A stretch of 64,000 bases of DNA, from positions 448,001-512,000 of the forward strand of contig CAVUKB010000006.1 in the NCBI GenBank assembly GCA_963741955.1, given 5' to 3'. The first letter of the stretch is position 1, and each line of letters begins with the position of its first letter. This document shows positions 1-64,000 of the stretch, piece by piece. The notes under the pieces were generated by a model that did not search any database, was not told the origin of the DNA, and saw only the letters and a list, made by a program, of their open reading frames with translations. The position numbers and the translations under genes were made by a program. Source of the stretch: an uncultured Acidobacteriota bacterium. GTDB taxonomy: Bacteria; Acidobacteriota; Thermoanaerobaculia; Gp7-AA8.

Positions 1-655
1 GGACGTCGGCCGGGAGAGACTCGAGCACCTTCTGCGGATCGTTGCCCGGCGTTCCCTCGACCAGCCGGAACTGCAGCTGCGCGGTGGTCTTGATGATGTC
101 CTTCACGCGGGCCGGGTCGTCGACACCGGGAAGCTGAATGACGATCCGCTTGCCGCGGATGCCTCCCTCCCTCGCGATGATCGGCTCGGTGACGCCGAGC
201 GCGTCGACGCGGCCGCGGATCGTTTCGATCGCCTGGGCGACGGTGTCGTCTTCCAGGGTCGAACCGACGTTCGGCTTGATCGTGAAGACGAGCGTGTTGT
301 TGTCGCCCGTCGCCGTGTCGAACTGGGCGAGCCAGTCCTTCGCGATCTTCTCGTAATGATCTGCGAGCACGCCCTGCGGCGGAGTGAGAACGAACGAGGA
401 GTCGCTCACCCGCTTGACCTGCGGGGTCGGCAGCGACTGCTTCGCGGCCTGGTTCTTGAGCAACTCCATCGCCTGGTCGACTTCCAGCCGGAGAGCATCG
501 CCGGTGTTGACGCGCATCACCAGGTGGGTCCCTCCGCGGAGGTCGAGTCCGAGAGCGATGTTGTCGTACTTCTTCCCGTGCGGGATCAGCGGGTAAACCG
601 AGATCGCCAGCACGGCGAGAATCAGCACGATTTTCCAGATCAGATTCTTGTTCAA
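1..655 (-). CDS. secD: Protein translocase subunit SecD (N-terminal part; runs off window)
   Basis: Manual translation from TTG at 655: MNKNLIWKIVLILAVLAISVYPLIPHGKKYDNIALGLDLRGGTHLVMRV; LGLDLRGG motif and later RIVIQLPGV; follows yajC. Confidence 0.93.
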   Translation of the reverse strand, partial: MNKNLIWKIVLILAVLAISVYPLIPHGKKYDNIALGLDLRGGTHLVMRVNTGDALRLEVDQAMELLKNQAAKQSLPTPQVKRVSDSSFVLTPPQGVLADHYEKIAKDWLAQFDTATGDNNTLVFTIKPNVGSTLEDDTVAQAIETIRGRVDALGVTEPIIAREGGIRGKRIVIQLPGVDDPARVKDIIKTTAQLQFRLVEGTPGNDPQKVLESLPADV

Positions 656-671
656 GGGGTTCCTCCGATGT

Positions 672-986
672 CTAGTCCTGCTGCGACGATCCGTCGACCA
701 CCGCCGCAACCGCAGACCGGCTGAGCTTAAGCTTCACGTTGTCCGCGACTTTGACGTAGACAATATCTGGTTCGACACTCTGAATGGTTCCGTGTATTCC
801 CCCGGACGTGACGATGCGGTCGCCTTTCTTCAGCGCTTCCAGCATCTGCTGTGTCTTCTTCCGCTGCCGGTTCGCCGGCGCGATGACGAGGAAATAGAAG
901 ATCGCGAAGATCGCGAGAATCGGGACGACGTTCCAGAAGAGGGCTGAAGCCCCCCCGGCCGCCTGGAGGTACGCAACTGGAGTCAT
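672..986 (-). CDS. yajC: Preprotein translocase subunit YajC
   Basis: TM helix then FYFLVIAPANRQRK...LKKGDRIVTSGGIHG; tgt-yajC-secD synteny. Confidence 0.95.
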   Translation of the reverse strand: MTPVAYLQAAGGASALFWNVVPILAIFAIFYFLVIAPANRQRKKTQQMLEALKKGDRIVTSGGIHGTIQSVEPDIVYVKVADNVKLKLSRSAVAAVVDGSSQQD

Positions 987-1040
987 GGATGCCTTCTCAC
1001 TCTGTCGATGTCTGGATGAATTGCCGGAGTCGAGTTACTT

Positions 1041-2207
<1,167 letters not shown>

Positions 2208-2897
2208 TCAGTTGATCTTGACCTGCTCGACCCGCACGTTCGGCGGCAGGTTGAGCGTGAACGTCGAATCGGCGATCGGCGCATTGATCCGGATGTTCGA
2301 GAACTCGTAGCGGGTCAGGTCGCCGTCTCCCTCCACGTATTCGATCTTCGTGGTGAGATAGCTCTTCCGGTCGATCCAGAGCTTGATCTCTTTGACCCGG
2401 CGCGCGATCGCAGCAGTCTTCGGCTGGAGCTCGAGACGGTATTCGCTGCTTCCTTTCGCATCGACCACCGTCACGTCGAAGTATCGCGTGAGCTCCTCGA
2501 TCGCGCCGCTCGCTCCGAGGTAGCGGAAGATCCGATCCTCGAAACGTTTCACCTCGATTCGCTCGGCGCGACGCAGATCGGGGAAGTACGTGGTCAGCTC
2601 TCCGTTCGCGATGAGCATCGTCACCGGTTTCGGCTTGTCGTAAATCCAGAGGACCTTGTTCGGCCGGGCGTACTGGAACGTTCCGGTCGAAACTTCCGCA
2701 TCGGAGAGAAGAGCCATCTCCTTCTCCTGCCGGAAGTCGGCCTGGAGCGTCTTCACCGTCTTCTGCCGGGCCGCGATCTGCTCGAGGATGGTCTGAAGGG
2801 TTTCACTTTTCGGGATCACACCGGCCACGGAGATCCCGGCCAGCAGCGATAAGGAAAGTCCCGCGGCGGCGGCAATGCTGAGGATCGTTCGGTTCAT
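2208..2897 (-). CDS. lolA: Outer-membrane lipoprotein carrier LolA family protein
   Basis: Signal peptide; LQADFRQEK...GTFQYARPNKVLWIYDKP; C-terminal FTLNLPPNV. Confidence 0.8.
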   Translation of the reverse strand: MNRTILSIAAAAGLSLSLLAGISVAGVIPKSETLQTILEQIAARQKTVKTLQADFRQEKEMALLSDAEVSTGTFQYARPNKVLWIYDKPKPVTMLIANGELTTYFPDLRRAERIEVKRFEDRIFRYLGASGAIEELTRYFDVTVVDAKGSSEYRLELQPKTAAIARRVKEIKLWIDRKSYLTTKIEYVEGDGDLTRYEFSNIRINAPIADSTFTLNLPPNVRVEQVKIN

Positions 2898-3174
2898 ACC
2901 GTCGGACGCAACGCCGCGCCCGACGCCGGAATTTCCCCTCCTCGGAGTCTGCGCGGTAGGAACGGTCCTACTACGAAAGCGGATCAGCGGTCCAAATCCG
3001 AATGAATTTGGCCTCGCTGCTCCTTTTTCTCGCTACGGACGTCTCTACCGCGCAGACTCCGCCCACTCGACGCAGCGGCGGTCGCGCGCTTACATCTGCG
3101 AAATCCCTTTCCCATCACGGTTTTTCGGCATCAGCCGGCGTTATACTGATGGAAACCTTAGTGAGGCCTTCACA

Positions 3175-4029
3175 ATGCGACGAACGACTCTGCTCTTCTC
3201 GGTCATGCTTTTCCTCCTCTCTCTGCCGCTCTCCGCAGCGGTCCAGGAGGCAGTCCACTACGAATTCCGACAGGTCCTCCAGACCGGAACCGACGGAGCC
3301 GGCCCGCTCGAAACGGAAGGAAAAGCAATCGTCGACGGAATGAACAGCCGCGTCGAGTACACCCGGAGCCCGTACTACCCTCCCGGAACATTCGTCATTT
3401 CCACAAATGGCTCCCGGAACATGTTCGTGGTCAATCCGGCGAACAAGACGTACGCCGAGATCAACGTGGGAAACGCCGCCACCGCACTCGGCACCGCACG
3501 GATCAAAGTGAGCAACCTGAAAACCTCGGTCCAGGAGCTCGACGACCACCAGGTGATCGCGGGCTATCCCACCGACCATTACCGCTTCGAGTCGAGTTAC
3601 GACATGACCGTGACGCTCGGAAGCCTTCCGGTGACCCAATCGATCCACACCACGATCGACAAGTGGACGACCAACCTCTTCCCGAGCGCCGACGTCGGTC
3701 TCTCCTCCAACCCCCCCCCGACGGGCAACCCGGAACTCGACCAACTGCTTTCTACGGAAGCGACGAAGATCAAGGGCTTCCCGCTCAAGCAGGTGATGGT
3801 GATCGCCACCCAGGCCCAGAACACCGGATCGGGCGGTGCGAAAGAGATCTCGTCGAGCCGGCGGCAGACGGCCGAACTGGTCGTCACTTCGATCCGGACC
3901 GCGCCCGCCGCGCCATCTTCGTTCCAGATTCCGCCCGGATACGCGCGCATGGAGCCCGGCCAGACGGAACCGGAAAGCAACGTCCACATGCTGGAGATGC
4001 AGCCTGCCGTCCCGGCCCCACCCCAATAG
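3175..4029 (+). CDS. Secreted protein, DUF4412-like
   Basis: Start at MRRTTLLFSVMLFLLSLPLSA (signal peptide); VNPANKTY, IAGYPTDHY, GFPLK, SFQIPPGY motifs. Confidence 0.65.
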   Translation: MRRTTLLFSVMLFLLSLPLSAAVQEAVHYEFRQVLQTGTDGAGPLETEGKAIVDGMNSRVEYTRSPYYPPGTFVISTNGSRNMFVVNPANKTYAEINVGNAATALGTARIKVSNLKTSVQELDDHQVIAGYPTDHYRFESSYDMTVTLGSLPVTQSIHTTIDKWTTNLFPSADVGLSSNPPPTGNPELDQLLSTEATKIKGFPLKQVMVIATQAQNTGSGGAKEISSSRRQTAELVVTSIRTAPAAPSSFQIPPGYARMEPGQTEPESNVHMLEMQPAVPAPPQ

Positions 4030-4088
4030 CCCAGAGGCACCAACCGTTCTCGTGACTGCACCGCCGTGCGAACCGGGTCGGCAACTAC

Positions 4089-4171
4089 GAATGCAGAACG
4101 AAGAGTTGAGAAAGGACACCAGCCCTCCTTTCATTCTGAATTCTGAACTCTGCCTTCTGCCTTCTGCCTTC
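4089..4171. repeat. Convergent heptamer repeats (GCAGAA-type then TTCTGAA/TTCTGCC)
   Basis: ttctgaa ttctgaa ctctgcc ttctgcc ttctgcc after gaatgcagaa...gagaa. Confidence 0.6.
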
Positions 4172-4273
4172 GTCGGGAGCGGTCGCATCACTTCTCCCCT
4201 CGAGGTTTGTGCGCACGCCCCCACCGTCCCACGGGAGTTCCCCGGTTGCGCCGGCATTGCTGCCTGATGTTTA

Positions 4274-5617
4274 ATGGCTGATGGGTTGAGTCCGATGAAT
4301 CGTCTTCTTGGCTGGTGCCGACGTGCGGGTGAGGTGTTGCTGGACCGGCGAGCGTACTTTGCCGTCGTTCCACTCGTCGCGCCGCTCGTTTTCGCCACTC
4401 TGACCGAAACGCCGATCCCCGCCACTCCGGTCGCACGATTCGAGCTCGGGCCGGCGATCCACTACTCCGCACCTCCCCTTCCTCCTCCTCCTCTTCCCAG
4501 GCATCCGGTCTATCTCGACGTGCGATCCGGAGATACGCTCGAGGGTCTCTTCGTCGCAGCCGGTCTCTCCCGCAGCGACAGTCACACCCTCATGGAGGGG
4601 TTTCGCAAGTTCGTCGATCCACGGAGACTTCGGCAGGGACAAATGCTCCGCTTCGAGTTCGATGACGACGGCGTGATCCGTACGGTCGGGATGAAGATCA
4701 ACGGCTGGGGAACGATCAACGGGACCCGCACCGCTTCGGGGTTCGAGGTGACAGGAGCTCCGGCTGAGAAGAGTGAAGTCGAGGCCACCATCTCCGCGAC
4801 GATCTCCAGCTCGCTCTATGGTGCCGTGACTGGAGCGGGGGAGTCCCCGGCGCTGGTCCAGCAGTTGGTGGACGTGTTCCAGTGGGACATCGATTTTTTC
4901 AGGCTGCGCGGAGGTGACACCTTCAGCGTCGTGGTGGAGAAGAAGTACGTCGGCGACGACTTCGTCGGTTACGGACCCGTCCTCGCCGCGCGCTTCAACT
5001 CCGACGGTCAGACCTACGAGGCGTTCCGTTTCGAGAATCACACGTCCGCGGGCTACTACAGCCGGAACGGAACGCCGCTCCGGAAGCAGTTCCTCAAAGC
5101 GCCCTTGAAATTCACCCGCATCACCTCCGGCTTCACCAACCGGCGCTTTCATCCGATTCTGCACGTCTTCCGTCCGCACCCCGGGATCGACTACGGCGCT
5201 CCGGTCGGCACCCCGGTGATGTGCACCGCCGACGGCGTCGTTGAAGCCGCCGGGTATGGCGGAGGCGAAGGAAACTTCATCCGCGTGCGGCACACCTCCC
5301 GGTACCAGACTTTCTACATGCATCTCTCCCGCTTTGCCTCCGGGATCCACCGAGGCGCGAAGGTCCAGCAGGGAGAGATCATCGGATACGTCGGACAGAC
5401 CGGACTTGCGACCGGCCCGCATCTCGATTACAGAATTCGCGACAACGGCCAATGGATCAATCCATTGAAGATGAAATCAATCACGCCCGACCCCATCCGC
5501 GGGTCCTCGCTCCAGGCGTTCCGGAATTCGGTCCGCGCATGGCTGCCGAAACTCAGCGATACCGAGCCGGTCGTCGCGGAGAAAGATCCCGGAGAGCAGG
5601 CCCCCGGAAACTCCTGA
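4274..5617 (+). CDS. M23 family peptidoglycan DD-endopeptidase (MepM/OapA-like)
   Basis: WDIDFF, ITSGF..RFHPIL, HPGIDYGAPVGTPV, YMHLS, GLATGPHLDY. Confidence 0.9.
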   Translation: MADGLSPMNRLLGWCRRAGEVLLDRRAYFAVVPLVAPLVFATLTETPIPATPVARFELGPAIHYSAPPLPPPPLPRHPVYLDVRSGDTLEGLFVAAGLSRSDSHTLMEGFRKFVDPRRLRQGQMLRFEFDDDGVIRTVGMKINGWGTINGTRTASGFEVTGAPAEKSEVEATISATISSSLYGAVTGAGESPALVQQLVDVFQWDIDFFRLRGGDTFSVVVEKKYVGDDFVGYGPVLAARFNSDGQTYEAFRFENHTSAGYYSRNGTPLRKQFLKAPLKFTRITSGFTNRRFHPILHVFRPHPGIDYGAPVGTPVMCTADGVVEAAGYGGGEGNFIRVRHTSRYQTFYMHLSRFASGIHRGAKVQQGEIIGYVGQTGLATGPHLDYRIRDNGQWINPLKMKSITPDPIRGSSLQAFRNSVRAWLPKLSDTEPVVAEKDPGEQAPGNS

Positions 5618-5624
5618 GACCCCG

Positions 5625-7505
5625 ATGAAAAAAATCAACGTCCGTGTGCCGGTTCGCGCCGATCTGGCCGGAGGAACTCTCGACCTCTGGCCGATCTACC
5701 TTTTTCACCCTTCGTCGCGTACGGTCAACGTCGCGATCTCACGTTACGTCGAGTGTGAAGTTCAGTCCCGCAGCGAAGAAGGAATCGAGATCTTCCTCGC
5801 CGACGAGCACTATCACCGCCACTTCGGATCGCTGACGGAGCTGGCGGTCGATCCGCGTCTCTCACTGGTGTCGCGCCTGGTCGAACATTTCCGCCCGGGA
5901 GGGCTCGCGATCACCGTTCGTTCTGACGTGCCGCGCGGCTCGGGACTCGGAGGTTCCTCTGCGCTGGCGATCGCACTCAGCCGGGCCCTTTCCGAGCTGA
6001 GCGGCGATCCGGTCGAGGGAGAGGAGTTGATCGCGCTGGTGCGCGATCTCGAGACGCGACTGCTTCGCTGCCCTGCCGGAGTTCAGGACTACTACCCCGC
6101 CGTCTTCGGAGGGATCGCCGCACTCCATCTCGATCCCGGCCGTGTCATCCGGCATCCGATCGCGCTCCCGCTTCCCGATCTGGCGCAGCGGCTCCTGATC
6201 TACTACTCCGGTGTCGCCCACTTTTCGGGAACGAACAACTGGGAGATCTACAAACGCCACCTCGACGGAGATCCCCGGGTGTTCGAAGGCCTCCGCGCAA
6301 TCGCCGAGAGTGCAACCTCCCTCGAGGAGGCGCTGGCCGCGGGAGCCTTCGACCGCGCCGCGGCGGCGATGAACGACGAATGGACCGCTCGCAAATCCCT
6401 CTTCGACGGAGTCACTACCGTGGAGGTCGATCGGGCGATCGAGGTCGCAATGAAGAGCGGGGCCGACGCAGCGAAGGTCTGCGGCGCCGGGGGTGGAGGC
6501 TGCATCGTCTTCATGGTTCCACCCGAGAAGCGTGAGCGGGTCGCTGCCGCGCTCGAAAAGAGCGGCGGACAGATTCTCGACGCGGTGCCGGTCGCGCAAG
6601 GCCTGGTCATGGAGCGAAGCGACCAGGTCGAGCTCTCGCACTGGTCACGACGGACTCTGATGAGCGAAGGGGGAAGCGAAGACCCGGGCCAGTTCTTCCT
6701 TCACACCGACGAACCGGGAACCTACCGGCCTTTCATCGTCGCCGAAGCGGCGGTGACGTTCGACGACGCTCGCAAAGGAGTGCATCAGACCGTCGTCCGC
6801 GTTCTCGCCGCGTCCCTCGATGTGCGGGGAGAGCGGGTACTCTGGTCCGAGTCGCTCCCGGTTGATCCCGATCGCCTCCGGCTCGACGCCGCTCCCGATC
6901 CGGCGGCAGACATCGATACATCGGTGGATGCCGACCTCGTCTTCTCGATCTCGCGTCAGGGGGAAGATCTTCTTCGGGAATACCTCGCCGAACAGGAGCG
7001 CCTACGGCTCTGGTTCAATCCCGCATTCGCGATCTATTCGGAGGCAGGAGAAGCGCGATCCGCGTTCGTGGATCGCTGCCTCGAGTTCGCGAGACGCGAG
7101 GCCGAGAGTCAGACCGAACGGCTCGAGTCCACGTTCCGCCGTCGCATCGACCAGCTCCGTGAGAAGGCCGACCGGCAGCAGCGCGAAGCGGATGAGACCG
7201 ACATCGAAGTCGAGAGACGAGAGGTCGGGATCGCCTGGGGTCAGACCCTCTTCAATATCACCAGTGGGCGTCCAGCCGATGTCGGTGCCCCTCAATCCGT
7301 CGAGGAGGCCGACTTCCTCGAGCGCATCCGCCAGGTCCAGCGCACCTGGGAGCGGGAGGTCCGGGAGCTCCAGGACGAGCTCGACTCGAAGGCGCGGCAG
7401 ATCGAAGAAGTTGCTTTCGCCCCTTCGCTGAAGAATGTCGAGGTCCGGAAGTTCCTCATCCTCTGGGCTCCCTCGCTGCGCGATGTCGTCGCGGCCGCGG
7501 AGTAA
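5625..7505 (+). CDS. GHMP-family sugar kinase (HddA-like) with ~290-aa C-terminal extension
   Basis: PVRADLAGGTLD, PRGSGLGGSSAL, GVQDY, KVCGAGGGGC; extra helical C-terminal domain. Confidence 0.8.
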   Translation: MKKINVRVPVRADLAGGTLDLWPIYLFHPSSRTVNVAISRYVECEVQSRSEEGIEIFLADEHYHRHFGSLTELAVDPRLSLVSRLVEHFRPGGLAITVRSDVPRGSGLGGSSALAIALSRALSELSGDPVEGEELIALVRDLETRLLRCPAGVQDYYPAVFGGIAALHLDPGRVIRHPIALPLPDLAQRLLIYYSGVAHFSGTNNWEIYKRHLDGDPRVFEGLRAIAESATSLEEALAAGAFDRAAAAMNDEWTARKSLFDGVTTVEVDRAIEVAMKSGADAAKVCGAGGGGCIVFMVPPEKRERVAAALEKSGGQILDAVPVAQGLVMERSDQVELSHWSRRTLMSEGGSEDPGQFFLHTDEPGTYRPFIVAEAAVTFDDARKGVHQTVVRVLAASLDVRGERVLWSESLPVDPDRLRLDAAPDPAADIDTSVDADLVFSISRQGEDLLREYLAEQERLRLWFNPAFAIYSEAGEARSAFVDRCLEFARREAESQTERLESTFRRRIDQLREKADRQQREADETDIEVERREVGIAWGQTLFNITSGRPADVGAPQSVEEADFLERIRQVQRTWEREVRELQDELDSKARQIEEVAFAPSLKNVEVRKFLILWAPSLRDVVAAAE

Positions 7506-7726
7506 AAGTCCCGCGAGTCTGCCCTGCGTTCCTGCAATCGCGACAGGCTTCCGGTGGTTCGGAATCCCTCCTGGCCAACCGTTCGGAATCTGGACAGCTG
7601 TCCAGTTTTCGAGATCGCCTCGACTTGCGCCTGTCTGAACAAGCCTCGCGCCTTCAACAGGTTGCACGACTCGATCCTCCTGGCAGCGCCTTTGATTAAG
7701 AAAGCTGTCGGAAGGTGAGATCGAAC

Positions 7727-8611
7727 ATGAGAAAAGTCCTGGTTGTCGATGACGAAACATCCATCACAGACGGACTCACGGCGCTCCTCCAGCTGGAACA
7801 GATCGACGCCTCAGGGGCGTACGATCGCGAATCTGCCGAGCTGGCGATCAGCCGTGACTTCTATCCCGTCATCCTCGCGGATCTCCGGTTGCACACCGAA
7901 GAAGACGGCTTCCGCCTGATCGAATCGATCCGGCGCGTCAGCCCGCGCTCACGCATCGCGAGTCTCACCGCGTTCGCCACTCCCGAAGTCGAAGAACGGC
8001 TGCTGGAGCTCGGCTCCTCCACGGTTCTCCGCAAGCCGATGGAGTTCGACGAGATCATCCGCATCGTCGAAGAGATGCTCGTCGAGATCGAGCACGAAGC
8101 CGCGGCGCAGGAAGCGCTCACCGGAGAACCTCTCGATCTCGACCAGCTCTACCAGGACGTGCAGAAGGTGCTCTACGCGATTCCGCAGCGGAGGTACGGC
8201 CTCGGCCCGGAAGAGACGGAAGACCTGGTCCAGGAGGCATGGAGTCTCTTTCTCCAGAAACGCCGGACCGTCAGCTCCGCAAAGTCGTGGCTGGCCGGCA
8301 CCATGGTCAACCTCGCGAAACAGCAGATCCACTCGCGCGTCCGGGCACGAGAACACACCCGCGAGATCTCACCCGAGGTCGAGCGGACTCTCGGCTACTC
8401 CGAAGACGGCGCGAACGAAAGCACCATGATGGTGCGCCAGGGACTCGGCCAGATCGATGAGCGCTCCCGCAAACTCTGCGTGCTGATCGGAATCGAAGGA
8501 TGGAGCTACGAGGAAGTCGCCGACGAGCTGGGTCTGCCGATCGGGTCCGTCGGGCCGCTCTACATCCGCGCGAAGAATCGCCTGAGAAAAGCGATCGATA
8601 CGGAGAACTAG
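7727..8611 (+). CDS. Receiver domain fused to ECF-type sigma-70 factor
   Basis: N-term VVDDE...ILADLRL...LTAF...RKP; C-term EDLVQEAW...SWLAG..VN (region 2) and IEGWSYEEVADELGLPIGSVGPLYIRAKNRLR (region 4). Confidence 0.85.
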   Translation: MRKVLVVDDETSITDGLTALLQLEQIDASGAYDRESAELAISRDFYPVILADLRLHTEEDGFRLIESIRRVSPRSRIASLTAFATPEVEERLLELGSSTVLRKPMEFDEIIRIVEEMLVEIEHEAAAQEALTGEPLDLDQLYQDVQKVLYAIPQRRYGLGPEETEDLVQEAWSLFLQKRRTVSSAKSWLAGTMVNLAKQQIHSRVRAREHTREISPEVERTLGYSEDGANESTMMVRQGLGQIDERSRKLCVLIGIEGWSYEEVADELGLPIGSVGPLYIRAKNRLRKAIDTEN

Positions 8612-8947
8612 AAGCATCGCGGATCGTGGATCGTGGATCTGAAAGACATCGATTATCGCGTATCGCGCATCGAGGATCCGAGATGCATCGTGGGTCGAGT
8701 TCCGCGGACAGCCCCGTAGGGGCGTTTGACAATAGCCCAGGACGCAGTCCTGGGGTTCCGGTCCGGAAGTCCACGCTCCGAGAGCCCCGTAGGGGCGATT
8801 GAACCATCCCATTTCTCGAGGCTCGAAAGGCATCGCAGATCGCGGATCGCGGATCGCAGATCGCGGATCGCGGATCGCAGATCGCGGATCGCGGATCGCG
8901 GATCGTGGATCGCGGATCGCGGATCGCGGATCGTGGATCGCGGATCG
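8612..8947. repeat. REP-like family A unit plus GGATCGC/GGATCGT heptamer tract
   Basis: GCCCCGTAGGGGCGTTTGACAATAGCCCAGGACGCAGTCCTGGGG at 8711; about 16 heptamer copies 8835-8947. Confidence 0.85.
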
Positions 8948-9290
8948 GGAAGACCATCACGGGTTGAGGATGGATCCGAGAACGAAGATCCTAGGAGTCT
9001 GCGCGAGCTTGCTGAGCAGCGAAGGATCCTCTCTCCGAGGGGCGCCACGGCTCCCGCCGTGGCCGCGCAGATCGCCTTCAGAACGCAACGAGACGACACC
9101 TGCGGCAGATGCGCAGTAACTCCGCACATCGGCTCTGTGAACACCCACAGTGCCACTTAAGGCCATTGGGGCTAAAGCATCGTGGATCGCGGACGGAGCT
9201 GATATCGAAGATCCGAGCTCGGCGATCTGAGAGAGCGGATCCGGAAAATCGGCTGCAGCGATGTTGCGGGCGCTCCGAACGTTCGCCGAT

Positions 9291-10664
9291 CTACTTCCGC
9301 CCGACGGTTCCTGCGCTCTTCGGTTCGGATTTCAGTTTCGAATAGAGCGTCGAAGGACTGATGTCGAGCAGGCGCGCCGCCGCGCGCATGTTCCCCCCTG
9401 CAGCCTCGACCGCCTGCCGGATGTAATCGGCCACAACCTCGTCGAGCGGACGGATCTCCCAATCCACTTTCGGCGCGAGGGTCGGCTCGCCGAGCGCCAT
9501 CGCCTGGTTCTCGAGGAGGAGATGCTCAACGCGGATCTCACCGGAGCGTGCCGTGAGGAGTGCGCGCTCCAGAACGTTCCGAAGCTCACGTACGTTGCCC
9601 GGCCACGAATAGCGGGAAAGGCGTTCGACCGCGCGCGCGGAGATTCGCGGGCGCGATACGCCGAGGTTCTTTCCGAGCCGCTCGAGAAGAGCGTTACTGA
9701 GAATGGGGATGTCTTCGAGCCGCTCCCGCAGCGGCGGGATGTGAAGCCGGATGACACTGAGGCGGAAGAAAAGATCGCGGCGGAACGCGCCGGTCGACAC
9801 CGCCTCCGACAGATCGCTGTTTGTCGCGGCGATCAGCCGGAACTCCGAGCGGATGTCGCGGATCCCTCCGAGCCTCCGAAATCGCCGATCCTCGATCGCC
9901 TTCAGCAGCCGCGCCTGGACCGACGGATCGAGCTCCCCGACTTCATCGAGAAAGACGGTACCGTTCGCGGCGATCTCGAACAGCCCGGGCTTGGCGGAGC
10001 TGGCATCCGTAAATGCGCCCCGCTCGTGTCCGAACAGCTCGGATTCGAGAAGCTCTCTCGAAAGGCCGGCGCAGTTCAGGTCGACGAACGGAGCGCGCGC
10101 TCGATCGCTCCTGTTGTGGATCAGGCTCGCGACGATTCCTTTCCCCGTACCGGACTCGCCTTCCAGGAGAACCGGCGATGGTGCGCCGGCGATCGCCTCG
10201 ATGGTCGATTCGATCTCCTTCGCCACGGCAGAGATGCCGAGAAATGAACGTTCCGGGTCTCCCTTCGTCCTCTTCAGTGCCTCGAGCTCCCGCCGCGTGG
10301 CGACATTCCGGCTGACCTGCTCGAGCACCAGCTCCAGATTGTCGAAGTCGCACGGCTTCGAGACGAAAGTCTCCGCCCCCTTCCGCATCGCTTCGACCGC
10401 CATGTCGATGGTCCCGACCCCCGACATCACGATGACCGGCGTCGCCTCCGAATAGCCTTTGATGTGATCGAGAACGTCGATGCCGGAGATATCCGGAAGC
10501 ATCACGTCGAGGAGGACCACGTCGGGCGACTGTGCCTCGAATTCTCTGAGCGCCTCGCGGCCGCCGGTGGCCGAACAGACACGCCATCCGCTGTGGGCGA
10601 GGAGCGCCGTCGTCCCGGCGAGTACGTCGGGGTCATCGTCGACGACGAGGATGGTCTTCTGCAT
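9291..10664 (-). CDS. Sigma54-dependent response regulator (NtrC/AtoC family)
   Basis: Receiver domain; GESGTGK, ESELFGHERGAFTDA, FLDEVGEL, WPGNVRELRN; C-terminal Fis HTH. Confidence 0.95.
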   Translation of the reverse strand: MQKTILVVDDDPDVLAGTTALLAHSGWRVCSATGGREALREFEAQSPDVVLLDVMLPDISGIDVLDHIKGYSEATPVIVMSGVGTIDMAVEAMRKGAETFVSKPCDFDNLELVLEQVSRNVATRRELEALKRTKGDPERSFLGISAVAKEIESTIEAIAGAPSPVLLEGESGTGKGIVASLIHNRSDRARAPFVDLNCAGLSRELLESELFGHERGAFTDASSAKPGLFEIAANGTVFLDEVGELDPSVQARLLKAIEDRRFRRLGGIRDIRSEFRLIAATNSDLSEAVSTGAFRRDLFFRLSVIRLHIPPLRERLEDIPILSNALLERLGKNLGVSRPRISARAVERLSRYSWPGNVRELRNVLERALLTARSGEIRVEHLLLENQAMALGEPTLAPKVDWEIRPLDEVVADYIRQAVEAAGGNMRAAARLLDISPSTLYSKLKSEPKSAGTVGRK

Positions 10665-10697
10665 ATCGACTGATTGTAACGTCTGCGCACCGATGCG

Positions 10698-13085
10698 TCA
10701 GGATTCCCTTTCGCCCTTCATCCCGTTCGAGCTCGCGAGCGCGATCCGGATTTCCTCGAAGAGATCTCCGGCCTCGTAAGGCTTCTGGCGATACCGCGTC
10801 CGGCCGTCGCGCAGCAGTGGATCGAATCGACTCGACTCGCCAAATCCCGAAGAGATCAGAATCGGTATCGACGGGAGACGCCTCCGGATCTCCCCGTGCG
10901 CGACGTCCCCGCTCATCTCCGGCATTCCCAGATCGAGAATGATCATGTCCGGACGGAATCCACTGTCGAGGAGAGCGATCGCTTTCCGGCCGCGGTCCAC
11001 GACCCGGACGCTCGCGCCTTCGATCTCCAGCAGCGACTTCATTCCCGAGGTCACCTCGGTCTCGTCGTCCACGATCAGGATCTGAACGCCTTTCATCGAC
11101 TCCGCTGCGGAAGTCTCCACATCCCGTCCCGGCGCAGGTCCGGCCGAGGCTCGCGGAAAAGCCACTGCGAACGTGGTTCCTTCGCCCGGCGCGGATTCGA
11201 CGAAGACGCGGGCCCCATGCTGCTCCGCAATCCGGTGAACGACCGAGAGACCGAGTCCCACGCCCTTCCCGAGCTCCTTGGTGGTGAAGAACGGATCGAA
11301 AATGCTCTGGATCGCTTTCGAGTCGATGCCGATCCCCGTATCGCGGAGCTCGAGAACGACGTACTCTCCTCCGGGAAGTCCCCAGCGCGCGATCTCCGCG
11401 GCGCCCGCGACACGGGAGCCGAGCCGGAGAACCCCTCCCTTCGGCATCGCGTCGCGCGCGTTGATCGCGAGATTCAGAAGAAGCTGCCCCACCTGAGCCG
11501 GATCTGCTTCGATCGAGAGCGGCTGGGGATGCTGCACCACGACCTCGATCCCGGGAGGAATCGCCGGCCGGATCAGCTTCAACTGATAGTCAATCAGCTC
11601 TCCGAGCTCGAAGATCCGCTTCTCCGGCTTTCTCGGCTGCGCGAAGTCGAGAAGCTGGCGGGTCACGTCCCTGGCGCGGTGCACCGCCCGCCGGATGTGG
11701 TCCGTCGCGTTCTGGATCGCCGGCTCCTCTGGATACTTCCGCCGGAGGAGATCGGCCCAGGGGAGCGCCGCCATCAGCGTATTGTTGAAATCGTGCGCGA
11801 TGCCCGATGCCATCTGCCCGAGTGCCTGGAGCTTCTGGGCCTGCGCGAGCGACCTTTCGAGCTGCCTGGTGAAAACTTCCGGCCTGAGGTCCCGAAACGA
11901 GACCAGAAACATCGGCTCACCGGACTTTTCGAGAATCGAGGCGCGGACATCGGCAGGGATCCGCTCTCCCGACGCCGCGACGAGCGTGACCTGACGGGAG
12001 CTCGTGGCCGCCTCCTCGCAGATCCGGTCGAGGAGCTCGTCGTTCCCGGATTCGACGATGTCTGCGAACCGAAGCCCGACGAGATTGAGCCGCGGCCGGC
12101 CGATCATCCCGGCGAACGCAGGGTTGACTTCGACGACCTTCCCGGACGCCTTGTCACAGACGATGTGCGGCTCGGCACCGAGCTCGAAAATCCGGCGGTA
12201 TCGCTCCTCGGCGCTCTTCTGCCTCGTCGTGTCGCGAAGAAATGCGATCAGTGCGTCCGTCGATCCGAATCGATGACTTCCCAGTCTCACCGCCAGCTCG
12301 ACCCGTTCGCCGTTCGGTCGCTCGATCACCGTCTCGTACTCCTCCACCTGCTCCGGCTCCATCGACGAAAGATTCTCGAGCTTCCTTCGAGCGGGTTGGC
12401 GCTGTTCCGCCGGGCGAAGGTCGGGAGTGGTCATCTCGATCAGTTCTTCATGAGTGCGTCCGGTCAGCCGCTCGAATGCGGGATTGCAGTCGAGAATCTT
12501 TCCGGTGTGCCGCTCGAGGATGGCAATCGGTTCGAGCGAGCGCTCGAAGAGAAGAGCGTAACGCTCCGAACGGTCTTCGATCGCGCTCACGTCCCGACCG
12601 TTCACGAGGATGTGCGGAACGCCTCCGAAGATCACCGGGTGGGCGCGGAATCCGAAGGGAAAGACCCGTCCGGTCACGGAGCGGAATCGCACCGCTCCCC
12701 GCGAGCTCTCTCCTCGCCGTTCGGCGGCTTCGAACTTCTGCCGCAGCACTTCTCGCGAGTCGTCGATGCAGAAGTCGACCAGATTCGTCCCCGCCAGGGC
12801 CTCCCGGGTGGAGTTCATCTCCTTCGCAGCGGCCGGGTTCGCATCGACGATCGTTCCGTCACCCAGGATCAACAGCATCGGGCTTTCGAGCTCCTGAAAG
12901 AGGAGCCTCCACCTCTGCTCCGATTCACTCTGCTCGTCGAGCTGCTGTCGGAGAACCGCGAGCTGACGGCGCAGCTCCGCGATCTCCTCCGAGAGACGGT
13001 CCGGTTCATCTTTCGCGTTCATGATCTGCGGGGGATCGGAAGGAAACTCGTTCCGCTTCCCCGAGCGTGGGTCCATCCGTGGCAC
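10698..13085 (-). CDS. Hybrid PAS sensor histidine kinase with C-terminal receiver (start may be 13022)
   Basis: Three PAS-like repeats; GIAHDFNN H-box; NLAINARDAM, DTGIGI, PFFTTK, GVGLGLS; receiver LDLGMP. Confidence 0.93.
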   Translation of the reverse strand: MPRMDPRSGKRNEFPSDPPQIMNAKDEPDRLSEEIAELRRQLAVLRQQLDEQSESEQRWRLLFQELESPMLLILGDGTIVDANPAAAKEMNSTREALAGTNLVDFCIDDSREVLRQKFEAAERRGESSRGAVRFRSVTGRVFPFGFRAHPVIFGGVPHILVNGRDVSAIEDRSERYALLFERSLEPIAILERHTGKILDCNPAFERLTGRTHEELIEMTTPDLRPAEQRQPARRKLENLSSMEPEQVEEYETVIERPNGERVELAVRLGSHRFGSTDALIAFLRDTTRQKSAEERYRRIFELGAEPHIVCDKASGKVVEVNPAFAGMIGRPRLNLVGLRFADIVESGNDELLDRICEEAATSSRQVTLVAASGERIPADVRASILEKSGEPMFLVSFRDLRPEVFTRQLERSLAQAQKLQALGQMASGIAHDFNNTLMAALPWADLLRRKYPEEPAIQNATDHIRRAVHRARDVTRQLLDFAQPRKPEKRIFELGELIDYQLKLIRPAIPPGIEVVVQHPQPLSIEADPAQVGQLLLNLAINARDAMPKGGVLRLGSRVAGAAEIARWGLPGGEYVVLELRDTGIGIDSKAIQSIFDPFFTTKELGKGVGLGLSVVHRIAEQHGARVFVESAPGEGTTFAVAFPRASAGPAPGRDVETSAAESMKGVQILIVDDETEVTSGMKSLLEIEGASVRVVDRGRKAIALLDSGFRPDMIILDLGMPEMSGDVAHGEIRRRLPSIPILISSGFGESSRFDPLLRDGRTRYRQKPYEAGDLFEEIRIALASSNGMKGERES

Positions 13086-13221
13086 AGTTTTGATACAGCC
13101 ACCGTCAGCCGCCGGGTCGGAACCGCTGGTAAACCCGAGGCAGCCTCGATCTTTCTTTTCGGCTACCGAAGGGAATCAACAGATGGTACCATCGGGTTCC
13201 CGGTGACGCGGCACTTTTCGT

Positions 13222-13298
13222 CGGGCAGTAGCGCAGCCTGGTAGCGCACCTGAATGGGGTTCAGGTGGTCGGGAGTTCAAATCTCCCCTGCCCGACCA
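13222..13298 (+). tRNA. tRNA-Pro(GGG)
   Basis: CGGGCAGTAGCGCAGCCTGGTAGCGCACCTGAATGGGGTTCAGGTGGTCGGGAGTTCAAATCTCCCCTGCCCGACCA; cloverleaf, encoded CCA. Confidence 0.97.
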
Positions 13299-13462
13299 AA
13301 CCGCCGCGTCTCACCCTACCCTTCACGAATCACGCCCGCCCGCGACGCGCAGATCCGCTGATCCGCCGCACTCATCGCACTCGCTGCGAAACTCTCCGCA
13401 GGAATTTTGTCCCTCCACTTCGACTCAATAGAGACAACCGCGCGCAGCGAAAGGAGCCTCCG

Positions 13463-13771
13463 TTGGAAGAGAAAGACTCTCAGTCCATCCGCATCCGTCT
13501 CGACGACCCCGTCGCAAACGGTGAGTACGTGAACTTCGCGAACATCATCCACTCGCCGAGCGAGTTCGTGATCGACTTCGGCCGGGCCGTTCCGGGACGA
13601 GCGGAGATCCGGATCCACAGCCGGGTGATCATGACTCCACTCCACGCGAAACAGATGCTCGACGCGCTCGCACAGAACGTGGCCATCTTCGAACAGAAGT
13701 ACGGCCCGATCCGCACCGAACCGGGTATCGGCTCCTATTCCTCCCCCTCGGGCTCGGATCAGTCGAACTGA
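13463..13771 (+). CDS. DUF3467 family protein
   Basis: AAGGAG RBS then TTG; YVNFANIIHSPSEFVIDFG...RVIMTPLHAKQMLDALAQNVAIFEQKYGPI. Confidence 0.85.
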   Translation: MEEKDSQSIRIRLDDPVANGEYVNFANIIHSPSEFVIDFGRAVPGRAEIRIHSRVIMTPLHAKQMLDALAQNVAIFEQKYGPIRTEPGIGSYSSPSGSDQSN

Positions 13772-13790
13772 CACTCCGGACCGGACCCTC

Positions 13791-15092
13791 ATGGCGAACG
13801 TAAGAATCATCGGCGCCGGCCTTGCAGGCTCCGAGTGCGCGTTTCAGCTCGCGCGCCGCGGCCACACCGTGGAGCTCTGCGAGATGCGGCCCGAGAAGCG
13901 CTCGGCAGCCCACAAGAGCGGCGATCTCGCGGAGCTCGTCTGCTCCAACTCGTTCCGTTCCAACGCTCCGACGAATGCGGTGGGGCTCCTGAAACGGGAG
14001 ATGGAGATTCTCGGCTCGCTCATCATGCAGTGCGGCACGATCGCGCGCGTTCCTGCAGGAGACGCGTTCGCCGTCGACCGCGAGATCTTTTCGCGGGAGG
14101 TCACCCGTGCGATCGGAAATGAGGATCGGATCACCCTCCGTCGCACCGAGATCCCGGACCTCTCGATGGATGGATTCGATTTTCTCGTCGTGGCGACCGG
14201 TCCACTGACCAGCGACGCTCTTTTCACTGCGATCGGCTCGATCCTCGGCAACGACGGGCTCTACTTCTACGACGCGATCGCGCCGATCATCACTGCCGAC
14301 TCGATCGATATGTCGAAGCTCTACTGGAAGTCGCGCTACGACAAGGGAGCCAGCAGCGATTACCTCAACGCACCCATGAGCGAGGAAGAGTATCGCCGCT
14401 TCATCGATGCACTCCTCGGGGCCGAGATCTACCCGCTTCACGATTTCGAGAATGCCGCCCACTTCGAGGGATGTCTCCCGATCGAAGAGATGGCCGCGCG
14501 GGGAATCGAGACGCTGCGCTTCGGACCGATGAAGCCTGTTGGTCTCGAGCATCCGGTGACCGGCGAGCGCCCTCACGCCGTGGTTCAGCTCCGGAAGGAA
14601 GATCTTTCCGACGAGCACTTCAACCTGGTCGGATTCCAGACCAAGATGAAGATCGGCGAGCAGAAGCGAGTCCTCTCGATGATTCCGGGGCTCGAGAACG
14701 CAGCTTTCGCTCGCTGGGGATCGATGCACCGGAACACGTTCATCAACGGACCGAAACACCTGACCCCGACTTTCCAGCTCCGTCACGACGCGCGGATTTT
14801 TTTCGCGGGACAGATCAGCGGGGTGGAAGGCTACGTCGAATCCGCCGCGACCGGTCTTCTCGTCGGCCGGTATGTCGACCACATCGCGAAGGGAGAGCCG
14901 GCCGAACCGCTTCCTTACCACACGGCCCTGGGCGCGCTCGGACGTCACGTCGCGGAGTCGTCGCCCGAGCGTTATCAGCCGTCGAACGTCACCTGGGGCC
15001 TGATCGAAGACGTGATCGGCAAAGGGAAGAAAGCGGTTCGCAGAGAAGCCCAGGTCGAGAGAAGCATCGATTATCTGAGATCTATTATCTGA
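13791..15092 (+). CDS. trmFO: Methylenetetrahydrofolate--tRNA-(uracil-5-)-methyltransferase TrmFO
   Basis: IGAGLAGSEC, AELVCSNSFRS, YFYDAIAPI, FEGCLPIE, GPMKPVGL, FAGQISGVEGYVESAA. Confidence 0.97.
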   Translation: MANVRIIGAGLAGSECAFQLARRGHTVELCEMRPEKRSAAHKSGDLAELVCSNSFRSNAPTNAVGLLKREMEILGSLIMQCGTIARVPAGDAFAVDREIFSREVTRAIGNEDRITLRRTEIPDLSMDGFDFLVVATGPLTSDALFTAIGSILGNDGLYFYDAIAPIITADSIDMSKLYWKSRYDKGASSDYLNAPMSEEEYRRFIDALLGAEIYPLHDFENAAHFEGCLPIEEMAARGIETLRFGPMKPVGLEHPVTGERPHAVVQLRKEDLSDEHFNLVGFQTKMKIGEQKRVLSMIPGLENAAFARWGSMHRNTFINGPKHLTPTFQLRHDARIFFAGQISGVEGYVESAATGLLVGRYVDHIAKGEPAEPLPYHTALGALGRHVAESSPERYQPSNVTWGLIEDVIGKGKKAVRREAQVERSIDYLRSII

Positions 15093-15225
15093 TATCTGTT
15101 ATCTGTTGTCTGTTATCTGTTGTCTGTTATCTGTCTTGATATCTGATCTCATTATCACTACGGGGCATACAATCCGAAGATCAGATACCAGATAATAGAT
15201 AATAGATAATAGATAATAGATAAAT
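15071..15225. repeat. Inverted pair of AT-rich heptamer tracts (TTATCTG / TAGATAA)
   Basis: ttatctg/ttgtctg tract facing cagataa/tagataa tract between convergent genes. Confidence 0.8.
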
Positions 15226-15233
15226 TGATGTTC

Positions 15234-17552
15234 CTAAGCTGGCTGCGCCTGAGCGGAAGATTTCGCGGAATCGGCCATGATCCGCTCGACCGGAAGGCCG
15301 AAGTGGAACGTGGTCCCTTCACCCTGCCGACTCTCGACCCAGATCGAGCCGTCGTGTCGTTCGACGATCTGCTTCGCGATGTAGAGCCCGAGCCCGAGTC
15401 CACCGTAGTTGGAGACGGAAACGTCGCGGCCGCGGTGGAAGCGTTCAAACACCTGATTGAGCTCGTCGGCCGGAATGCCGATGCCGTGGTCGGAGATCGA
15501 GGTCACCACGCGGTCGCCCTCGTTCCTGACCCGAACTTCGACTCCGCTGCCGTCCGGTGAGTACTTGACCGCGTTCTCGAGAAGGTTTCCCAGGACCTGC
15601 TCGAGGCGGTCGCGGTCCCCGGCGATGCGGATTTCCTTCTCCGGCTGGTCGAGCTCGATGGTGCGGTCGGCGAACGCCGCATGGTGGCGTTTGACGATGT
15701 TCTCGACGAACTCTTTCCACTCGATCGGTTCGCGGCGGATCTCCAGTCTCCCCGTTTCGATTCGTGAAACGTCGAGCAGCTCGAGGATCAGGCGCGACAT
15801 GCGGTCGATCTGGTCGAGCGCAACGTCGAGGTACTCTCCGGCCGGAGGAAGGTCTTCTTCGGCGATCAGTGCCTTCGCCAGCTGGGTGTAGCCTTTGATC
15901 GACGTGACCGGGGTGCGGAGCTCGTGGGAAGCGATGGAGAGGAACTCGTCCTTGAGGCGCGAGAGATCTTCCATCTTGCGCCGGGCTTCCACCTGTTCCG
16001 CGTACAGCATGGTGTTCTCGATCGCGACTGCGGCACGTTCGGTCATCAGCTCCGCGAGAGGGAGCTTCTGGTCCGTCATCTGCCGGTCCGGATCGTTCGC
16101 GGCGATCACCAGGGCGCCGAGAATCTCGCGCCGCGTCCGGAGCGGGAGGACCAGGAGTGAAGAGAGCTTCATCTGCACCGGGTGATACGAGGCCGCGTCC
16201 GTCGCCGTCATCGGACCCTGCCCCTCGAAATTCGTCAGCAGCGCCGGATAGCCGGTACTGGCGACCTGGCCGATCAACCCCTCGCCAACGACCAGCGGCT
16301 GCCGGTAGATGAAGGCCCAGGCGAGTCCGAGCGAGGCCATGTCGCGATGGTAGATGGACGCGACGCGAAGCTCGTTCGACCCGGGAGTCTTGAGCACCAC
16401 CGCAGCCCAATCGCCCAGAACTTCCGCAACGCGCTCGGCGATGGCCTGAGTCACCCAGCCGGGGTCGATGGTGCTGGAGAAGAACGCACCCGCATCCGCG
16501 AGGATCAGGGCGCGCTCGGCCTGGCTCTGCATCTCCTCTTCCAGGCGCCGTCGCTCCGTCACGTCGCGGAAGCTGACGATGACGCCGGTCACCGCACCCT
16601 CTTCCTTCAGAGGAACCGCATTCATGGAGACGGTGACCTCTTTTCCTTCGCCTCGATCGATCGCGACGAGGGCGTCGCGTACCGGTTTTCCGCTGCCGAG
16701 CGCCTGAGCCGCAGGAATCTCGCCGGTCTCGAGTGGTTTTCCGTCCGTGGAACGGAATCGGTAGACGGCGGCCTGCTCCTCGATCGGAGTTCCGATGGTG
16801 GAGTTGTCGAGCAGACGCACTCCCGCCGGGTTGATGAAGACGACACACCCCTGGTGGTCGACCAGCATGACCCCGTCACCCATCCCCGCGACGATCGCCT
16901 CGGTGCGACGCACCTGCCGGGAGAGAGACTCCTCGAGCGAGCGCTCGATCCGCAACACGGCGAAGACACCGACGAAAAGGATCGCCACGCTGACGATGAT
17001 CAGGAGGAATGTGACCGCGAGCCGCAGGCCGTCGAGCTCGGCCTCGTCACGCCCGCGCTGGACGCTCTCTTTTTCCGCAAATGCTCCTGCGAAATCGTAC
17101 GCGGAACGGCGTATTCGCGCCGCCTCCAGCATCGTGTCGATCGCCGGCCCGGTGTTCCCGCTCTTCGAGAGAGAGATCTCCTCGTCCGAGAGCTCCTTGA
17201 GCTTCTGGAAGTGGTCCCGCATCCCGTTCACCAGAGCGCTGTCGCGCGGCTCGGTCGCGAGGGTCGCCGCCGCGGTCGCAGTCGACTCGAACTCCCGGAT
17301 CGCATCGTCGTACTGCGAGAGGAACTGCGTCTGGCGGGTCATGGTGTACCCGCGGGCGGCCGCCAGCATCGAGCTGACCGAGCCATCCATCTTCATGATC
17401 GCCTCCAGCAGAGGCTCGTAGACCTGAATGACCCTCGAGTATTGCCGCTTTTCCTGCTGGAGAACGATGATGTTCATCGTCGCCGCCAGGGTGACGAAGA
17501 CGAAGAGGGTGCCAAAGGCAGCCCAGAGAGTCTGTCGGGTGGTGCGGGTCAT
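15234..17552 (-). CDS. Membrane sensor histidine kinase (CHASE3-like, PAS, GAF)
   Basis: Two TM helices around RGY...FLSQY segment; PAS, GAF; FLSIASHELRTP, NLLENAVKYS, DHGIGI, GLGLGL. Confidence 0.92.
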   Translation of the reverse strand: MTRTTRQTLWAAFGTLFVFVTLAATMNIIVLQQEKRQYSRVIQVYEPLLEAIMKMDGSVSSMLAAARGYTMTRQTQFLSQYDDAIREFESTATAAATLATEPRDSALVNGMRDHFQKLKELSDEEISLSKSGNTGPAIDTMLEAARIRRSAYDFAGAFAEKESVQRGRDEAELDGLRLAVTFLLIIVSVAILFVGVFAVLRIERSLEESLSRQVRRTEAIVAGMGDGVMLVDHQGCVVFINPAGVRLLDNSTIGTPIEEQAAVYRFRSTDGKPLETGEIPAAQALGSGKPVRDALVAIDRGEGKEVTVSMNAVPLKEEGAVTGVIVSFRDVTERRRLEEEMQSQAERALILADAGAFFSSTIDPGWVTQAIAERVAEVLGDWAAVVLKTPGSNELRVASIYHRDMASLGLAWAFIYRQPLVVGEGLIGQVASTGYPALLTNFEGQGPMTATDAASYHPVQMKLSSLLVLPLRTRREILGALVIAANDPDRQMTDQKLPLAELMTERAAVAIENTMLYAEQVEARRKMEDLSRLKDEFLSIASHELRTPVTSIKGYTQLAKALIAEEDLPPAGEYLDVALDQIDRMSRLILELLDVSRIETGRLEIRREPIEWKEFVENIVKRHHAAFADRTIELDQPEKEIRIAGDRDRLEQVLGNLLENAVKYSPDGSGVEVRVRNEGDRVVTSISDHGIGIPADELNQVFERFHRGRDVSVSNYGGLGLGLYIAKQIVERHDGSIWVESRQGEGTTFHFGLPVERIMADSAKSSAQAQPA

Positions 17553-17678
17553 CGGCTCGGTTCCGCTGTCGGGCGCCTACGGGCCGATGCAAAGCTCCTG
17601 CCCTTATTGCCCGGATCCCCGCGCCACCGCGTACTGGAATGCCGGATGCAAGAAAAGCCCGCCACCGGAGGCTCAGTC

Positions 17679-18560
17679 ATGGCTCTCAGACCGACCCGTT
17701 CCGCCACCATCACCTTCGGACTGGTTTCCATCCCGGTCCGTTTCTACACTGCCACCCGGCAGGAGGACATCTCGTTCAACCTCCTCCACCAGGAGTGCGG
17801 AACCCGGGTCAACCGCAAATGGTGGTGCGCTCAACACGAGAGGATCGTCGACAACGACGATCTGATCCGCGGCTACGAGATCAGCAAGGGACGATACGTG
17901 ACCTTCTCCGACGAGGAGCTCAAAGCGCTCGAGAGCGGGGGCGACCGTGCTCTCGAGATCACGGAGTTCGTCTCCCTGGACCAGGTCGATCCCGTTTTCT
18001 TCGAAAAATCCTACTTCCTCGGGCCTGCAGACGGTGCGAGCAGGACGTACGCGCTACTGGCGACCGCATTGCGTGACGAAGGTAAAGTGGCCCTCGCCCG
18101 ATGGGTGCACTCCAATCGCGAGCAGCTCGTCCTCCTCCGTCCGTACGAGAACGGCCTGATTCTTCACACCATGTACTACGCAGATGAAGTACGGGACTTC
18201 GGACGGCTCGAGATCCCCGAGACCGAGGTGCGCGAGAAGGAGCTCCGTCTCGCCACCATGCTGATCGGAGAGCTGACCGAGAAGGAATTCGATCCGCTTC
18301 GCTACCACGACGAGTATCGAGCACGGGTGCTGGAGCAGATCGAGGCGAAAGCCGCCGGGCAGGAGATCATCACGCAACCCCAGGAGGCCGAAAAAGTGGC
18401 TGACGTCGTCGACATCATGGAAGCACTGCGCAGGAGTCTCGGAGAAGCGAAACCGGAAGGACGCCGCGGCGCGAAACGCGCTCCGTCGCGCAAACGCAGT
18501 AAGACGGAGAAACCCGAAACGGCGAAGAAAGGCGGCCGCACCGGCCGGAAGATCTCGTGA
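17679..18560 (+). CDS. ku: Non-homologous end-joining protein Ku
   Basis: ATITFGLVSIPV, FNLLHQECG, RGYE, DPVFFEKSYFLGP, YHDEYR, VVDIMEALRRS, basic tail. Confidence 0.95.
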   Translation: MALRPTRSATITFGLVSIPVRFYTATRQEDISFNLLHQECGTRVNRKWWCAQHERIVDNDDLIRGYEISKGRYVTFSDEELKALESGGDRALEITEFVSLDQVDPVFFEKSYFLGPADGASRTYALLATALRDEGKVALARWVHSNREQLVLLRPYENGLILHTMYYADEVRDFGRLEIPETEVREKELRLATMLIGELTEKEFDPLRYHDEYRARVLEQIEAKAAGQEIITQPQEAEKVADVVDIMEALRRSLGEAKPEGRRGAKRAPSRKRSKTEKPETAKKGGRTGRKIS

Positions 18561-19261
18561 CGAAAGGAACTCTGGAGCGCTACCGCTCCATGCGGAACTT
18601 CGGCGAGACCCCCGAGCCTGCGGGAAAGAAAAAGAAGCCCGCGAAGAAGTCCATCTTCGTGATCCAGAAGCATCAGGCTTCCCATCTCCATTACGACTTC
18701 CGCCTGGAGATGGAAGGCGTGCTCAAATCATGGGCCGTTCCGAAAGGGCCGTCGTACGACCCCGCGACGAAGCGTCTCGCGATGATGACCGAAGATCATC
18801 CGTACGATTACGCATCGTTCGAGGGAGTCATCCCGGAAGGAAACTACGGAGCCGGGAACGTGATCATCTGGGACCAGGGGACGTGGGAACCGCTCGAAGA
18901 GAGTGCGGACCCTGCTGCGGCCCTGGAGAAGGGAAAACTCGCGTTCCGTCTGAAGGGGAAGAAGATGTTCGGGGAGTGGGCGCTGGTGAAACTGCACGGA
19001 AGCTCGCGGAAAGGGAACGAGTGGCTTCTGATCAAGCACCGCGACGAATTCGCGAATGCCGATTTCGACGTGACGCGAGAGGCACCTCGCTCGGTCGTCT
19101 CGAAGCGTGCGGTCGACGAGGTCGGATCCGGACGTCAGTGGGAGAGCAACCGGAAGTCCGCACCGCGAAAAGCACGCACGGTGGCGGATACCTTGCGCGA
19201 GAAGAAAGCACCGTCGTCGCGCGGTGCGAAGCGGGGGGGTGGGAGGAAGCGGTCGTCGTGA
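18557..19261 (+). CDS. LigD 3'-phosphoesterase domain protein (stand-alone)
   Basis: YRSMRNFGETPEP, FVIQKHQASHLHYDFRLE, SWAVPKGPS, TEDHP, YGAGNVIIWDQG; overlaps ku stop. Confidence 0.92.
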   Translation: MTKGTLERYRSMRNFGETPEPAGKKKKPAKKSIFVIQKHQASHLHYDFRLEMEGVLKSWAVPKGPSYDPATKRLAMMTEDHPYDYASFEGVIPEGNYGAGNVIIWDQGTWEPLEESADPAAALEKGKLAFRLKGKKMFGEWALVKLHGSSRKGNEWLLIKHRDEFANADFDVTREAPRSVVSKRAVDEVGSGRQWESNRKSAPRKARTVADTLREKKAPSSRGAKRGGGRKRSS

Positions 19262-19446
19262 GATTTGCCCGATTTCACGATTTGCACGATTTGCGCGATT
19301 TGCGCGATTTGATTTGTTGATTTGCGTGAGCTGCGAGACTCGATTTGGACGACTTGCGTGAGCTGCCGGTTGCTCGCCTCTCCGCACCGAGTCACGACGA
19401 TGGAGGAGTCGTGCGATTCGCGCAATTCGCGCAATCGCGCAAATCC
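19262..19446. repeat. Inverted nonamer tracts (GATTTGCGC / GCGCAAATC), repeat family B core
   Basis: gatttgcacgatttgcgcgatttgcgcgattt facing cgcgcaattcgcgcaatcgcgcaaatc. Confidence 0.75.
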
Positions 19447-19447
19447 C

Positions 19448-19882
19448 CTACCCCTTCCAGCTCTCCTTCGCCTCCACGAGGAGCTTCCGCTCCGACTCGA
19501 AGCTCGCCAGCCGGATGCCTTCGTCGATCTCGAACCACACCGCGTCGTCGACTTCGCTCAGCTGCGGACGGATCTCTCCCGCGAGGTAATCCATGAGAAA
19601 GAAATCGACCTGCTTCCTGATCAGGCCGTCACCCGCGCGAAAGAAATACTCGATCGTGTCCAGGAGTCGGATGGAGCGAGCTTCGAGGCCGGTCTCCTCC
19701 TGCACCTCGCGGACGGCCGCCTGTTCCGGCGTTTCACCCTTGCTGACCGCTCCTTTCGGAAGGCCCCAGCGGGTTCTTCCGCGGGTCGCGATCATGGCGA
19801 CGCGCAACGCGCCATCCACCTCGTCGAGGACCACTCCTCCGGCCGAATGCTCGTAGCGGATGCGTCTTTTCGAGTCGGCCAT
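19448..19882 (-). CDS. NUDIX hydrolase
   Basis: HSAGGVV; WGLPKGAVSKGETPEQAAVREVQEETGL Nudix box. Confidence 0.93.
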   Translation of the reverse strand: MADSKRRIRYEHSAGGVVLDEVDGALRVAMIATRGRTRWGLPKGAVSKGETPEQAAVREVQEETGLEARSIRLLDTIEYFFRAGDGLIRKQVDFFLMDYLAGEIRPQLSEVDDAVWFEIDEGIRLASFESERKLLVEAKESWKG

Positions 19883-19993
19883 TCCTGCATTGTACCCTGC
19901 CGGAGCGTCCGGTCTCCCCGCCGGCTTGCATGGACGGGCGGAGATTTTCGGCGTACATTGAATGTATCGACAACTCGGAGCGAAGGAGGGAAC

Positions 19994-20428
19994 ATGCCCT
20001 GGCTAGGTGCATTGACCGCCGCAGGTATCGTCGTCGCAGGCATCCTGGTTTGGCTCCTGGTGAAAATGTTCACCAAGGACCATCTGGATGAGATCCTCAC
20101 CAAACACAAGGCCGACGCGAAAATCTTCGGCCGCGCGGAGCTCGTTGAAGGTCGTGACCACATTCCGGTCGCGCTGGCGCTCTGCGGAGACGTCTTCTAT
20201 TACGAGAATCCCGACCTCCAGGCGAGGCTCGAGCTCGAGCGTGTGGACGAAGTGGAGTATGGAAACACTCTCGTGATCGGCCAGGAAGTCGCGGACGGCA
20301 GCGTGCTGCGGCTTCGCGCGCACGGTGCCGCGTTCGAGTTCCTTCTGTCGAAGGACGAGACCGCACGGTGGCAGAAGGTGCTCCCGGCGCGGATGATCAG
20401 CAACAGTCCGGTGCGCGCGCAGGCATAG
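19994..20428 (+). CDS. Hypothetical membrane-anchored protein
   Basis: AAGGAGG RBS; N-terminal TM helix MPWLGALTAAGIVVAGILVWLLV. Confidence 0.7.
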   Translation: MPWLGALTAAGIVVAGILVWLLVKMFTKDHLDEILTKHKADAKIFGRAELVEGRDHIPVALALCGDVFYYENPDLQARLELERVDEVEYGNTLVIGQEVADGSVLRLRAHGAAFEFLLSKDETARWQKVLPARMISNSPVRAQA

Positions 20429-20673
20429 CCGCATCTCGATAGAGCGACGTCGGAGGCCGGGGTGACGCTCGGCTGCCGGCCCGCGCGCGCCTGACGAGCA
20501 ACTCACGCGTGCGGATCCGCCGATCCGCCCCGTGCGTCCCGCCGCCGCCCGTCATCGAATGGTCCCCGACCTGCGACCCCGGCTTCGCGTGTCACCGCTT
20601 TTCCTCCCTCTTTCGCGCACCACGCGATCCTTCTCCGATTGTGAACAGCTCCCTCCCCGGATCTGGTGCACAC

Positions 20674-20701
20674 AAAAAAAGGGCGCCCATGCGGGCGCCC
20701 T
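20674..20701 (-). terminator. Intrinsic terminator for minus-strand gene ending at 20724
   Basis: GGGCGCCC-4nt-GGGCGCCC hairpin followed by T7 on the minus strand. Confidence 0.8.
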
Positions 20702-20723
20702 CGAGGAGTCGGCGGAGGGAGTT

Positions 20724-22272
20724 CTATTGCGAGGAGAGGGTTCCCTGCCGCCCGCTCATCACGAAACCGGCTTCGCTGCAGTACCGGCCGCCGTCGTGCG
20801 CCGCCCACCAGCTGCTGGAGGTCGAGCACGTGTACGGCCAGCCGTAGTCGTAACCGGCCGGGAGGAGTTGCACTGTGGGGGAGACTTCCATGCGCTTCGC
20901 TCCATCCGAGAGTTGCAGGGCGACGCCGTAATCGACGCCGAGGCGCTGGCCGTCACCGGTGGAGTCGGTGCTGCTCTGGTTCCAGGTCCAGAAGCCGCTC
21001 TGGAGAGTGGCCGGAGGGATTGCGCTGCAGTAGACGTTCGGATTGCCGGCGTTGCAGAATCCCTGCGAGTGATACGTCACGTCGCCGGAGTAATGCGAGA
21101 CGTAAATGCTGGTCTGGCTCGCGATTCCGGTGGTCCAGCTGTTGGAGCAGACCTCGTACCAGGTGTAGTTCTGATATCCGTCGGCGCAACTTCCGTGACC
21201 TGAAGCGTTCGACCAGGAGCTCGTCGCTGCCACGTTCGCCAGAGCGAACGAATCGAGTGTCAGTCCCTGTGAGGTCTCGTCGACCGAGAGAGTGGCGAGG
21301 GGAAAGGTGAACTCTCCGTAGTAGTAGGCCCAGAACGGTGCGGCCGGAGTAGAAGCCGTCCCGCCCCTGGTCGACTGAGACATCCTGCGTGCCCGGGTAG
21401 CTGTACCAGCCGTCGATGATAGTGCGGTCGTGAACGTCGTAGTCATACGCACTGATCGACCATGCCGCAGGGGTCACGACCTGCTGCGGGTCCGCTCTCT
21501 GCCGGAGTCGCCGCCGCGATCTCGATGCTTCCGTCGACGGCGTTGTTGCTGCTGTCGTAGTCACCCGGGGTCACGTTCGAGAGTCTCACCGTCATCTTCT
21601 TCGTACCTGCCGCGGCGAAAACGTGGGAGAACTGACAGGTCACCGCACTCCCGGCGTTCACCCAGATGCCGTTCGCCTGGTCGACCGTCGCACCATCGAC
21701 GTCGAGGACGCAGTTCGCGTCGGCTCCCGTGTCGCCGTTCACCTCGTTCACCAGGGCCGAGATGGTCACCTTGGTGCTCATCGGCGCCTGCGCCGGGGCA
21801 TCGATCGAATTGACGGCCAGGTCCGGAGCGAGACGCACGGTGGCGTCGGCTTCGACCACATCACTCCGCTTGTCGATCCCGGAGACGTTGGCCTGAATCT
21901 CCACTCTCTCGCCGGTCATCACGTCCGGAAGATCGAGAACCGCGGTCGGCGCCCGACGGCTTGAAGTTGCGGCTCAACCGGAGCTTCCCATTCGCGTCGT
22001 AAATCTTGAGTTGCATCTTGTCGATGTTGCCGGCCGGTGCGCCGTCACCCGCCCGCGAGGCGATCGCCGTGAGGGTGGTGGTGCTCTGACCCCGAAGCGC
22101 CGTGACCGTCAGCTCGGCATTGCCGGAGCGGCCGGTCGCTTTCGCGGCTCTCGGTCACCTTGTACTTTTCCGTATTGGAGTGAAAAACCGGACTCGTGAT
22201 GTCCTCGGCAAACACGACCCCGCTCATCATCACCAGCATCCCGACGGCTGCAAAAATCTTCTCTCCTCGCAT
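20724..22272 (-). pseudogene. Secreted Ig/CARDB-like protein broken by four frameshifts (pseudogene or assembly indels)
   Basis: Signal peptide MRGEKIFAAVGMLVMMSGVVFA; coding sense continues over frame switches near 22150, 21950, 21497, 21336. Confidence 0.7.
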
Positions 22273-22356
22273 GTTCGACTCCTCTTCGTTTCGTTCGGGT
22301 TCTGCAGCAGGAGTCGTACGGGTGGCAGGAAAAATACAGGGAGCCGAACGGTCGGA

Positions 22357-23062
22357 GGGCATCGCGGATCGTGGATCGAAAAGCAGCGCGGATCGTGGAT
22401 TGAGGATCGTGGATCTGAAAGACATCGATTATCGTGTATCGCGCATCGAGGATCCGAGATGCATCGACGCTCGAGGTTCCGCGGCCAGCCCCGTAGGGGC
22501 GTTTGACAATAGCCCAGGACGCAGTCCTGGGGTTCCGGTCCTGCAGCCCACACTCCCTCAGCCCCGGAGGGGCGATTGAACCATCCCATTCCTCGAGGCT
22601 CGAAGGACATCGTGGATCGTGGATTGAGGATCGCGGATCTGAAAGACATCGATTATCGCGTATCGCGCATCGAGGATCCGAGGTGCATCGACGCCCGTGG
22701 TTCGGGCACAGCCCCGTAGGGGCGTTTGACAATAGCCCGGGACGCAGTCCTGGGTTTCCGGTCCTGCAGCCCACACTCCCTCAGCCCCGGAGGGGCGATT
22801 GAACCATCCCATTCCTCGAGGCTCGAAGGACATCGTGGATCGTGGATTGAGGATCGCGGATCTGAAAGACGTCGAGGGGCTCGCATCGTGGATCAAACAG
22901 CCTCGCGCATCGAGGATCCGAGGTGCATCGACGCCCGTGGTTCGGGCACAGCCCCGTAGGGGCGTTTGACAATAGCCCGGGACGCAGTCCTGGGTTTCCG
23001 GTCCGGAAGCGCCCCGAGAGCCCCGTAGGGGCCATTGAACGATTGAACCATCCGATTCCTCG
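22357..23062. repeat. Three tandem 220-240 bp units of REP-like family A with GGATCGT heptamers
   Basis: GCCCCGTAGGGGCGTTTGACAATAGCCC(A/G)GGACGCAGTCCTGGG near 22488, 22711, 22951. Confidence 0.88.
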
Positions 23063-23206
23063 ACCCGCGGACGTTCGTGAACGTTCCGCCGCTCAGAAAT
23101 CAGTGCCCGAGCGGAGATTTCACGAAAACGACCGTCGAATCGCAGTGGACTGCCATCGTTTCGAGTTGGAGACTTCCAGGCTGGCAGGAGAAAGGAATTT
23201 CAGAGT

Positions 23207-23284
23207 TGGGGTGGGTAGTGGGATTCGAACCCACGACCTTCGGAGCCACAATCCGACGTTCTAACCAACTGAACTATACCCACC
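23207..23284 (-). tRNA. tRNA-His(GTG)
   Basis: Reverse complement GGTGGGTATAGTTCAGTTGGTTAGAACGTCGGATTGTGGCTCCGAAGGTCGTGGGTTCGAATCCCACTACCCACCCCA; G-1:C73 signature. Confidence 0.97.
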
Positions 23285-23313
23285 ACAAGGGGCAAACAAC
23301 GACGCGGGCGATC

Positions 23314-23390
<77 letters not shown>

Positions 23391-23416
23391 ACGGAACCGC
23401 GCCGCAGAGGCCCGGC

Positions 23417-23446
23417 AATCTAAATCCACGCCCCTGCGACTGTCAA
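23417..23446 (-). promoter_or_regulatory. Putative sigma70 promoter for tRNA-Pro/tRNA-His
   Basis: TTGACA-18nt-TAGATT followed by GC-rich discriminator. Confidence 0.65.
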
Positions 23447-23510
23447 GCAACATGGCGGGTGCGAATCGAATTTCGCAGATTCCAGGCGACTCGAATTCGG
23501 CTCGTACAGC

Positions 23511-23612
23511 AACCCGGGGACTGCGACCCGGGCTATTGTCAAACGCCCCTACGGGGCTGTCCCCGAACCTCGGCCCTCGATGTCTTTCAGATCCTCGATC
23601 CGCGATGCCTTT
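23511..23612. repeat. REP-like family A unit, inverted orientation
   Basis: cccggggactgcgacccgggctattgtcaaacgcccctacggggct. Confidence 0.8.
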
Positions 23613-23650
23613 CGAGCTTGTCACCCTCCGCTCTTCGACGGCTGCGCGTC

Positions 23651-24601
23651 TCATCGGGCGGTCGGACGTGCGCCGGTCAGCTCATGCTCGAACCATTTCC
23701 ACGTCCGCGCGAGACCGTCTTCCAGTTCGACCGGCTCGGGAAGTCCGGTCAGGTTGCGAAGCTTCGTCCCATCGAGGACGCTCCTCTGCTGCTCGCCGGC
23801 TTTCGCCGGGCCGTGAACGGACGGGACCTCGATCCCGGAGACCTTCCGCAGGGTCGCGTAGAGGTCGACCACCGAAGTCTCGACCCCGGTTCCGACGTTG
23901 AAGGAGCCTTCGAGCTTCATCGAAGAGGCAGCCATGTTCGCGCGAACGACATCGGCGACGAAGACGTAGTCGCGGGTCTGAGCTCCGTCGCCGTTGATGG
24001 TCACCGGCTCGCCCCGCAGCATTTTCCCGGCGAAGATCGCGACCACTCCCGCTTCGCCGTCCGCGCGCTGCCTCGGGCCGTAGACGTTCGCGTAGCGGAG
24101 CGCCACCGCGGAGAGGCCGAAGACCTGGCGGTAGTAGTTGAGGTACTGCTCGAATGCGAACTTCGAGCAGCCATACGGCGACATCGGCATGGCGGGATGT
24201 TCCTCGGTCTGAGGGACGTGGATCGGATCGCCGTAGATCGCTCCGCCGCTCGACGCGAAGACGATCCGCTCGACGCCGGACTCCTTCGCCGCTTGCAGCA
24301 GACGCAACGCTCCGACGACGTTCACCTCTGCGTCGAAAGCCGGATCGGCCACCGAGTGCCGGACGTCCATCTGCGCTGCGTGATGACTGACCAGATCGAC
24401 ACCGCCTTCGAACGCACGCGCCACGGCACCGGCGTCGTTGAGGTCACCAACGACGAGCTCCGCACGCGGGTCGACGTTCTCACGCCGTCCCGTCGAAAGG
24501 TTGTCGAGAATGCGCACCTTCCAACCGTCGGCGAGATATGCGTCGGCCAGATGCGATCCGATGAAGCCGGCCCCGCCGGTAATGAGAACGGTTTTCGTCA
24601 T
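23651..24601 (-). CDS. NAD-dependent epimerase/dehydratase (UDP-glucose 4-epimerase-like)
   Basis: [26 protein letters not shown] (YxxxK), [17 protein letters not shown]. Confidence 0.92.
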
Positions 24602-25018
24602 TCAGTTCCCCTTCTCCCCTTTCTCCAGAATCAAGGTCTGTCGCTGCGACAGTTCCTGGCGGTCATTGAGCACCCTTCCTTCCATCTCGATCCAAGCGTG
24701 GCCGATCACGGCCTTTCCGGGATCTCGGTCGAGCGACACACGTAGAACGGCGGGATATCCCCGGCGCAGAAGCATGTCGCGAAGTGCGAGAGACCTGGTA
24801 AGGCAAGCCGGACGGAGAACGTGCCACCGGGCCGCCGCAGCAAGATCCCGTGCGATCGTCTCCGCGGACTTCGCCGGGACGCGCCGTGCCGGCTTTATCG
24901 GCAGAAGCATCGTCCGGATGACGTGTCGGGGGCGGAATGCGACCATCGCACTCGCCCAGGTCAGCCGAAGGTACGCCTCGGCGAACAGCAACAGGTCTGA
25001 CACGGTGAACGGCGGCAT
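24602..25018 (-). CDS. Lasso peptide B2-type transglutaminase-like leader peptidase
   Basis: CLTRSLAL...LLRRGYPAVLRV...GHAWIE...ND: catalytic Cys/His motif of B2 proteases; follows RRE gene. Confidence 0.85.
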   Translation of the reverse strand: MPPFTVSDLLLFAEAYLRLTWASAMVAFRPRHVIRTMLLPIKPARRVPAKSAETIARDLAAAARWHVLRPACLTRSLALRDMLLRRGYPAVLRVSLDRDPGKAVIGHAWIEMEGRVLNDRQELSQRQTLILEKGEKGN

Positions 25019-25037
25019 AACCCCGGTTCCCCGGCAC

Positions 25038-25304
25038 TCACTCTTTCGGGCTGACGAAACCGCGATCGCGGAGGAGCTCGAGAAAATCCGCGACGTCCCG
25101 ATCCGCTTCCTCGCGAGGAATTCCGTATTCGCGCGCAAGCTCGGTGGCAATGGCGGCGTCGTCATTCTCGCGGAGCCGCTTCCAGATGAAGCTCCCGGTC
25201 GGATTCAGCCCGAGGGTCGTGCCGGTCGCAACGTCGACGAGCACGGCTTCCGGTCCGACCATCTGCCAGGCAACGGACGATGTCGTTTCCCATTTCATGT
25301 TCAC
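25038..25304 (-). CDS. PqqD family RiPP recognition element (RRE)
   Basis: 88 aa; EAVLVD...GLNPTGSFIW..L...IATELAREYGIPREEADRDVADFLELLRDRGFV. Confidence 0.92.
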   Translation of the reverse strand: MNMKWETTSSVAWQMVGPEAVLVDVATGTTLGLNPTGSFIWKRLRENDDAAIATELAREYGIPREEADRDVADFLELLRDRGFVSPKE

Positions 25305-25311
25305 GTTGCTC

Positions 25312-26121
25312 CTACGATTTTCTCGCCACCACGTGCGCGTATCCGTGAATCACAGTTGCGACGATCTCGTACCCCGCCTCCCTCAACTCGTCTTCAACTT
25401 CGCCGGGCGTGTACATACGGCGATAGAAGAATGTCGCCATAGACTCTCCGGGCTCGAGCGGCCGCCGTCCCAGGATTCTACGGAGGACGCTCGCCACCCG
25501 TCGTCTCACGCCGACGGAGCGCGATTCGCCGCCCCGCTTCCAGAACGATACGAGCAGAGGCGCGCCCGGTCGCAGACCGCGATGGATGGCGCGGAGGAAT
25601 TCTATCCTACGCTCCCGTCCGATCATGTGGGTGTACGCCGCCCATCCGACCACGGCGCCGTCGAATGGAGCATTTCTCTCCGGAACCGCGTCCGGAGCAG
25701 CGAAGAGTGTCTCTACCGAACCTCGAGGAGCGAGCTTCTCGACGTTTGCGCAGAGCTCGCGATACAACTCCGGAACACACTCGGTCGCCGTGACCTGATG
25801 GCCCCGCCGGACCAGATCGAGGACCTCCCGCCCTCCACCTGCACTGGTCACGAGGAGATGTCCGTCCGCCGGAAAGTGCTTCGTGATCGCTCTCTCTTCC
25901 CACGCGTAAAGCCCGGCCAGAGTGTGGTGGTCGTCCCGGTACTTCCCGTCCGTCCGGTAGTCCTCGGCCGTCATACGGTCGAGCGTTTCATCCGATGCAA
26001 AACAGAAGATCAGCAACTCTACGGCAGCGATCCAGTGGCGTACGAAGAAATTCGGAAGGCGGTAGGCCGCACGGAGCAGCTTCACGGTACCGCTCGCACG
26101 CGTTTTCGTCGGAGGCGTCAT
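25312..26121 (-). CDS. Class I SAM-dependent methyltransferase
   Basis: GLYAWEE..I; LLVTSAGGGRE motif I variant; FDGAVVGW; LRPGAPLLVSF; translationally coupled. Confidence 0.78.
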   Translation of the reverse strand: MTPPTKTRASGTVKLLRAAYRLPNFFVRHWIAAVELLIFCFASDETLDRMTAEDYRTDGKYRDDHHTLAGLYAWEERAITKHFPADGHLLVTSAGGGREVLDLVRRGHQVTATECVPELYRELCANVEKLAPRGSVETLFAAPDAVPERNAPFDGAVVGWAAYTHMIGRERRIEFLRAIHRGLRPGAPLLVSFWKRGGESRSVGVRRRVASVLRRILGRRPLEPGESMATFFYRRMYTPGEVEDELREAGYEIVATVIHGYAHVVARKS

Positions 26122-26939
26122 CGACCTGCGCCGGCGTCCTCGAGAGCGCGGACGAACGGCTCCCACACCGGCGCTTCCGGCGACCATCCCATCCGAAACA
26201 CCGGAATGCTCTCGACGAGATTCTGGATGTTCAAGAGCGTCGCCTCCCACAGCCCGCGAACCGGATACACACGCAGCGACCGGACCAGAGCCTTCACCGC
26301 GTCTCCTCGCTCGAGCCGTGACAGCGAGAACCGGGCACTCTTGTCCAGCTCGGCCACAGCCCCCATCGCCACCATCCCGCGAGGGGCATCCATCGCAGCC
26401 AGCGCGCCCCAGAAGCCGTTGGCACCGAGCACGAACGGCATCCCTCGCACCACCACTTCCTCATCGGAAATGACGTCGAAAGGGCTCGTGGAAGCAAGCG
26501 TCGTTTTTCCCGCCCCCGAGGGACCGAAGAAGGCCCAACCACGCGCCCCGTCGGACACCGCAGCTCCGTGCAGCGCGAATCCGCCGTCCAGCGGGAGCAC
26601 CGCGGTCAGAGCGGTTCTCAACGCCGCCATGAATGCGTACGTACAGCGGTGGCGGCGAAATAGACTTCCCCTCCGCTCGAATGGAAGGACCTCGGCCTGA
26701 AAGTCGTCGTGGACGACTCGCACACGATCCTCGAACCAGACGATGCGAGCCGGGGTTCCGCGCTTCGGTACGTCGGGGAATTGAAAGATCGCCTCCGGCA
26801 CGATGTCCATCCGGAATTCCGGGAGCGGCGAGACGGCGGTGGGGGTTCCGATGGTTCGGAGGTAAGTTTCTTCTTCCTGAGTAAACGGGAAGCCGCCGAG
26901 ATTTTCGATCCGAAATGGAAGTTCCGCGAGATGGATCAA
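26118..26939 (-). CDS. HPr kinase-related P-loop protein (PadeK/ScmC-like)
   Basis: LHGAAV...FFGPSGAGKTTLA...ISDEEVVVR; overlaps neighbours by 4 nt. Confidence 0.8.
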   Translation of the reverse strand: MIHLAELPFRIENLGGFPFTQEEETYLRTIGTPTAVSPLPEFRMDIVPEAIFQFPDVPKRGTPARIVWFEDRVRVVHDDFQAEVLPFERRGSLFRRHRCTYAFMAALRTALTAVLPLDGGFALHGAAVSDGARGWAFFGPSGAGKTTLASTSPFDVISDEEVVVRGMPFVLGANGFWGALAAMDAPRGMVAMGAVAELDKSARFSLSRLERGDAVKALVRSLRVYPVRGLWEATLLNIQNLVESIPVFRMGWSPEAPVWEPFVRALEDAGAGR

Positions 26940-27982
26940 GCGCTCGCGCGCTCCTTCCGGCGCCGCTCTTCGGCGACCTCCCAGGCGATCTCCGCGCGCG
27001 TGAGGAACGCCGGGTCGGGGTTCAGAGGATCCCCGGTCGCCTCGGCGGCGAGCGCGGGACAGTACGAGTAGATCGAATACGGAGGTTCCATCGTGCGCAT
27101 CCGTCCATTCGCGTCGTCTGCAACCGTCGCAGCATCGCGCCGGACCTGCGAGGTCCTCCAGAGCTCACGAAGCCGGATCTCACGTACGTTCCCCAGAGAC
27201 GTATGCCGCCACTGGATACAGGGGAAGACGTTTCCTTCGGGGTCAACGGCCATGGTGATGCGCCCCAGCCCGCAGTTGGCGGCCTTCTCCGGACGCTCGA
27301 TGAATCCGAGGGTATTCGATTCGAGTCCGATCTCGGCAACCCGCCGCATCGCGTCACGCGAGGCGGTGTAAACCAGTGGACCACGATCTCCATCGTCGCG
27401 GGGAGTGATCGTCGCATCCATCCGGTACTTCACGCCGAGGGAGGCAGCGAGGTCGAGCATCTGATCGATCTGATGCTCGTTCAGATTCGTCACGGGCGTC
27501 TTCAGAAGTACTCGCACTCCTTCATCACGAAGGCGCGTCAACCCGGAGAGCATCGCGTCGAAGGACCCCGGGAGTCCGGTCGTCCGGTCGTGGACGTCCC
27601 GCGTCGCCCCGTGCATGCTGATCTCCACAGCTGCCGGCTGCAACGCAGCGATCTCTTTCGCCGTCTCCGCGTCGACCAGACTTCCGTTCGTGAAGACCCG
27701 CAATGCGAACGCGCGTTCCCGAACCGCCTTCGCTACGGAAAGGAAGTCCGGGCTCGCCAGCGCTTCTCCTCCCGTGAGTGTGACGGTGAGGGTGCCGAGC
27801 TCGCGTAGATCGTCGAGGACGGTCATCCATTCGTCGCGCTCGAGCCGGCGGACATCGGAATGCCGCGGGTTGTAGCAGAAGACGCACCTCCAGTTGCAGC
27901 GGTACGTCAGCTCGAGAGACGCGGTGAGGGGCTGAGCGAGTGCGAATGCCCGGTCGGAGAACGAGCTGGAAGGAGTACCCAT
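26936..27982 (-). CDS. Radical SAM enzyme with SPASM/Twitch-type C-terminal domain
   Basis: ELTYRCNWRCVFCY (CxxxCxxC), LTGGEA, FTNG, ISMHG; C-term CGLGR...DPEGNVFPC...YCPALA. Confidence 0.95.
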   Translation of the reverse strand: MGTPSSSFSDRAFALAQPLTASLELTYRCNWRCVFCYNPRHSDVRRLERDEWMTVLDDLRELGTLTVTLTGGEALASPDFLSVAKAVRERAFALRVFTNGSLVDAETAKEIAALQPAAVEISMHGATRDVHDRTTGLPGSFDAMLSGLTRLRDEGVRVLLKTPVTNLNEHQIDQMLDLAASLGVKYRMDATITPRDDGDRGPLVYTASRDAMRRVAEIGLESNTLGFIERPEKAANCGLGRITMAVDPEGNVFPCIQWRHTSLGNVREIRLRELWRTSQVRRDAATVADDANGRMRTMEPPYSIYSYCPALAAEATGDPLNPDPAFLTRAEIAWEVAEERRRKERASA

Positions 27983-27989
27983 CAGGCGC

Positions 27990-28154
27990 TCAGCTGAAGG
28001 TTCCGCCGATCTGACAACCCGTATCGCCCACCGTCTTCGAGCAGCTCACTCCGACGGCGGCAGCATCGAGCTGCTGTTCCCAGGCGATGGCTGGCTTCTC
28101 GTAATCTGGCCGGTGCTCTCCCTGGCTCTCGGAGGGGGTTTCTGTTTCTTTCAA
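27990..28154 (-). CDS. Putative RiPP precursor peptide (54 aa)
   Basis: AAGGAG RBS then TTG; MKETETPSESQGEHRPDYEKPAIAWEQQLDAAAVGVSCSKTVGDTGCQIGGTFS; stop 7 nt upstream of rSAM start. Confidence 0.82.
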   Translation of the reverse strand: MKETETPSESQGEHRPDYEKPAIAWEQQLDAAAVGVSCSKTVGDTGCQIGGTFS

Positions 28155-28222
28155 CAGGTCTCCTTGTGGTGTACCTACGAGTTTACTTGAAAAACCAGCC
28201 ATGTTCCTGCGAATCAGGCCGG

Positions 28223-28765
28223 TTACGGTCGGATCTGGAATGAAGCCGGAGCCGCGCACTTCAGTGGGTCGCCGTCCACGTACGCCTCTGCCTTCCAGGT
28301 CCCGTACAACGAATGACTCATGATCAATGTTCCGGCGACCGGAAGCCGCACGCTGGTTCCGAGCTCCTTTCCTTTCGACCAGCTCACCGGTTCGAGCACG
28401 CGCACCGGCATCGGAAGCGGATAGTCTTCGAGCTTCCTCTGTTTTCCTTTCCCATTCGCGTCGTACGTGAAGGGAATCGCGGTCGACTGGTAGAGATAGC
28501 CGTGGGGAGTGAAGATCCTCACTTCCACCTGGTGGTCGCCGGAGAAGCGATTCGCCGAGCCAGGGTTGAACAAGACCCAGAGATCGATGTCCAGGATCCG
28601 GGTCGCGGAGAAGCCGGCTGCGGGCGCTCCTCCGTCCGATTGCATCGATGTGGCCACCACGGAGACACACCCGCCGTTCCCGCCGGCAGCAGCGAATGCG
28701 GGTGAAACCGCACCTGCGAAGACGACGGTCATCGCCAGAAGAGTCGATCGTATCGTTTTCATCAT
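28223..28765 (-). CDS. Secreted ~180-aa beta-rich protein (paralog of 35717-36256)
   Basis: Signal peptide; two Cys; about 22 substitutions in ~150 mature residues versus second copy (hand alignment). Confidence 0.85.
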   Translation of the reverse strand: MMKTIRSTLLAMTVVFAGAVSPAFAAAGGNGGCVSVVATSMQSDGGAPAAGFSATRILDIDLWVLFNPGSANRFSGDHQVEVRIFTPHGYLYQSTAIPFTYDANGKGKQRKLEDYPLPMPVRVLEPVSWSKGKELGTSVRLPVAGTLIMSHSLYGTWKAEAYVDGDPLKCAAPASFQIRP

Positions 28766-28778
28766 TCACTCTCCCCTG

Positions 28779-31700
28779 TCACGGCGTGACGCAGTAGACG
28801 GAGCCACCTTCGGTCCCCACGTAGATCCAGTTGTTGAGGAAGTCGATGATCGGCGCTCCGACCGAGCCGGCATCGATGGAGCGGACGGTCTGCGACGGAG
28901 AAGCCGTGTTCAGGCCGTTCAGCCTGACCAGTTTTCCGTCTCCGGTGCCGACCCATCCGTCGGTTCCGTTGGTGACGATGTTCGACGGCGAGACGAGAGA
29001 TCCTGCACCGCTGGCCGGAGTTGCCCAGTTCAGTGTCGCGGAGGGGCCGTTGTCGGTCAGACTCCAGACCCGGTTCGTCGTCGTGAAGTAGAGTCGAGTC
29101 GTCGCCCAGTCGGGATAGACGTACGTCTTGATCGGCCCGTCGCCGGTTGGATAGCTCCACAACAGTGTGCCGGTCGCTTCGCTGAGCGCGTAGACGTCGC
29201 CGTTGTTGTTTCCGACGTACAACACGCCGTTCCGGATGGTCGGTGCCGTCTCGGCATCGCCGATCGGAAGAGCCCAGGCCAGCGATGCACCGCCTGCGGT
29301 GTAATTCAGGCACCAGACTGTATTCGAGCTTCCCCCGGATTCCGCGCGACTGGTGAAAAAGAGCCTCTGGGTTGCCGCATCGACGCTCGGGATCGCGGTG
29401 ACTACGCCGATCGCGCTCGCTCCTCCGCCGTTGTCGTAGCTCCAGACGGTCGCTCCCGTTGCGGCGTTGAGCGCGTAGACCACATTCCCCGTGGAGGAGT
29501 TTCTCGTCGCCGCAAACACGAGATCCAAGCCGCCGATCGTGCTCTTGTACTGACGGAATGCGATCGCCACCGGGGCCTGCACCATGTCGCCGAGCTGCGC
29601 GCTCATCCAGAGCCGGACTCCGGTGTCTGCGTCGAAACAGTAGACGTGTCCGTCCTGCGAGGAGACGAACGTGACGCGGGTGCTGCCCGAGATCGGGAAA
29701 AGTGTGGTCGGAACGATGATCGTCCGCCCCTGGGCCGGCGCGTTCATCGCCGGCGGCTTCCACTCCTTCGGTGCGAGCTCGGGCCAGTCACCACCCGGAA
29801 CGCTGACGTTCATCGAGTGGAGGCGGCGATCGTTCGAGACGCTGTAAACCGCGGTGTAGCTCGTCGGCGGAGCGAGCGCAGTCGCGCCGGAGTTGTAGAT
29901 CCAGCGCACGTCCTGGCCCGCCGACGTATCGCGAGGTGATCCGGAAGCGAAAGTTCCGGTCGAGTAAACTCCGGGACCCCCGGTGGCGGTCGCGGTCTGG
30001 CACGAGGAGAGTGATGACTCGCAGCTCCCGGTCGCATCGACGGAGGAGACCTGGTAGGAGTAGGTCGAACCGCCGGTCACGGCAGCGTCATCATAGCTCG
30101 TTGTGGCGACGCCGCTCGTCAGGAGCGTGGCCCCGGTGCACGTCGCGCCGTCGGCGCGGTAGACGTTGTAGGTCGCGCCGGCGGGCGTGCCCGCGGTCCA
30201 CGCGAGGTGGATGGTGTTGCTCGTGGGCGTCGTAAGCGTCAGGCCCGTCGGCGCGCCGGGGGTGGTGCACGAGGTGGTGGTCACCGAGACGCACGAAGAG
30301 GCGACGGACTCGCAGTTGCCGGTGGCGGCATCGACGGCAGTGACGCGGTACCAGTAAGTCGCTCCGGTCGTCGCAGTCGTGTCCGTGTACGACGTTCCGC
30401 TCACGGGTGACGCGTTCAACTTCGTGAAGATACCCGCCGGGCACGTCTCGGTCGAACGGTAGACGTTGTAGGTCACTCCCGCACCGGAGCTGGCCCACGT
30501 CACTGTATTCGAGGTCGAGGAGAGTGGTGATGCGACCACGCTGGCGGGAATCGCCGGCGCGCTGCACGTCGCACACGTGCTGAATCTGAAGCTGCCGATT
30601 CGCGTGTTCCAGTTGAACGATCCATTCGCAGCCAGGTACTCGGTCGTGAACCAGAAAGTGCATTCGTCGGTGGGATCGACGGTGAGCGACGAATAGTCGC
30701 CCCACCGATGCAGCGTCCCGGTCTGAGAGCCTGATCCAGGAAACATCGTGGCCTCGGTCTGCAGAGTGTTCGCCGGATCCGTGGAGAGCCTCCCGGTGTA
30801 TTCGATCGACGGATTGATCGAGGCGCTCGAGATGCTGTATCCGATTGCGATGTCCCCGAACTTGTCCATCGCGATGCTTCCCATCCATCGATCCTCGGTG
30901 GTGCTCGGGTTGTACGTGCTTTGCTGGTAGAGGCTCGGTGTCCCGTTCGGGTCACGAATCTCGTACCACCGGAGCGCCGACTGCTGCGCGCCGCCACCGT
31001 CGGGATCGACGGAATGTGTCACCACCAGCGATTCATGCGTCCCGAAATTGCGATAGGAGAGATGCCACATCAACCGGTCGGCCAGAGTATCGAGGGTATT
31101 CGACGTGCCCGCCTGGGCGATGCAACTTCCTGCCGCGCCATTACACGCGATTGTGATCGGACTGACTCCTATGATCGTCGGACCGCTGATACTCGAATTT
31201 GCGGGCGTCGCAAAATCCGAATGGAACTTCCAGAGCTGTAGACAGCCGCTCGCGTCGGCCGCGCCGCAGCCCGCCGAGGTATTGTCGAATGAGACGAAAA
31301 AGTTCGGCTCCCCGGGCGGAGGTGGGGTCGTTCCGTCCCAGTCTGCAGGGAGAAGACCACCATAGGTGGTTCCGAGATTGAAGTAGATCGCCGATGCGGA
31401 AGGGTTCCCGGCGAGCATTGCGGCACGATCGTAAGCGTAGACGCCGGCGCCTTCCCAGTTCTGGAGCCTCCTGCCGGAGAATTGGTTCACCGACATGTAG
31501 TACGCGTCCCTCCAGACCCCGGACTTGCCGTAGTCGTTGAAGACATCAGTGGTCCCGGCGACGCTCGGGAACGCGTAGCGATACCAGGTTCCGGTCGGAT
31601 CCGGCGATGTGGAGACCGCGACGCACTGATAGAACGGAGCGGCCGGATACCCGCTTCCACCGACCGTGAACGCGAATTGACTCATGAACCAGCGGTCGGC

Positions 31701-32291
31701 CGACGCATCGTACATGACCAGCGGGTCACCCTGGTTCGTGCTGGCACAAAGCCCGCCACCGCCCGAGAAACCGCTCCAGATCGTGTTGCCGGGTGCAGGA
31801 TTGCCGGACGTCGGATAGACGATGCCCCCGTTCTTGTCGAAGATCAGGAAGTCGGTGTTGACCCACTGGATGTAGTGATTGGGGCCGACCTCGCCCTCGG
31901 TATCGGGTGGAGCGACGGATGGCGAGTAGCCTACGATGCCCGTGCCCACGCCTTCGAAGGTCCCGTTCAAAACCGGGGCGAACGTCGCTCCGCCGGCCGT
32001 CTGACGGACCTGGTCCGGTCCGTTGGAAATCCCGTAGGTCCGGTATGGAAGATGTTCGTTCTCCCTCTCCTGCGGAGCTTTTCTCGGTTCCGGATGCGGG
32101 ACGATGCTACGCAGCGGAGGAGAGATGTCAAACGATTCCGGCAGAACCCGGCGCGGAGTCTTGGGCGGCTGCGCTGCCAACAGAGGAAGAGCCGAGAAAG
32201 CGAAAAGGAGTACCGCTCCGTTCGTCAGCAGCGTGCGGATCGCCGTTCCGTTGGTCACGAGGGCGAAGAGTCTTTTCGTGGTGCTCATCAT
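28779..32291 (-). CDS. Large secreted protein: N-terminal propeller-like domain, Cys-containing Fn3 repeats, C-terminal PQQ-like beta-propeller
   Basis: Signal peptide; PPDTEGEVGPNHYIQWVN, DP.VMYD, RWGDYSS; YNVYRS/TYWYRV Fn3; VYCFDADTG..LW and VYALNAATG..VW repeats. Confidence 0.85.
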   Translation of the reverse strand: MMSTTKRLFALVTNGTAIRTLLTNGAVLLFAFSALPLLAAQPPKTPRRVLPESFDISPPLRSIVPHPEPRKAPQERENEHLPYRTYGISNGPDQVRQTAGGATFAPVLNGTFEGVGTGIVGYSPSVAPPDTEGEVGPNHYIQWVNTDFLIFDKNGGIVYPTSGNPAPGNTIWSGFSGGGGLCASTNQGDPLVMYDASADRWFMSQFAFTVGGSGYPAAPFYQCVAVSTSPDPTGTWYRYAFPSVAGTTDVFNDYGKSGVWRDAYYMSVNQFSGRRLQNWEGAGVYAYDRAAMLAGNPSASAIYFNLGTTYGGLLPADWDGTTPPPPGEPNFFVSFDNTSAGCGAADASGCLQLWKFHSDFATPANSSISGPTIIGVSPITIACNGAAGSCIAQAGTSNTLDTLADRLMWHLSYRNFGTHESLVVTHSVDPDGGGAQQSALRWYEIRDPNGTPSLYQQSTYNPSTTEDRWMGSIAMDKFGDIAIGYSISSASINPSIEYTGRLSTDPANTLQTEATMFPGSGSQTGTLHRWGDYSSLTVDPTDECTFWFTTEYLAANGSFNWNTRIGSFRFSTCATCSAPAIPASVVASPLSSTSNTVTWASSGAGVTYNVYRSTETCPAGIFTKLNASPVSGTSYTDTTATTGATYWYRVTAVDAATGNCESVASSCVSVTTTSCTTPGAPTGLTLTTPTSNTIHLAWTAGTPAGATYNVYRADGATCTGATLLTSGVATTSYDDAAVTGGSTYSYQVSSVDATGSCESSLSSCQTATATGGPGVYSTGTFASGSPRDTSAGQDVRWIYNSGATALAPPTSYTAVYSVSNDRRLHSMNVSVPGGDWPELAPKEWKPPAMNAPAQGRTIIVPTTLFPISGSTRVTFVSSQDGHVYCFDADTGVRLWMSAQLGDMVQAPVAIAFRQYKSTIGGLDLVFAATRNSSTGNVVYALNAATGATVWSYDNGGGASAIGVVTAIPSVDAATQRLFFTSRAESGGSSNTVWCLNYTAGGASLAWALPIGDAETAPTIRNGVLYVGNNNGDVYALSEATGTLLWSYPTGDGPIKTYVYPDWATTRLYFTTTNRVWSLTDNGPSATLNWATPASGAGSLVSPSNIVTNGTDGWVGTGDGKLVRLNGLNTASPSQTVRSIDAGSVGAPIIDFLNNWIYVGTEGGSVYCVTP

Positions 32292-32307
32292 GATCTCCTC
32301 CTCGCTC

Positions 32308-35300
32308 TCAGTACCGGACCCAGATGGCGTAGTAGTAGGTCACACCGTTGGTGAGCCCGGTGTGGGTGTATGTGTCGACGGCGCCGAACACGACAGGACG
32401 GTTCGTCACCAGCGTCGTCGCCGAAGGATCGGCCGGCGAGCTCGGATACTGGTCGGTGCGGTAGTTGATGGTCACGGTCGTTCCACTCGATCCGGCTGGC
32501 GGGTCCCACCATTCGAGCAGGTTCTCCCCGCCGCTCGCCGTTCCGGTCGTCGTGACGGTGAATGCCTGGACGGCGAAGGGTGCCGACGTGCACCCCGCCC
32601 CGGTCGTCGCGCTCTTCTGCACCGTATTCGTCTCTTCGACGTTGTTCGATTCGTCCATCGCGCGGACGATGTAGTAATACGTGGTGTTCGCGGCGAGTGC
32701 CGAGGTATCGGAGTAGCTCGTCCCGCTCAGTCGGGTCGCGATCCGGTTCGTCGATGACGGAGTGAACCCACTCGTCGCCGAGCGGTAAACGCTGTAGCTC
32801 AACGGACCCGAACAGTTCGCGGTTCCCGCGCTCCACGAGAGGTCGATCGTGCAGGTCGACGAGACCGAACCCGTGGCGCTCGTGAGCCCCGGGAAAGTCG
32901 GAGCGGTCATGCAGTCGCCGTACGCGATCCCGGACGCGCAGGACGAGAGCGATGACTCACAACTGCCTCCCGCGTCGACTGCCGAAATCTCGTACGAATA
33001 CGTGTTCCCGCCGACGACCGTGTTGTCGGTCCACGACGTCGCGGTAATTCCCGTCGCGACGGCGCTGTAGCTGCTTCCCGGGCACGCGCCATCCGCTCGG
33101 TATACGGTGTACGTCGCCCCGGCCGGAGAGCCGGCGGTCCACGATACGGTCAGCGAGCTCGGAGCATTGGCGACGACCGTACCCACCGTCGGGACGCCCG
33201 GCGGCGTGCAGGCGGCGCACGCCACCGCGCTCGAGCACGCGGACGTCGTCGACATCGGCGTCAGGGCGGTCCCGGGACAATTGTTCTTCGCGATCACGTG
33301 GTAGTAGTAGGTGGTCCCTGCCGCGACGCTCGAATCGGTGTAACCGGTGGCGGTCAGAGCGGTCGCCACGACCACCTTACCCGTCGTGCAGGAGGCATCG
33401 GTGAACCTCTCGATGCTGTAGGTACCGTTGGTTGCGTTGGTTCCCCAGTTCGAAGGAGCGAGCCAGGAGATGTCGATCGAACCGGCGTTGCACGCGAGAA
33501 TCGGTGCGGCGATCGCTGCGGGAGCGGAACAGTTGGTGATGGTCAGTGTCGCCGCATCTTCGACCCGGGTGTCTCCACTGGTGGGGTAATAGTTGCGCGT
33601 ATCGGTCCAGATCGCGTGAGCCTGCCGGTTCGCAGCCGCGATCCCGGTGTAGTCGCCGTATTGATTTCCGTTGTAGTTCGCGTTGGTGCCCGAGTTCTCC
33701 TGCGAATAGCCGACCTTGTTCACGAAGTTCGTGCCGGCATCGACGACATTGATGTTCGGCTCGAAGGAGACGCCGCCGTCGATGGAGCGCGCGTAATACA
33801 TCTGCGAGCGCGTGTTCCCGCCGTCATTCCGCCCGTCGTACCAGCCGACGTTGAGCGTTCCGTCGCTCTGATCGACCTGACCCCACGGAAAGATCTGCGT
33901 GGCCGTACCGGTGTCGTCGTTGACCTTCACCTCGGAAGACCAGGTCGCGCCGCCGTCGGTCGAGTAATTCTCGTAGATGTTGATGTTGGAGCCCGATCCT
34001 GTTGTGGACGGGAAGTCGGGATAGACCACGTAGAGACGGTCGACGAAGATGCTGGAGGGATTGTTGTCGATGCTGATGGAGGCGAACGCGTTCACGCCAC
34101 GCTGATCCTGCATCGGCGGCTTGTTGTTCGTTCCGAAGGACGCGAGATTGTGGTTCCGGCCGACCTGGACCGCGGCGCTCCACGTGGCACCGCCATTGGT
34201 CGACTTCGAAAAGACCGTCCGGTCGCCCGAGCCCACGCCGCCGGTCTGGCTGTACTTGTTCCAGATCGCGTACACGGTTCCATCGCGGCCGATCGTCATC
34301 TGACCGCCGATGTCGCCGCTCCCGGAGAGGACCACCGTGGTCCAGCTGGAGTACGGAGGGTCCGAGTACGCGACCCGTTCGGAGTTGTTTCGATCCCAGA
34401 TAACGAAGATGCGATCGGTGTGCGAGTGCGCCTGGCCCGACGTGGTGTCGATGGCCATCATGTTCTTGTCATCGAACGTCGTGCTGTTGCTCAGCGTGTT
34501 CGCAATGATCGACAGCGCCGACCAGGTCTGGCCGTTGTCCGTCGATCGTGAGACGACCAGCGAGGAGCCCGTCGATCCGAGCGCGGTCTGGTTGATCAGC
34601 ATGTAATTCGCGTACGCGTTTCCCTGACTGTCGAACGCCACGGTCGGATCGCTTCCGAACCAGTACTGCGCGCCACCGAGGCCGCCCGTATCTGCGGCCG
34701 GCCAGGGTGCGCATTGGTAGACCCACGTCGCGCCACCGTCGCTCGAACCGAAGAGAGCCTGTGTCCCGTACGTTTTCGACGCGCCGCCGGTCGGGGACTG
34801 GCACTGCGGAGCCGGATCGCGGTAGAACGAGTTCGATCCCGCGACCATGTGCATCGGATTGTTCGGGTCGACCGCGACCTGCACTTCTCCCTGGTAGGTC
34901 GGGACACCGGTGGGGGCGAGGTCGAGATCTCCTCCGAGAGATGCCGCCTTCAACCCTGTGGCCATCGAGCTCTTCGTCTCGATCTCCCCTTCTTCTTCAC
35001 CCGCGCTCTTCCCGTGCAATTTCGCCCAGGCGATGTGCATGCAACGGACGGGAGGCGGCATCTCCATCTCGATGTGCTTCGCCACCCTCCATGCTTCGAA
35101 TTGCGCCTGAGGATCGACATCCTGGTGCTTGAGCTGATCCACCACCGCGGGCGTCACGATCTGCGCGCAACCATCATCGACGGCTGGAGGCCCCCCTGCA
35201 GCCATCGCCGCGGAGGTGCTCAGCAGGAGGAATGGGAGCGCGAGGAGAGTGCTCGACAGGAGAGAAGCAGCACGACCCGTCGAACGGATGCTCGCGCGGA

Positions 35301-35337
35301 TCCGGAAAAACCGCGAGGAAGGTGCGGTAGACGACAT
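32308..35337 (-). CDS. Large secreted BNR/Asp-box (sialidase-like) protein with Fn3 repeats
   Basis: Signal peptide; Asp-boxes SSDGGATW, STDNGQTW, STNGGATW, STDGGATW, SIDGGVSF; YGDYTGI; several Fn3-like modules. Confidence 0.85.
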   Translation of the reverse strand: MSSTAPSSRFFRIRASIRSTGRAASLLSSTLLALPFLLLSTSAAMAAGGPPAVDDGCAQIVTPAVVDQLKHQDVDPQAQFEAWRVAKHIEMEMPPPVRCMHIAWAKLHGKSAGEEEGEIETKSSMATGLKAASLGGDLDLAPTGVPTYQGEVQVAVDPNNPMHMVAGSNSFYRDPAPQCQSPTGGASKTYGTQALFGSSDGGATWVYQCAPWPAADTGGLGGAQYWFGSDPTVAFDSQGNAYANYMLINQTALGSTGSSLVVSRSTDNGQTWSALSIIANTLSNSTTFDDKNMMAIDTTSGQAHSHTDRIFVIWDRNNSERVAYSDPPYSSWTTVVLSGSGDIGGQMTIGRDGTVYAIWNKYSQTGGVGSGDRTVFSKSTNGGATWSAAVQVGRNHNLASFGTNNKPPMQDQRGVNAFASISIDNNPSSIFVDRLYVVYPDFPSTTGSGSNINIYENYSTDGGATWSSEVKVNDDTGTATQIFPWGQVDQSDGTLNVGWYDGRNDGGNTRSQMYYARSIDGGVSFEPNINVVDAGTNFVNKVGYSQENSGTNANYNGNQYGDYTGIAAANRQAHAIWTDTRNYYPTSGDTRVEDAATLTITNCSAPAAIAAPILACNAGSIDISWLAPSNWGTNATNGTYSIERFTDASCTTGKVVVATALTATGYTDSSVAAGTTYYYHVIAKNNCPGTALTPMSTTSACSSAVACAACTPPGVPTVGTVVANAPSSLTVSWTAGSPAGATYTVYRADGACPGSSYSAVATGITATSWTDNTVVGGNTYSYEISAVDAGGSCESSLSSCASGIAYGDCMTAPTFPGLTSATGSVSSTCTIDLSWSAGTANCSGPLSYSVYRSATSGFTPSSTNRIATRLSGTSYSDTSALAANTTYYYIVRAMDESNNVEETNTVQKSATTGAGCTSAPFAVQAFTVTTTGTASGGENLLEWWDPPAGSSGTTVTINYRTDQYPSSPADPSATTLVTNRPVVFGAVDTYTHTGLTNGVTYYYAIWVRY

Positions 35338-35532
35338 GACATCTCCTTGGGGTCAGAAGACCGGGCGAACCTCAGAGACTCGGGCTGGACTGGCCGCGAT
35401 GGTTGAGACGGAGGCAAATGATGACTGCGATGCTCCAGGATGTATTTTTCCATCGGCTCGCACGACTTCGCGACATGCGCATGTTGGCCTGTCTGACGGC
35501 GTGAACGAAGGTTCCGATGACTTCTCATGACT

Positions 35533-35610
35533 CGTATGGCAGCCGGACTGTCCACGAGGGACTCTCGGCTTTGCGTCCCCGCCTCGCGGCGGGTTTGCTC
35601 TTTTTCTGAG
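35533..35610 (-). ncRNA. GEMM-I (c-di-GMP-I family) riboswitch, A20 variant
   Basis: Reverse complement AAAAAGAGCAAACCCGCCGCGAGGCGGGGACGCAAAGCCGAGAGTCCCTCGTGGACAGTCCGGCTGCCAT matches GCAAACC-GNRA-GGGACGCAAAGCC...GACAG..GGCTGCC consensus. Confidence 0.9.
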
Positions 35611-35629
35611 TCGGATTGACCGCTGGCCG

Positions 35630-35658
35630 ACTTTAAACAGTTGTTACGCGAGTGTCAA
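35630..35658 (-). promoter_or_regulatory. Sigma70 promoter upstream of the riboswitch
   Basis: TTGACA-17nt-TAAAGT on minus strand ~20 nt before the aptamer. Confidence 0.75.
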
Positions 35659-35716
35659 CGAATGGTTACGGAGCCCGGAGACACCTCAGCCGGACTCGTT
35701 GTTGCTCGGATTTCGC

Positions 35717-36256
35717 TCAGGGTCGGATCTCGAAGCTCGCCGGCTCCGCACACTTCAGCGAGTCACCGTCGACGTAGGCCTCCGCGGACCACGTCCCGTA
35801 AAGCGAGTTGCTCATGATCAGCGTCCCCGCGACCGGGAGCCGCACGCTCGTTCCGAGCTCCTTCCCCTTCGCCCAGCTCACCGGCTGGAGCACGCGCACG
35901 TCCAGCGGCAGCGGGTAGCCGTCCAGCTTTCTCTGCGTCCCCTTCCCCTTCGCGTCGTACGTGAAGGGAATCGCGGTGGACTGGTAGAGAAAGCCGTGCG
36001 GAGTGAAGATCTTCAACTCGACCTGGTGATCGCCCGAGAAGCGGTTGGCCGAACCGGGGTTGAAAAGCACCCAGAGGTCGATGTCGAGAATCCGCGTCGC
36101 GGAGAAACTCTCCGCCGGCGCTCCGCCGTTCAACTGCGCCGACGTCGCGATCACCGAGACACATCCGCCGTTGCTCCCCCCGTTCTTCGCGAAGGCCGGA
36201 AGGGCCGCGAAGGCGAGGAGAATCACTGCGGCGAGAATCGTTCGTGTTCTTTTCAT
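35717..36256 (-). CDS. Secreted ~180-aa beta-rich protein (paralog of 28223-28765)
   Basis: AGGAG RBS; MKRTRTILAAVILLAFAALPAFA signal; shared FSATRILDIDLWVLFNPGSANRFSGDHQVE. Confidence 0.85.
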   Translation of the reverse strand: MKRTRTILAAVILLAFAALPAFAKNGGSNGGCVSVIATSAQLNGGAPAESFSATRILDIDLWVLFNPGSANRFSGDHQVELKIFTPHGFLYQSTAIPFTYDAKGKGTQRKLDGYPLPLDVRVLQPVSWAKGKELGTSVRLPVAGTLIMSNSLYGTWSAEAYVDGDSLKCAEPASFEIRP

Positions 36257-36278
36257 GGTCTGCTCCTCTCTCCTTCGG

Positions 36279-38858
36279 TCAGGGTGCGACCGCGAAGAAC
36301 GCTCCTTCTTCCGTCCCGACACAGACGGCTCCCTGGCGGTAATCCATGATCGGCGCTCCCACGCTGCCGGTCGACAGCGTGATCCGGGACTGCGCGGGGC
36401 TCGCGGTATCGGAACCGGCGAACTTGACCAGCTCGCCGCTGGACGAACCGACCCATGCGTCCGTCGGAGTCGAGATGATGTTCGACGGATACGCCACCGA
36501 ACCGGCTCCGGAACCGGGTGTCGACCAGAGGAGCGACACTGCGCCGGCGCCATTGTCCACGAGGGCCCACACCCGGTTCGTGGTGCAGAAGTAGAGGCGG
36601 TTCGACGACCAGTCGGGGTACACATACGTCTTCACCGGGCCATCGAACGTATCGTAGGACCACAGCGGAAACGCGGTGCCGAAGGAACCGACCGGATACG
36701 CGTAGACCTGACCACTGTTGTTGCCGACGTAAACCACTCCGTTGCGGGTCATCGGCGTAGTCTCAGCATCACCGATCGCGGCCGACCAGGTCAGATGAGG
36801 AGTGGTCGCATCGAACGAGAGCGCCCAGACCGTGTTCGAGCTCCCTCCTGCCAGCGTCCGGCTGGTGAAGATCAGGGTGCGGGACTGGACGTCGATCGCC
36901 GGCATCGCGGTGATGATCCCGATCCCCTGGCCGTTCCCCCCCTGCGCAGCGCTGTTGGTGAAGCGCCACCGTTCGGTTCCGTTCTGCGCATCGAGTGCGA
37001 CCATCGCATTCGTACCCGACGAGTTCCGCGTTCCGACGAAGAGAAGATCGTTGGAGAGAGTGCTGAATCCGTACTGCCTCATCGCATAGGTCACCGGCGC
37101 CACGATCGACGTTGCACCGGAAACCTGCGTCATCCACTGCTGTGCGCCACTGTCGGCATTGAAGCAGTAGACGCGGCCATCCTGCGTCGCAACGAAGACG
37201 ACGTTCGTCGCCGGGCCACTCGGGCCGGTGACGGGATGGAGGCTCATCGGCACGACCGGGACGCGCCCTTGGGACGGGGCATTCATCTGCGGAGGAATCC
37301 AGTTCGACCCGCGCGGCCAGTCTCCTCCGGTCGCGCCGACGTTCATTCCATGGAGGAACCGATCGTTCGAGACCGCGAAGACCGCGTTGAACACCGTCGG
37401 CGGAGTGAGCGCGGTCGCGCCGGTCTGATAGCGCCACTTCAGCTTCGTCGCCGAATCGGGAGGAATCGTCGTCACCGAGCGCTGGCTCGAGTACGACGTC
37501 CCGCTCGAGACGAACGCGCTGTACGAGTACTTCTGCGAGGTCGTCAGCCCGGGATCGCTGAAACTTCCGTACCCGGTGGCGTCCGTCGTCACCGTCGACC
37601 GATAGGCAACCGGATCAGGTGTCGCCGGAGCGGTTGCTCCGGCCGACCGGTAGATCTTGATCGTGCTCCCCGGCGTTGCAGCCCACTCGAGCTTCACCGC
37701 GCCGTTCGCCCCGGCCGCAGCGGCCTTCGACGTGGCCGTCAGGAGCCGAAGCGGCGATGGCGACGTCGTGCATGCCGACGCGCTCGTTCCGTAGGTCAGC
37801 GAAAGATCGTCGAGGTTGTATCCATATCCTTTGTCCCCGGTCTGGTCGGTCTTGAAGCGCCAGATCAGCCAGAGATTCTGTCCCTGGATCCCGTCGAGGT
37901 TCACCGTCACGTCACTGTACGTGTAGTGCGCTCCGTTCCACGCCGGACGATTCGTCGAGACGCCGTTCTGCCAGAACGCGATGCTGGTGTTGTACGGCTC
38001 GTTCTCGATGTACGGAGCACCCGGGGTCGGAGTGTCCGGCATTCCCTGATACGTGCTGACGTCGGCGTAGTTGTTGAACGGGTTCGTCGTCGTGTAGTAC
38101 AGCCGGACGCCGTCATAGACCGACTGGAAGTCGTAGGCGTGCCAGAAGCGAAGCCTGACGCTCTTCGCGCTCACCGGGACGGCGATCCCGCTCGACCCGC
38201 CGAGGATCAGCCGGTTGTCTTCCTTGGTATTGTATTTCCCGCAATTCGCGGGGCCGAAACGGAGCGCGGTCGTCCCGCTGTGGACCAGGCAGTTCGAGAG
38301 AATCAGCTCGGTGTTGACGTTCGCATCCGAGCCGCCGGGCCAGACGCTCGCGTCCCACTGGGGGTTCGTCGCCTCGAAGTTGTCGCTCGCCGCCGTCGTT
38401 AGCGTCCCGGTCGGCGTTCCGTCCCTCCACGCCGTATTCGTCTCCTCGGCCCAGCTGACCGACGACATCGCCCGCACCATGTAGTAGTACGTCACGCCCT
38501 GCGCCAGATCAGCGGTGTCGGTGTAGCTCGTTCCCGTGACGTTGAATGCGATCCGGTTGCTGACGGAAGGAGCGAATGGGTTGGTCGTGCTCCGGTAGAC
38601 GTTGTACGTGACCGTTCCGCCGCAGTTGTCCGTCCCCGGATTCCACGACGCCTGCAGCGTGCAGGTCGATCCGCCCGGATTCGTCACCAGATCGATCCCG
38701 CCGAACGTGGGCGCGGTCGTGCACTGCGCCTCGAGAGCCGCAGGAGTGATCGCCACCAGGGCGAGAAGCACCGCCGTCGCAACCCGAGCGCGCATCCCGT
38801 GCTTCCTGCCAGCGCCCGCCCTCCTGCTCACTCTTGTTCGCTCGTTGCCCTGAATCAT
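36279..38858 (-). CDS. Secreted protein with Fn3 modules, jelly-roll-like segment and C-terminal PQQ-like beta-propeller
   Basis: Signal RARVATAVLLALVAITPAALEA; LRFWHAYDFQSVYDG; C-terminal domain homologous to that of 28779-32291; start uncertain (38858 or 38795). Confidence 0.85.
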   Translation of the reverse strand: MIQGNERTRVSRRAGAGRKHGMRARVATAVLLALVAITPAALEAQCTTAPTFGGIDLVTNPGGSTCTLQASWNPGTDNCGGTVTYNVYRSTTNPFAPSVSNRIAFNVTGTSYTDTADLAQGVTYYYMVRAMSSVSWAEETNTAWRDGTPTGTLTTAASDNFEATNPQWDASVWPGGSDANVNTELILSNCLVHSGTTALRFGPANCGKYNTKEDNRLILGGSSGIAVPVSAKSVRLRFWHAYDFQSVYDGVRLYYTTTNPFNNYADVSTYQGMPDTPTPGAPYIENEPYNTSIAFWQNGVSTNRPAWNGAHYTYSDVTVNLDGIQGQNLWLIWRFKTDQTGDKGYGYNLDDLSLTYGTSASACTTSPSPLRLLTATSKAAAAGANGAVKLEWAATPGSTIKIYRSAGATAPATPDPVAYRSTVTTDATGYGSFSDPGLTTSQKYSYSAFVSSGTSYSSQRSVTTIPPDSATKLKWRYQTGATALTPPTVFNAVFAVSNDRFLHGMNVGATGGDWPRGSNWIPPQMNAPSQGRVPVVPMSLHPVTGPSGPATNVVFVATQDGRVYCFNADSGAQQWMTQVSGATSIVAPVTYAMRQYGFSTLSNDLLFVGTRNSSGTNAMVALDAQNGTERWRFTNSAAQGGNGQGIGIITAMPAIDVQSRTLIFTSRTLAGGSSNTVWALSFDATTPHLTWSAAIGDAETTPMTRNGVVYVGNNSGQVYAYPVGSFGTAFPLWSYDTFDGPVKTYVYPDWSSNRLYFCTTNRVWALVDNGAGAVSLLWSTPGSGAGSVAYPSNIISTPTDAWVGSSSGELVKFAGSDTASPAQSRITLSTGSVGAPIMDYRQGAVCVGTEEGAFFAVAP

Positions 38859-39169
38859 CTCCGCCTCACTTTTTTTCTCGCCCCACTTCGAGACCTGTAT
38901 TTTTCCGATCCCCTCCGCGACTGATGGACCAGAGGGAACGGATCGACGGTTCCGAAGGGATCGAGCGGGCCCCTCCTGTCCGTCGTGTATCTTCAAAGAG
39001 ACACGAATGGGGTGACGACTGCCTGACCCAACGCTCGCTCCGAGCCCGGGGTGCCGTCGTCACCTCGCCTTCCGCGGATCAATATAACAGCTGAGTCGCG
39101 GACTTATTCACTATCTTTCGTTAGGTTTAGCTATCCCCAAACCGCTAGGGGAGACGGAGCTAACGAAAG

Positions 39170-39689
39170 GCATCGTGGATCTGAAAAGCATCGTGGATCG
39201 TGGATCGCGGATCGTGGATCTGAAAAGCATCGCGGATCGTGGATCGTGGATCTGAAAAGCATCGAAGGTCGCCGATCGAGAACAGCCCCGTAGGGGCGTT
39301 TGACAATAGCCCAGGACGCAGTCCTGGGGTTGCTCGCCAACAGACCCCAGAGCCCCGTAGGGGCGTTTGACAATAGCCCAGGACGCAGTCCTGGGGCTGT
39401 TCGCCGGCAGATTCGTGATCGGAAAGGCTTCGCGGATCGGCGGTCCGGCTCCCGCATACAACAAAGCCGGGCGTGCGCCCGGCTCGAGATGGTTCGTACC
39501 CGATCGCCACCATCCGATCAACGATCACCCGTCAGCCTCCCATCGTCGATCAGCATTTCTCCTCGACGGATTTCAGATCCGCGATCCGCGATGCCTTTCG
39601 ATCCTCGGAAAATGGGACGATTCAATCGCCCCTACGGGGCTCTCGGAGCGCGCTCTTTCGGACAACAATCCCAGGACTCCGTCCTGGGC
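39170..39689. repeat. REP-like family A units and GGATCGT/GGATCGC heptamers
   Basis: Two direct copies near 39285 and 39352, inverted copy from ~39570 interrupted by the IS. Confidence 0.85.
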
Positions 39690-39722
39690 CTGGAGTTTGG
39701 CGTTTCTCGAGCAAGGCGCGAG

Positions 39723-41135
39723 CTACGAAGTGGCGTACTGGACAGCCATTTCGGGGGTGACAGCGGATTTCGAGCGCTTCAGGTGTCGTGCGACGGGGGT
39801 CTGGAAGTCGGTGAAATTGGGGGGTTCGAAGTTGCGGATGTGGCGAATGCAGGCGGATCGCATCGCGCGAAGGTACTGGCCGGTGGGTATTCGCCACTGA
39901 TCGGGGATATCGTTGTCTCTCCACTTGGGCATCAGTTCGGGGGGCGCAGTGGAGCCGAGGCCGAAGCAATCGGCGGCAGCGAGGAGCATCATCGAGTAGA
40001 CGGCTACGGCGAAAGCGGGCAGCGAGTCGACCGATCGCCGGTTGCGCACCTGCGCCTGGCCGACACCGAAGATCTGCTTTTCGTCGCGGTGATTGACCTC
40101 GATATCCCAGCGGCGGAAGTAGGCTTGGACGAGCTCGACGAGCGAGAGTTTCAGGTCGGTACAGATCAGGAACGCCGGTTTGCGATACAGCAGGCGTGAT
40201 TTCTTGCGGAGCCGATAGCCCAGTGGCCGGATCACGACGAGCCGCAGAGGCAGTTCATAACCCGAAGTTTTCCAAAGCACGGGACCGATGGTCTTGATCG
40301 AACAGGCGTGTTCACGACCCGAGGCCCAGACTTGGACCTGTTGCCAGTCGATGGATTGGTCCACGCGGAGTTGATCGGGTGTTGGGGCCTGATCGCCATA
40401 CCAGCGCTTGCGTCCGCGAAGCGGTTGAGAGTTTGGAGGAAAGAACAGCTTCGCGTCGCCTCGGATGCGACCGATCAGGATCGTTCGTTCCGGCAAGTTC
40501 CGCAGAACCGTACGGTTGGTGTAACCGCCGTCAACCACCGGCATCAGCACGCGCTCGCTCGCTCCGAGCTGGTCAAAGTCCTTGCGAGTTTGGATCAGCA
40601 GACGCGTTGCACCGATGGAAAGATTCTGCTCTTTCTGCTGGCGACGATACTCGGCACGTTCCTGCTCGGTTGCTCCGGCCCCCGGGCGAACCGCCGGAGG
40701 CTGGTGATTGAACCGGATCGGGAAGCTGCGCGCCGGACCGGCAGACTGGCCAGTTAAAGGAACACTGATCGCAGCCTGAATGAACCGTTGGGCGCGGATC
40801 AAGTTCGTGTGGAAAGGCGGCGACATCGGATCGCGCTGATAACTCACGCCTGGGATCTTCATGCCCGTCTTGCGCAACTTCGTGTCATCCAGCGGCAGCA
40901 CCAGCGGTGCGTCGAGCGGCAAGTACGCGAGCAGGTGTCGTTCGATGACTCTGAACATCTCGCTCACATCGAACCGACCCTCCGAGAAAACGCGATAGTC
41001 TGCCGACCAGTCCTGCTGCGGATCGCGGCCTGCTTCAATCATTCCGCTTACCGTGTGTCGCCCGGTGCAGTTGAGCAGGCCGATGGCCAACCCACGAACC
41101 CGCTGAAGCACCCGAGCATCACAGGATCCATTCAA
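39723..41135 (-). CDS. DDE transposase (IS701-like); frame is open upstream to the A9 tract
   Basis: LDDTKLRKTG, VVDGGY, YFRRWDIEVNHRDEKQ motifs. Confidence 0.88.
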   Translation of the reverse strand: MNGSCDARVLQRVRGLAIGLLNCTGRHTVSGMIEAGRDPQQDWSADYRVFSEGRFDVSEMFRVIERHLLAYLPLDAPLVLPLDDTKLRKTGMKIPGVSYQRDPMSPPFHTNLIRAQRFIQAAISVPLTGQSAGPARSFPIRFNHQPPAVRPGAGATEQERAEYRRQQKEQNLSIGATRLLIQTRKDFDQLGASERVLMPVVDGGYTNRTVLRNLPERTILIGRIRGDAKLFFPPNSQPLRGRKRWYGDQAPTPDQLRVDQSIDWQQVQVWASGREHACSIKTIGPVLWKTSGYELPLRLVVIRPLGYRLRKKSRLLYRKPAFLICTDLKLSLVELVQAYFRRWDIEVNHRDEKQIFGVGQAQVRNRRSVDSLPAFAVAVYSMMLLAAADCFGLGSTAPPELMPKWRDNDIPDQWRIPTGQYLRAMRSACIRHIRNFEPPNFTDFQTPVARHLKRSKSAVTPEMAVQYATS

Positions 41136-41175
41136 TTCGTCGAAGATCGCGTTGAATGAGCGAAGAAGATTTCGA

Positions 41176-41385
41176 TCAGCGTTTTTTTTTGACCCGCTTC
41201 GCTTCGACGGTTCCGGTCGGATCCTTTGCCCGCTTGAGGATCAGCGTTCGCTTGTCCTCGATGACCCATTCGACGATCTCACCGCGAATGAATTCACAAG
41301 CTTGGGCCACGGCCGCGGGAAGGTTCACGTACCACTGCCTGCTCTTTGCACGAGCGATCAGCTGCACTTTGGTTGGAAATCCCAT
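41176..41385 (-). CDS. Small AbrB-like ORF inside the IS, upstream of the transposase
   Basis: AAGGAGG RBS; MGFPTKVQLIARAKSRQWYVNLPAAVAQACEFIRGEIVEWVIEDK...KKKR; ends in A9. Confidence 0.7.
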   Translation of the reverse strand: MGFPTKVQLIARAKSRQWYVNLPAAVAQACEFIRGEIVEWVIEDKRTLILKRAKDPTGTVEAKRVKKKR

Positions 41386-41612
41386 GGTGACCTCCTTCTG
41401 GTCTAGTGATATAACTAGATACCACGGGACGAAAAAAAAGTCCAGAATTCCTGGACTTCCGCCCAACGACTCCGAGTTCCGCCAAACTCCAGTCCCAGGA
41501 CTCCGTCCTGGGCTATTGTCAGACGCCCCTACGGGGCTGCTCGCGATCCTCGATCCTCGATGCTTTTCAGATCCTCGATCCTCGATCCTCGATGCTTTTC
41601 AGATCCGCGATC

Positions 41613-43511
41613 TCAGATCTCAGATGCTTTTGCCATCTGCACGACCTCGGCGATGTGCCCACCCTCGGGAAAGCCCTCACTCCCCAGGGTCTCGAAATCC
41701 ATCCGGAACGTCCGCACCGTGCCGCCGACCTCGCCGCAGATCCACCGCAGCCGCGCCATCCGCTGCTCCGACACCTTCTCCGTCGCCACAACGATCCCCG
41801 TCGCCGTCCCTTTCGCCAGGAGCTCCACCACGTCCTCGACCGATCCGAGCACCGGGTACCCGTTCACCAGCTTCCCTCGCTTCGACGGATCGTCGTCCAC
41901 GAATCCCACCGGCTTGAGTCCCACCTCGGGGTTCGCCAGCATCTCCCGCACCGCCATCGTTCCGCCGATCCCCGCGCCGTACACCAGCACCGGCTCGCCA
42001 CTCGCCATCGCCCTCCGGCTGACGTACGACAGAAGCCGATACGAAGACCTGACCCCGTTCACCAGTGCCAGGAGAACCAGGGCGTAGATCAGGAAGAGCG
42101 TCCGCGAAGGCATGTGCCCTCCGGTCAGCCAGGCCGCCGCGAACCCCGCCGCCGACGCGACCACCACCGCCTTCGACGAGCGCACCAGATCGTCCGCGCT
42201 CGCCATTCTCCACGTCCCGCGGTAGAGGCGGAAGAGGTAGAACACCACCAGGGTCACCGGCGGAAGGATCGTCACCAGCCCCGCTGCGAGCGGCCGGTAT
42301 TGGGTGAACGCGAGATTTTCGTACTTCAGCACCATCGCGACCGCCAGCGCTGCGACCACCATCGCGAGATCGGTGAAGACGGCGAAGAGGCCGCTCTTGA
42401 GCACCGGCGAGTCGTAGATCCGCAGCACCACGCCGCGTTTCACGATCGCGAACTCGTCGTAGCCGAGTCTCCGCAATCCGATCAGCGATGCCGTCAGCAG
42501 CGTCACCAGAAGGAGCGCCGCCCCACGGTTGCTCATGAACACGGACGCGAAGCCGCAGGCCGCGAGAAGAACGCCCACCGCGTACAGAGTCAGCACCGCG
42601 CGCTGCTGGTTGAGGCCGAGCTCGAGCAGCCGGTGGTGGAAGTGCCGCCGGTCGGCATCGAACATCCCCGTCCCGCCGTCGGTCTCGAAGCGTCGCATCG
42701 CACGCCGCGCCATCGCGATGAGCGTGTCGGCGATCGGAATCCCGAGCACCACCACCGGGATCAGGATCGCCATCCCGTTCGTGAGGGTCGAACCGCCGCG
42801 CAGCGCGAGGCAGGCGAGGTAGAAGCCGATCACCGTCGCGCCGGTGTCGCCGAGGAACACTCGGGCCGGATAGAGATTGAAGGGAAGGAAGCCGACCAGC
42901 GCTCCCGCGAGCACCACCGCCGCCATCGCCGTCGCATAGCGGCCGACGATCACCGAGACCGCCGCGAGGCTCACCGCAGAGATGAGGGCCAGGCCTGCAG
43001 AAAGCCCGTCGAGGCCGTCGATGAGATTGAACGCGTTCGTCACCCCGACGATCCAGAGGATCGAGAGGGGAATCGCGACCCATCCGAGATGGAGGGTCGA
43101 ACCGAAGACGTGGATGTCGGCGCCGAGCTGAAATCCGAGGAAGACAGCGGCCGTCGCCCCGAGAGCCTGCATGCCGAATCTCGTCGCCACTCGGACTCCG
43201 CGGACGTCGTCGAAGAACGACACCACCGCGATCGGGGCCATTCCGAGAATGAAGCCGAAGAGCACTCCCGGCTCGAAATGGTTCGGCGGCGCGAAGGGGA
43301 GAAACGAGAGCGCGGCGAGGAGGAGGAACGAAGCGAAGAGCACGGCGAGACCGCCGAGGCGCGGGATGGGACGGGTGTGCACCTTCCGCTCGCCCGGCTC
43401 GTCCATCGCGCCGACGCGGCGAGCGAGAAGAACGGTTACCGGAGTCAGCACCCAGCTCAGCGTCGCCGCGAGAAGGCCCGGGATGACCAGAATCAGAAGC
43501 TCACGAGTCAT
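41613..43511 (-). CDS. MraY/WecA-family polyprenyl-phosphate sugar-1-phosphate transferase with C-terminal Rossmann-like domain
   Basis: PIPRLGG, FFDD, NAFNLIDGLDGL, FLGDTG, DRRHFHHRLL; C-term VLVYGAGIGG...GFVDDDPSK. Confidence 0.9.
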   Translation of the reverse strand: MTRELLILVIPGLLAATLSWVLTPVTVLLARRVGAMDEPGERKVHTRPIPRLGGLAVLFASFLLLAALSFLPFAPPNHFEPGVLFGFILGMAPIAVVSFFDDVRGVRVATRFGMQALGATAAVFLGFQLGADIHVFGSTLHLGWVAIPLSILWIVGVTNAFNLIDGLDGLSAGLALISAVSLAAVSVIVGRYATAMAAVVLAGALVGFLPFNLYPARVFLGDTGATVIGFYLACLALRGGSTLTNGMAILIPVVVLGIPIADTLIAMARRAMRRFETDGGTGMFDADRRHFHHRLLELGLNQQRAVLTLYAVGVLLAACGFASVFMSNRGAALLLVTLLTASLIGLRRLGYDEFAIVKRGVVLRIYDSPVLKSGLFAVFTDLAMVVAALAVAMVLKYENLAFTQYRPLAAGLVTILPPVTLVVFYLFRLYRGTWRMASADDLVRSSKAVVVASAAGFAAAWLTGGHMPSRTLFLIYALVLLALVNGVRSSYRLLSYVSRRAMASGEPVLVYGAGIGGTMAVREMLANPEVGLKPVGFVDDDPSKRGKLVNGYPVLGSVEDVVELLAKGTATGIVVATEKVSEQRMARLRWICGEVGGTVRTFRMDFETLGSEGFPEGGHIAEVVQMAKASEI

Positions 43512-43852
43512 AAGTCACTCAACGTCGTCATCGCGGGGCGGTGCGATTCACATTTGCGCGAATTGCGTGATTTGCGCGATTTGGATCTCGGCCGGTCGAG
43601 GGTCATCAGACGGAGAGGAACGACGCGAATTTCCGCGGCTCCGGTCCTCGGTTCGCTTCCGCGACCTCGACCTCCCCGCAACATACTCGTCTCTCCCGCC
43701 ACACGCGACCCCCGAATAGGGTACATGAGCGCTCAGTGTGCGCCCTTTTTCGATCAGGTATGTACTATCTTTCGATAGGAAGGGTGGACCTGCGTTCGTT
43801 CAGCTCCGGCAGCATTCTGTCGTCAGGAAGGCACGCGCTTCACACGAGTTCA

Positions 43853-45908
43853 ATTGCGCGATTTGCGCGATTTGCCATGAATCGGACCGGCGTTTTCGGC
43901 TCCGGACGATTCGCGCCGGCGCGCGACCTTCCCATGAACACGATTTCATTTGCGCGATTTGAAAAACGGGAGGTCTCTTTTCAAATCGCGCAATTGAAAT
44001 CATGGCCGAAGCCTTTTCTCTCTCGATCCGCGCCACTCATCCCTGCCAAGACACCCGATCAACTCAGAGCAAATCGCGCAATTGAAATCATGGCCGAAGC
44101 CCGCTCCCCTTCGATCCACCCCACCCGTCCCTGCCAACACACGCGCTCAATTCATAGCAAATCCCCTCACCGAAGCCACTACCCTCTCGATCGACTCCAC
44201 TTTTCCCTGCCAACCCGATCTCATTTGCTATGGATGCGCGGGCGCTCAGCTTCGGCACGTTTCCACCGGCCGGACCGGACGCGCTCCAACGCGATTTCAT
44301 TTGCGCGATTTGCCATGGATCGGACGGGTGCTTTCGGCGGCGGCGACTCTCGCGAGCGCACGAGCTTCCCATGAACACGATTTCATTTGCGCGATTTGAG
44401 AACCGAGCGTTGGTTTTCAAATCGCGCAATTGAAATCACGACCGAAGCCCCCTCCCCCTCGATCCACGGCACCCATCCCTGCCAAGACACCCGATCAACT
44501 CAGAGCAAATCGCGCAAATGAAATCATGGCCGAAGCCCGCTCCCCTTCGATCCACCCCACCCGTCCCTGCCAACACACGCGCTCAATTCATAGCAAATCC
44601 CCTCACCGAAGCCACTACCCTCTCGATCGACTCCACTTTTCCCTGCCAACCCGATCTCATTTGCTATGGATGCGCGGGCGCTCAGCTTCGGCACGTTTCC
44701 ACCGGCCGGACCGGACGCGCTCCAACGCGATTTCATTTGCGCGATTTGCCATGGATCGGACCGGCGTTTTCGGCTCCGGACGATTCGCGCCGGCGCGCGA
44801 CTTTCCCATGAACACGATTTCATTTGCGCGATTTGAAAAACGGGAGGTCTCTTTTCAAATCGCGCAATTGAAATCACGACCGAAGCCCCCTCCCCCTCGA
44901 TCCACGGCACCCATCCCTGCCAAGACACCCGATCAACTCATAGCAAATCGCGCAAATGAAATCATGGCCGAAGCCCGCTCCCCCTCGATCGACTCCACTC
45001 TTCCCTGCCAAGACACCCGACCAACCCATAGCAAATCGCCTCTCCGAAGCCACTACCCTCTCGATCGACTCCACTTTTCCCTGCCAACCCGATCTCATTT
45101 GCTATGGATGCGCGGGCGCTCAGCTCCGGCACGTTTCCTCGCGGCCGGACCGGACACGCTCCAACGCGATTTCATTTGCGCGATTTGCCGTGGATCGGAC
45201 CGGCGTTTTCGGCTCCGGACGATTCGCGCCGGCGCGCGACCTTCCCATGAACACGATTTCATTTGCGCGACATAAACCGACGCTCGGTTCTCAAATCGCG
45301 CAATTGAAATCATGGCCGAAGCCCCCTCCGCTTCGATCCACGCCACTCATCCCTGCCAAGACACCCGATCAACTCATAGCAAATCGCGCAATTGAAATCA
45401 CGACCGAAGCCACTACCCTCTCGATCGACTCCACTCTTCCCTGCCAAGACACCCGACCAACCCATAGCAAATCGCCTCTCCGAAGCCACTACCCTCTCGA
45501 TCGACTCCACTTTTCCCTGCCAACCCGATCTCATTTGCTATGGATGCGCGGGCGCTCAGCTTCGGCACGTTTCCACCGGCCGGACCGGACGCGCTCCAAC
45601 GCGATTTCATTTGCGCGATTTGCCATGGATCGGACGGGTGCTTTCAGCGGCGGCGACTCTCGCGAGCGCACGAGCTTCCCATGAACACGATTTCATTTGC
45701 GCGATATAAACCGACGCTCGGTTCTCAAATCGCGCAATTGAAATCATGGCCGAAGCCCCCTCCGCTTCGATCCACGCCACTCATCCCTGCCAAGACACCC
45801 GATCAACTCATAGCAAATCGCGCAAATGAAATCATGGCCGAAGCCCGCTCCCCTTCGATCCACCCTACCCGTCCCTGCCAACACACGCGCTCAATTCATA
45901 GCAAATCC
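43853..45908. repeat. Tandem mosaic array (family B), ~436-bp period, ~4.7 copies
   Basis: Recurring 20-bp GATTTCATTTGCGCGATTTG and its reverse complement; equivalent positions 44082, 44518, 44956, 45392, 45826. Confidence 0.9.
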
Positions 45909-45910
45909 CC

Positions 45911-47092
45911 TCACCCCCGTTTCCGCCTCAGCATCTTCACCCCTCCCTCGATGCCGCGACGGAAGTAGAGCCAGGGGACGAGGACGGCGTGCCTGGTGCG
46001 GAACTTGTCCATCATGTAACGCGGGGAGGGGAACGCGACGCCGCGGAGGAACGCGACGCGGTCGCCCGCCGGCTGGGTCCGCAGCTCGTGAAGAAGATCG
46101 CCGAAGCCTCGCCGTCCGATCCGGACGTAACGCGCGGTGACGTCCGTCGCGACCGACTCGAGCATCCCGAGCTCGTCGCCGCCGATCTTTGTTCCGAACA
46201 ACTTCGCCGTCTTCTCGACGCCGCTCTTCACCGCTGCGGAGACTTCCTTCGCCCTTGCCCGTGCGAAGCACTCCGCACGTTCTTCGCGGGACATCGCGCC
46301 GAGGAGGAGATGGATGTCGTAGAGCCAGATCAGGCGGTCCGACTCGTCGTGGTGTGCGGAGCGGTGGATCGCCGCGTGGATCAGCGCGTCGCTGCGCGAG
46401 AGAGCGCGTGCGGAAGCGCCGAGGCGCGGCACCGGAATGGATCGCCCCCAGAGCCCGCCGAAGACGAAGCGGTCGCGCAGGTCGGCACGGTTGGCGAGCG
46501 CCCAGTGGAGGTCGATGGTGTGGCGCATCCCCGCCGGCCCCTTCTTCAGGTACGGCCGCTCCCGCATCTGGACGTCGGGAACGCCATCCGTCGGCAGCGG
46601 CTCGTAACCGCTCGCGACGAGCACTTCGTGCAGCGCGTCGAGATCCTCCGGGCCGACCAGGAGATCCGTATCCCCGCGGGGGCGAAGGTGCGGCGACGGA
46701 TAGAGCGTGTGGGCGAGCGCCGCTCCCTTCAGCAGGAGGACGTCGATCCGCGCTTCGCCGATCGCGCCGAGGAGCTCCATCAGCTCGCTCTGCTGCAGCA
46801 CCTCGCGGACTGCAGCGTTGCGGGAGCGTTTGCGCAACTCAGTGCGGATCGGGTGATCCGTCTCCCGGGGAAATTCGAGGCGGGCGTGATTCGAAGCGAG
46901 CAGCTCCGTCACTCCGTGTTGCTCGACCAGCTTCACCCAAGGCTCGACATCTGCCGGGGTGAGATCGAAACGGACCTTCGCCTCACCGGCGATGGCCTTC
47001 GCGACTTTCGGGACGATTTCCGAAGAGCTCAAGACAGCTTCCTCCTCGGCGTGCCCCCTCCACGTCGAAAACAGTTTCTTAAGGCGGAACAT
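45911..47092 (-). CDS. Uncharacterised nucleotidyltransferase (NTP_transf_5 / PF14907-like)
   Basis: LLLKGAALAHTLYP...RPRGDTDLLV, IDLHW, LIHAAIH, RLIWLYDIHLL. Confidence 0.85.
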   Translation of the reverse strand: MFRLKKLFSTWRGHAEEEAVLSSSEIVPKVAKAIAGEAKVRFDLTPADVEPWVKLVEQHGVTELLASNHARLEFPRETDHPIRTELRKRSRNAAVREVLQQSELMELLGAIGEARIDVLLLKGAALAHTLYPSPHLRPRGDTDLLVGPEDLDALHEVLVASGYEPLPTDGVPDVQMRERPYLKKGPAGMRHTIDLHWALANRADLRDRFVFGGLWGRSIPVPRLGASARALSRSDALIHAAIHRSAHHDESDRLIWLYDIHLLLGAMSREERAECFARARAKEVSAAVKSGVEKTAKLFGTKIGGDELGMLESVATDVTARYVRIGRRGFGDLLHELRTQPAGDRVAFLRGVAFPSPRYMMDKFRTRHAVLVPWLYFRRGIEGGVKMLRRKRG

Positions 47093-47164
47093 GAGTTGTG
47101 AATCTCGGGTGGTTGTCCGGCGGGCGGGTCGGGCAGAGGCGAGAGTCTACCATCTCCGCCGCCC

Positions 47165-48409
47165 GCCCGCCCATTTGCGCGATTTGCGCGAATGAGGCGA
47201 TTTGCTATGGGTCGGTCGAGTGTTCTGACAGGGATGAGTGGCGTGGGTTGAAGAAAACGGGCTTTGGTGATGATTTCATTTGCGCGATTTGCTATGGGTT
47301 GGTCGGGTGTCCTGGCAGGGATGGGTTCGGTAGCTCGAGCGGGCAGCGGCTCCGGTCATGATTTCATCTGCGCGATTTGAAAAACAACCCAGGTTTCTAA
47401 ATCGCGCAAATGAAATCGTGTTGGAGGCCGTCCCGTCCGACCACGAGGAACCTGCCGAAGCCGAGCGCGCCTGAATCCATGGCAAATGACCCGATTTGCT
47501 ATGGGTTGATCCGCTGTCCTGGCAGGCATGGGCCTGGCAACTCGAGCGGGCAGCGGCTCCGGTGGTGATTTCATTTGCGCGATTTGAAAAACAACCCAGG
47601 TTTCTAAATCGCGCAAATGAAATCGTGTTCGCGAGGTGACTGTGCGGTTGCCGCAATTCTCCGCCACCGAAAGCGCCCGTCCGCTCCATGGCAAATCGCG
47701 CAAATGAAATCGTGTTGGAGGCCGTCCCGTCCGACCACGAGGAACCTGCCGAAGCCGAGCGCGCCTGAATCCATGGCAAATGACGTGGGTTTGCTATGGG
47801 TTGATCCGCTGTCCTGGTAGGCATGGGCCTGGCAACTCGAGCGGGCAGCGGCTTCGGTCATGATTTCATTTGCGCGATTTGAAAAACAACCCAGGTTTCT
47901 AAATCGCGCAAATGAAATCGTGTTCGCGAGGTGACTGTGCGGTTGCCGCAATTCTCCGCCACCGAAAGCGCCCGTCCGCTCCATGGCAAATCGCGCAAAT
48001 GAAATCGTGTTGGAGGCCGTCCCGTCCGACCACGAGGAACCTGCCGAAGCCGAGCGCGCCTGAATCCATGGCAAATGACGCGATTTGCTATGGGTTGATC
48101 CGCTGTCCTGGCAGGCATGGGCCTGGCAACTCGAGCGGGCAGCGGCTTCGGTCATGATTTCATTTGCGCGATTTGAAAAACAACCCAGGTTTCTAAATCG
48201 CGCAAATGAAATCGTGTTCGCGAGGTGACTGTGCGGTTGCCGCAACTCTCCGCCACCGAAAGCGCCCGTCCGCTCCATGGCAAATCGCGCAAATGAAATC
48301 GCGTTGGAGCCCGTCCGGTCCGACCACGAGGAACCTGCCGAAGCCGAGCGCGCCTGAATCCATGGCAAATGACGTGGGTTTGCTATGGGTTGATCCGCTG
48401 TCCTGGCAG
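47165..48409. repeat. Tandem mosaic array (family B), ~295-bp period, inverted relative to 43853-45908
   Basis: Equivalent positions 47617, 47912, 48206; same 20-bp core. Confidence 0.9.
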
Positions 48410-48508
48410 GTAGCCGTGCACGGCAAGCGCGGAGGCGCCGACCAAACAGAAGGAAACTCCGATCTCCTCGAGCACGGTCGCGACGTTCGCGGCGAGACTC
48501 GCCGTCAC
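48410..48508 (-). pseudogene. Truncated N-terminus of a nucleotidyltransferase (AbiEii/DUF6036-like)
   Basis: GTG start overlapping upstream stop; MTASLAANVATVLEEIGVSFCLVGASALAVHGY then runs directly into the repeat array. Confidence 0.6.
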
Positions 48509-48702
48509 CGGTTCCTCCGCCGATCGCGACTCGCCTCGATTCTCCGAAGCGCCTCGGTTCGATCGATGCGCTGCGCCGCCATGAGGATCTCGAGCTGCCG
48601 CTCACCGAGCTCCAGCGCTCTCGCGAACCGCTCGGCGGGCGAGAACCGCAGATCTTCCTCGACTCGCATCGTTCGGACCCGTCGGGCGATGTTCGATTGC
48701 AT
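48505..48702 (-). CDS. Small hypothetical protein, probable partner of the truncated nucleotidyltransferase
   Basis: 65 aa, LRFSPAERFARALEL motif; GTGA coupling to downstream fragment. Confidence 0.6.
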   Translation of the reverse strand: MQSNIARRVRTMRVEEDLRFSPAERFARALELGERQLEILMAAQRIDRTEALRRIEASRDRRRNR

Positions 48703-48937
48703 CAGACTATTATGCCCATTTCGGATTGCGGATTTCGGATTCGTCTCGCGCGGGAGCGTACGAGCATCAGAGAAGAAAGTGCGCGAAACCCGGCTCGCGA
48801 GAGAATAGTCTTCTGCATGTCACCCGGCGGACGCATAAAATTCACCAAATCAACCGCTCGCGAGAACATTCATGCGACCGGGACGGTCGCACCACCCCGC
48901 TCCGCGCTCCACCACACTCTCTGTCTTCCTCGCCCCT

Positions 48938-49225
48938 CGGCAGACCGTCCCCCGCTCCTCAAATCGCGCAAATGAAACCGTGTTCGTGATGTGCCGGTGC
49001 GTCCGCTCGAATCGCCGCCACCCAAAGCGCTCGTCCGATCCATATGCAAATCGCGCAAATGAAATCACGGCAGAATCCGCGCCCCTGAACAATCCACTTC
49101 GGTGCCATCCCAAAACGCCCGTGCACCCGGACGCAAATCCAATCCCCAGATCCACGATCCGCGCGTGGCGGACCGGACTCCACCGAGACCGTCCCCCGCT
49201 CCTCAAATCGCGCAAATCGCGCAAG
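48938..49225. repeat. Family B repeat unit left of the TA module
   Basis: cagaccgtcccccgctcctcaaatcgcgcaaatgaaa, also near 49185 and 49932. Confidence 0.8.
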
Positions 49226-49278
49226 TCCGTGGAAGCCACCCCGCGCCGGTCCGGCCCATTCTGCTACTCTTGCCGCTC

Positions 49279-49563
49279 ATGGAATGTGGTCGGATCGTAT
49301 TCAGCAGGCACGCGGTCCAGCGGATGTTCGAGCGCTCGTTTGCGATTCCGGACGTGCGCGGCGTGCTCGAACATGGCGAGCTCATTGAAGATTATCCCGA
49401 CGCGACGCCGTACCCGAGCCGGCTTCTCCTGGGCTGGACGCCGGATCGCCGCCCGCTTCACGTCGTGGTGGGGCGGAATCCCGAAGCGGTCTGTTTTGTC
49501 GTGACAGTGTACGAGCCTGACTCGGCCTTCTGGGCCGACGAGTTTCGGCGGAGGAAACGATGA
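49279..49563 (+). CDS. DUF4258 family putative toxin
   Basis: FSRHAVQRMFER...GELIEDYPD..PYPSRLLLG...RPLHVV...VVTVYEPD. Confidence 0.88.
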   Translation: MECGRIVFSRHAVQRMFERSFAIPDVRGVLEHGELIEDYPDATPYPSRLLLGWTPDRRPLHVVVGRNPEAVCFVVTVYEPDSAFWADEFRRRKR

Positions 49564-49784
49564 TTTGCGCGATCTGTCGAAGTGAAGCGATCTCCGGGGG
49601 TACGACCACGGTGACGCTGCAGCGCGGCGAGACGACGGTGGTGATTAAAGAAACTCCCGCCGAGATCTGCGGGGATTGCGGAGAGTACTACCTGGCCGAG
49701 GAAGTCGCCACTCGCGTGCTGGAGCAGGCCGAATCGGCCGCGCGGCGGCACGCCGAAGTCGAGATTATCCGGTACGCGGCGTAG
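49560..49784 (+). CDS. YgiT-type zinc-finger (MqsA-like) antitoxin
   Basis: MICAIC...VIKETPAEICGDCGEYY; ATGA overlap with DUF4258 gene. Confidence 0.88.
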   Translation: MICAICRSEAISGGTTTVTLQRGETTVVIKETPAEICGDCGEYYLAEEVATRVLEQAESAARRHAEVEIIRYAA

Positions 49785-49930
49785 TGACGGCCACCCGGTT
49801 TCCGAAGTCCGACTTGAAACGGAGCGCCCCGTGGCCCGACCGTCCCGGTCGGCACGGCGAGCCGCCCACTTCGAAACCCGCTCCGCGCTCATCCACAAGT
49901 CCGCTCTTCCTCGCGTATAACTCGATCTCC

Positions 49931-50620
49931 GCGGCAGACCGTCCCCCGCTCCTCAAATCGCGCAAATGAAATCACGGCAGAATCCGCGCCCCCGAACAAT
50001 CCACTTCGGTGCCATCCCGAAACGCCCGTGCACCCGGACGCAAATCCCGCAAATCAGGCGCTCCGTCGTCCTCGCGTCCAACACGATTCACCGCGGCGGA
50101 TCCCGCAGCGCGGGATCCGCACCCCCCACCAGACCCTCCTCGGCCTCTCAAATCGCGCAAATGAAACCGTGTTCGTGATGGGCCGGCGCGTCCGCTCGAA
50201 TCGCCGCCACCCAAAGCGCTCGTCCGATCCATATGCAAATCGCGCAAATCAAATCACGGCAGAATCCGCGCCCCTGAACAATCCACTTCGGTGCCATCCC
50301 AACACGCCCGTGCACCCGGACGCAAATCCCGCAAATCAGGCGCTCCGTCGTCCTCGCGTCCAACACGATTCACCGCGGCGGATCCCGCAGCGCGGGATCC
50401 GCACCCCCCACCAGACCCTCCTCGGCCTCTCAAATCGCGCAAATGAAACCGTGTTCGTGATGTGCCGGTGCGTCCGCTCGAATCGCCGCCACCCAAAGCG
50501 CTCGTCCGATCCATATGCAAATCGCGCAAATGAAATCACGGCAGAATTCGCGCCCCTGAACAATCCACTTCGGTGCCATCCCAACACGCCCGTGCACCCG
50601 GACGCAAATCCCGCAAATCC
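49931..50620. repeat. Tandem family B array, 282-bp period
   Basis: Equivalent positions 49972/50254 and 50148/50430. Confidence 0.88.
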
Positions 50621-50667
50621 TCCCCTCCGACACCAGATAACCGATAATAGATAATAGATAACAGATC

Positions 50668-51600
50668 TCAGATAACAGCTGCCTCCCCCGCCCACGCATA
50701 CGTCTCCCGCAGCCCCTCCTCGAGTCCCACCCGCGGCGTCCATCCCAGCGCGCGGATGCGCGAGACGTCCAGCAGCTTCCGCGGCGTCCCGTCCGGCTTC
50801 GACGGATCGTACTCGATCGCTCCCTCGAATCCGGTGACGCCCTTCATCAGCTCCGCGAGCTCCGCGATCGTCACGTCCTCTCCCGTACCGACGTTGATCG
50901 TCTGCGGCTGTTCGTAAACGTCCATCAACAAAATGCACGCCGCCGCAAGGTCGTCCACGTGGAGGAACTCGCGCCGCGGCGTCCCCGTCCCCCACACCGT
51001 CACCGAGCTCGCTCCGGCGCGCTTCGCCTCGTGAAAGCGGCGCATCATCCCGGGGATGACGTGCGACGCGGTCGGGTGGAAGTTGTCGCCCGGCCCGTAG
51101 AGGTTCGTCGGCATTGCGGAGATGAATCGCTTCCCCTGCTGGGTGTTGTACTTCTCGCAGAGCTTCAGCCCCGCGATCTTCGCGATCGCGTACGCCTCGT
51201 TCGTCTCCTCGAGCGGCCCGGTGAGGAGCGACTCTTCGCGGATCGGCTGCGGCGCCATGCGCGGGTAGATGCAGGACGACCCGAGGAAGAGGAGCTTCTC
51301 GACCCCGTTCTCCGCCGCCGCGTGGATCACGTTCGTCGCGAGAACCAGGTTCTGGTAGAGGAACTCCGCCTGCTGCGTCGCATTCGCCTGAATCCCCCCC
51401 ACCTTCGCCGCCGCCATCACCACATACCCCGGCCGCTCCTCGGCGAAGAACCGCTGCACCGCGCCCTGGTCCAGCAGATCCAGCTCGTCGCGCGTGCGGA
51501 GGAGGAGATTCGAATACCCCTCGGCCTGCAACCGGCGCACGATCGCCGATCCCACCAGGCCACCGTGGCCGGCGACGAAAATCTTGTCAGACGCTCTCAT
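50668..51600 (-). CDS. fcl: GDP-L-fucose synthase
   Basis: [73 protein letters not shown]. Confidence 0.96.
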
Positions 51601-51692
51601 TTACGCTCTCGTTCGGATGTTTGAAGTCGGAAGTCGGATGTCGAAAGTGACGCGCCAGGTTCAGACGCGAAGTGTTCGGCAGCAGCAGACAA

Positions 51693-51791
51693 TCCCCCCA
51701 GCCCGAAGGGCGGCACTTCCGTTCAGCCCCCGCCGTCAGGCGGGCGAAAGCGCGCCCCGCACAAGATTGTGTGAGCCCGAAGGGCGGCACA
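51693..51791. repeat. REP-like family C, left flank of the Y1 transposase
   Basis: CAGCCCGAAGGGCGGCACTTCCGTTCAGCCCCCGCCGTCAGGCGGG, reverse-complement relative of 52345-52392. Confidence 0.85.
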
Positions 51792-51857
51792 GGTTCTTCC
51801 CGAACCACCCGATTCCGAGGTACGATCGCGATCGGGACTTGCGCATGGCCGCTGGAA

Positions 51858-52292
51858 ATGTCGTATACATCATTGCTCATGCACGTGGTCTTCGCCACGA
51901 AGTCCCGTCACCGCTGGATCCACCCCGAGATTGAGTTTCGCCTCCACCGTTTCGTGCAGGGCATCGTACGCAACGTCGGCGCGACATGCATCGCGGTGGG
52001 AGGCTTTGACGACCATCTCCACATCATCGCCGACCTCCCCGGCAAACTCTCGGTCGCGGAATTCGCAGGAAAGGTGAAGGCAAATTCTTCGCGATTCGCG
52101 CACGACTCCCTCGACGTTTCCCGGGAGCATGGATGGCAGAAAGGCTACTCCGCGTTCTCCGTCAGCCGCTCCAATCTCGACCGGGTCGTGCATTACGTCC
52201 GCAGTCAACGGGAGCACCATCAGCGGATCGACTTCGACGCCGAATTGCGAAAACTGCTCGACGCTCATGAGATCACCTACGACGGCGGGTAA
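51858..52292 (+). CDS. tnpA: IS200/IS605-family HUH (Y1) transposase, REP-associated type
   Basis: HVVFATK, DHLH (HUH), VKANSS, WQKGYSAFSVS, catalytic Tyr in HYVRSQREHH; no tnpB. Confidence 0.9.
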   Translation: MSYTSLLMHVVFATKSRHRWIHPEIEFRLHRFVQGIVRNVGATCIAVGGFDDHLHIIADLPGKLSVAEFAGKVKANSSRFAHDSLDVSREHGWQKGYSAFSVSRSNLDRVVHYVRSQREHHQRIDFDAELRKLLDAHEITYDGG

Positions 52293-52295
52293 GTG

Positions 52296-53630
52296 GTGTC
52301 GCCCCCTCACGGGGGCTCACACTTCATTTCCCGGCTCCCGCGAACCTCCGCCTGACGGCGGAGGCTAAACGAAAGTAGCGCCCTTCGGGCTGTCCGACGA
52401 GTCCGAAGGAACGGCGATCAGGTTCGGAGCGCTTCGTCGCCAACCGTTCGAATTTCTGATCCATGCGCGATCAGCCGATCCCCCCAGCCCGAAGGGCGGC
52501 ACTGCCGTTTAGCCCCCGCCGTCAGGCGGGGGGAAAGCGCGCCCCTGCAGAAATTGTGTGAGCCCGAAGGGCGGCACTCCTTCGAATTTCGAATCTGCTC
52601 CGTCGTGCCGCCCCCTCTCGGGGGCTCACACTTCATTTCCCGGCTCTCGGAACCTCCGCCTGACGGCGGAGGCTAAACGAACGTGGCGCCCTTCGGGCTG
52701 TCCGAGGAGTCCGAAGGAACGGCGATCAGGTTCGGAGCTTCGTGGCCAACCGTTCGAATTTCTGATCCATGCGCGATCGGCCGATCCCCCCAGCCCGAAG
52801 GGCGTCACTTTCGTTTAGCCCCCGCCGTCAGGCGGGGGAAAGCGCGCCCCGCACAAAATTGTGTGAGCCCGAAGGGCGGCACTCCTTCGAATTTCGAATC
52901 TGTTCCGTCGTGGTGTCGCCCCCTCGCGGGGGCTCACACTTCATTTCCCGGCTCTCCGAACCTCCGCCTGACGGCGGAGGCTAAACGAAAGTAGCGCCCT
53001 TCGGGCTGTCCGAGGAGTCCGAAGGAACGGCGATCAGGTTCGGAGCTTCGTGGCCAACCGTTCGAATTGCTGATCCACCCGCGATCGGCCGATCCCCCCA
53101 GCCCGCAGGGCGTCACTTTCGTTTAGCCCCCGCCGTCAGGCGGGGGGAAAGCGCGCCCCGCACAAAATTGTGTGAGCCCGAAGGGCGGCACTTCTTCGAA
53201 TTTTGAATCTGCTCGGACGTCTCGCCCCCTCACGGGGGCTCACACTGTTACTGCACCGTCCGCGAACCTCCGCCTGACGGCGGAGGCTAAACGAACGTGG
53301 CGCCCTTCGGGCTGTCCGAGGAGTCCGAAGGAACGGCGATCAGGTTCGGAGCTTCGTGGCCAACCGTTCGAATTTCTGATCCATGCGCGATCAGCCGATC
53401 CCCCCAGCCCGAAGGGCGTCACTTTCGTTTAGCCCCCGCCGTCAGGCGGGGGAAAGCGCGCCCCGCACAAAATTGTATGAGCCCGAAGGGCGGCACTCCT
53501 TCGAATTTCGAATCTGTTCCGTCGTGTGCCGCCCCCTCGCGGGGGCTCACACTTCAGTTCCCGGCTCTCGGAACCTCCGCCTGACGGCGGAGGCTAAACG
53601 AACGTGGCGCCCTTCGGGCTGTCCGAGGAG
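52296..53630. repeat. Tandem BIME-like array of family C, ~307-bp period, 4 full copies plus part
   Basis: GCCCCCTC(A/G)CGGGGGCTCACAC near 52301, 52610, 52918, 53224, 53531. Confidence 0.92.
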
Positions 53631-53679
53631 CTCCCGCAAGCACCCGCGCGCGCAAATGCAAAGCCGCTCACCGTGAGAG

Positions 53680-55329
53680 TCAGGGCAAATCCTCCGCGCG
53701 CAACACCCGCGCCGGCGCCTTCGCTCGCACCGTCGCCTCCACCAACTCAACGAATCTCGCCACACTCTTCTCGCGCGTGAACCGCGCCTCGAACAGCGCG
53801 CGCGCGTTCCGTCCTTCCTCCGCGCAGCGCTCAGGCGAGCCCGCGTACTCGAGAATCGCGCTCATGGTTCCTTCCACGTCTCCGTTCGCCACCCTCGTTC
53901 CGCACCGTCCCGCGGCGAGGATGTCGTGCACTTCGCCCACGGCGGGGCCGACGTACAGCGTCGGCCGTCCGGCCGACAGGATGCCGTAGATCTTCGACGG
54001 CACCAGGAGTCCGGGGATCCGCTCGCGCAGCGTCACCAGATGAAGGTCGGCCGACCGGAGGCTCGCGCCCAGCTCCTCCCGCGCGACGTACCCGCGGATC
54101 TCCACGTTCGCCAACCCCATCTCCTCGACCCGCTTTCGTACCTCGGGCATCCGCGGCCCACCGCCCGCAAACACGAACCGAACCGATCTCGAGACTCCGG
54201 CGCCGTGGGGTGCGGATCCTCCGATCCGCCGGGAGGTCTCTGTTCGAAGCGCATCGAGACGACCCCCGTCATTCGAAGATGGTTCTCCTGACGTCGTTTC
54301 GCAGCTGGAGGATCGTGGATCCGCCAGTCGCTGCGCAGCAGCGAGGATCGTCTCGAACTCGTGCGCCATCCCGAGGTTCCCTGAATACATCACGGTGAAG
54401 CATTTCGGATTTCGGATTTCGGATTTCGGATTTGCAGACCCGGCCCCATTCGCGACCTCGGCTCCGTTCTCCGTCCCCTCACCAGACTCACCCTGATTGA
54501 CGCGAGCGGTTCCATCGCCCGAATCCGAATTCCGAAATCCGAAATCCGAAACCCCCCCCAGGTCCGGACTCCAGTTGTGCACCACTTCCACTCTCGTGGC
54601 TCCTGCATCATGAAGCCGCGCGGCCATCGTCTCGCCGAGGGCGATCACGAGATCGGCGGAGCGGTGGAGGAGGCGCGCGGTCTTCCTCAGCGCCCATCCG
54701 AGAGGGGATCGCGGGGAGACGGCGCCGAGCTCGAACGCGACGTCGGGGTAGACGTCCATCGACCAGAAGACGACGGGGAAGCGGCGGATGCGGCCGGCCA
54801 GGACGGCGGCGAGCGCGATGAAGGGAGGCGTCGTCAGGGCGACGACGACGTCGGGGCGGCGGTCAGACCCGGATGCTGGACGGAATTTCGTCGCGAGGAG
54901 CGCGAGACGGGTCCGGATGCCAGGAAGACGGCGATCTCGCGACGAGGCGTAGGCGGCCTTACGTTGAGGAGCGAGATCGTCGTCTGACGCCGCAGACGGG
55001 CCCGTATCGCGCTCCGCAGCAGAAATCCCGTCCAGCATCCGGGTCAAGACGAGGCGTGCGAGCGCGCCGAAGTAGAACGAGACGTAGTCGACGGCGCGTC
55101 CGGCTTTGGAGGTGCGGCCGAATGCAGTGGTGCCGGCGCGGAGGATGTGGACGCCACGGAGCGTCTCGCGGCGCGGATAGCGGCGGGAGGGATCGGCATA
55201 CGAGCGGTCGCCGCAGATCGCGGTGACGTCGTGTCCTGCTGCGACGAGCCCTTCCCCCAGATCGCTCAGGACCTGCGCCGTCGCCGCTTCATCCGGCGCG
55301 TAATACTGATTGAGGAGCGTGACGCGCAT
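53680..55329 (-). CDS. GT4 glycosyltransferase (WcaI/WbuB-like) with three in-frame insertions
   Basis: LNQYYAPD..ATAQ, TTPPF, MDVYPD, HNW, YSGNLGMAHE, VPSKIYGILSAGRP. Confidence 0.88.
   Translation of the reverse strand: MRVTLLNQYYAPDEAATAQVLSDLGEGLVAAGHDVTAICGDRSYADPSRRYPRRETLRGVHILRAGTTAFGRTSKAGRAVDYVSFYFGALARLVLTRMLDGISAAERDTGPSAASDDDLAPQRKAAYASSRDRRLPGIRTRLALLATKFRPASGSDRRPDVVVALTTPPFIALAAVLAGRIRRFPVVFWSMDVYPDVAFELGAVSPRSPLGWALRKTARLLHRSADLVIALGETMAARLHDAGATRVEVVHNWSPDLGGVSDFGFRNSDSGDGTARVNQGESGEGTENGAEVANGAGSANPKSEIRNPKCFTVMYSGNLGMAHEFETILAAAQRLADPRSSSCETTSGEPSSNDGGRLDALRTETSRRIGGSAPHGAGVSRSVRFVFAGGGPRMPEVRKRVEEMGLANVEIRGYVAREELGASLRSADLHLVTLRERIPGLLVPSKIYGILSAGRPTLYVGPAVGEVHDILAAGRCGTRVANGDVEGTMSAILEYAGSPERCAEEGRNARALFEARFTREKSVARFVELVEATVRAKAPARVLRAEDLP
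54866..55045. mobile_element. 180-bp MITE-like element inserted in frame in the GT4 gene
   Basis: 24-bp terminal IR with one mismatch: GACCCGGATGCTGGACGGAATTTC / GAAATCCCGTCCAGCATCCGGGTC; internal palindrome. Confidence 0.75.
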
Positions 55330-55338
55330 GCATTCAGG

Positions 55339-56007
55339 TCAGGAGGCTTTCCCGATCTCTCGCGAGCTCTTCTTGCGCGCGACAATGACCATCGACTTCC
55401 AGAGGTAGGGAAGGCGCCCTACACCCGCAAACCGGACGACCTCAAATCCCTGTTCTTCCAGGATCTTCGTCAATGTCGACTTCGACCAGAACTTGATATG
55501 ACCCCCATCCCACAACGCGGTGAAGTGACGGTCCAGGGCTCCCGAGATAGCCATCACGAGGTTCTTGGCGTAGCCGTGATACGGCGTCGAGAGAACCAGA
55601 ACCCCGTCATCGTCCAGGGCTTCGTATGTTCGAGCGAGGAACATACGCGGGTCATAGAGATGTTCGAGGACTTCCAGCGACACGACGGCGTCGAAGGACG
55701 GCTTTCCGAAAGCCTGGCGCAGATCGTCGTAGATCGATCCGGAACGAAATTCGATCGCCTCTTCAGACGTCCGCGCGAGATCGATTCCGGTTTCGGAAGC
55801 GTCGATGGCTGCGACGACGAACCCGGCCCGCGCGAGTTCCCTTGCGAACCAGCCGTTTCCGCAGCCTGCGTCCAGAATGAGAGACCCGGGTTCCGTATGC
55901 GCTCTGATGAGGGCCAGCACTCGATCCTGCAGATAGGCGGATGTGTGGCTCGCAGCAGACGAACTGTAGCGGTACTCGACGTGCCCCTCAACAGAGTTGT
56001 TACTCAC
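55339..56007 (-). CDS. Class I SAM-dependent methyltransferase
   Basis: ILDAGCGNG, FDAVVSLEVLEHL, STPYHGYAKNL, WDGGHIKFWS. Confidence 0.9.
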   Translation of the reverse strand: MSNNSVEGHVEYRYSSSAASHTSAYLQDRVLALIRAHTEPGSLILDAGCGNGWFARELARAGFVVAAIDASETGIDLARTSEEAIEFRSGSIYDDLRQAFGKPSFDAVVSLEVLEHLYDPRMFLARTYEALDDDGVLVLSTPYHGYAKNLVMAISGALDRHFTALWDGGHIKFWSKSTLTKILEEQGFEVVRFAGVGRLPYLWKSMVIVARKKSSREIGKAS

Positions 56008-56031
56008 GCGTTTCTCAGATCCGTGACTTTC

Positions 56032-56470
56032 CTACGGCTCGATGCGCTCCACCACCCAGTCGCCCATCACCAGCCGGTGCATCCGCGTTCGGAGGAAGCA
56101 GTTCAGTGCTTCCGCCGGCGTGTTCACGATCGGCTCGTTCTCGTTGAACGACGTGTTGAGCACGACCGGAACGCCGGTCTGCTCTTCGAACGACTTGATC
56201 AGCTGCCAGTAGCGCGGATTGTGCTTCTTCGAGACCGTCTGCAGACGCCCCGTTCCGTCGACGTGCGTCACTGCGGGGATCTCGCTCCTCTTCTCAGGAC
56301 GCACCGGGTAGACCTTGATCATGAACGGATCGGGGTAGGAGATCGTGAAGTAGTCGCCGGTCCGCTCCTCCAGGATCGAAGGAGCGAAAGGGCGGAACGG
56401 CTCCCGCCTCTTGATGCGCGAGTTGAGGACGTCCTTCATTTCAGCTCGGCGCGGATCGACCACGATCTGC
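56032..56470 (-). pseudogene. C-terminal fragment of NodU/CmcH-family carbamoyltransferase
   Basis: DPR...LNSRIKRREPFRPFAPS, PAVTHVDGTGRLQTV, LNTSFNENEPIV; N-terminal domain absent. Confidence 0.8.
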
Positions 56471-56543
56471 CAACCCGAATCCATTGCACGAACCTGTCTC
56501 CGCCTGCCGGTGAACCGGTGACGCGCCAGGAACTTTAGCGTGC

Positions 56544-57407
56544 TCAGCGTACGACGTCTCCGCCGCACGCCGGTTGTACGTCGTCGTCCGCTACCAAGAT
56601 CTCACACGACCGTCGTAGCTCCCGCACCTTCATATCGATCATCGCTTCGTAAATCGACATGAGCCGCGAGTATTCATATCCGGCGCGACCATCGAGAAAA
56701 CCTCTCCTCAATACATACATGTACGCGAAGCGAAGGAACGGCCGGAACGGCAAATGAAATCCGAGCGCCTTCAGCGCGCGCCGGCGCAGTGGCGCGTCGC
56801 GCGCTACCAGCTGCGACAGTCGCGGCCAACCAACGACGGTCGCGTGCCGCGCCTCGTCGGTCGAATATCGGTTGTGCCGTTCGAACCAGTCGCTGAGTCC
56901 TTTCGAGAAAAAGTAGTGAAGATAGTTGTTGCGAAGCGTCGCTAGCCGCTGACCCTCGCCTTCCCGCTGCCCATGACCGACCTGCTCGAAGCGGAAGCCG
57001 TCCCTTCGCGTCAGCCGCACCTGGTGGACCGGAAACATCCCCGAGTGCTTCAGCCACTTCTCGCCCATCATCATCCGGCCGGCGATCCGATAGCCGTCGA
57101 TCGCCGGATCGTTCCCGAGCGCGGCGATTTCGTCGCGCAGCTGCGGCATGACGACCTCGTCGGCATCGAGGTGCAGCACCCAGTCGTGACGCAGGCCGCA
57201 CTCCCGCAATCCGAAGTTTCGTTGGTTGGCAAAGTCGATGAACTCTCGCTGCACCACGCGCGCGCCGAGACGCGTCGCGATTTCAACTGTCCGGTCGCTG
57301 CTGAACGAATCGACGACGACGACGTCGTCGGACCACGAGAGCGCGTCGAGGCAACGCCCGATGTTTTGCTCCTCGTTGAGCGTGAGGATCAGCACGGAAA
57401 CCTTCAT
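56544..57407 (-). CDS. GT2 glycosyltransferase
   Basis: VSVLILTLNEE, VVDSFSSDRT, FANQRN, LDADE, HNRYS, RGFLDG. Confidence 0.92.
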   Translation of the reverse strand: MKVSVLILTLNEEQNIGRCLDALSWSDDVVVVDSFSSDRTVEIATRLGARVVQREFIDFANQRNFGLRECGLRHDWVLHLDADEVVMPQLRDEIAALGNDPAIDGYRIAGRMMMGEKWLKHSGMFPVHQVRLTRRDGFRFEQVGHGQREGEGQRLATLRNNYLHYFFSKGLSDWFERHNRYSTDEARHATVVGWPRLSQLVARDAPLRRRALKALGFHLPFRPFLRFAYMYVLRRGFLDGRAGYEYSRLMSIYEAMIDMKVRELRRSCEILVADDDVQPACGGDVVR

Positions 57408-57958
57408 CGAAGACGCGGCCGCTCCTTCTGCTTTTCCGCCGGATTGCCGGCGTAGATCGTCCATGGGTCGAGATCGCGAAACGCGACTGCGCACGCCGCG
57501 AGGATCGTCCCCTCTCCGACCGTCACGCCGGGACCTACGAACGCACGCGCGCAGATCCAGGCGTCATCGCCGATCGCGATCGGCGGCGTCACGAGCGGCA
57601 TCGCCGCCGTCCGGTAGTCATGTGTTCCCGCGCAGAGGTAAGCCTCCTGACTCACGGTCACGCGGTCGCCGATGGTGATCGCGCCGAGGTTGTAGACGGT
57701 TGCTCCGTCGCCGAGAGAGGAGACGCTGCCGAGGGTGAGCTTCCACGGGTAGTAGACGGTGGAGGTTCTCCGGATCGTACAGTGATGACCGACGGTCGCG
57801 CCGAAGCGGCGGAGGAGGAACGCCCGCCAGCGGTTCGCGGTGTGCAGCGAACAGCGGAAGAGCGTCGACTGGACGAGCGCCCAGACCGCACGCTTCAACT
57901 TTTCGCTCATCGGAACCGGTGACACGATGCGCCGGACGGCATCGTCGTGAGTGGTCAT
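57404..57958 (-). CDS. wcaF: WcaF-like hexapeptide O-acetyltransferase
   Basis: WRAFLLRRFGATVG, YPWKLTLG, VSQEAYLCAGTHDY, FVGPGVTVGEG, AGNPA. Confidence 0.85.
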   Translation of the reverse strand: MTTHDDAVRRIVSPVPMSEKLKRAVWALVQSTLFRCSLHTANRWRAFLLRRFGATVGHHCTIRRTSTVYYPWKLTLGSVSSLGDGATVYNLGAITIGDRVTVSQEAYLCAGTHDYRTAAMPLVTPPIAIGDDAWICARAFVGPGVTVGEGTILAACAVAFRDLDPWTIYAGNPAEKQKERPRLR

Positions 57959-59052
57959 GCGGCGCCTCCTTCGATCAGCGAACGGTAGAGGGTCTCGAAC
58001 TTTTCGGCGACCGACTCCCACGAGTAGCGCTCCGAGACGAGCGCGCGACCGCGCGCGCCCATCGCGCGAAGCTCCGAGACATCCGTACGGATCGCGGTAC
58101 GCAGCGCCTCGGTGATCGCTTCCACGTTCGCGTCGACCCACCAGCCGCAGCGCTGCTCTTCGATCTCGCGCCACGGCGTCCCCTTCGTCGTGATCACCGG
58201 AACTCCCGTTGCGAGCGCCTCGGCGATCGCCATCCCGAAGTTCTCGCTATAGCTCGGCAGGACGAACAGATGCGCACTCTGCAGCAGGCGCCACTTCTCT
58301 TCGTCGTCCACTTCGCCGCGCAGGTCGACGATGTCACCGGTGCCGGCGCGGGCGATCGACGACTCGAGCTCACGCCGTGACCCGGCGTCCGGACCGGCGA
58401 TCACGAACCGCCAGCCGGAGGTGCGAAGCTCAGCAGCCAGCACCTCGATCGCCGCAATCAATAGAGAGAGCCCTTTGATGGGATGGAGCCGCGCGATCAC
58501 CACGCCGCGGCGCTCGCCACCGAACGATGCTGCGGCGGCGGGAATGAGCGTGCCGTTCGGAATGGTCATGACGTTGTCGAATCCGCGTGCGCGCAGGTTC
58601 GTCTCTTCAGCGGCCGACGTTGCATGAATCATCGATGCGTGCAGCAGGTCGCCGCGCTGATACAGCCGCCACGCCAGAACTTTCTTCCACTTCCGGTGAG
58701 CGAATGCCGCCGGTTCGAGCATTCCTCGTGTCGAGACTACGACGGGAGTAGCGGTCGAATGGACGAAATTCTGCAGACGGTGAAGTGATGGACTCCAGAT
58801 GCCGTGAAAATGAATGACATCGCGGGCGCGCAGGGAGAGGCGCGCGCCGCGTGATCTCCGGGAGTAGCTGACAACTTCGACACCACGCCGAATCGCTTCC
58901 GCTACCTGCTCCGATAAGGGTGCGGAGTCGGAAGAGTGCAGAATGAGATTCTCGAGACCGCGTCGCGACAGCGCGCTCGCAAGTCGAGGAACCGAACGGC
59001 TCGGACCTCCGTGGTCGGAACGAAGACTCCCGATGACGTGAACGATCTTCAC
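57955..59052 (-). CDS. GT4 glycosyltransferase
   Basis: GGPSRSV, HFHGIW, RGMLEP, RLHPIKGL, LPSYSENFGMAIAEALA. Confidence 0.92.
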   Translation of the reverse strand: MKIVHVIGSLRSDHGGPSRSVPRLASALSRRGLENLILHSSDSAPLSEQVAEAIRRGVEVVSYSRRSRGARLSLRARDVIHFHGIWSPSLHRLQNFVHSTATPVVVSTRGMLEPAAFAHRKWKKVLAWRLYQRGDLLHASMIHATSAAEETNLRARGFDNVMTIPNGTLIPAAAASFGGERRGVVIARLHPIKGLSLLIAAIEVLAAELRTSGWRFVIAGPDAGSRRELESSIARAGTGDIVDLRGEVDDEEKWRLLQSAHLFVLPSYSENFGMAIAEALATGVPVITTKGTPWREIEEQRCGWWVDANVEAITEALRTAIRTDVSELRAMGARGRALVSERYSWESVAEKFETLYRSLIEGGAA

Positions 59053-60878
59053 GGTCGCGTTGCTGCCCGAGTTCCGTCAAGATGCCGCGCGACCGTGAGC
59101 AGGCGGAAGAAATCATTCGGCTGTGGCGCCCACTCTCGGCAGTCTCGATCCCACGGGTTTGCTCCCCAGGCCGCCGAAACGAGCGATCGGGTTTCATGGC
59201 TCGTCGTCTCCCACTGTTCTCGAAGGGATGAACTGTGGTCGAGGTACCAGGCGAGATTCGGCCAGGACCCGTCCGTCGACAGGCCGTCGGTGGGCGTCCG
59301 TCGTCTGCCCGGAATCCGCCTGCCGATCCACCCTGCCGCGAATCGCGCGAGTTTCGCGGTACGTCCCGCACCGACGCGCCAGCCGAAGTTCGCATCCTCG
59401 ATCTCACCTCCGCGTTTCGCGAGGCTGCGAACGACCCGGCCCCAGACTTCCGAATTGATCTTCCACTCCGCCCGCATTCGTGAGTAGCAGTCCGAAACCC
59501 GAATGTCCGCGAGAAAGGTGTCGTACGGAAAGGCTCGGTACATCACCTGCCCCGAGACCGAAACCGTGTAACAGGCTGGGCGGATGCGGCGATCTTCGAC
59601 CAGCAGCCAGTCGCGATCCTCGGTCAAGTGAACGGGCGTGCCCGCAAACCACTCCTCACGACGGGCCGTGACCTCGTGTGCGTACGCCGCCGGAACCGGC
59701 CGCGGCACGTTGGGAAGAAATCCGTCCACCCGCTGCGACGTGAGAGTCTTGAGTGGAAGGTTGCGACCGAAAAGCCTCAGGTAGCGCTGCTCGAGCCCGT
59801 ATCCCTTGAAGAGCCAGTCGGTCGTGCACGCCGTGATCACGGTGCGGGCGCCGAGCCCGCGAACGAGCTCGCGCATGCCGATGAAATGATTGTCCTCCGC
59901 CGACCACATGCCGCCGGAGACTCGAACGCCCTCGGGCAGCCACCTCGGATAGTAGTCGTCGTCGCGCGCGAAGCCGACGTAGCGGCAGCCTGCCGCGTCG
60001 CAGAGCCGCTTCGCGATCGCCGCTTCGCGGTTTTCGACGTCATACAGATTGAGCCCGACGACGTTCGCTGGACGAGCGGCAGAGAAGAGAACCGCTCGCG
60101 AGTCCATTCCGCCGCTCGTAAACGAGACGACGGGCGCCAGGCGGTCGAGCGTCCGGATACGAACTGCAGCGGACACGGCGGCCGCCAGCTCCTCTGCGGC
60201 TTCTTCGATGTTGCGATAGTGCTCCGTCTCATACGGGCGCCAGTACTCGCTCCGTTCGAAACTTCCCGTTCGCAGATTCCACGTGCCGCGCGTTGCTGCT
60301 CCGATGTGTTTGATCTCTCTGTAGTAGGTATTCGGCGGCGTGACACGCCACGCGCTCAGAAACTCCGCAACGGAAACTTCGTCGCGTGACACGCTTGCAG
60401 CCGGATCGCCGGCGATCGCGTCGGGAAACGACGCGACGATGCACCGCTCGACGTCGTCGGCACGATAAGTAAACACCGGGTGGTAGCCGAAGCGATCGGA
60501 GATCACGTACACTTCGCCGCTTTTGGGATCGATCACGATCAAGACCGCCGGTCCGTTCGGTGTCCCGACGCCGCCAACGCGGCCGTTCCTGTACCTCTCG
60601 AGAACCAAGCGATTGCTCAGTCCTCCCTCAAAGGGAAGCGATTCTGCACGCAGCCACTCCGATTCGTCGCACGAAACCCGGCCTGAACTTACGACCGTGA
60701 CGCCGGTGGCCGGATCGACCGCCGGACCAAAGAGGAAGGGGTCATCGTGACCGACCCACGCAACCGAGACCGACGATCTTTCGACGAACTGCACCGCCTC
60801 GTCGAAAAACCGAAGGCGTTCAGCGGCGGCTGTGAGTCGCGCGTGGTCCCGTCCGAAAAAGAGGTAGAAGCCCGCCAT
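59049..60878 (-). CDS. Asparagine synthetase-like protein
   Basis: Ntn-like N-terminal part (DRFGYHPVF) and SGGMDSR ATP-PPase motif; N-terminal Cys absent (MAGF). Confidence 0.75.
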   Translation of the reverse strand: MAGFYLFFGRDHARLTAAAERLRFFDEAVQFVERSSVSVAWVGHDDPFLFGPAVDPATGVTVVSSGRVSCDESEWLRAESLPFEGGLSNRLVLERYRNGRVGGVGTPNGPAVLIVIDPKSGEVYVISDRFGYHPVFTYRADDVERCIVASFPDAIAGDPAASVSRDEVSVAEFLSAWRVTPPNTYYREIKHIGAATRGTWNLRTGSFERSEYWRPYETEHYRNIEEAAEELAAAVSAAVRIRTLDRLAPVVSFTSGGMDSRAVLFSAARPANVVGLNLYDVENREAAIAKRLCDAAGCRYVGFARDDDYYPRWLPEGVRVSGGMWSAEDNHFIGMRELVRGLGARTVITACTTDWLFKGYGLEQRYLRLFGRNLPLKTLTSQRVDGFLPNVPRPVPAAYAHEVTARREEWFAGTPVHLTEDRDWLLVEDRRIRPACYTVSVSGQVMYRAFPYDTFLADIRVSDCYSRMRAEWKINSEVWGRVVRSLAKRGGEIEDANFGWRVGAGRTAKLARFAAGWIGRRIPGRRRTPTDGLSTDGSWPNLAWYLDHSSSLREQWETTSHETRSLVSAAWGANPWDRDCREWAPQPNDFFRLLTVARHLDGTRAATRP

Positions 60879-62020
60879 CAATTTCTTGCCCGCGCGGTCT
60901 TGGAGTGGAGTCCCGCCCGACCGGTCCTAACGGCATTCCGTAAAGCCGTGATGATTCGGCCGTCGAATTCCTGTCGTCCGTGCCGTTCCATCGCCGCGGC
61001 GCGCACCCTGACGCGCTCTTCGGCGTCGAGAGGAACCGCGAGCATCTTCAAAACACACTCCGCAATTTCGTGCTGACTCGACGGATCCACCGTTGCTCCC
61101 GCGAGCTCGTGCCCGATCGCGTCGCGCGATCCGTCGACGTTCCCTGCAACAACTCGCGTTCCGCAGGCCATCGCCTCGAGGAAGACGATGCCGAAACCCT
61201 CGCCGCGGCTCGGCATGACGAAGACGTCGGCGAGACGGTAGTGATCGGCGAGCTCGTCGTCGGGAACGAAGCCGCAGAACGTCACGAGATCGCGAACGCC
61301 GAGCGACGTCGCGAGCGCTTCGACGCGCGCCCGGTCGTCGCCGTCGCCCGCGACGAGGTAGCGGACCGCCGGCACCTCCGCATGGATCGAGGGGAGCGCG
61401 CGCATCACGGCGTCGTACCCCTTGTAACCTTCCGACGCGCGCAGCCGCGCGACCGTCAGGAGGACGCGGTCGCCCGCCGAGAGGCCGTACCGTTCGCGGA
61501 GCGACTCGGGCGCCGCTCCGACGGTGAAACGCGCGTCGTCCACGGTGTTGCCGACGACGTCGATCTTCGACTCGCTCACTCCGACGGCGGTGACGCGCGC
61601 TTTCGTCCACTCCGAGACCGCGAGGACGCGGACCGCGTCGCGGAGCGCGCGCCGGCGCGAGCGCGAGAGTCGGGGATGGACTTCAATGCCGTGCGCGACG
61701 ACCGCATAGCGCGTCGCCGCGAGCCGCGACGCGAGGCGCGCCAGCGGCGCGAAGTGGAGATGCGTCGTAACGATGAGGTCGGGCCGCCCTCGCACCGCGC
61801 CGGCGAGAACGCGCAGAGCGAATGCGAAGCGGCGGAGCGGCGCGGGAACCGCGCCCGTGCCTTCGACTGTCCGCGCGTCCCACCCGCCGCTCGGGTCGTG
61901 AAGCGCGAAGAGACGAACCTCGGCGCCGGAGGCCTCGAGAGCGCGTGCGAGCTCGCGGCTGAACGCCGTGATGCCGCCTCCGAAGCCGATCACCGACGGC
62001 GCCCAGAGATCGACGCGCAT
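60878..62020 (-). CDS. GT4 glycosyltransferase
   Basis: AHGIEV, LLTVARL...YKGYD, FVMPSRGEGFGIVFLEAMACG. Confidence 0.92.
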   Translation of the reverse strand: MRVDLWAPSVIGFGGGITAFSRELARALEASGAEVRLFALHDPSGGWDARTVEGTGAVPAPLRRFAFALRVLAGAVRGRPDLIVTTHLHFAPLARLASRLAATRYAVVAHGIEVHPRLSRSRRRALRDAVRVLAVSEWTKARVTAVGVSESKIDVVGNTVDDARFTVGAAPESLRERYGLSAGDRVLLTVARLRASEGYKGYDAVMRALPSIHAEVPAVRYLVAGDGDDRARVEALATSLGVRDLVTFCGFVPDDELADHYRLADVFVMPSRGEGFGIVFLEAMACGTRVVAGNVDGSRDAIGHELAGATVDPSSQHEIAECVLKMLAVPLDAEERVRVRAAAMERHGRQEFDGRIITALRNAVRTGRAGLHSKTARARN

Positions 62021-63276
62021 CAGACGCTCCCTCCCTGAACGACAGCGCCGAGCGCGGCGAGGAGTCCGGCCGTCGCGGCATCGTAGGAGTAGAGTGCGAC
62101 CCGGCGCCGCGCCGCCTCACCCATGCGAACGAGGCGCTCGCGGTCGGAGAGCGCATCGGCGAGGGTGCGCGCGAGGGCGTCGACGTCGCCCGCCTCGAAG
62201 ACCCACCCCGTCTCCCCTTCGATGACGAGATCGGGTGCGCATCCGACGTGGGACGAAACGACCGCCGGGCGGGCGAGGTTCATCGCCTCGTTCACGGCGA
62301 GACCCCACGTCTCGGAAGCGGAAGGAAGGACGAAGACGTCGGACGCGGCGTAGACGAGCGGCATGCGGCTCTGATTCTGAAACGGCGCGAAGAAGACGCT
62401 CCGCGCTGCTTCGTCGCCTGCGATATTGCGGAGGCTCGTCTCAAGCGCTCCCGATCCGACGAAGAGAAGCGCCGGACGACTTCGCTCGTCCGACCCGGCG
62501 AAGGCGCGGACGAACGCCTGAAGAAGATCGACCGGCCGCTTCTTCGCCTCGAGCTTCCCGGCGAAGAGGACGACCGGGCGCATCGCACCGATGCCGAGGT
62601 CCTCCTTCCACGCGCGCGCTTCGTCGTGCGCGGATGCCGCCGCCGCGCGAAAACGTTCGTTGTCGACGGCATGCGGCGCGAAGAAGACGCGCTCGGGAGC
62701 GACGCCGCTGTTCGCGAAGTACGAGCGGTTCGCCTCGCCGACGGCGAGACAGGCGGCAAGGCGACGGAAAGCCACACGCCGCAGCGCGCCCGATACGAGC
62801 GCGCGCACTCCCGGATCGCGCGCGATGTCGTGCGAATCGCCGCGGAAGAGGATCGGGATCGGGCGAAGACGCCGCGAGAAGAGAACGCGCAGGTGGCTCC
62901 TGTAGCCGTACCCGAAGAGGAGAATTGCATCGGGCGACCACGCCGCGAGGCGGTCGACGAGCGCCGGGTTGTCGAGACCCGCGAAGTGGTGCGTTCCGGG
63001 ATCTCCGCTCCTGTTCGGCACCAGCTCCGATTCGTAGCCGTCGAGGAGAGGGACGTCCCACCGCAGCTCGACGCCGAAGTCGCGGTCGACGCGCGCGGTG
63101 ACGCCGAAGTCCCAGAGATGAAACACGCGGAGATCGAGGAGGCCGGTCGAAGCGATGTGGGCGAACCAGGGAGCGAAGTACTGGATCGGATGCGACACGA
63201 CGACGGCGAGCCTGCGCCTCCTCTCCGGCTGCATCACCGGAGTGTCCGTGACGAACGGTTGAGCGAGCGTTGCCAT
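62020..63276 (-). CDS. GT4 glycosyltransferase
   Basis: SHPIQY, WDVPLLDGY, FAGKLEAKKRP, VLPSASETWGLAVNEAM. Confidence 0.92.
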   Translation of the reverse strand: MATLAQPFVTDTPVMQPERRRRLAVVVSHPIQYFAPWFAHIASTGLLDLRVFHLWDFGVTARVDRDFGVELRWDVPLLDGYESELVPNRSGDPGTHHFAGLDNPALVDRLAAWSPDAILLFGYGYRSHLRVLFSRRLRPIPILFRGDSHDIARDPGVRALVSGALRRVAFRRLAACLAVGEANRSYFANSGVAPERVFFAPHAVDNERFRAAAASAHDEARAWKEDLGIGAMRPVVLFAGKLEAKKRPVDLLQAFVRAFAGSDERSRPALLFVGSGALETSLRNIAGDEAARSVFFAPFQNQSRMPLVYAASDVFVLPSASETWGLAVNEAMNLARPAVVSSHVGCAPDLVIEGETGWVFEAGDVDALARTLADALSDRERLVRMGEAARRRVALYSYDAATAGLLAALGAVVQGGSV

Positions 63277-64000
63277 CACTCTTCGAGGGCGAAGGGATGC
63301 TCGATCGGTTGCGGCGACGGAGCGGCCGCGGGAGCCGCTGCGACGCGTCGCCGGACGGCGACGGGCGCGAGGTGGCGCCAGATGCGGTCACCGAAGAAAT
63401 GGAGGACGACGGCGAGGACGATGAGCGACGACATCGCTCCGCCGAAAAGCTTGATGTTCGACGACTCGAAGTAGATGGCGTGACCGAGGATGAGGTTCGT
63501 CGAGACGGCGATGCCGAGGAGCGGATGGCGCGTGCGCGCGGCGAGCCAGCGGTAGGCGCACCCCCAGAAACAGCCGAGGAGGAAGATCGGGACGAACATG
63601 AAAAGAGGGCCGAAGTCGATGTAGCTCTCGGCCGCGTAGCCAAGACTGATCGACGCTCCCTCATCCGCCGTAGCGACGTGGACGCCACTGAATTCGTTCG
63701 TACGGTCCGAGTCGTTAATCACCGGCTTGTTCGGGAAGAACACCCGAGGCGTGACCACGTGCACGAGGGCTTCGCGCCACAGGCGCCCACCCTGATACGG
63801 GACCCTTCCCGGAACATTGCGTATCGATTGAGCGAAGTACTCGATATACCCAACGCGCTCGAGTCCGGAGTCGGCTCCGGCGGCCAAGTCGTCGAACGTA
63901 ATGTTGCTGATGCGATCGCCCAGGTATGCGAAGCGGTCGAGGACCGGAACGACGGCGATCTGCGCGCGGCGGCCGCCGTTTAGAAACTCTCGGTAGTCGT
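63276..64000 (-). CDS. Polytopic membrane protein of polysaccharide locus (Wzy-like?), 5' end outside window
   Basis: Frame open to window edge; PRVFFPNKP, SISLGYAAESYIDFG, several TM helices. Confidence 0.65.
   Translation of the reverse strand, partial: DYREFLNGGRRAQIAVVPVLDRFAYLGDRISNITFDDLAAGADSGLERVGYIEYFAQSIRNVPGRVPYQGGRLWREALVHVVTPRVFFPNKPVINDSDRTNEFSGVHVATADEGASISLGYAAESYIDFGPLFMFVPIFLLGCFWGCAYRWLAARTRHPLLGIAVSTNLILGHAIYFESSNIKLFGGAMSSLIVLAVVLHFFGDRIWRHLAPVAVRRRVAAAPAAAPSPQPIEHPFALEE

Follow-up and report, generated by a model that had tools for sequence, protein, structure and literature searches.

We describe a gene cassette, conserved in soil-type Acidobacteriota, that, judged from sequence, is an RRE-dependent radical SAM RiPP system with an inferred chemistry. 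Its product is most likely a small cross-linked, phosphorylated peptide, predicted to be built with lasso-type parts but without the lasso-forming enzyme. We assign the precursor, a discrete PqqD-type RRE, a radical SAM enzyme and an HprK-like P-loop protein to the core, and regard the remaining genes as accessory. In the window, the 64,000-nt stretch of DNA that was analysed, seven coupled genes run along the minus strand from 28154 to 23651:

27990..28154, minus strand: precursor peptide, 54 aa, with a TTG start and AAGGAG 5 nt upstream
26936..27982, minus strand: radical SAM enzyme, 348 aa, with a partial SPASM or twitch-like C-terminal domain (Pfam)
26118..26939, minus strand: HprK/PEPCK-fold P-loop protein, 273 aa, a putative peptide Ser kinase
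25312..26121, minus strand: SAM-dependent methyltransferase, 269 aa when started at the ATGA overlap (ORF 25312-26250)
25038..25304, minus strand: discrete PqqD-family RRE, 88 aa (PqqD, 71.7 bits)
24602..25018, minus strand: lasso-type B2 cysteine protease (lasso_biosyn_B2), 138 aa with the ATG at 25018 as start
23651..24601, minus strand: NAD-dependent NDP-sugar epimerase/dehydratase, 316 aa (Epimerase, 209 bits)

Read base by base, the junctions bear out the tight minus-strand run described in the first-pass annotation, with all seven genes in place and every junction an overlap or a gap of 0-19 nt. A 7-nt gap separates the peptide from the radical SAM gene, which shares a TTGA overlap with the P-loop gene; with a methyltransferase start at 26121, the P-loop and methyltransferase genes overlap by ATGA. 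A 7-nt gap follows before the PqqD gene, 19 nt separate PqqD from B2 if B2 starts at 25018, and the B2 TGA abuts the epimerase ATG. These later methyltransferase and B2 starts are preferred because taking the longest ORFs (starts at 26250 and 25165) would make the genes overlap by 133 and 128 nt. No Asn_synthase, cyclase or transporter gene lies within the run, in agreement with the earlier statement that the cassette holds neither a lasso cyclase nor a transporter. No exporter is encoded among the cassette proteins; Pfam matches none of the eight cassette proteins to a signal-peptidase or ABC family and finds no S24/S26 peptidase among them. The span first drawn, 23651-28154, does contain the seven genes but leaves out conserved upstream neighbours at 28223-38996.

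The earlier reading of a RiPP-type cassette holds, as the precursor is real and conserved. Its profile matches in the window and in all 27 related Acidobacteriota loci, so that a conserved short ORF by homologous radical SAM genes, proposed beforehand as a check, is present; a collection of 5.8 billion proteins contains 113 called homologues. The window precursor carries a leader Y18-x-x-P21-x-I-x-W25, then Cys38, Cys47 and a C-terminal Ser54, and has no signal peptide. The motif YxxPx[IVLM]xW is found in 110 of the 113 database peptides, exactly two Cys in 111 and a C-terminal Ser in 112. Spacing is similarly constrained: the first Cys follows Trp at a distance of 13 residues in 106 of 110 family peptides, nine residues separate the Cys in 90/110 and six lie downstream of the second in 98/110. 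The residues between the Cys are highly variable, and one Ser and the two Cys are the only invariant core residues. The first-pass annotation had overlooked the invariant C-terminal Ser. According to the sections available of PMC13381572, discrete lasso RREs bind a leader element [Y/W]xxPx[L/V/I/F/A], which the precursor motif fits. Lasso kinases are described in the available part of PMC9266682 as phosphorylating a conserved C-terminal precursor Ser; by analogy, a terminal Ser beside an HprK-like enzyme would mirror paeninodin-type Ser phosphorylation.

Across the 27 related loci, which are kin and whose synteny counts are not independent, the radical SAM gene is accompanied by the peptide in 27, PqqD in 25, an HprK-like gene in 24 and B2 in four. 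Two of the three loci without an HprK-like gene end at the radical SAM gene, and in L056 the peptide and radical SAM genes are followed by neither PqqD nor an HprK-like gene within 5.9 kb downstream. B2 adjoins the precursor in L043, L058, L059 and L066, in another gene order; in five genomes searched for it, B2 lies further upstream in two and is not detected above cut-off in three. Homologues of the methyltransferase and epimerase are absent from all 27 loci, and in L055 a different, unrelated methyltransferase follows the HprK-like gene. These counts make the predicted B2 leader removal and methylation features of this genome and not of the family; the first-pass proposal of both may hold for this genome, where the genes are present, but does not extend family-wide. 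As B2 is missing from most loci, it would account for leader removal in only a minority of the family. A sister family, with radical SAM identity of 36-40%, keeps HprK-like, PqqD and radical SAM genes together, and its short peptides likewise combine a YxxP leader with two Cys and end in Ser or Thr; other residues, His and Tyr among them, stand in place of the leader Trp.

The radical SAM enzyme scores 86 bits on Radical_SAM and 33.5 bits on SPASM (cut-off 21.5), and contains the CxxxCxxC cluster motif (C29, C33, C36). The seven-Cys SPASM motif serves two auxiliary clusters. In contrast, only three C-terminal Cys (C237, C255, C308) are invariant in the family alignment, within an auxiliary motif Cx12Gx4C...C, and the CxxCx5Cx3C block is not seen in this enzyme. 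The best NCBIfam match is MftC (116.8 bits, under the cut-off of 265), the StsB, AlbA and PqqE models also match below cut-off, and among solved chains SkfB and PqqE are closest in sequence. SkfB is a thioether-forming radical SAM enzyme, whereas MftC, NirJ and PqqE are not thioether formers; with the best family scores falling to these last three, the bond may be of another type. The two invariant precursor Cys are compatible with a Cys sulfur-to-carbon thioether of the sactipeptide/ranthipeptide kind.

The P-loop protein reaches no curated cut-off in Pfam or NCBIfam, scoring 23.3 bits on PEPCK_ATP (cut-off 26.5) and 14.2 on HprK_rel_B (cut-off 200). Sub-threshold matches recur among its 25 family members, to HprK_rel_B in 23, HprK_rel_A in 22 and ScmC in 17. 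Its AF2 model (pLDDT 93.4) supports a predicted fold like that of PEPCK and HprK/P, with PEPCK ranked first by Foldseek and HprK/P at ranks 38-42. The family alignment shows a Walker A motif (G142, K145, T147), H124 and D159-E160. The lasso kinase catalytic motif is given as His-Lys-Asp-Asp in the part of PMC9266682 available; set against that published description, H124, K145, D159 and E160 are fully or almost fully conserved and differ at the fourth position, with Glu in place of Asp.

The PqqD protein lies under the cut-offs of the lasso, ScmD, HPr-rel-A and PQQ PqqD models. B2 (ORF 24602-25165) scores 65.8 bits on Transglut_core3 and 63.6 on lasso_biosyn_B2 (cut-off 33), and its predicted catalytic pair, Cys72 and His107, is invariant in seven of seven aligned B2 proteins. 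The cassette accordingly contains the RRE (B1) and B2 protease of a lasso cluster. PqqD, B2 and the HprK-like gene each occur once in this genome, in the cassette. The methyltransferase matches Methyltransf_25 (24.7 bits) and Methyltransf_11 (19.5 bits) below cut-off and reaches 27.9 bits against 175 on daptide_MTase, while the epimerase scores 184 bits on GalE, below 262.

From what is observed, namely which genes are present, how they are coupled and conserved, and their motifs and folds, we infer a step order, each chemical step and the biological role; the four-part core probably makes a non-lasso modified peptide in this way. The RRE would bind the leader motif YxxPx[IV]xW, and the leader, by the constant spacing of 13 residues between Trp and the first Cys, would present the core to the radical SAM enzyme at a set distance. 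This enzyme would install one or two intramolecular cross-links involving both invariant Cys, most likely thioethers, although the two Cys could form a disulfide. The P-loop enzyme, with ATP, would phosphorylate the invariant C-terminal Ser on its side chain, in a paeninodin-like manner. In this genome only, B2 would then cleave off the leader, and the methyltransferase and sugar-nucleotide enzymes, namely the operon epimerase and a distant NTP_transf_5 protein, may decorate the product.

The neighbouring genes that bear on this proposal are the following:

28223..28765, minus strand: secreted beta-sandwich protein of 180 aa (up180), lying 68 nt upstream of the precursor gene
28779..32291, minus strand: secreted 1170-aa protein whose last ~370 residues are a PQQ_2/BamB-like beta-propeller (Pfam)
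35720..36250, minus strand: second up180 copy, 80% identical to the first
36279..38996, minus strand: second secreted beta-propeller protein, 905 aa, its domain 54% identical to the first
45911..47092, minus strand: NTP_transf_5 nucleotidyltransferase (PF14907, 154.5 bits)

The up180 protein has no Pfam or NCBIfam family match; its AF2 model (pLDDT 87) has an Ig-like fold with weak PDB matches, and homologues occur in 11 of the 27 loci. NTP_transf_5, the genome's only copy, lies 18 kb from the cassette in a glycosyltransferase/polysaccharide locus beyond a DDE transposase gene. It is a possible distant accessory of the cassette; in two related genomes a member of this family adjoins B2 on the upstream side of the cassette. 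The beta-propeller and 180-aa proteins linked to the cassette, NTP_transf_5 and the sister family had all escaped the first-pass annotation.

The secreted proteins suggest another role for the peptide: in cross-linked form it might serve them as a subunit, ligand or cofactor precursor and not be a free product. Quinohemoprotein amine dehydrogenase carries a small cross-linked gamma subunit on a beta-propeller subunit, and PQQ and mycofactocin are peptide-derived cofactors. The propeller domain occurs in 18 of the 27 loci and, where read, has its end immediately upstream of the cassette, in the same orientation, an adjacency that may nonetheless be inherited in related genomes. The propeller domain and the 180-aa protein each occur exactly twice in this genome, and all four copies fall within the 11 kb upstream. 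In L048 a propeller gene lies between precursor and radical SAM gene; in L074 the propeller gene is enclosed by cassette genes, with B2 and NTP_transf_5 on its upstream side. The top radical SAM scores, to the cofactor maturases MftC and PqqE, point the same way. We consider this role unlikely, however, since the sister family keeps the peptide, PqqD, radical SAM and HprK-like genes, while up180 and B2 are absent from the 14 further loci searched, 13 of them from that family. The peptide also lacks a signal peptide and an encoded exporter, its inter-Cys residues vary widely, as in natural products, and the replacement of the leader Trp in the sister family, including by His and Tyr, argues against a Trp-derived quinone. 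It is similarly improbable that B2, the methyltransferase and the epimerase are mere co-transcribed neighbours with no action on the peptide. Their scarcity among the 27 loci (B2 in four, the other two in none) would favour this, but start and stop codons overlap or abut, the genome's only B2 has no lasso system to serve, B2 stands again beside the precursor in four loci of different gene order, and L055 has its own unrelated methyltransferase.

The P-loop enzyme might alternatively phosphorylate Ser for elimination, or be an ATPase scaffold, leaving a phosphate-free product with a cross-linked terminal Ser. Class II-IV lanthipeptide synthetases phosphorylate Ser to activate it for elimination, and one Ser and two Cys are the only conserved core residues here. 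The P-loop protein is moreover part of the core (24 of 27 loci and the sister family), as opposed to the optional lasso kinase described in the accessible part of PMC9266682. This chemistry is nevertheless doubtful, as Pfam and NCBIfam find no lyase or cyclase domain in the cassette proteins, and the characterised HprK-like RiPP kinases, as far as the sections available of PMC9266682 and PMC13381572 describe them, leave the phosphate on, often several. The pseudomycoidin NTP_transf_5, according to the same part of PMC9266682, acts on phosphorylated Ser, and this family co-occurs with B2 in two related genomes. Far less probable still is a lasso peptide system with its cyclase encoded elsewhere in the genome. 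The RRE, B2, HprK-like protein, YxxP leader and terminal Ser are all paeninodin-like, the genome carries 11 Asn_synthase matches, and the window core has an Asp nine residues past a possible cleavage site. Yet the window has no Asn_synthase gene (PF00733) in or beside the cassette; the nearest such gene (59049-60881, in a glycosyltransferase locus), which is the one of the 11 matches scored on the lasso cyclase model NF033535, reaches 35.9 bits against 525. Any Asp or Glu is missing between a point five residues before the first Cys and the C-terminus in 38 of 110 family peptides, which, without an acceptor, are not lasso peptides. Together with the lack of an adjacent cyclase and the confinement of the single B2, PqqD and HprK-like genes to this cassette, these peptides uphold the original non-lasso claim.

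A non-lasso, radical SAM-modified product made with lasso-type parts sets the cassette between several known systems. RRE, B2 and HprK-like kinase were recognised from the outset as the paeninodin toolkit, which agrees with the available sections of PMC9266682 and PMC13381572. Like paeninodin-type clusters, the cassette has a discrete PqqD-type RRE, B2, an HprK-fold P-loop enzyme, a YxxP leader and a C-terminal precursor Ser; an NTP transferase is frequent in those clusters, and here NTP_transf_5 occurs in the genome and beside B2 in two relatives. Unlike them, it has a radical SAM core instead of a macrolactam cyclase, B2 is optional and the kinase-like gene core, and a third of the peptides lack an acceptor Asp/Glu. 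In lasso clusters the HprK-like kinase is an optional tailoring enzyme, according to the same part of PMC9266682.

The proposed likeness to SynChlorMet is real, with all scores below threshold. SynChlorMet, HPr-rel-A and GeoRSP systems are uncharacterised and combine a radical SAM/SPASM enzyme, PqqD and an HprK-like protein. Matches to the ScmC, ScmD, ScmE, ScmF, HprK_rel_A, HprK_rel_B and GeoRSP models are seen for the window proteins and their relatives, all far below cut-off. For SynChlorMet (TIGR04248-04251), ScmD scores 34.9 against 100, ScmE 101.1 against 400 and ScmF 79.6 against 400; ScmC (cut-off 125 bits) leaves the window protein unmatched and gives a best E of 1e-8 among 17 of 25 family members. 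For HPr-rel-A (TIGR04352, 04353, 04355), PqqD_rel_X scores 28.3 against 35, and the window's P-loop protein 14.2 against 200 on HprK_rel_B, its family reaching best E values of 2.7e-10 and 9.9e-8. The cassette has one radical SAM enzyme, whereas SynChlorMet-type systems, known by their model names, have two. Our literature search found no paper on SynChlorMet and no publication on this cassette; for HPr-rel-A, TIGR04352, TIGR04249 and ScmC, none of the matches listed was relevant, the only hits being to an unrelated 'SCMC'.

By sequence the cassette also resembles the SkfB, CteB, AlbA, PqqE and MftC maturases, in that a radical SAM enzyme and an RRE appear to serve a short peptide with conserved Cys. 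It differs from them in its separate RRE protein, three C-terminal Cys and obligatory kinase-like partner.

The linear polyphosphorylated peptides (LPPs) of Bacillota are non-lasso RiPPs built on a lasso-like RRE and an HprK-like kinase (Popov et al. 2026, PMC13381572, available sections, as throughout this paragraph). They have an SpI-type leader peptidase and an MsbA-like exporter and, in those sections, no radical SAM enzyme; the cassette has a radical SAM enzyme and, by Pfam, neither of the other two among its proteins. LPP phosphorylation falls on Ser3 of a long variable core, in contrast to the two fixed Cys and terminal Ser of the cassette peptides. The two systems share a YxxPx[V/I/L] leader and an associated NTP transferase, and LPP clusters lie inside polysaccharide loci as the window cassette lies beside one (PMC13381572). 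LPPs provide a precedent for a non-lasso RiPP on an RRE and an HprK kinase.

The constant unit of the cassette is a short peptide, the RRE carried by a PqqD-family protein, a radical SAM (rSAM) enzyme and a P-loop enzyme. In the window, this unit is embedded in a run of minus-strand genes and lies beside genes for secreted proteins.

Genes of the cassette and the neighboring secreted proteins (positions in the window).
27990-28154, minus strand: precursor peptide, 54 aa, with a TTG start five bases after AAGGAG
26936-27982, minus strand: radical SAM enzyme
26118-26939, minus strand: P-loop protein, a putative peptide Ser kinase
Start at 26121 preferred, minus strand: methyltransferase, between the P-loop protein and PqqD
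25038-25304, minus strand: PqqD-family protein
Start at 25018 preferred, minus strand: transglutaminase-like protease B2 (NCBI lasso B2 model, 63.6 bits, cut-off 33)
23651-24601, minus strand: NDP-sugar epimerase, the last gene of the run
28223-28765: secreted 180-aa protein, directly upstream of the cassette
28779-32291: secreted 1170-aa protein, the last 370 residues forming a PQQ_2/BamB-like β-propeller
35720-36250: second copy of the 180-aa protein
36279-38996: second propeller protein

The first-pass annotation had described seven closely packed, tightly coupled genes. All are present at 28154-23651, and the junctions, read base by base, are overlaps or gaps of 19 nt or less. Gaps of 7 nt separate the peptide from the rSAM gene and the methyltransferase from PqqD, and 19 nt separate PqqD from B2; the P-loop gene overlaps the rSAM gene by TTGA and the methyltransferase gene by ATGA, and the B2 stop abuts the epimerase start (TGA-ATG), with 26121 and 25018 taken as the real starts of the methyltransferase and B2. 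The precursor sequence, MKETETPSESQGEHRPDYEKPAIAWEQQLDAAAVGVSCSKTVGDTGCQIGGTFS, is the same as protein P0097. Scans for promoters and terminators performed no better than chance level. The epimerase gene is followed by tRNA-Pro and tRNA-His. A unit of ~223 nt is tandemly repeated three to four times, and one inverted copy lies beyond tRNA-His (23207-23283) and tRNA-Pro (23314-23390), immediately following the epimerase gene; the repeats cover 22350-23010 and 23503-23615.

The peptide belongs to a sharply defined family. A profile built from 22 peptides, searched against a collection of 5.8 billion proteins, matched 113 called proteins of 45-93 aa, none of which carries a functional name. A C-terminal Ser is found in 112 of the 113, exactly two Cys in 111, and a Y-x-x-P-x-[IVLM]-x-W motif in 110. 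Among these 110 motif-bearing peptides, the distance from Trp to the first Cys is 13 residues in 106, the inter-Cys spacing is nine residues in 90, and the tail after the second Cys is six residues in 98. Position +2 from the first Cys is occupied by Lys (76 peptides) or Gln (33). The window peptide is a slight outlier, its corresponding distances being 12, 8 and 7. Asp and Glu are absent from the fifth residue ahead of the first Cys through to the C-terminus in 38 of the 110 peptides, which therefore lack a lasso macrolactam acceptor. This bears out the earlier proposal of a non-lasso product and, together with the lack of a cyclase adjoining the cassette, led us to reject a lasso reading.

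The host genome (5.4 Mb, 99% complete) encodes a single B2, a single PqqD and a single P-loop homologue, all three inside the cassette. Four aligned rSAM orthologues served as the query for a pattern scan across 185,579 species genomes, which yielded 27 related loci; the scan rested on two peptide patterns and is thus uninformative about other phyla. All 27 derive from Acidobacteriota metagenome-assembled genomes assigned to Thermoanaerobaculia, Vicinamibacteria or Holophagales, or unclassified. Profile searches against their six-frame ORFs recovered the peptide in 27/27 loci (degenerate in L069, a locus with a frame-broken rSAM), PqqD in 25/27, the P-loop protein in 24/27 and B2 in 4/27, besides a weak tblastn match to B2 in L050. 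The same searches found the methyltransferase and the epimerase of the window in 0/27 loci; a methyltransferase unrelated to the window’s lies 3′ of the P-loop gene in L055.

The P-loop gene is missing from three loci, two of which (L048 and L068) stop at or inside the rSAM gene. PqqD and the P-loop gene are both genuinely absent within 5.9 kb downstream in L056, a minimal form with the propeller protein, the 180-aa protein, the peptide and the rSAM enzyme, whose peptide is nonetheless Ser-terminated. The common gene order is peptide, PqqD, rSAM and P-loop protein, from which the window deviates by placing PqqD and B2 after the P-loop gene and methyltransferase. A second, divergent HprK-like gene lies directly upstream of B2 in L058 (3548-4567) and L059 (1830-3409), so that a single peptide is accompanied by two kinase-like genes; L059 also has a second PqqD gene. 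The rSAM frame is broken into two or three in L066, L067 and L069, which may reflect assembly frameshifts or decaying copies.

The rSAM enzyme contains CxxxCxxC and Cx12Gx4C...C motifs. Only three of its C-terminal Cys are invariant in an alignment of four orthologues, and it looks as if it has a single auxiliary cluster, where a full SPASM domain has two. Among curated families it scores best on MftC (116.8 against a cut-off of 265), NirJ, PqqE and ScmE, all under cut-off, and SkfB and PqqE are the closest solved chains by sequence. In the P-loop protein, the Walker A residues (G142, K145, T147) and Asp159 are invariant across 25 sequences, with His124 and Glu160 nearly so. The pLDDT of an AlphaFold model built on these sequences averages 93.4, and Foldseek places ATP-PEPCK at the top of its matches and HprK/P at ranks 38-42. 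Family members match HprK_rel_B (23/25), HprK_rel_A (22/25) and ScmC (17/25), in every case below cut-off. In the protein collection, the precomputed Pfam accession PF27840 is attached to 43/49 homologues, and Hpr_kinase_C is also annotated on one. An apparent SPASM and HprK-like fusion (P0143) was rejected, since the call is riddled with frameshifts and contains long Arg/Ala stretches that are out of frame. The B2 Cys and His are kept in 7/7 aligned sequences.

A predicted complex of PqqD with the precursor scored 0.53, against 0.01 for the best of 3 controls; it was graded ‘weak support’ and discounted as evidence. The mark applied is reached by 58/80 solved complexes and 2/110 mismatched pairs, and those that reach it with a score of 0.60 or less comprise only 7 of the 80 solved complexes, along with both mismatched pairs. 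The runs share at least 85% of contacts with a partner pLDDT of at least 53, the interface was not returned, and the pass may be a memory of solved RRE-leader complexes. Membership of SynChlorMet, HPr-rel-A or GeoRSP (uncharacterised NCBIfam-modelled systems), of the lasso PqqD models, or of MftC or PqqE was rejected, every score being under cut-off.

A sister family extends the arrangement. An rSAM match at E ≤ 1e-80 is found in 41/401 genomes of an even phylum sample, the host and the unpublished genome G207 included, and in only three of them at orthologue level. We inspected 16 weaker-matching loci, namely three and then 13 of a set of 14, the fourteenth (L077) being an orthologue. An HprK-like gene, a PqqD gene and peptide-like ORFs adjoin the rSAM in the first three; in the further 13, an HprK-like gene lies beside PqqD and rSAM in nine, and eight encode a short peptide of about 38-46 aa, or two such peptides. 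Close to their N-terminus these peptides carry a YxxP leader, in which the Trp is replaced by another residue, often His or Tyr; they also have two Cys, in most cases as Cys-x-Lys, and end in Ser or Thr. Searches of the 13 further loci found no B2, 180-aa protein or NTP_transf_5. Sister-family proteins are likewise under every NCBIfam cut-off.

The propeller domain occurs in 18/27 related loci and, in every locus read, ends immediately 5′ of the cassette in the same orientation; L048 has its propeller gene between peptide and rSAM. The 180-aa protein is found in 11/27 loci. The host genome contains exactly two copies of each, all at this locus. The predicted fold of the 180-aa protein is an Ig-like sandwich; Wzt carbohydrate-binding, UNC119 and complement MG domains match it only weakly, at a TM of about 0.4, and no function can be assigned from them. 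The two propeller/180-aa pairs are separated by a secreted protein of 1009 aa (32308-35337), which has BNR/sialidase-like and fn3 matches and shares its C-terminal part with the large proteins of 12 related loci.

B2 searches of five related genomes gave hits above cut-off in two, both with an NTP_transf_5 gene adjoining B2. The pair lies immediately upstream of the propeller gene in L074, and a few kb past an oppositely oriented pair of genes for the big protein and the 180-aa protein in L075. Its neighbors are, in L074 (5859-8564), a Ser/Thr protein kinase carrying PD40 repeats and, in L075 (11803-15320), a TonB-dependent receptor together with a response regulator of the LytTR type. In the host genome, NTP_transf_5 is single-copy (45911-47092) and lies past a DDE transposase gene, among glycosyltransferase, epimerase and Asn-synthase-like genes. 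This DDE_5 gene (39723-41135) separates the propeller/cassette block from the glycosyltransferase locus and may mark a rearrangement that parted NTP_transf_5 from B2. The region at 41613-62020 is a polysaccharide-type locus. Besides several GT1/GT2/GT4 genes, it encodes an epimerase, a Glycos_transf_4 and CoA_binding_3 protein and, at 59049-60881, an Asn-synthase-like protein of 610 aa. The last of these matches the asparagine synthase model best and the XrtA/PEP-CTERM amidotransferase model next, all under cut-off.

Exact predictions for peptide modification follow from the fixed leader-core spacing, the pair of Cys and the terminal Ser. With the RRE as guide, the peptide core would be positioned in the rSAM enzyme, and the fixed spacing from leader motif to first Cys fits such positioning. 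The two invariant Cys are the likely modification sites. The peptide ends in an invariant Ser and is encoded next to an enzyme of the HprK fold whose nucleotide site is intact, which suggests that this Ser would be phosphorylated, by analogy with paeninodin. Passages of PMC9266682 describe how the paeninodin kinase PadeK acts on the precursor rather than the mature lasso, phosphorylating its C-terminal Ser hydroxyl, how this Ser is conserved wherever a paeninodin-type kinase is present, and how lasso peptide kinases have a common His-Lys-Asp-Asp motif. In the window’s genome, B2 would probably remove the leader. With a methyltransferase, an epimerase and NTP_transf_5 encoded, the product may be decorated further, perhaps by a sugar on phosphate such as that reported for pseudomycoidin in the same source (PMC9266682).

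The propeller linkage is the least expected feature and could reflect function or mere shared descent. That the cassette and the upstream secreted proteins form one system, in which a peptide cross-linked by the rSAM enzyme and modified at its terminal Ser by phosphate and perhaps a sugar partners the propeller and 180-aa proteins, seems to us unlikely. Under it, the peptide would be a prosthetic peptide, ligand or anchor of an extracellular propeller protein, a module that, if real, would be new to Acidobacteriota, a phylum with few characterised natural products. Such a module would be reminiscent of quinohemoprotein amine dehydrogenase, with its cross-linked small subunit. The linkage to both propeller and polysaccharide locus hints at a cell-surface role, not an antibiotic.

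Literature searches, with supplementary data outside their scope, found no paper on a cassette of rSAM, HprK-like and PqqD genes among the matches listed, and a search on SynChlorMet by name found none. For HPr-rel-A, TIGR04352, TIGR04249 and ScmC, the matches listed contained just an unrelated ‘SCMC’; for Acidobacteria with RiPP, radical SAM, SPASM or kinase, the cassette was not among the matches listed, and PMC13692751 is unrelated. The peptides and their enzymes form a small and tightly conserved family, with 113 database members and a sister family, that no curated NCBIfam model captures. The nearest comparison is with the linear polyphosphorylated peptides (LPPs) from Bacillota of Popov et al. 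2026, who describe LPP clusters in polysaccharide loci and an LPP leader similar to the [Y/W]xxPx[L/V/I/F/A] element recognised by lasso RREs (PMC13381572). The two systems have the RRE, kinase fold and leader motif in common, whereas the rSAM enzyme, the two fixed Cys and the terminal Ser set the cassette apart. It would be the second system, LPPs being the first, in which the RRE and kinase of lasso pathways serve a non-lasso peptide, and the first to join them to a radical SAM enzyme.

Follow-up and report, generated by a model that had tools for sequence, protein, structure and literature searches.

Riboswitches for c-AMP-GMP (GEMM-Ib) are a class defined by function, namely the selective binding of 3',3'-cGAMP over c-di-GMP. 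To our knowledge, the cGAMP-sensing riboswitches validated so far come from Geobacter and its close relatives. The c-di-GMP aptamer of Vibrio cholerae, Vc2, reads G19-G20-G21-C22, and its A47 is the intercalating adenine. As described in PMC5888326 and PMC6140456, G20 contacts G-alpha of c-di-GMP and C92 pairs with G-beta. In the Geobacter aptamer Gs1761 the equivalent of G20 is A14, which is described as pairing with the adenine of cGAMP (PMC6140456), and for A20 aptamers of Geobacter a 1200- to 1600-fold preference for cGAMP is reported (PMC6456294, PMC8835794). In what these last two papers say of selectivity, the strong form is reported for Geobacter RNAs only, and researchers on these RNAs anticipate that other bacteria have cGAMP riboswitches as well (PMC8835794).

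An adenine at position 20 is also found in RNAs that bind both dinucleotides. According to the binding data reported in PMC6140456, the G20A mutant of Vc2 has constants of 53 nM for c-di-GMP and 120 nM for cGAMP, and Cbe 1-2, a natural A20 aptamer of Clostridium beijerinckii, prefers c-di-GMP (30 nM, against 463 nM for cGAMP). In all three A20 RNAs tested there, a protonated adenine pairs with G-alpha of c-di-GMP; the authors of that paper present binding of both ligands as widespread in the class and suggest that the composition of P1 contributes to selectivity. The cluster-3 A20 aptamer of Desulfobacca acetoxidans is reported to have gained affinity for cGAMP while losing only slightly in affinity for c-di-GMP (PMC9481103). 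Because Vc2 G20A, Cbe 1-2 and the Desulfobacca aptamer bind both ligands, an A20 by itself does not predict cGAMP selectivity. The sequence-only reading of the present locus had already remarked that some A20 variants are promiscuous.

The RNA described here lies in a stretch of 64,000 nucleotides from an uncultured Acidobacteriota bacterium, which we analysed as a whole and refer to as the window. It is like Vc2, and like the Rfam family RF01051, in its three-helix fold, its GNRA-type P2 loop, its GCAAAC and GACGCAAAGCC elements, its A47 and C92 columns, and its place in the 5' leader of genes for extracellular proteins. It is unlike them in having an A in the G20 column and a very short P3, in its irregular P1, 7-nt J1/2 and long 3' junction, and in lying ~190 nt ahead of the start codon, a distance over which no expression platform could be recognised. 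With GAG in J1/2, GCAAACC and GACGCAAAGCC, it presumably resembles Vc2 carrying the single change G20A.

With the Geobacter GEMM-Ib RNAs (Gs1761 and Gm0970/pilM), as these are presented in PMC6140456 and PMC6456294, the window RNA shares an A at the G20 equivalent and a C at the C92 equivalent; they are described as controlling surface or extracellular functions (PMC6140456, PMC6456294), and the window RNA heads a secreted-protein operon. The Geobacter members are reported to be selective ON switches that work through intrinsic terminators (PMC9262584, PMC6456294), whereas the window RNA is without a terminator and comes from another phylum. At the base of P2, pilM is described as having a U-G pair (PMC9262584), where the window RNA has a standard G-C. 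The closest match is to Vc2 G20A, Cbe 1-2 and the Desulfobacca acetoxidans cluster-3 aptamer, which, as reported, have a canonical GEMM-I core changed only from G20 to A. These three have measured binding constants; none is from Acidobacteriota, and their P1 and P3 differ in detail from those of the window RNA.

The aptamer and its pocket

In a cmscan search, RF01051 (c-di-GMP-I / GEMM-I) matched the minus strand at 35609..35535 with 57.1 bits, against a gathering score of 35, and an E-value of 1.6e-8 that refers to the whole 64-kb window, both strands and 4227 families. The match covers model positions 1-87 of 87 and is not truncated, which by covariance score makes the RNA a full-length GEMM-I member. 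When the 87-nt stretch 35612..35526 is folded alone, P1, P2 and P3 together form its minimum-energy structure (-35.4 kcal/mol; z = -3.37), and an equally good fold arose in 1 of 200 shuffles. P2, its GNRA-type loop, P3 and a closing P1 are thus all present, in a fold that matches the model structure (Table 1).

The sequence-only reading had proposed a GEMM-I riboswitch with a GCGA tetraloop, a short P3, an A at position 20 and, directly upstream, a near-consensus sigma70 promoter. The Infernal check against RF01051 that it suggested gave the score above, and each of these features was borne out. P3 (10 pairs, one A.C mismatch) has 7 nt where the RF01051 model has a 19-nt insert, and the GCAAAC and GACGCAAAGCC elements, conserved in the family, are both intact. 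The unusual helix is P1: by direct reading there is at most one G-C pair beside the pocket, followed by an internal loop. With so irregular a P1, selectivity could shift either way, or binding could weaken.

The alignment to RF01051 sets AAAAAG-A-GCAAACCC of the window against the consensus AAaG-G-CAAAccc. A35599 falls in an unpaired column, with the pairs G35598-C35573 and C35597-G35574 next on its 3' side, and it is this position that identifies it with the column of Vc2 G20. The other two pocket residues are kept, A47 as A35572 and C92 as C35539, so that the pocket reads A20/A47/C92 (A-A-C), with one caveat of register that comes from a second family, RF03167. Under the same caveat, the RNA has the residues of GEMM-Ib, A at the G20 equivalent and C at the C92 equivalent. 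A20 variants of this kind fall within the Rfam family RF01051 and outside the c-di-GMP-selective pocket type. We are confident that the aptamer is real and carries an A in the G20 column.

Table 1. Features of the riboswitch locus, its operon and the Acido-Lenti-1 RNAs, in coordinates of the window
Feature	Position	Strand	Basis
Sigma-70-type promoter, TTGACA-17-TAAAGT	35630..35658	-	10/12 matches
GEMM-I (c-di-GMP-I) aptamer including P1	35529..35612	-	RF01051 match and minimum-energy fold
P1, 5 bp	GACUC 35612-35608 with GAGUC 35533-35529	-	Fold
A in G20 column, contact to ligand alpha base	35599	-	RF01051 alignment, posterior '*'
P2, CCCGCC-GCGA-GGCGGG, 6 bp	35593-35588 with 35583-35578	-	RF01051 alignment and fold
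GCGA tetraloop closing P2	35587-35584	-	RF01051 alignment and fold
A in A47 column	35572	-	RF01051 and RF03167 alignments; window reads GACGCAAAGCC
Short P3	35570-35541	-	RF01051 alignment and fold
C in C92 column, Watson-Crick partner of ligand guanine (beta base)	35539	-	3' tail GCC against consensus gCC; role as described in PMC5888326, PMC6140456
Leader spacer, ~190 nt, P1 to start codon	35338..35528	-	Fold and terminator scans
Shine-Dalgarno AAGGAG, 5 nt upstream of ATG	35348-35343	-	Sequence
Gene 1: 1009 aa, secreted, signal peptide, sialidase-like BNR/Asp-box propeller, fn3 repeats	32308..35337	-	BNR, BNR_2, fn3
Gene 2: 1170 aa, N-terminal hydrophobic signal-like segment, fn3, PQQ-like beta-propeller	28779..32291	-	Domain search and sequence
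Gene 3: 180-aa secreted protein, no known family	28223..28765	-	Sequence; no Pfam match; paralogue with 76% identity at 35717-36259
Gene 4: candidate 54-aa precursor peptide, TTG 28154, AAGGAG 5 nt upstream	27990..28154	-	Sequence
Gene 5: radical-SAM/SPASM enzyme, last in operon	26936..27982	-	Radical_SAM 86 bits, SPASM 33.5 bits
Acido-Lenti-1 RNA	8710-8754, 22487-22531, 22710-22754, 22950-22994, 39284-39328, 39351-39395	-	RF01687
Acido-Lenti-1 RNA	41494-41538	+	RF01687

Position 20 among aptamers with the same core

Species-representative genomes were scanned for one exact core in which position 20 was left free (R), which yields an arbitrary sample. The core (GCAAACCC..GGGACGCAAAGCC) recurs in at least 123 aptamers in at least 121 loci; among the 123 matches listed, 117 have G at position 20 and 6 have A. 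The six A20 loci listed (L006, L029, L061, L070, L078, L088) come from Desulfuromonadales, Myxococcota, Anaerolineales, Woeseiaceae, Solirubrobacteraceae and unclassified proteobacterial MAGs. Since they span five different lineages, A20 appears to arise repeatedly outside Geobacter. Within this core subtype, the sample shows A20 to be a minority state that recurs, and no more. None of the 121 loci listed is a relative of the window locus, and the one acidobacterial locus among the matches listed, from Holophagaceae (L087), has G20.

The Desulfuromonadales aptamer, L006, has the core and the short P3 of the window RNA and is followed by a classic terminator, while three other A20 aptamers listed run straight into a ribosome-binding site and a gene for a signal-peptide protein. 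A G precedes position 20 in five of the six A20 aptamers listed and in 43 of the 117 with G20 (Fisher p 0.03, on small numbers), and G19 may therefore matter in A20 variants.

The same sample bears on the register of the pocket. RF03167 (c-di-GMP-I-GGC) shares clan and fold with the window RNA, and at permissive thresholds it scored 54.9 bits, against a cut-off of 59. Its alignment places G35600 on the invariant G and takes A35599 for a single base inserted after it. If that insertion were right, the pocket would be G-A-C and the RNA a plain c-di-GMP sensor. We rejected membership in RF03167 itself, both for the score and for the missing G in the A47 column: the window has GACGCAAAG, with A35572, where the RF03167 consensus is GACGCGAAg, with G. 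Lacking this A47-to-G change, which defines the family, the window RNA is not a GGC variant. A structural alignment with G at position 20, the outcome that the sequence-only reading had set against its own claim, is given by RF03167 only, below threshold.

Junction length is the other point to be reconciled. J1/2 is 7 nt here, counting G35606-C35538 as a single pair, and the modal length in the same-core sample is 6 nt (34 of the 53 P1 calls among the matches listed; the distribution is rough, as only 53 of the 124 aptamers yielded a P1 call, for which 3 bp or more were required). One extra base must thus sit somewhere in the junction. In five of the six A20 aptamers listed, the junction is 6 nt with A last, as expected of a plain substitution. 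Three G20 aptamers with 7-nt junctions (L080, L082, L104) still have their G directly before the G-C pair, which indicates that extra bases are fitted in further 5'. On these two grounds we accept the A20 register, which seems the most parsimonious, although not the sole possible one.

Leader, operon and flanking genes

The promoter (35658-35630), the aptamer and the ATG at 35337 follow one another on one strand, which places the aptamer in a 5' leader. TTGACA at 35658 and TAAAGT at 35630 lie directly upstream of the aptamer, and between 35000 and 36000 this was the 1 promoter-like site found, against 0.1 expected from shuffles. The predicted transcription start is at about 35623, ~10 nt before P1.

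How the leader might act on expression is less apparent from its structure. There is no minus-strand intrinsic terminator within 35000-36000, where T runs in the spacer do not exceed 3; minimum-energy and ensemble folds of the leader contain no helix joining the aptamer to the ribosome-binding site; and the leader as a whole folds no better than shuffles (z -0.70). A terminator-based ON-switch platform of the Geobacter kind, which is typical of those members and not strictly defining, was thus not found in the leader. A C-rich, G-poor tract at 35444-35375, with C/G of at least 2.0 in four 40-nt segments, hints weakly at a site where Rho could load. That the aptamer regulates the operon is what we infer purely from its position.

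Two further features of the leader region were considered and set aside. A terminator-like site on the plus strand at 35578-35593 (6 G-C pairs, then TTTGCTCTTT) was rejected because it is the reverse complement of P2 together with the A-rich junction and lies at the end of no credible plus-strand gene; in principle, the hairpin could stop antisense transcription. An ORF of 111 aa within the leader (35555..35220) has no family match and no ribosome-binding site, and its Arg-rich composition has an out-of-frame look.

The aptamer precedes five co-directional minus-strand genes, spaced 7 to about 70 nt apart and with signal peptides among their products, an operon that we end at ~26936 because the next gene is convergent. 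The translation of gene 1 contains five Asp-box motifs of a BNR propeller; its relatives number 568 at E<=1e-10, the best at 54-56% identity, and those named are mostly from Acidobacteriota MAGs. Downstream of gene 2, an ORF of 259 aa (27990..28769) is probably in the wrong frame, and we favour instead the 180-aa secreted protein followed by a short peptide. This peptide, gene 4, has an alternative start at ATG 28202, which would give 70 aa (ORF 27990-28202, minus strand). Its ribosome-binding site is strong, the peptide contains a YEKPAIAWEQQL stretch and, close to the C-terminus, two Cys, and no Pfam or NCBIfam model matched it. We take gene 4 as a putative gene whose product may be a RiPP precursor. 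Gene 5 scores under every NCBIfam cut-off, the best being the mycofactocin maturase model (116.8 against 265). The earlier description of a secreted-protein and RiPP operon is reasonable; the peptide in it is conjectural and matches no family.

A paralogous gene pair (35717-38996, minus strand) lies directly upstream of the riboswitch promoter and has no riboswitch of its own. It encodes a 905-aa beta-propeller/fn3 protein, with 46% identity over 498 aa to the 1170-aa protein of the operon, and a 180-aa secreted protein (36259..35717, minus strand) that is 76% identical to that of 28765..28223. Only 58 nt separate the stop codon of the latter gene from the -35 box, and the hairpin at 35693-35667 lacks a U run; transcription may thus continue from this gene into the riboswitch leader.

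Elsewhere in the window, seven Acido-Lenti-1 RNA motifs (RF01687; 44.6-47.1 bits, cut-off 37) are scattered in the manner of a repeat element, with three copies crowded into less than 500 nt near two tRNA genes. Together with the relatives of gene 1, these motifs make an acidobacterial host probable. Degenerate tandem repeats at 39150-39270 on the minus strand, with 'gatccacgatcc' and 'gatgcttttca' units, have two Acido-Lenti-1 copies just upstream of them and the 905-aa gene downstream. The regions 16182-19261, 39723-41135, 51672-52292 and 53680-63279 hold genes for end-joining repair (a Ku-domain fusion protein, a LigD phosphoesterase), for a DDE_5 and an IS200-like transposase, and for glycosyltransferases, methyltransferases and carbamoyltransferases, these last in a long series with the look of an exopolysaccharide cluster.

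Ligand readings and their meaning

By analogy with the A20 RNAs described above, we lean slightly towards the view that the window RNA is an A20 pocket variant able to bind both c-di-GMP and 3',3'-cGAMP. Transcription would start a few bases downstream of the TAAAGT box, and the leader would fold into the three-helix aptamer. If the solved complexes of the family are a guide, C35539 would pair with a guanine of the cyclic dinucleotide, A35572 would stack between the two ligand bases, and A35599 would contact the second base, either the adenine of cGAMP or, via N1 protonation, the guanine of c-di-GMP. Affinities for both ligands would be expected in the nanomolar to sub-micromolar range. In the cell, such an RNA would report whichever dinucleotide the organism makes: by default c-di-GMP, with an affinity lower than that of a G20 aptamer, or cGAMP in a host that has a Hypr-GGDEF or a CD-NTase. 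The irregular P1 should become more stable once a ligand is bound, and our guess is that this could affect Rho-dependent termination or the stability of the mRNA along the spacer, which is ~190 nt long and partly C-rich.

The RNA could instead be cGAMP-selective, of the GEMM-Ib type, so that cGAMP from a Hypr-GGDEF or a CD-NTase would switch the secreted-protein and peptide operon and c-di-GMP would not. This is possible, if somewhat unlikely. Two of the six A20 aptamers listed come from Desulfuromonadales and Myxococcota MAGs, lineages in which Hypr-GGDEF enzymes occur, and the first of these, L006, has the core and short P3 of the window RNA. Some Acidobacteria also encode Hypr-type GGDEFs. 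Neither GGDEF nor CD-NTase nor HD-GYP genes appeared among 64 queries covering the 64-kb window (the full set of 59 greedy ORFs plus 5 further reading frames), and in the full-text literature we found no paper that pairs a Hypr GGDEF, or a c-di-GMP-I riboswitch, with Acidobacteria. The J1/2 GAG, GCAAACC and GACGCAAAGCC, as we take them, bring the RNA near to Vc2 G20A, which binds both ligands, and the RF03167 register would put a G at the contact position. The A-A-C pocket is the same as that of Gs1761, whose A14 is described as the partner of the cGAMP adenine (PMC6140456), in keeping with the strong selectivity reported for Geobacter A20 aptamers (PMC6456294, PMC8835794) and with the expectation that other bacteria have cGAMP riboswitches (PMC8835794), but the non-Geobacter A20 aptamers for which PMC6140456 and PMC9481103 report binding data all bind both ligands. 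It was fair, then, of the sequence-only reading to call the RNA a candidate cGAMP sensor, as an A at position 20 pairs with the cGAMP adenine in Gs1761 (as described in PMC6140456), but selectivity does not follow from A20 alone. Its further suggestion that cGAMP signalling may control the operon is not yet justified, given that Vc2 G20A and Cbe 1-2 bind both ligands and that the window contains no cGAMP synthase candidate.

Alternatively, this may be an ordinary c-di-GMP riboswitch in which cGAMP has no role, either because A20 lowers affinity, so that only high c-di-GMP is sensed, or because G35600 makes the contact and A35599 is the extra base. Secreted and surface proteins are typical c-di-GMP targets, and RF01051 is the c-di-GMP-I family, whose seed tolerates A in the position-20 column. 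The RF03167 alignment, with G35600 on the invariant G and A35599 inserted, fits the second form of this explanation, as do the 7-nt J1/2, one base above the mode among the matches listed, and the G that precedes A in five of the six listed A20 aptamers, more often than it precedes G20. Yet five of these six show plain substitution in a 6-nt junction and not insertion, and the three G20 aptamers with 7-nt junctions keep G directly before the G-C pair. As for the first form, Vc2 G20A keeps its 53 nM for c-di-GMP and Cbe 1-2 prefers that ligand (as reported in PMC6140456), but an A20 pocket gained affinity for cGAMP in every case tested in PMC6140456 and PMC9481103. We consider the ordinary c-di-GMP explanation quite improbable, and our preference stays with an aptamer that may accept both ligands.

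If both ligands are bound, the window RNA would add to the cases in which specificity is not a matter of position 20 alone, and its value would be that of routine annotation only, an A20 subtype of RF01051. The fuller picture would be of an acidobacterial, cGAMP-selective and terminator-free riboswitch, acting perhaps through Rho, that links Hypr-type cGAMP signalling with a surface-protein module present in duplicate and with a peptide modified by a radical-SAM enzyme. We regard that picture as unlikely; if true, it would be the first cGAMP-selective riboswitch from outside the Desulfuromonadales and the deltaproteobacterial lineages related to them. Set before secreted BNR/beta-propeller/fn3 proteins and a peptide-modifying enzyme, an A20 aptamer from a soil-type acidobacterial genome makes a well-defined test case.
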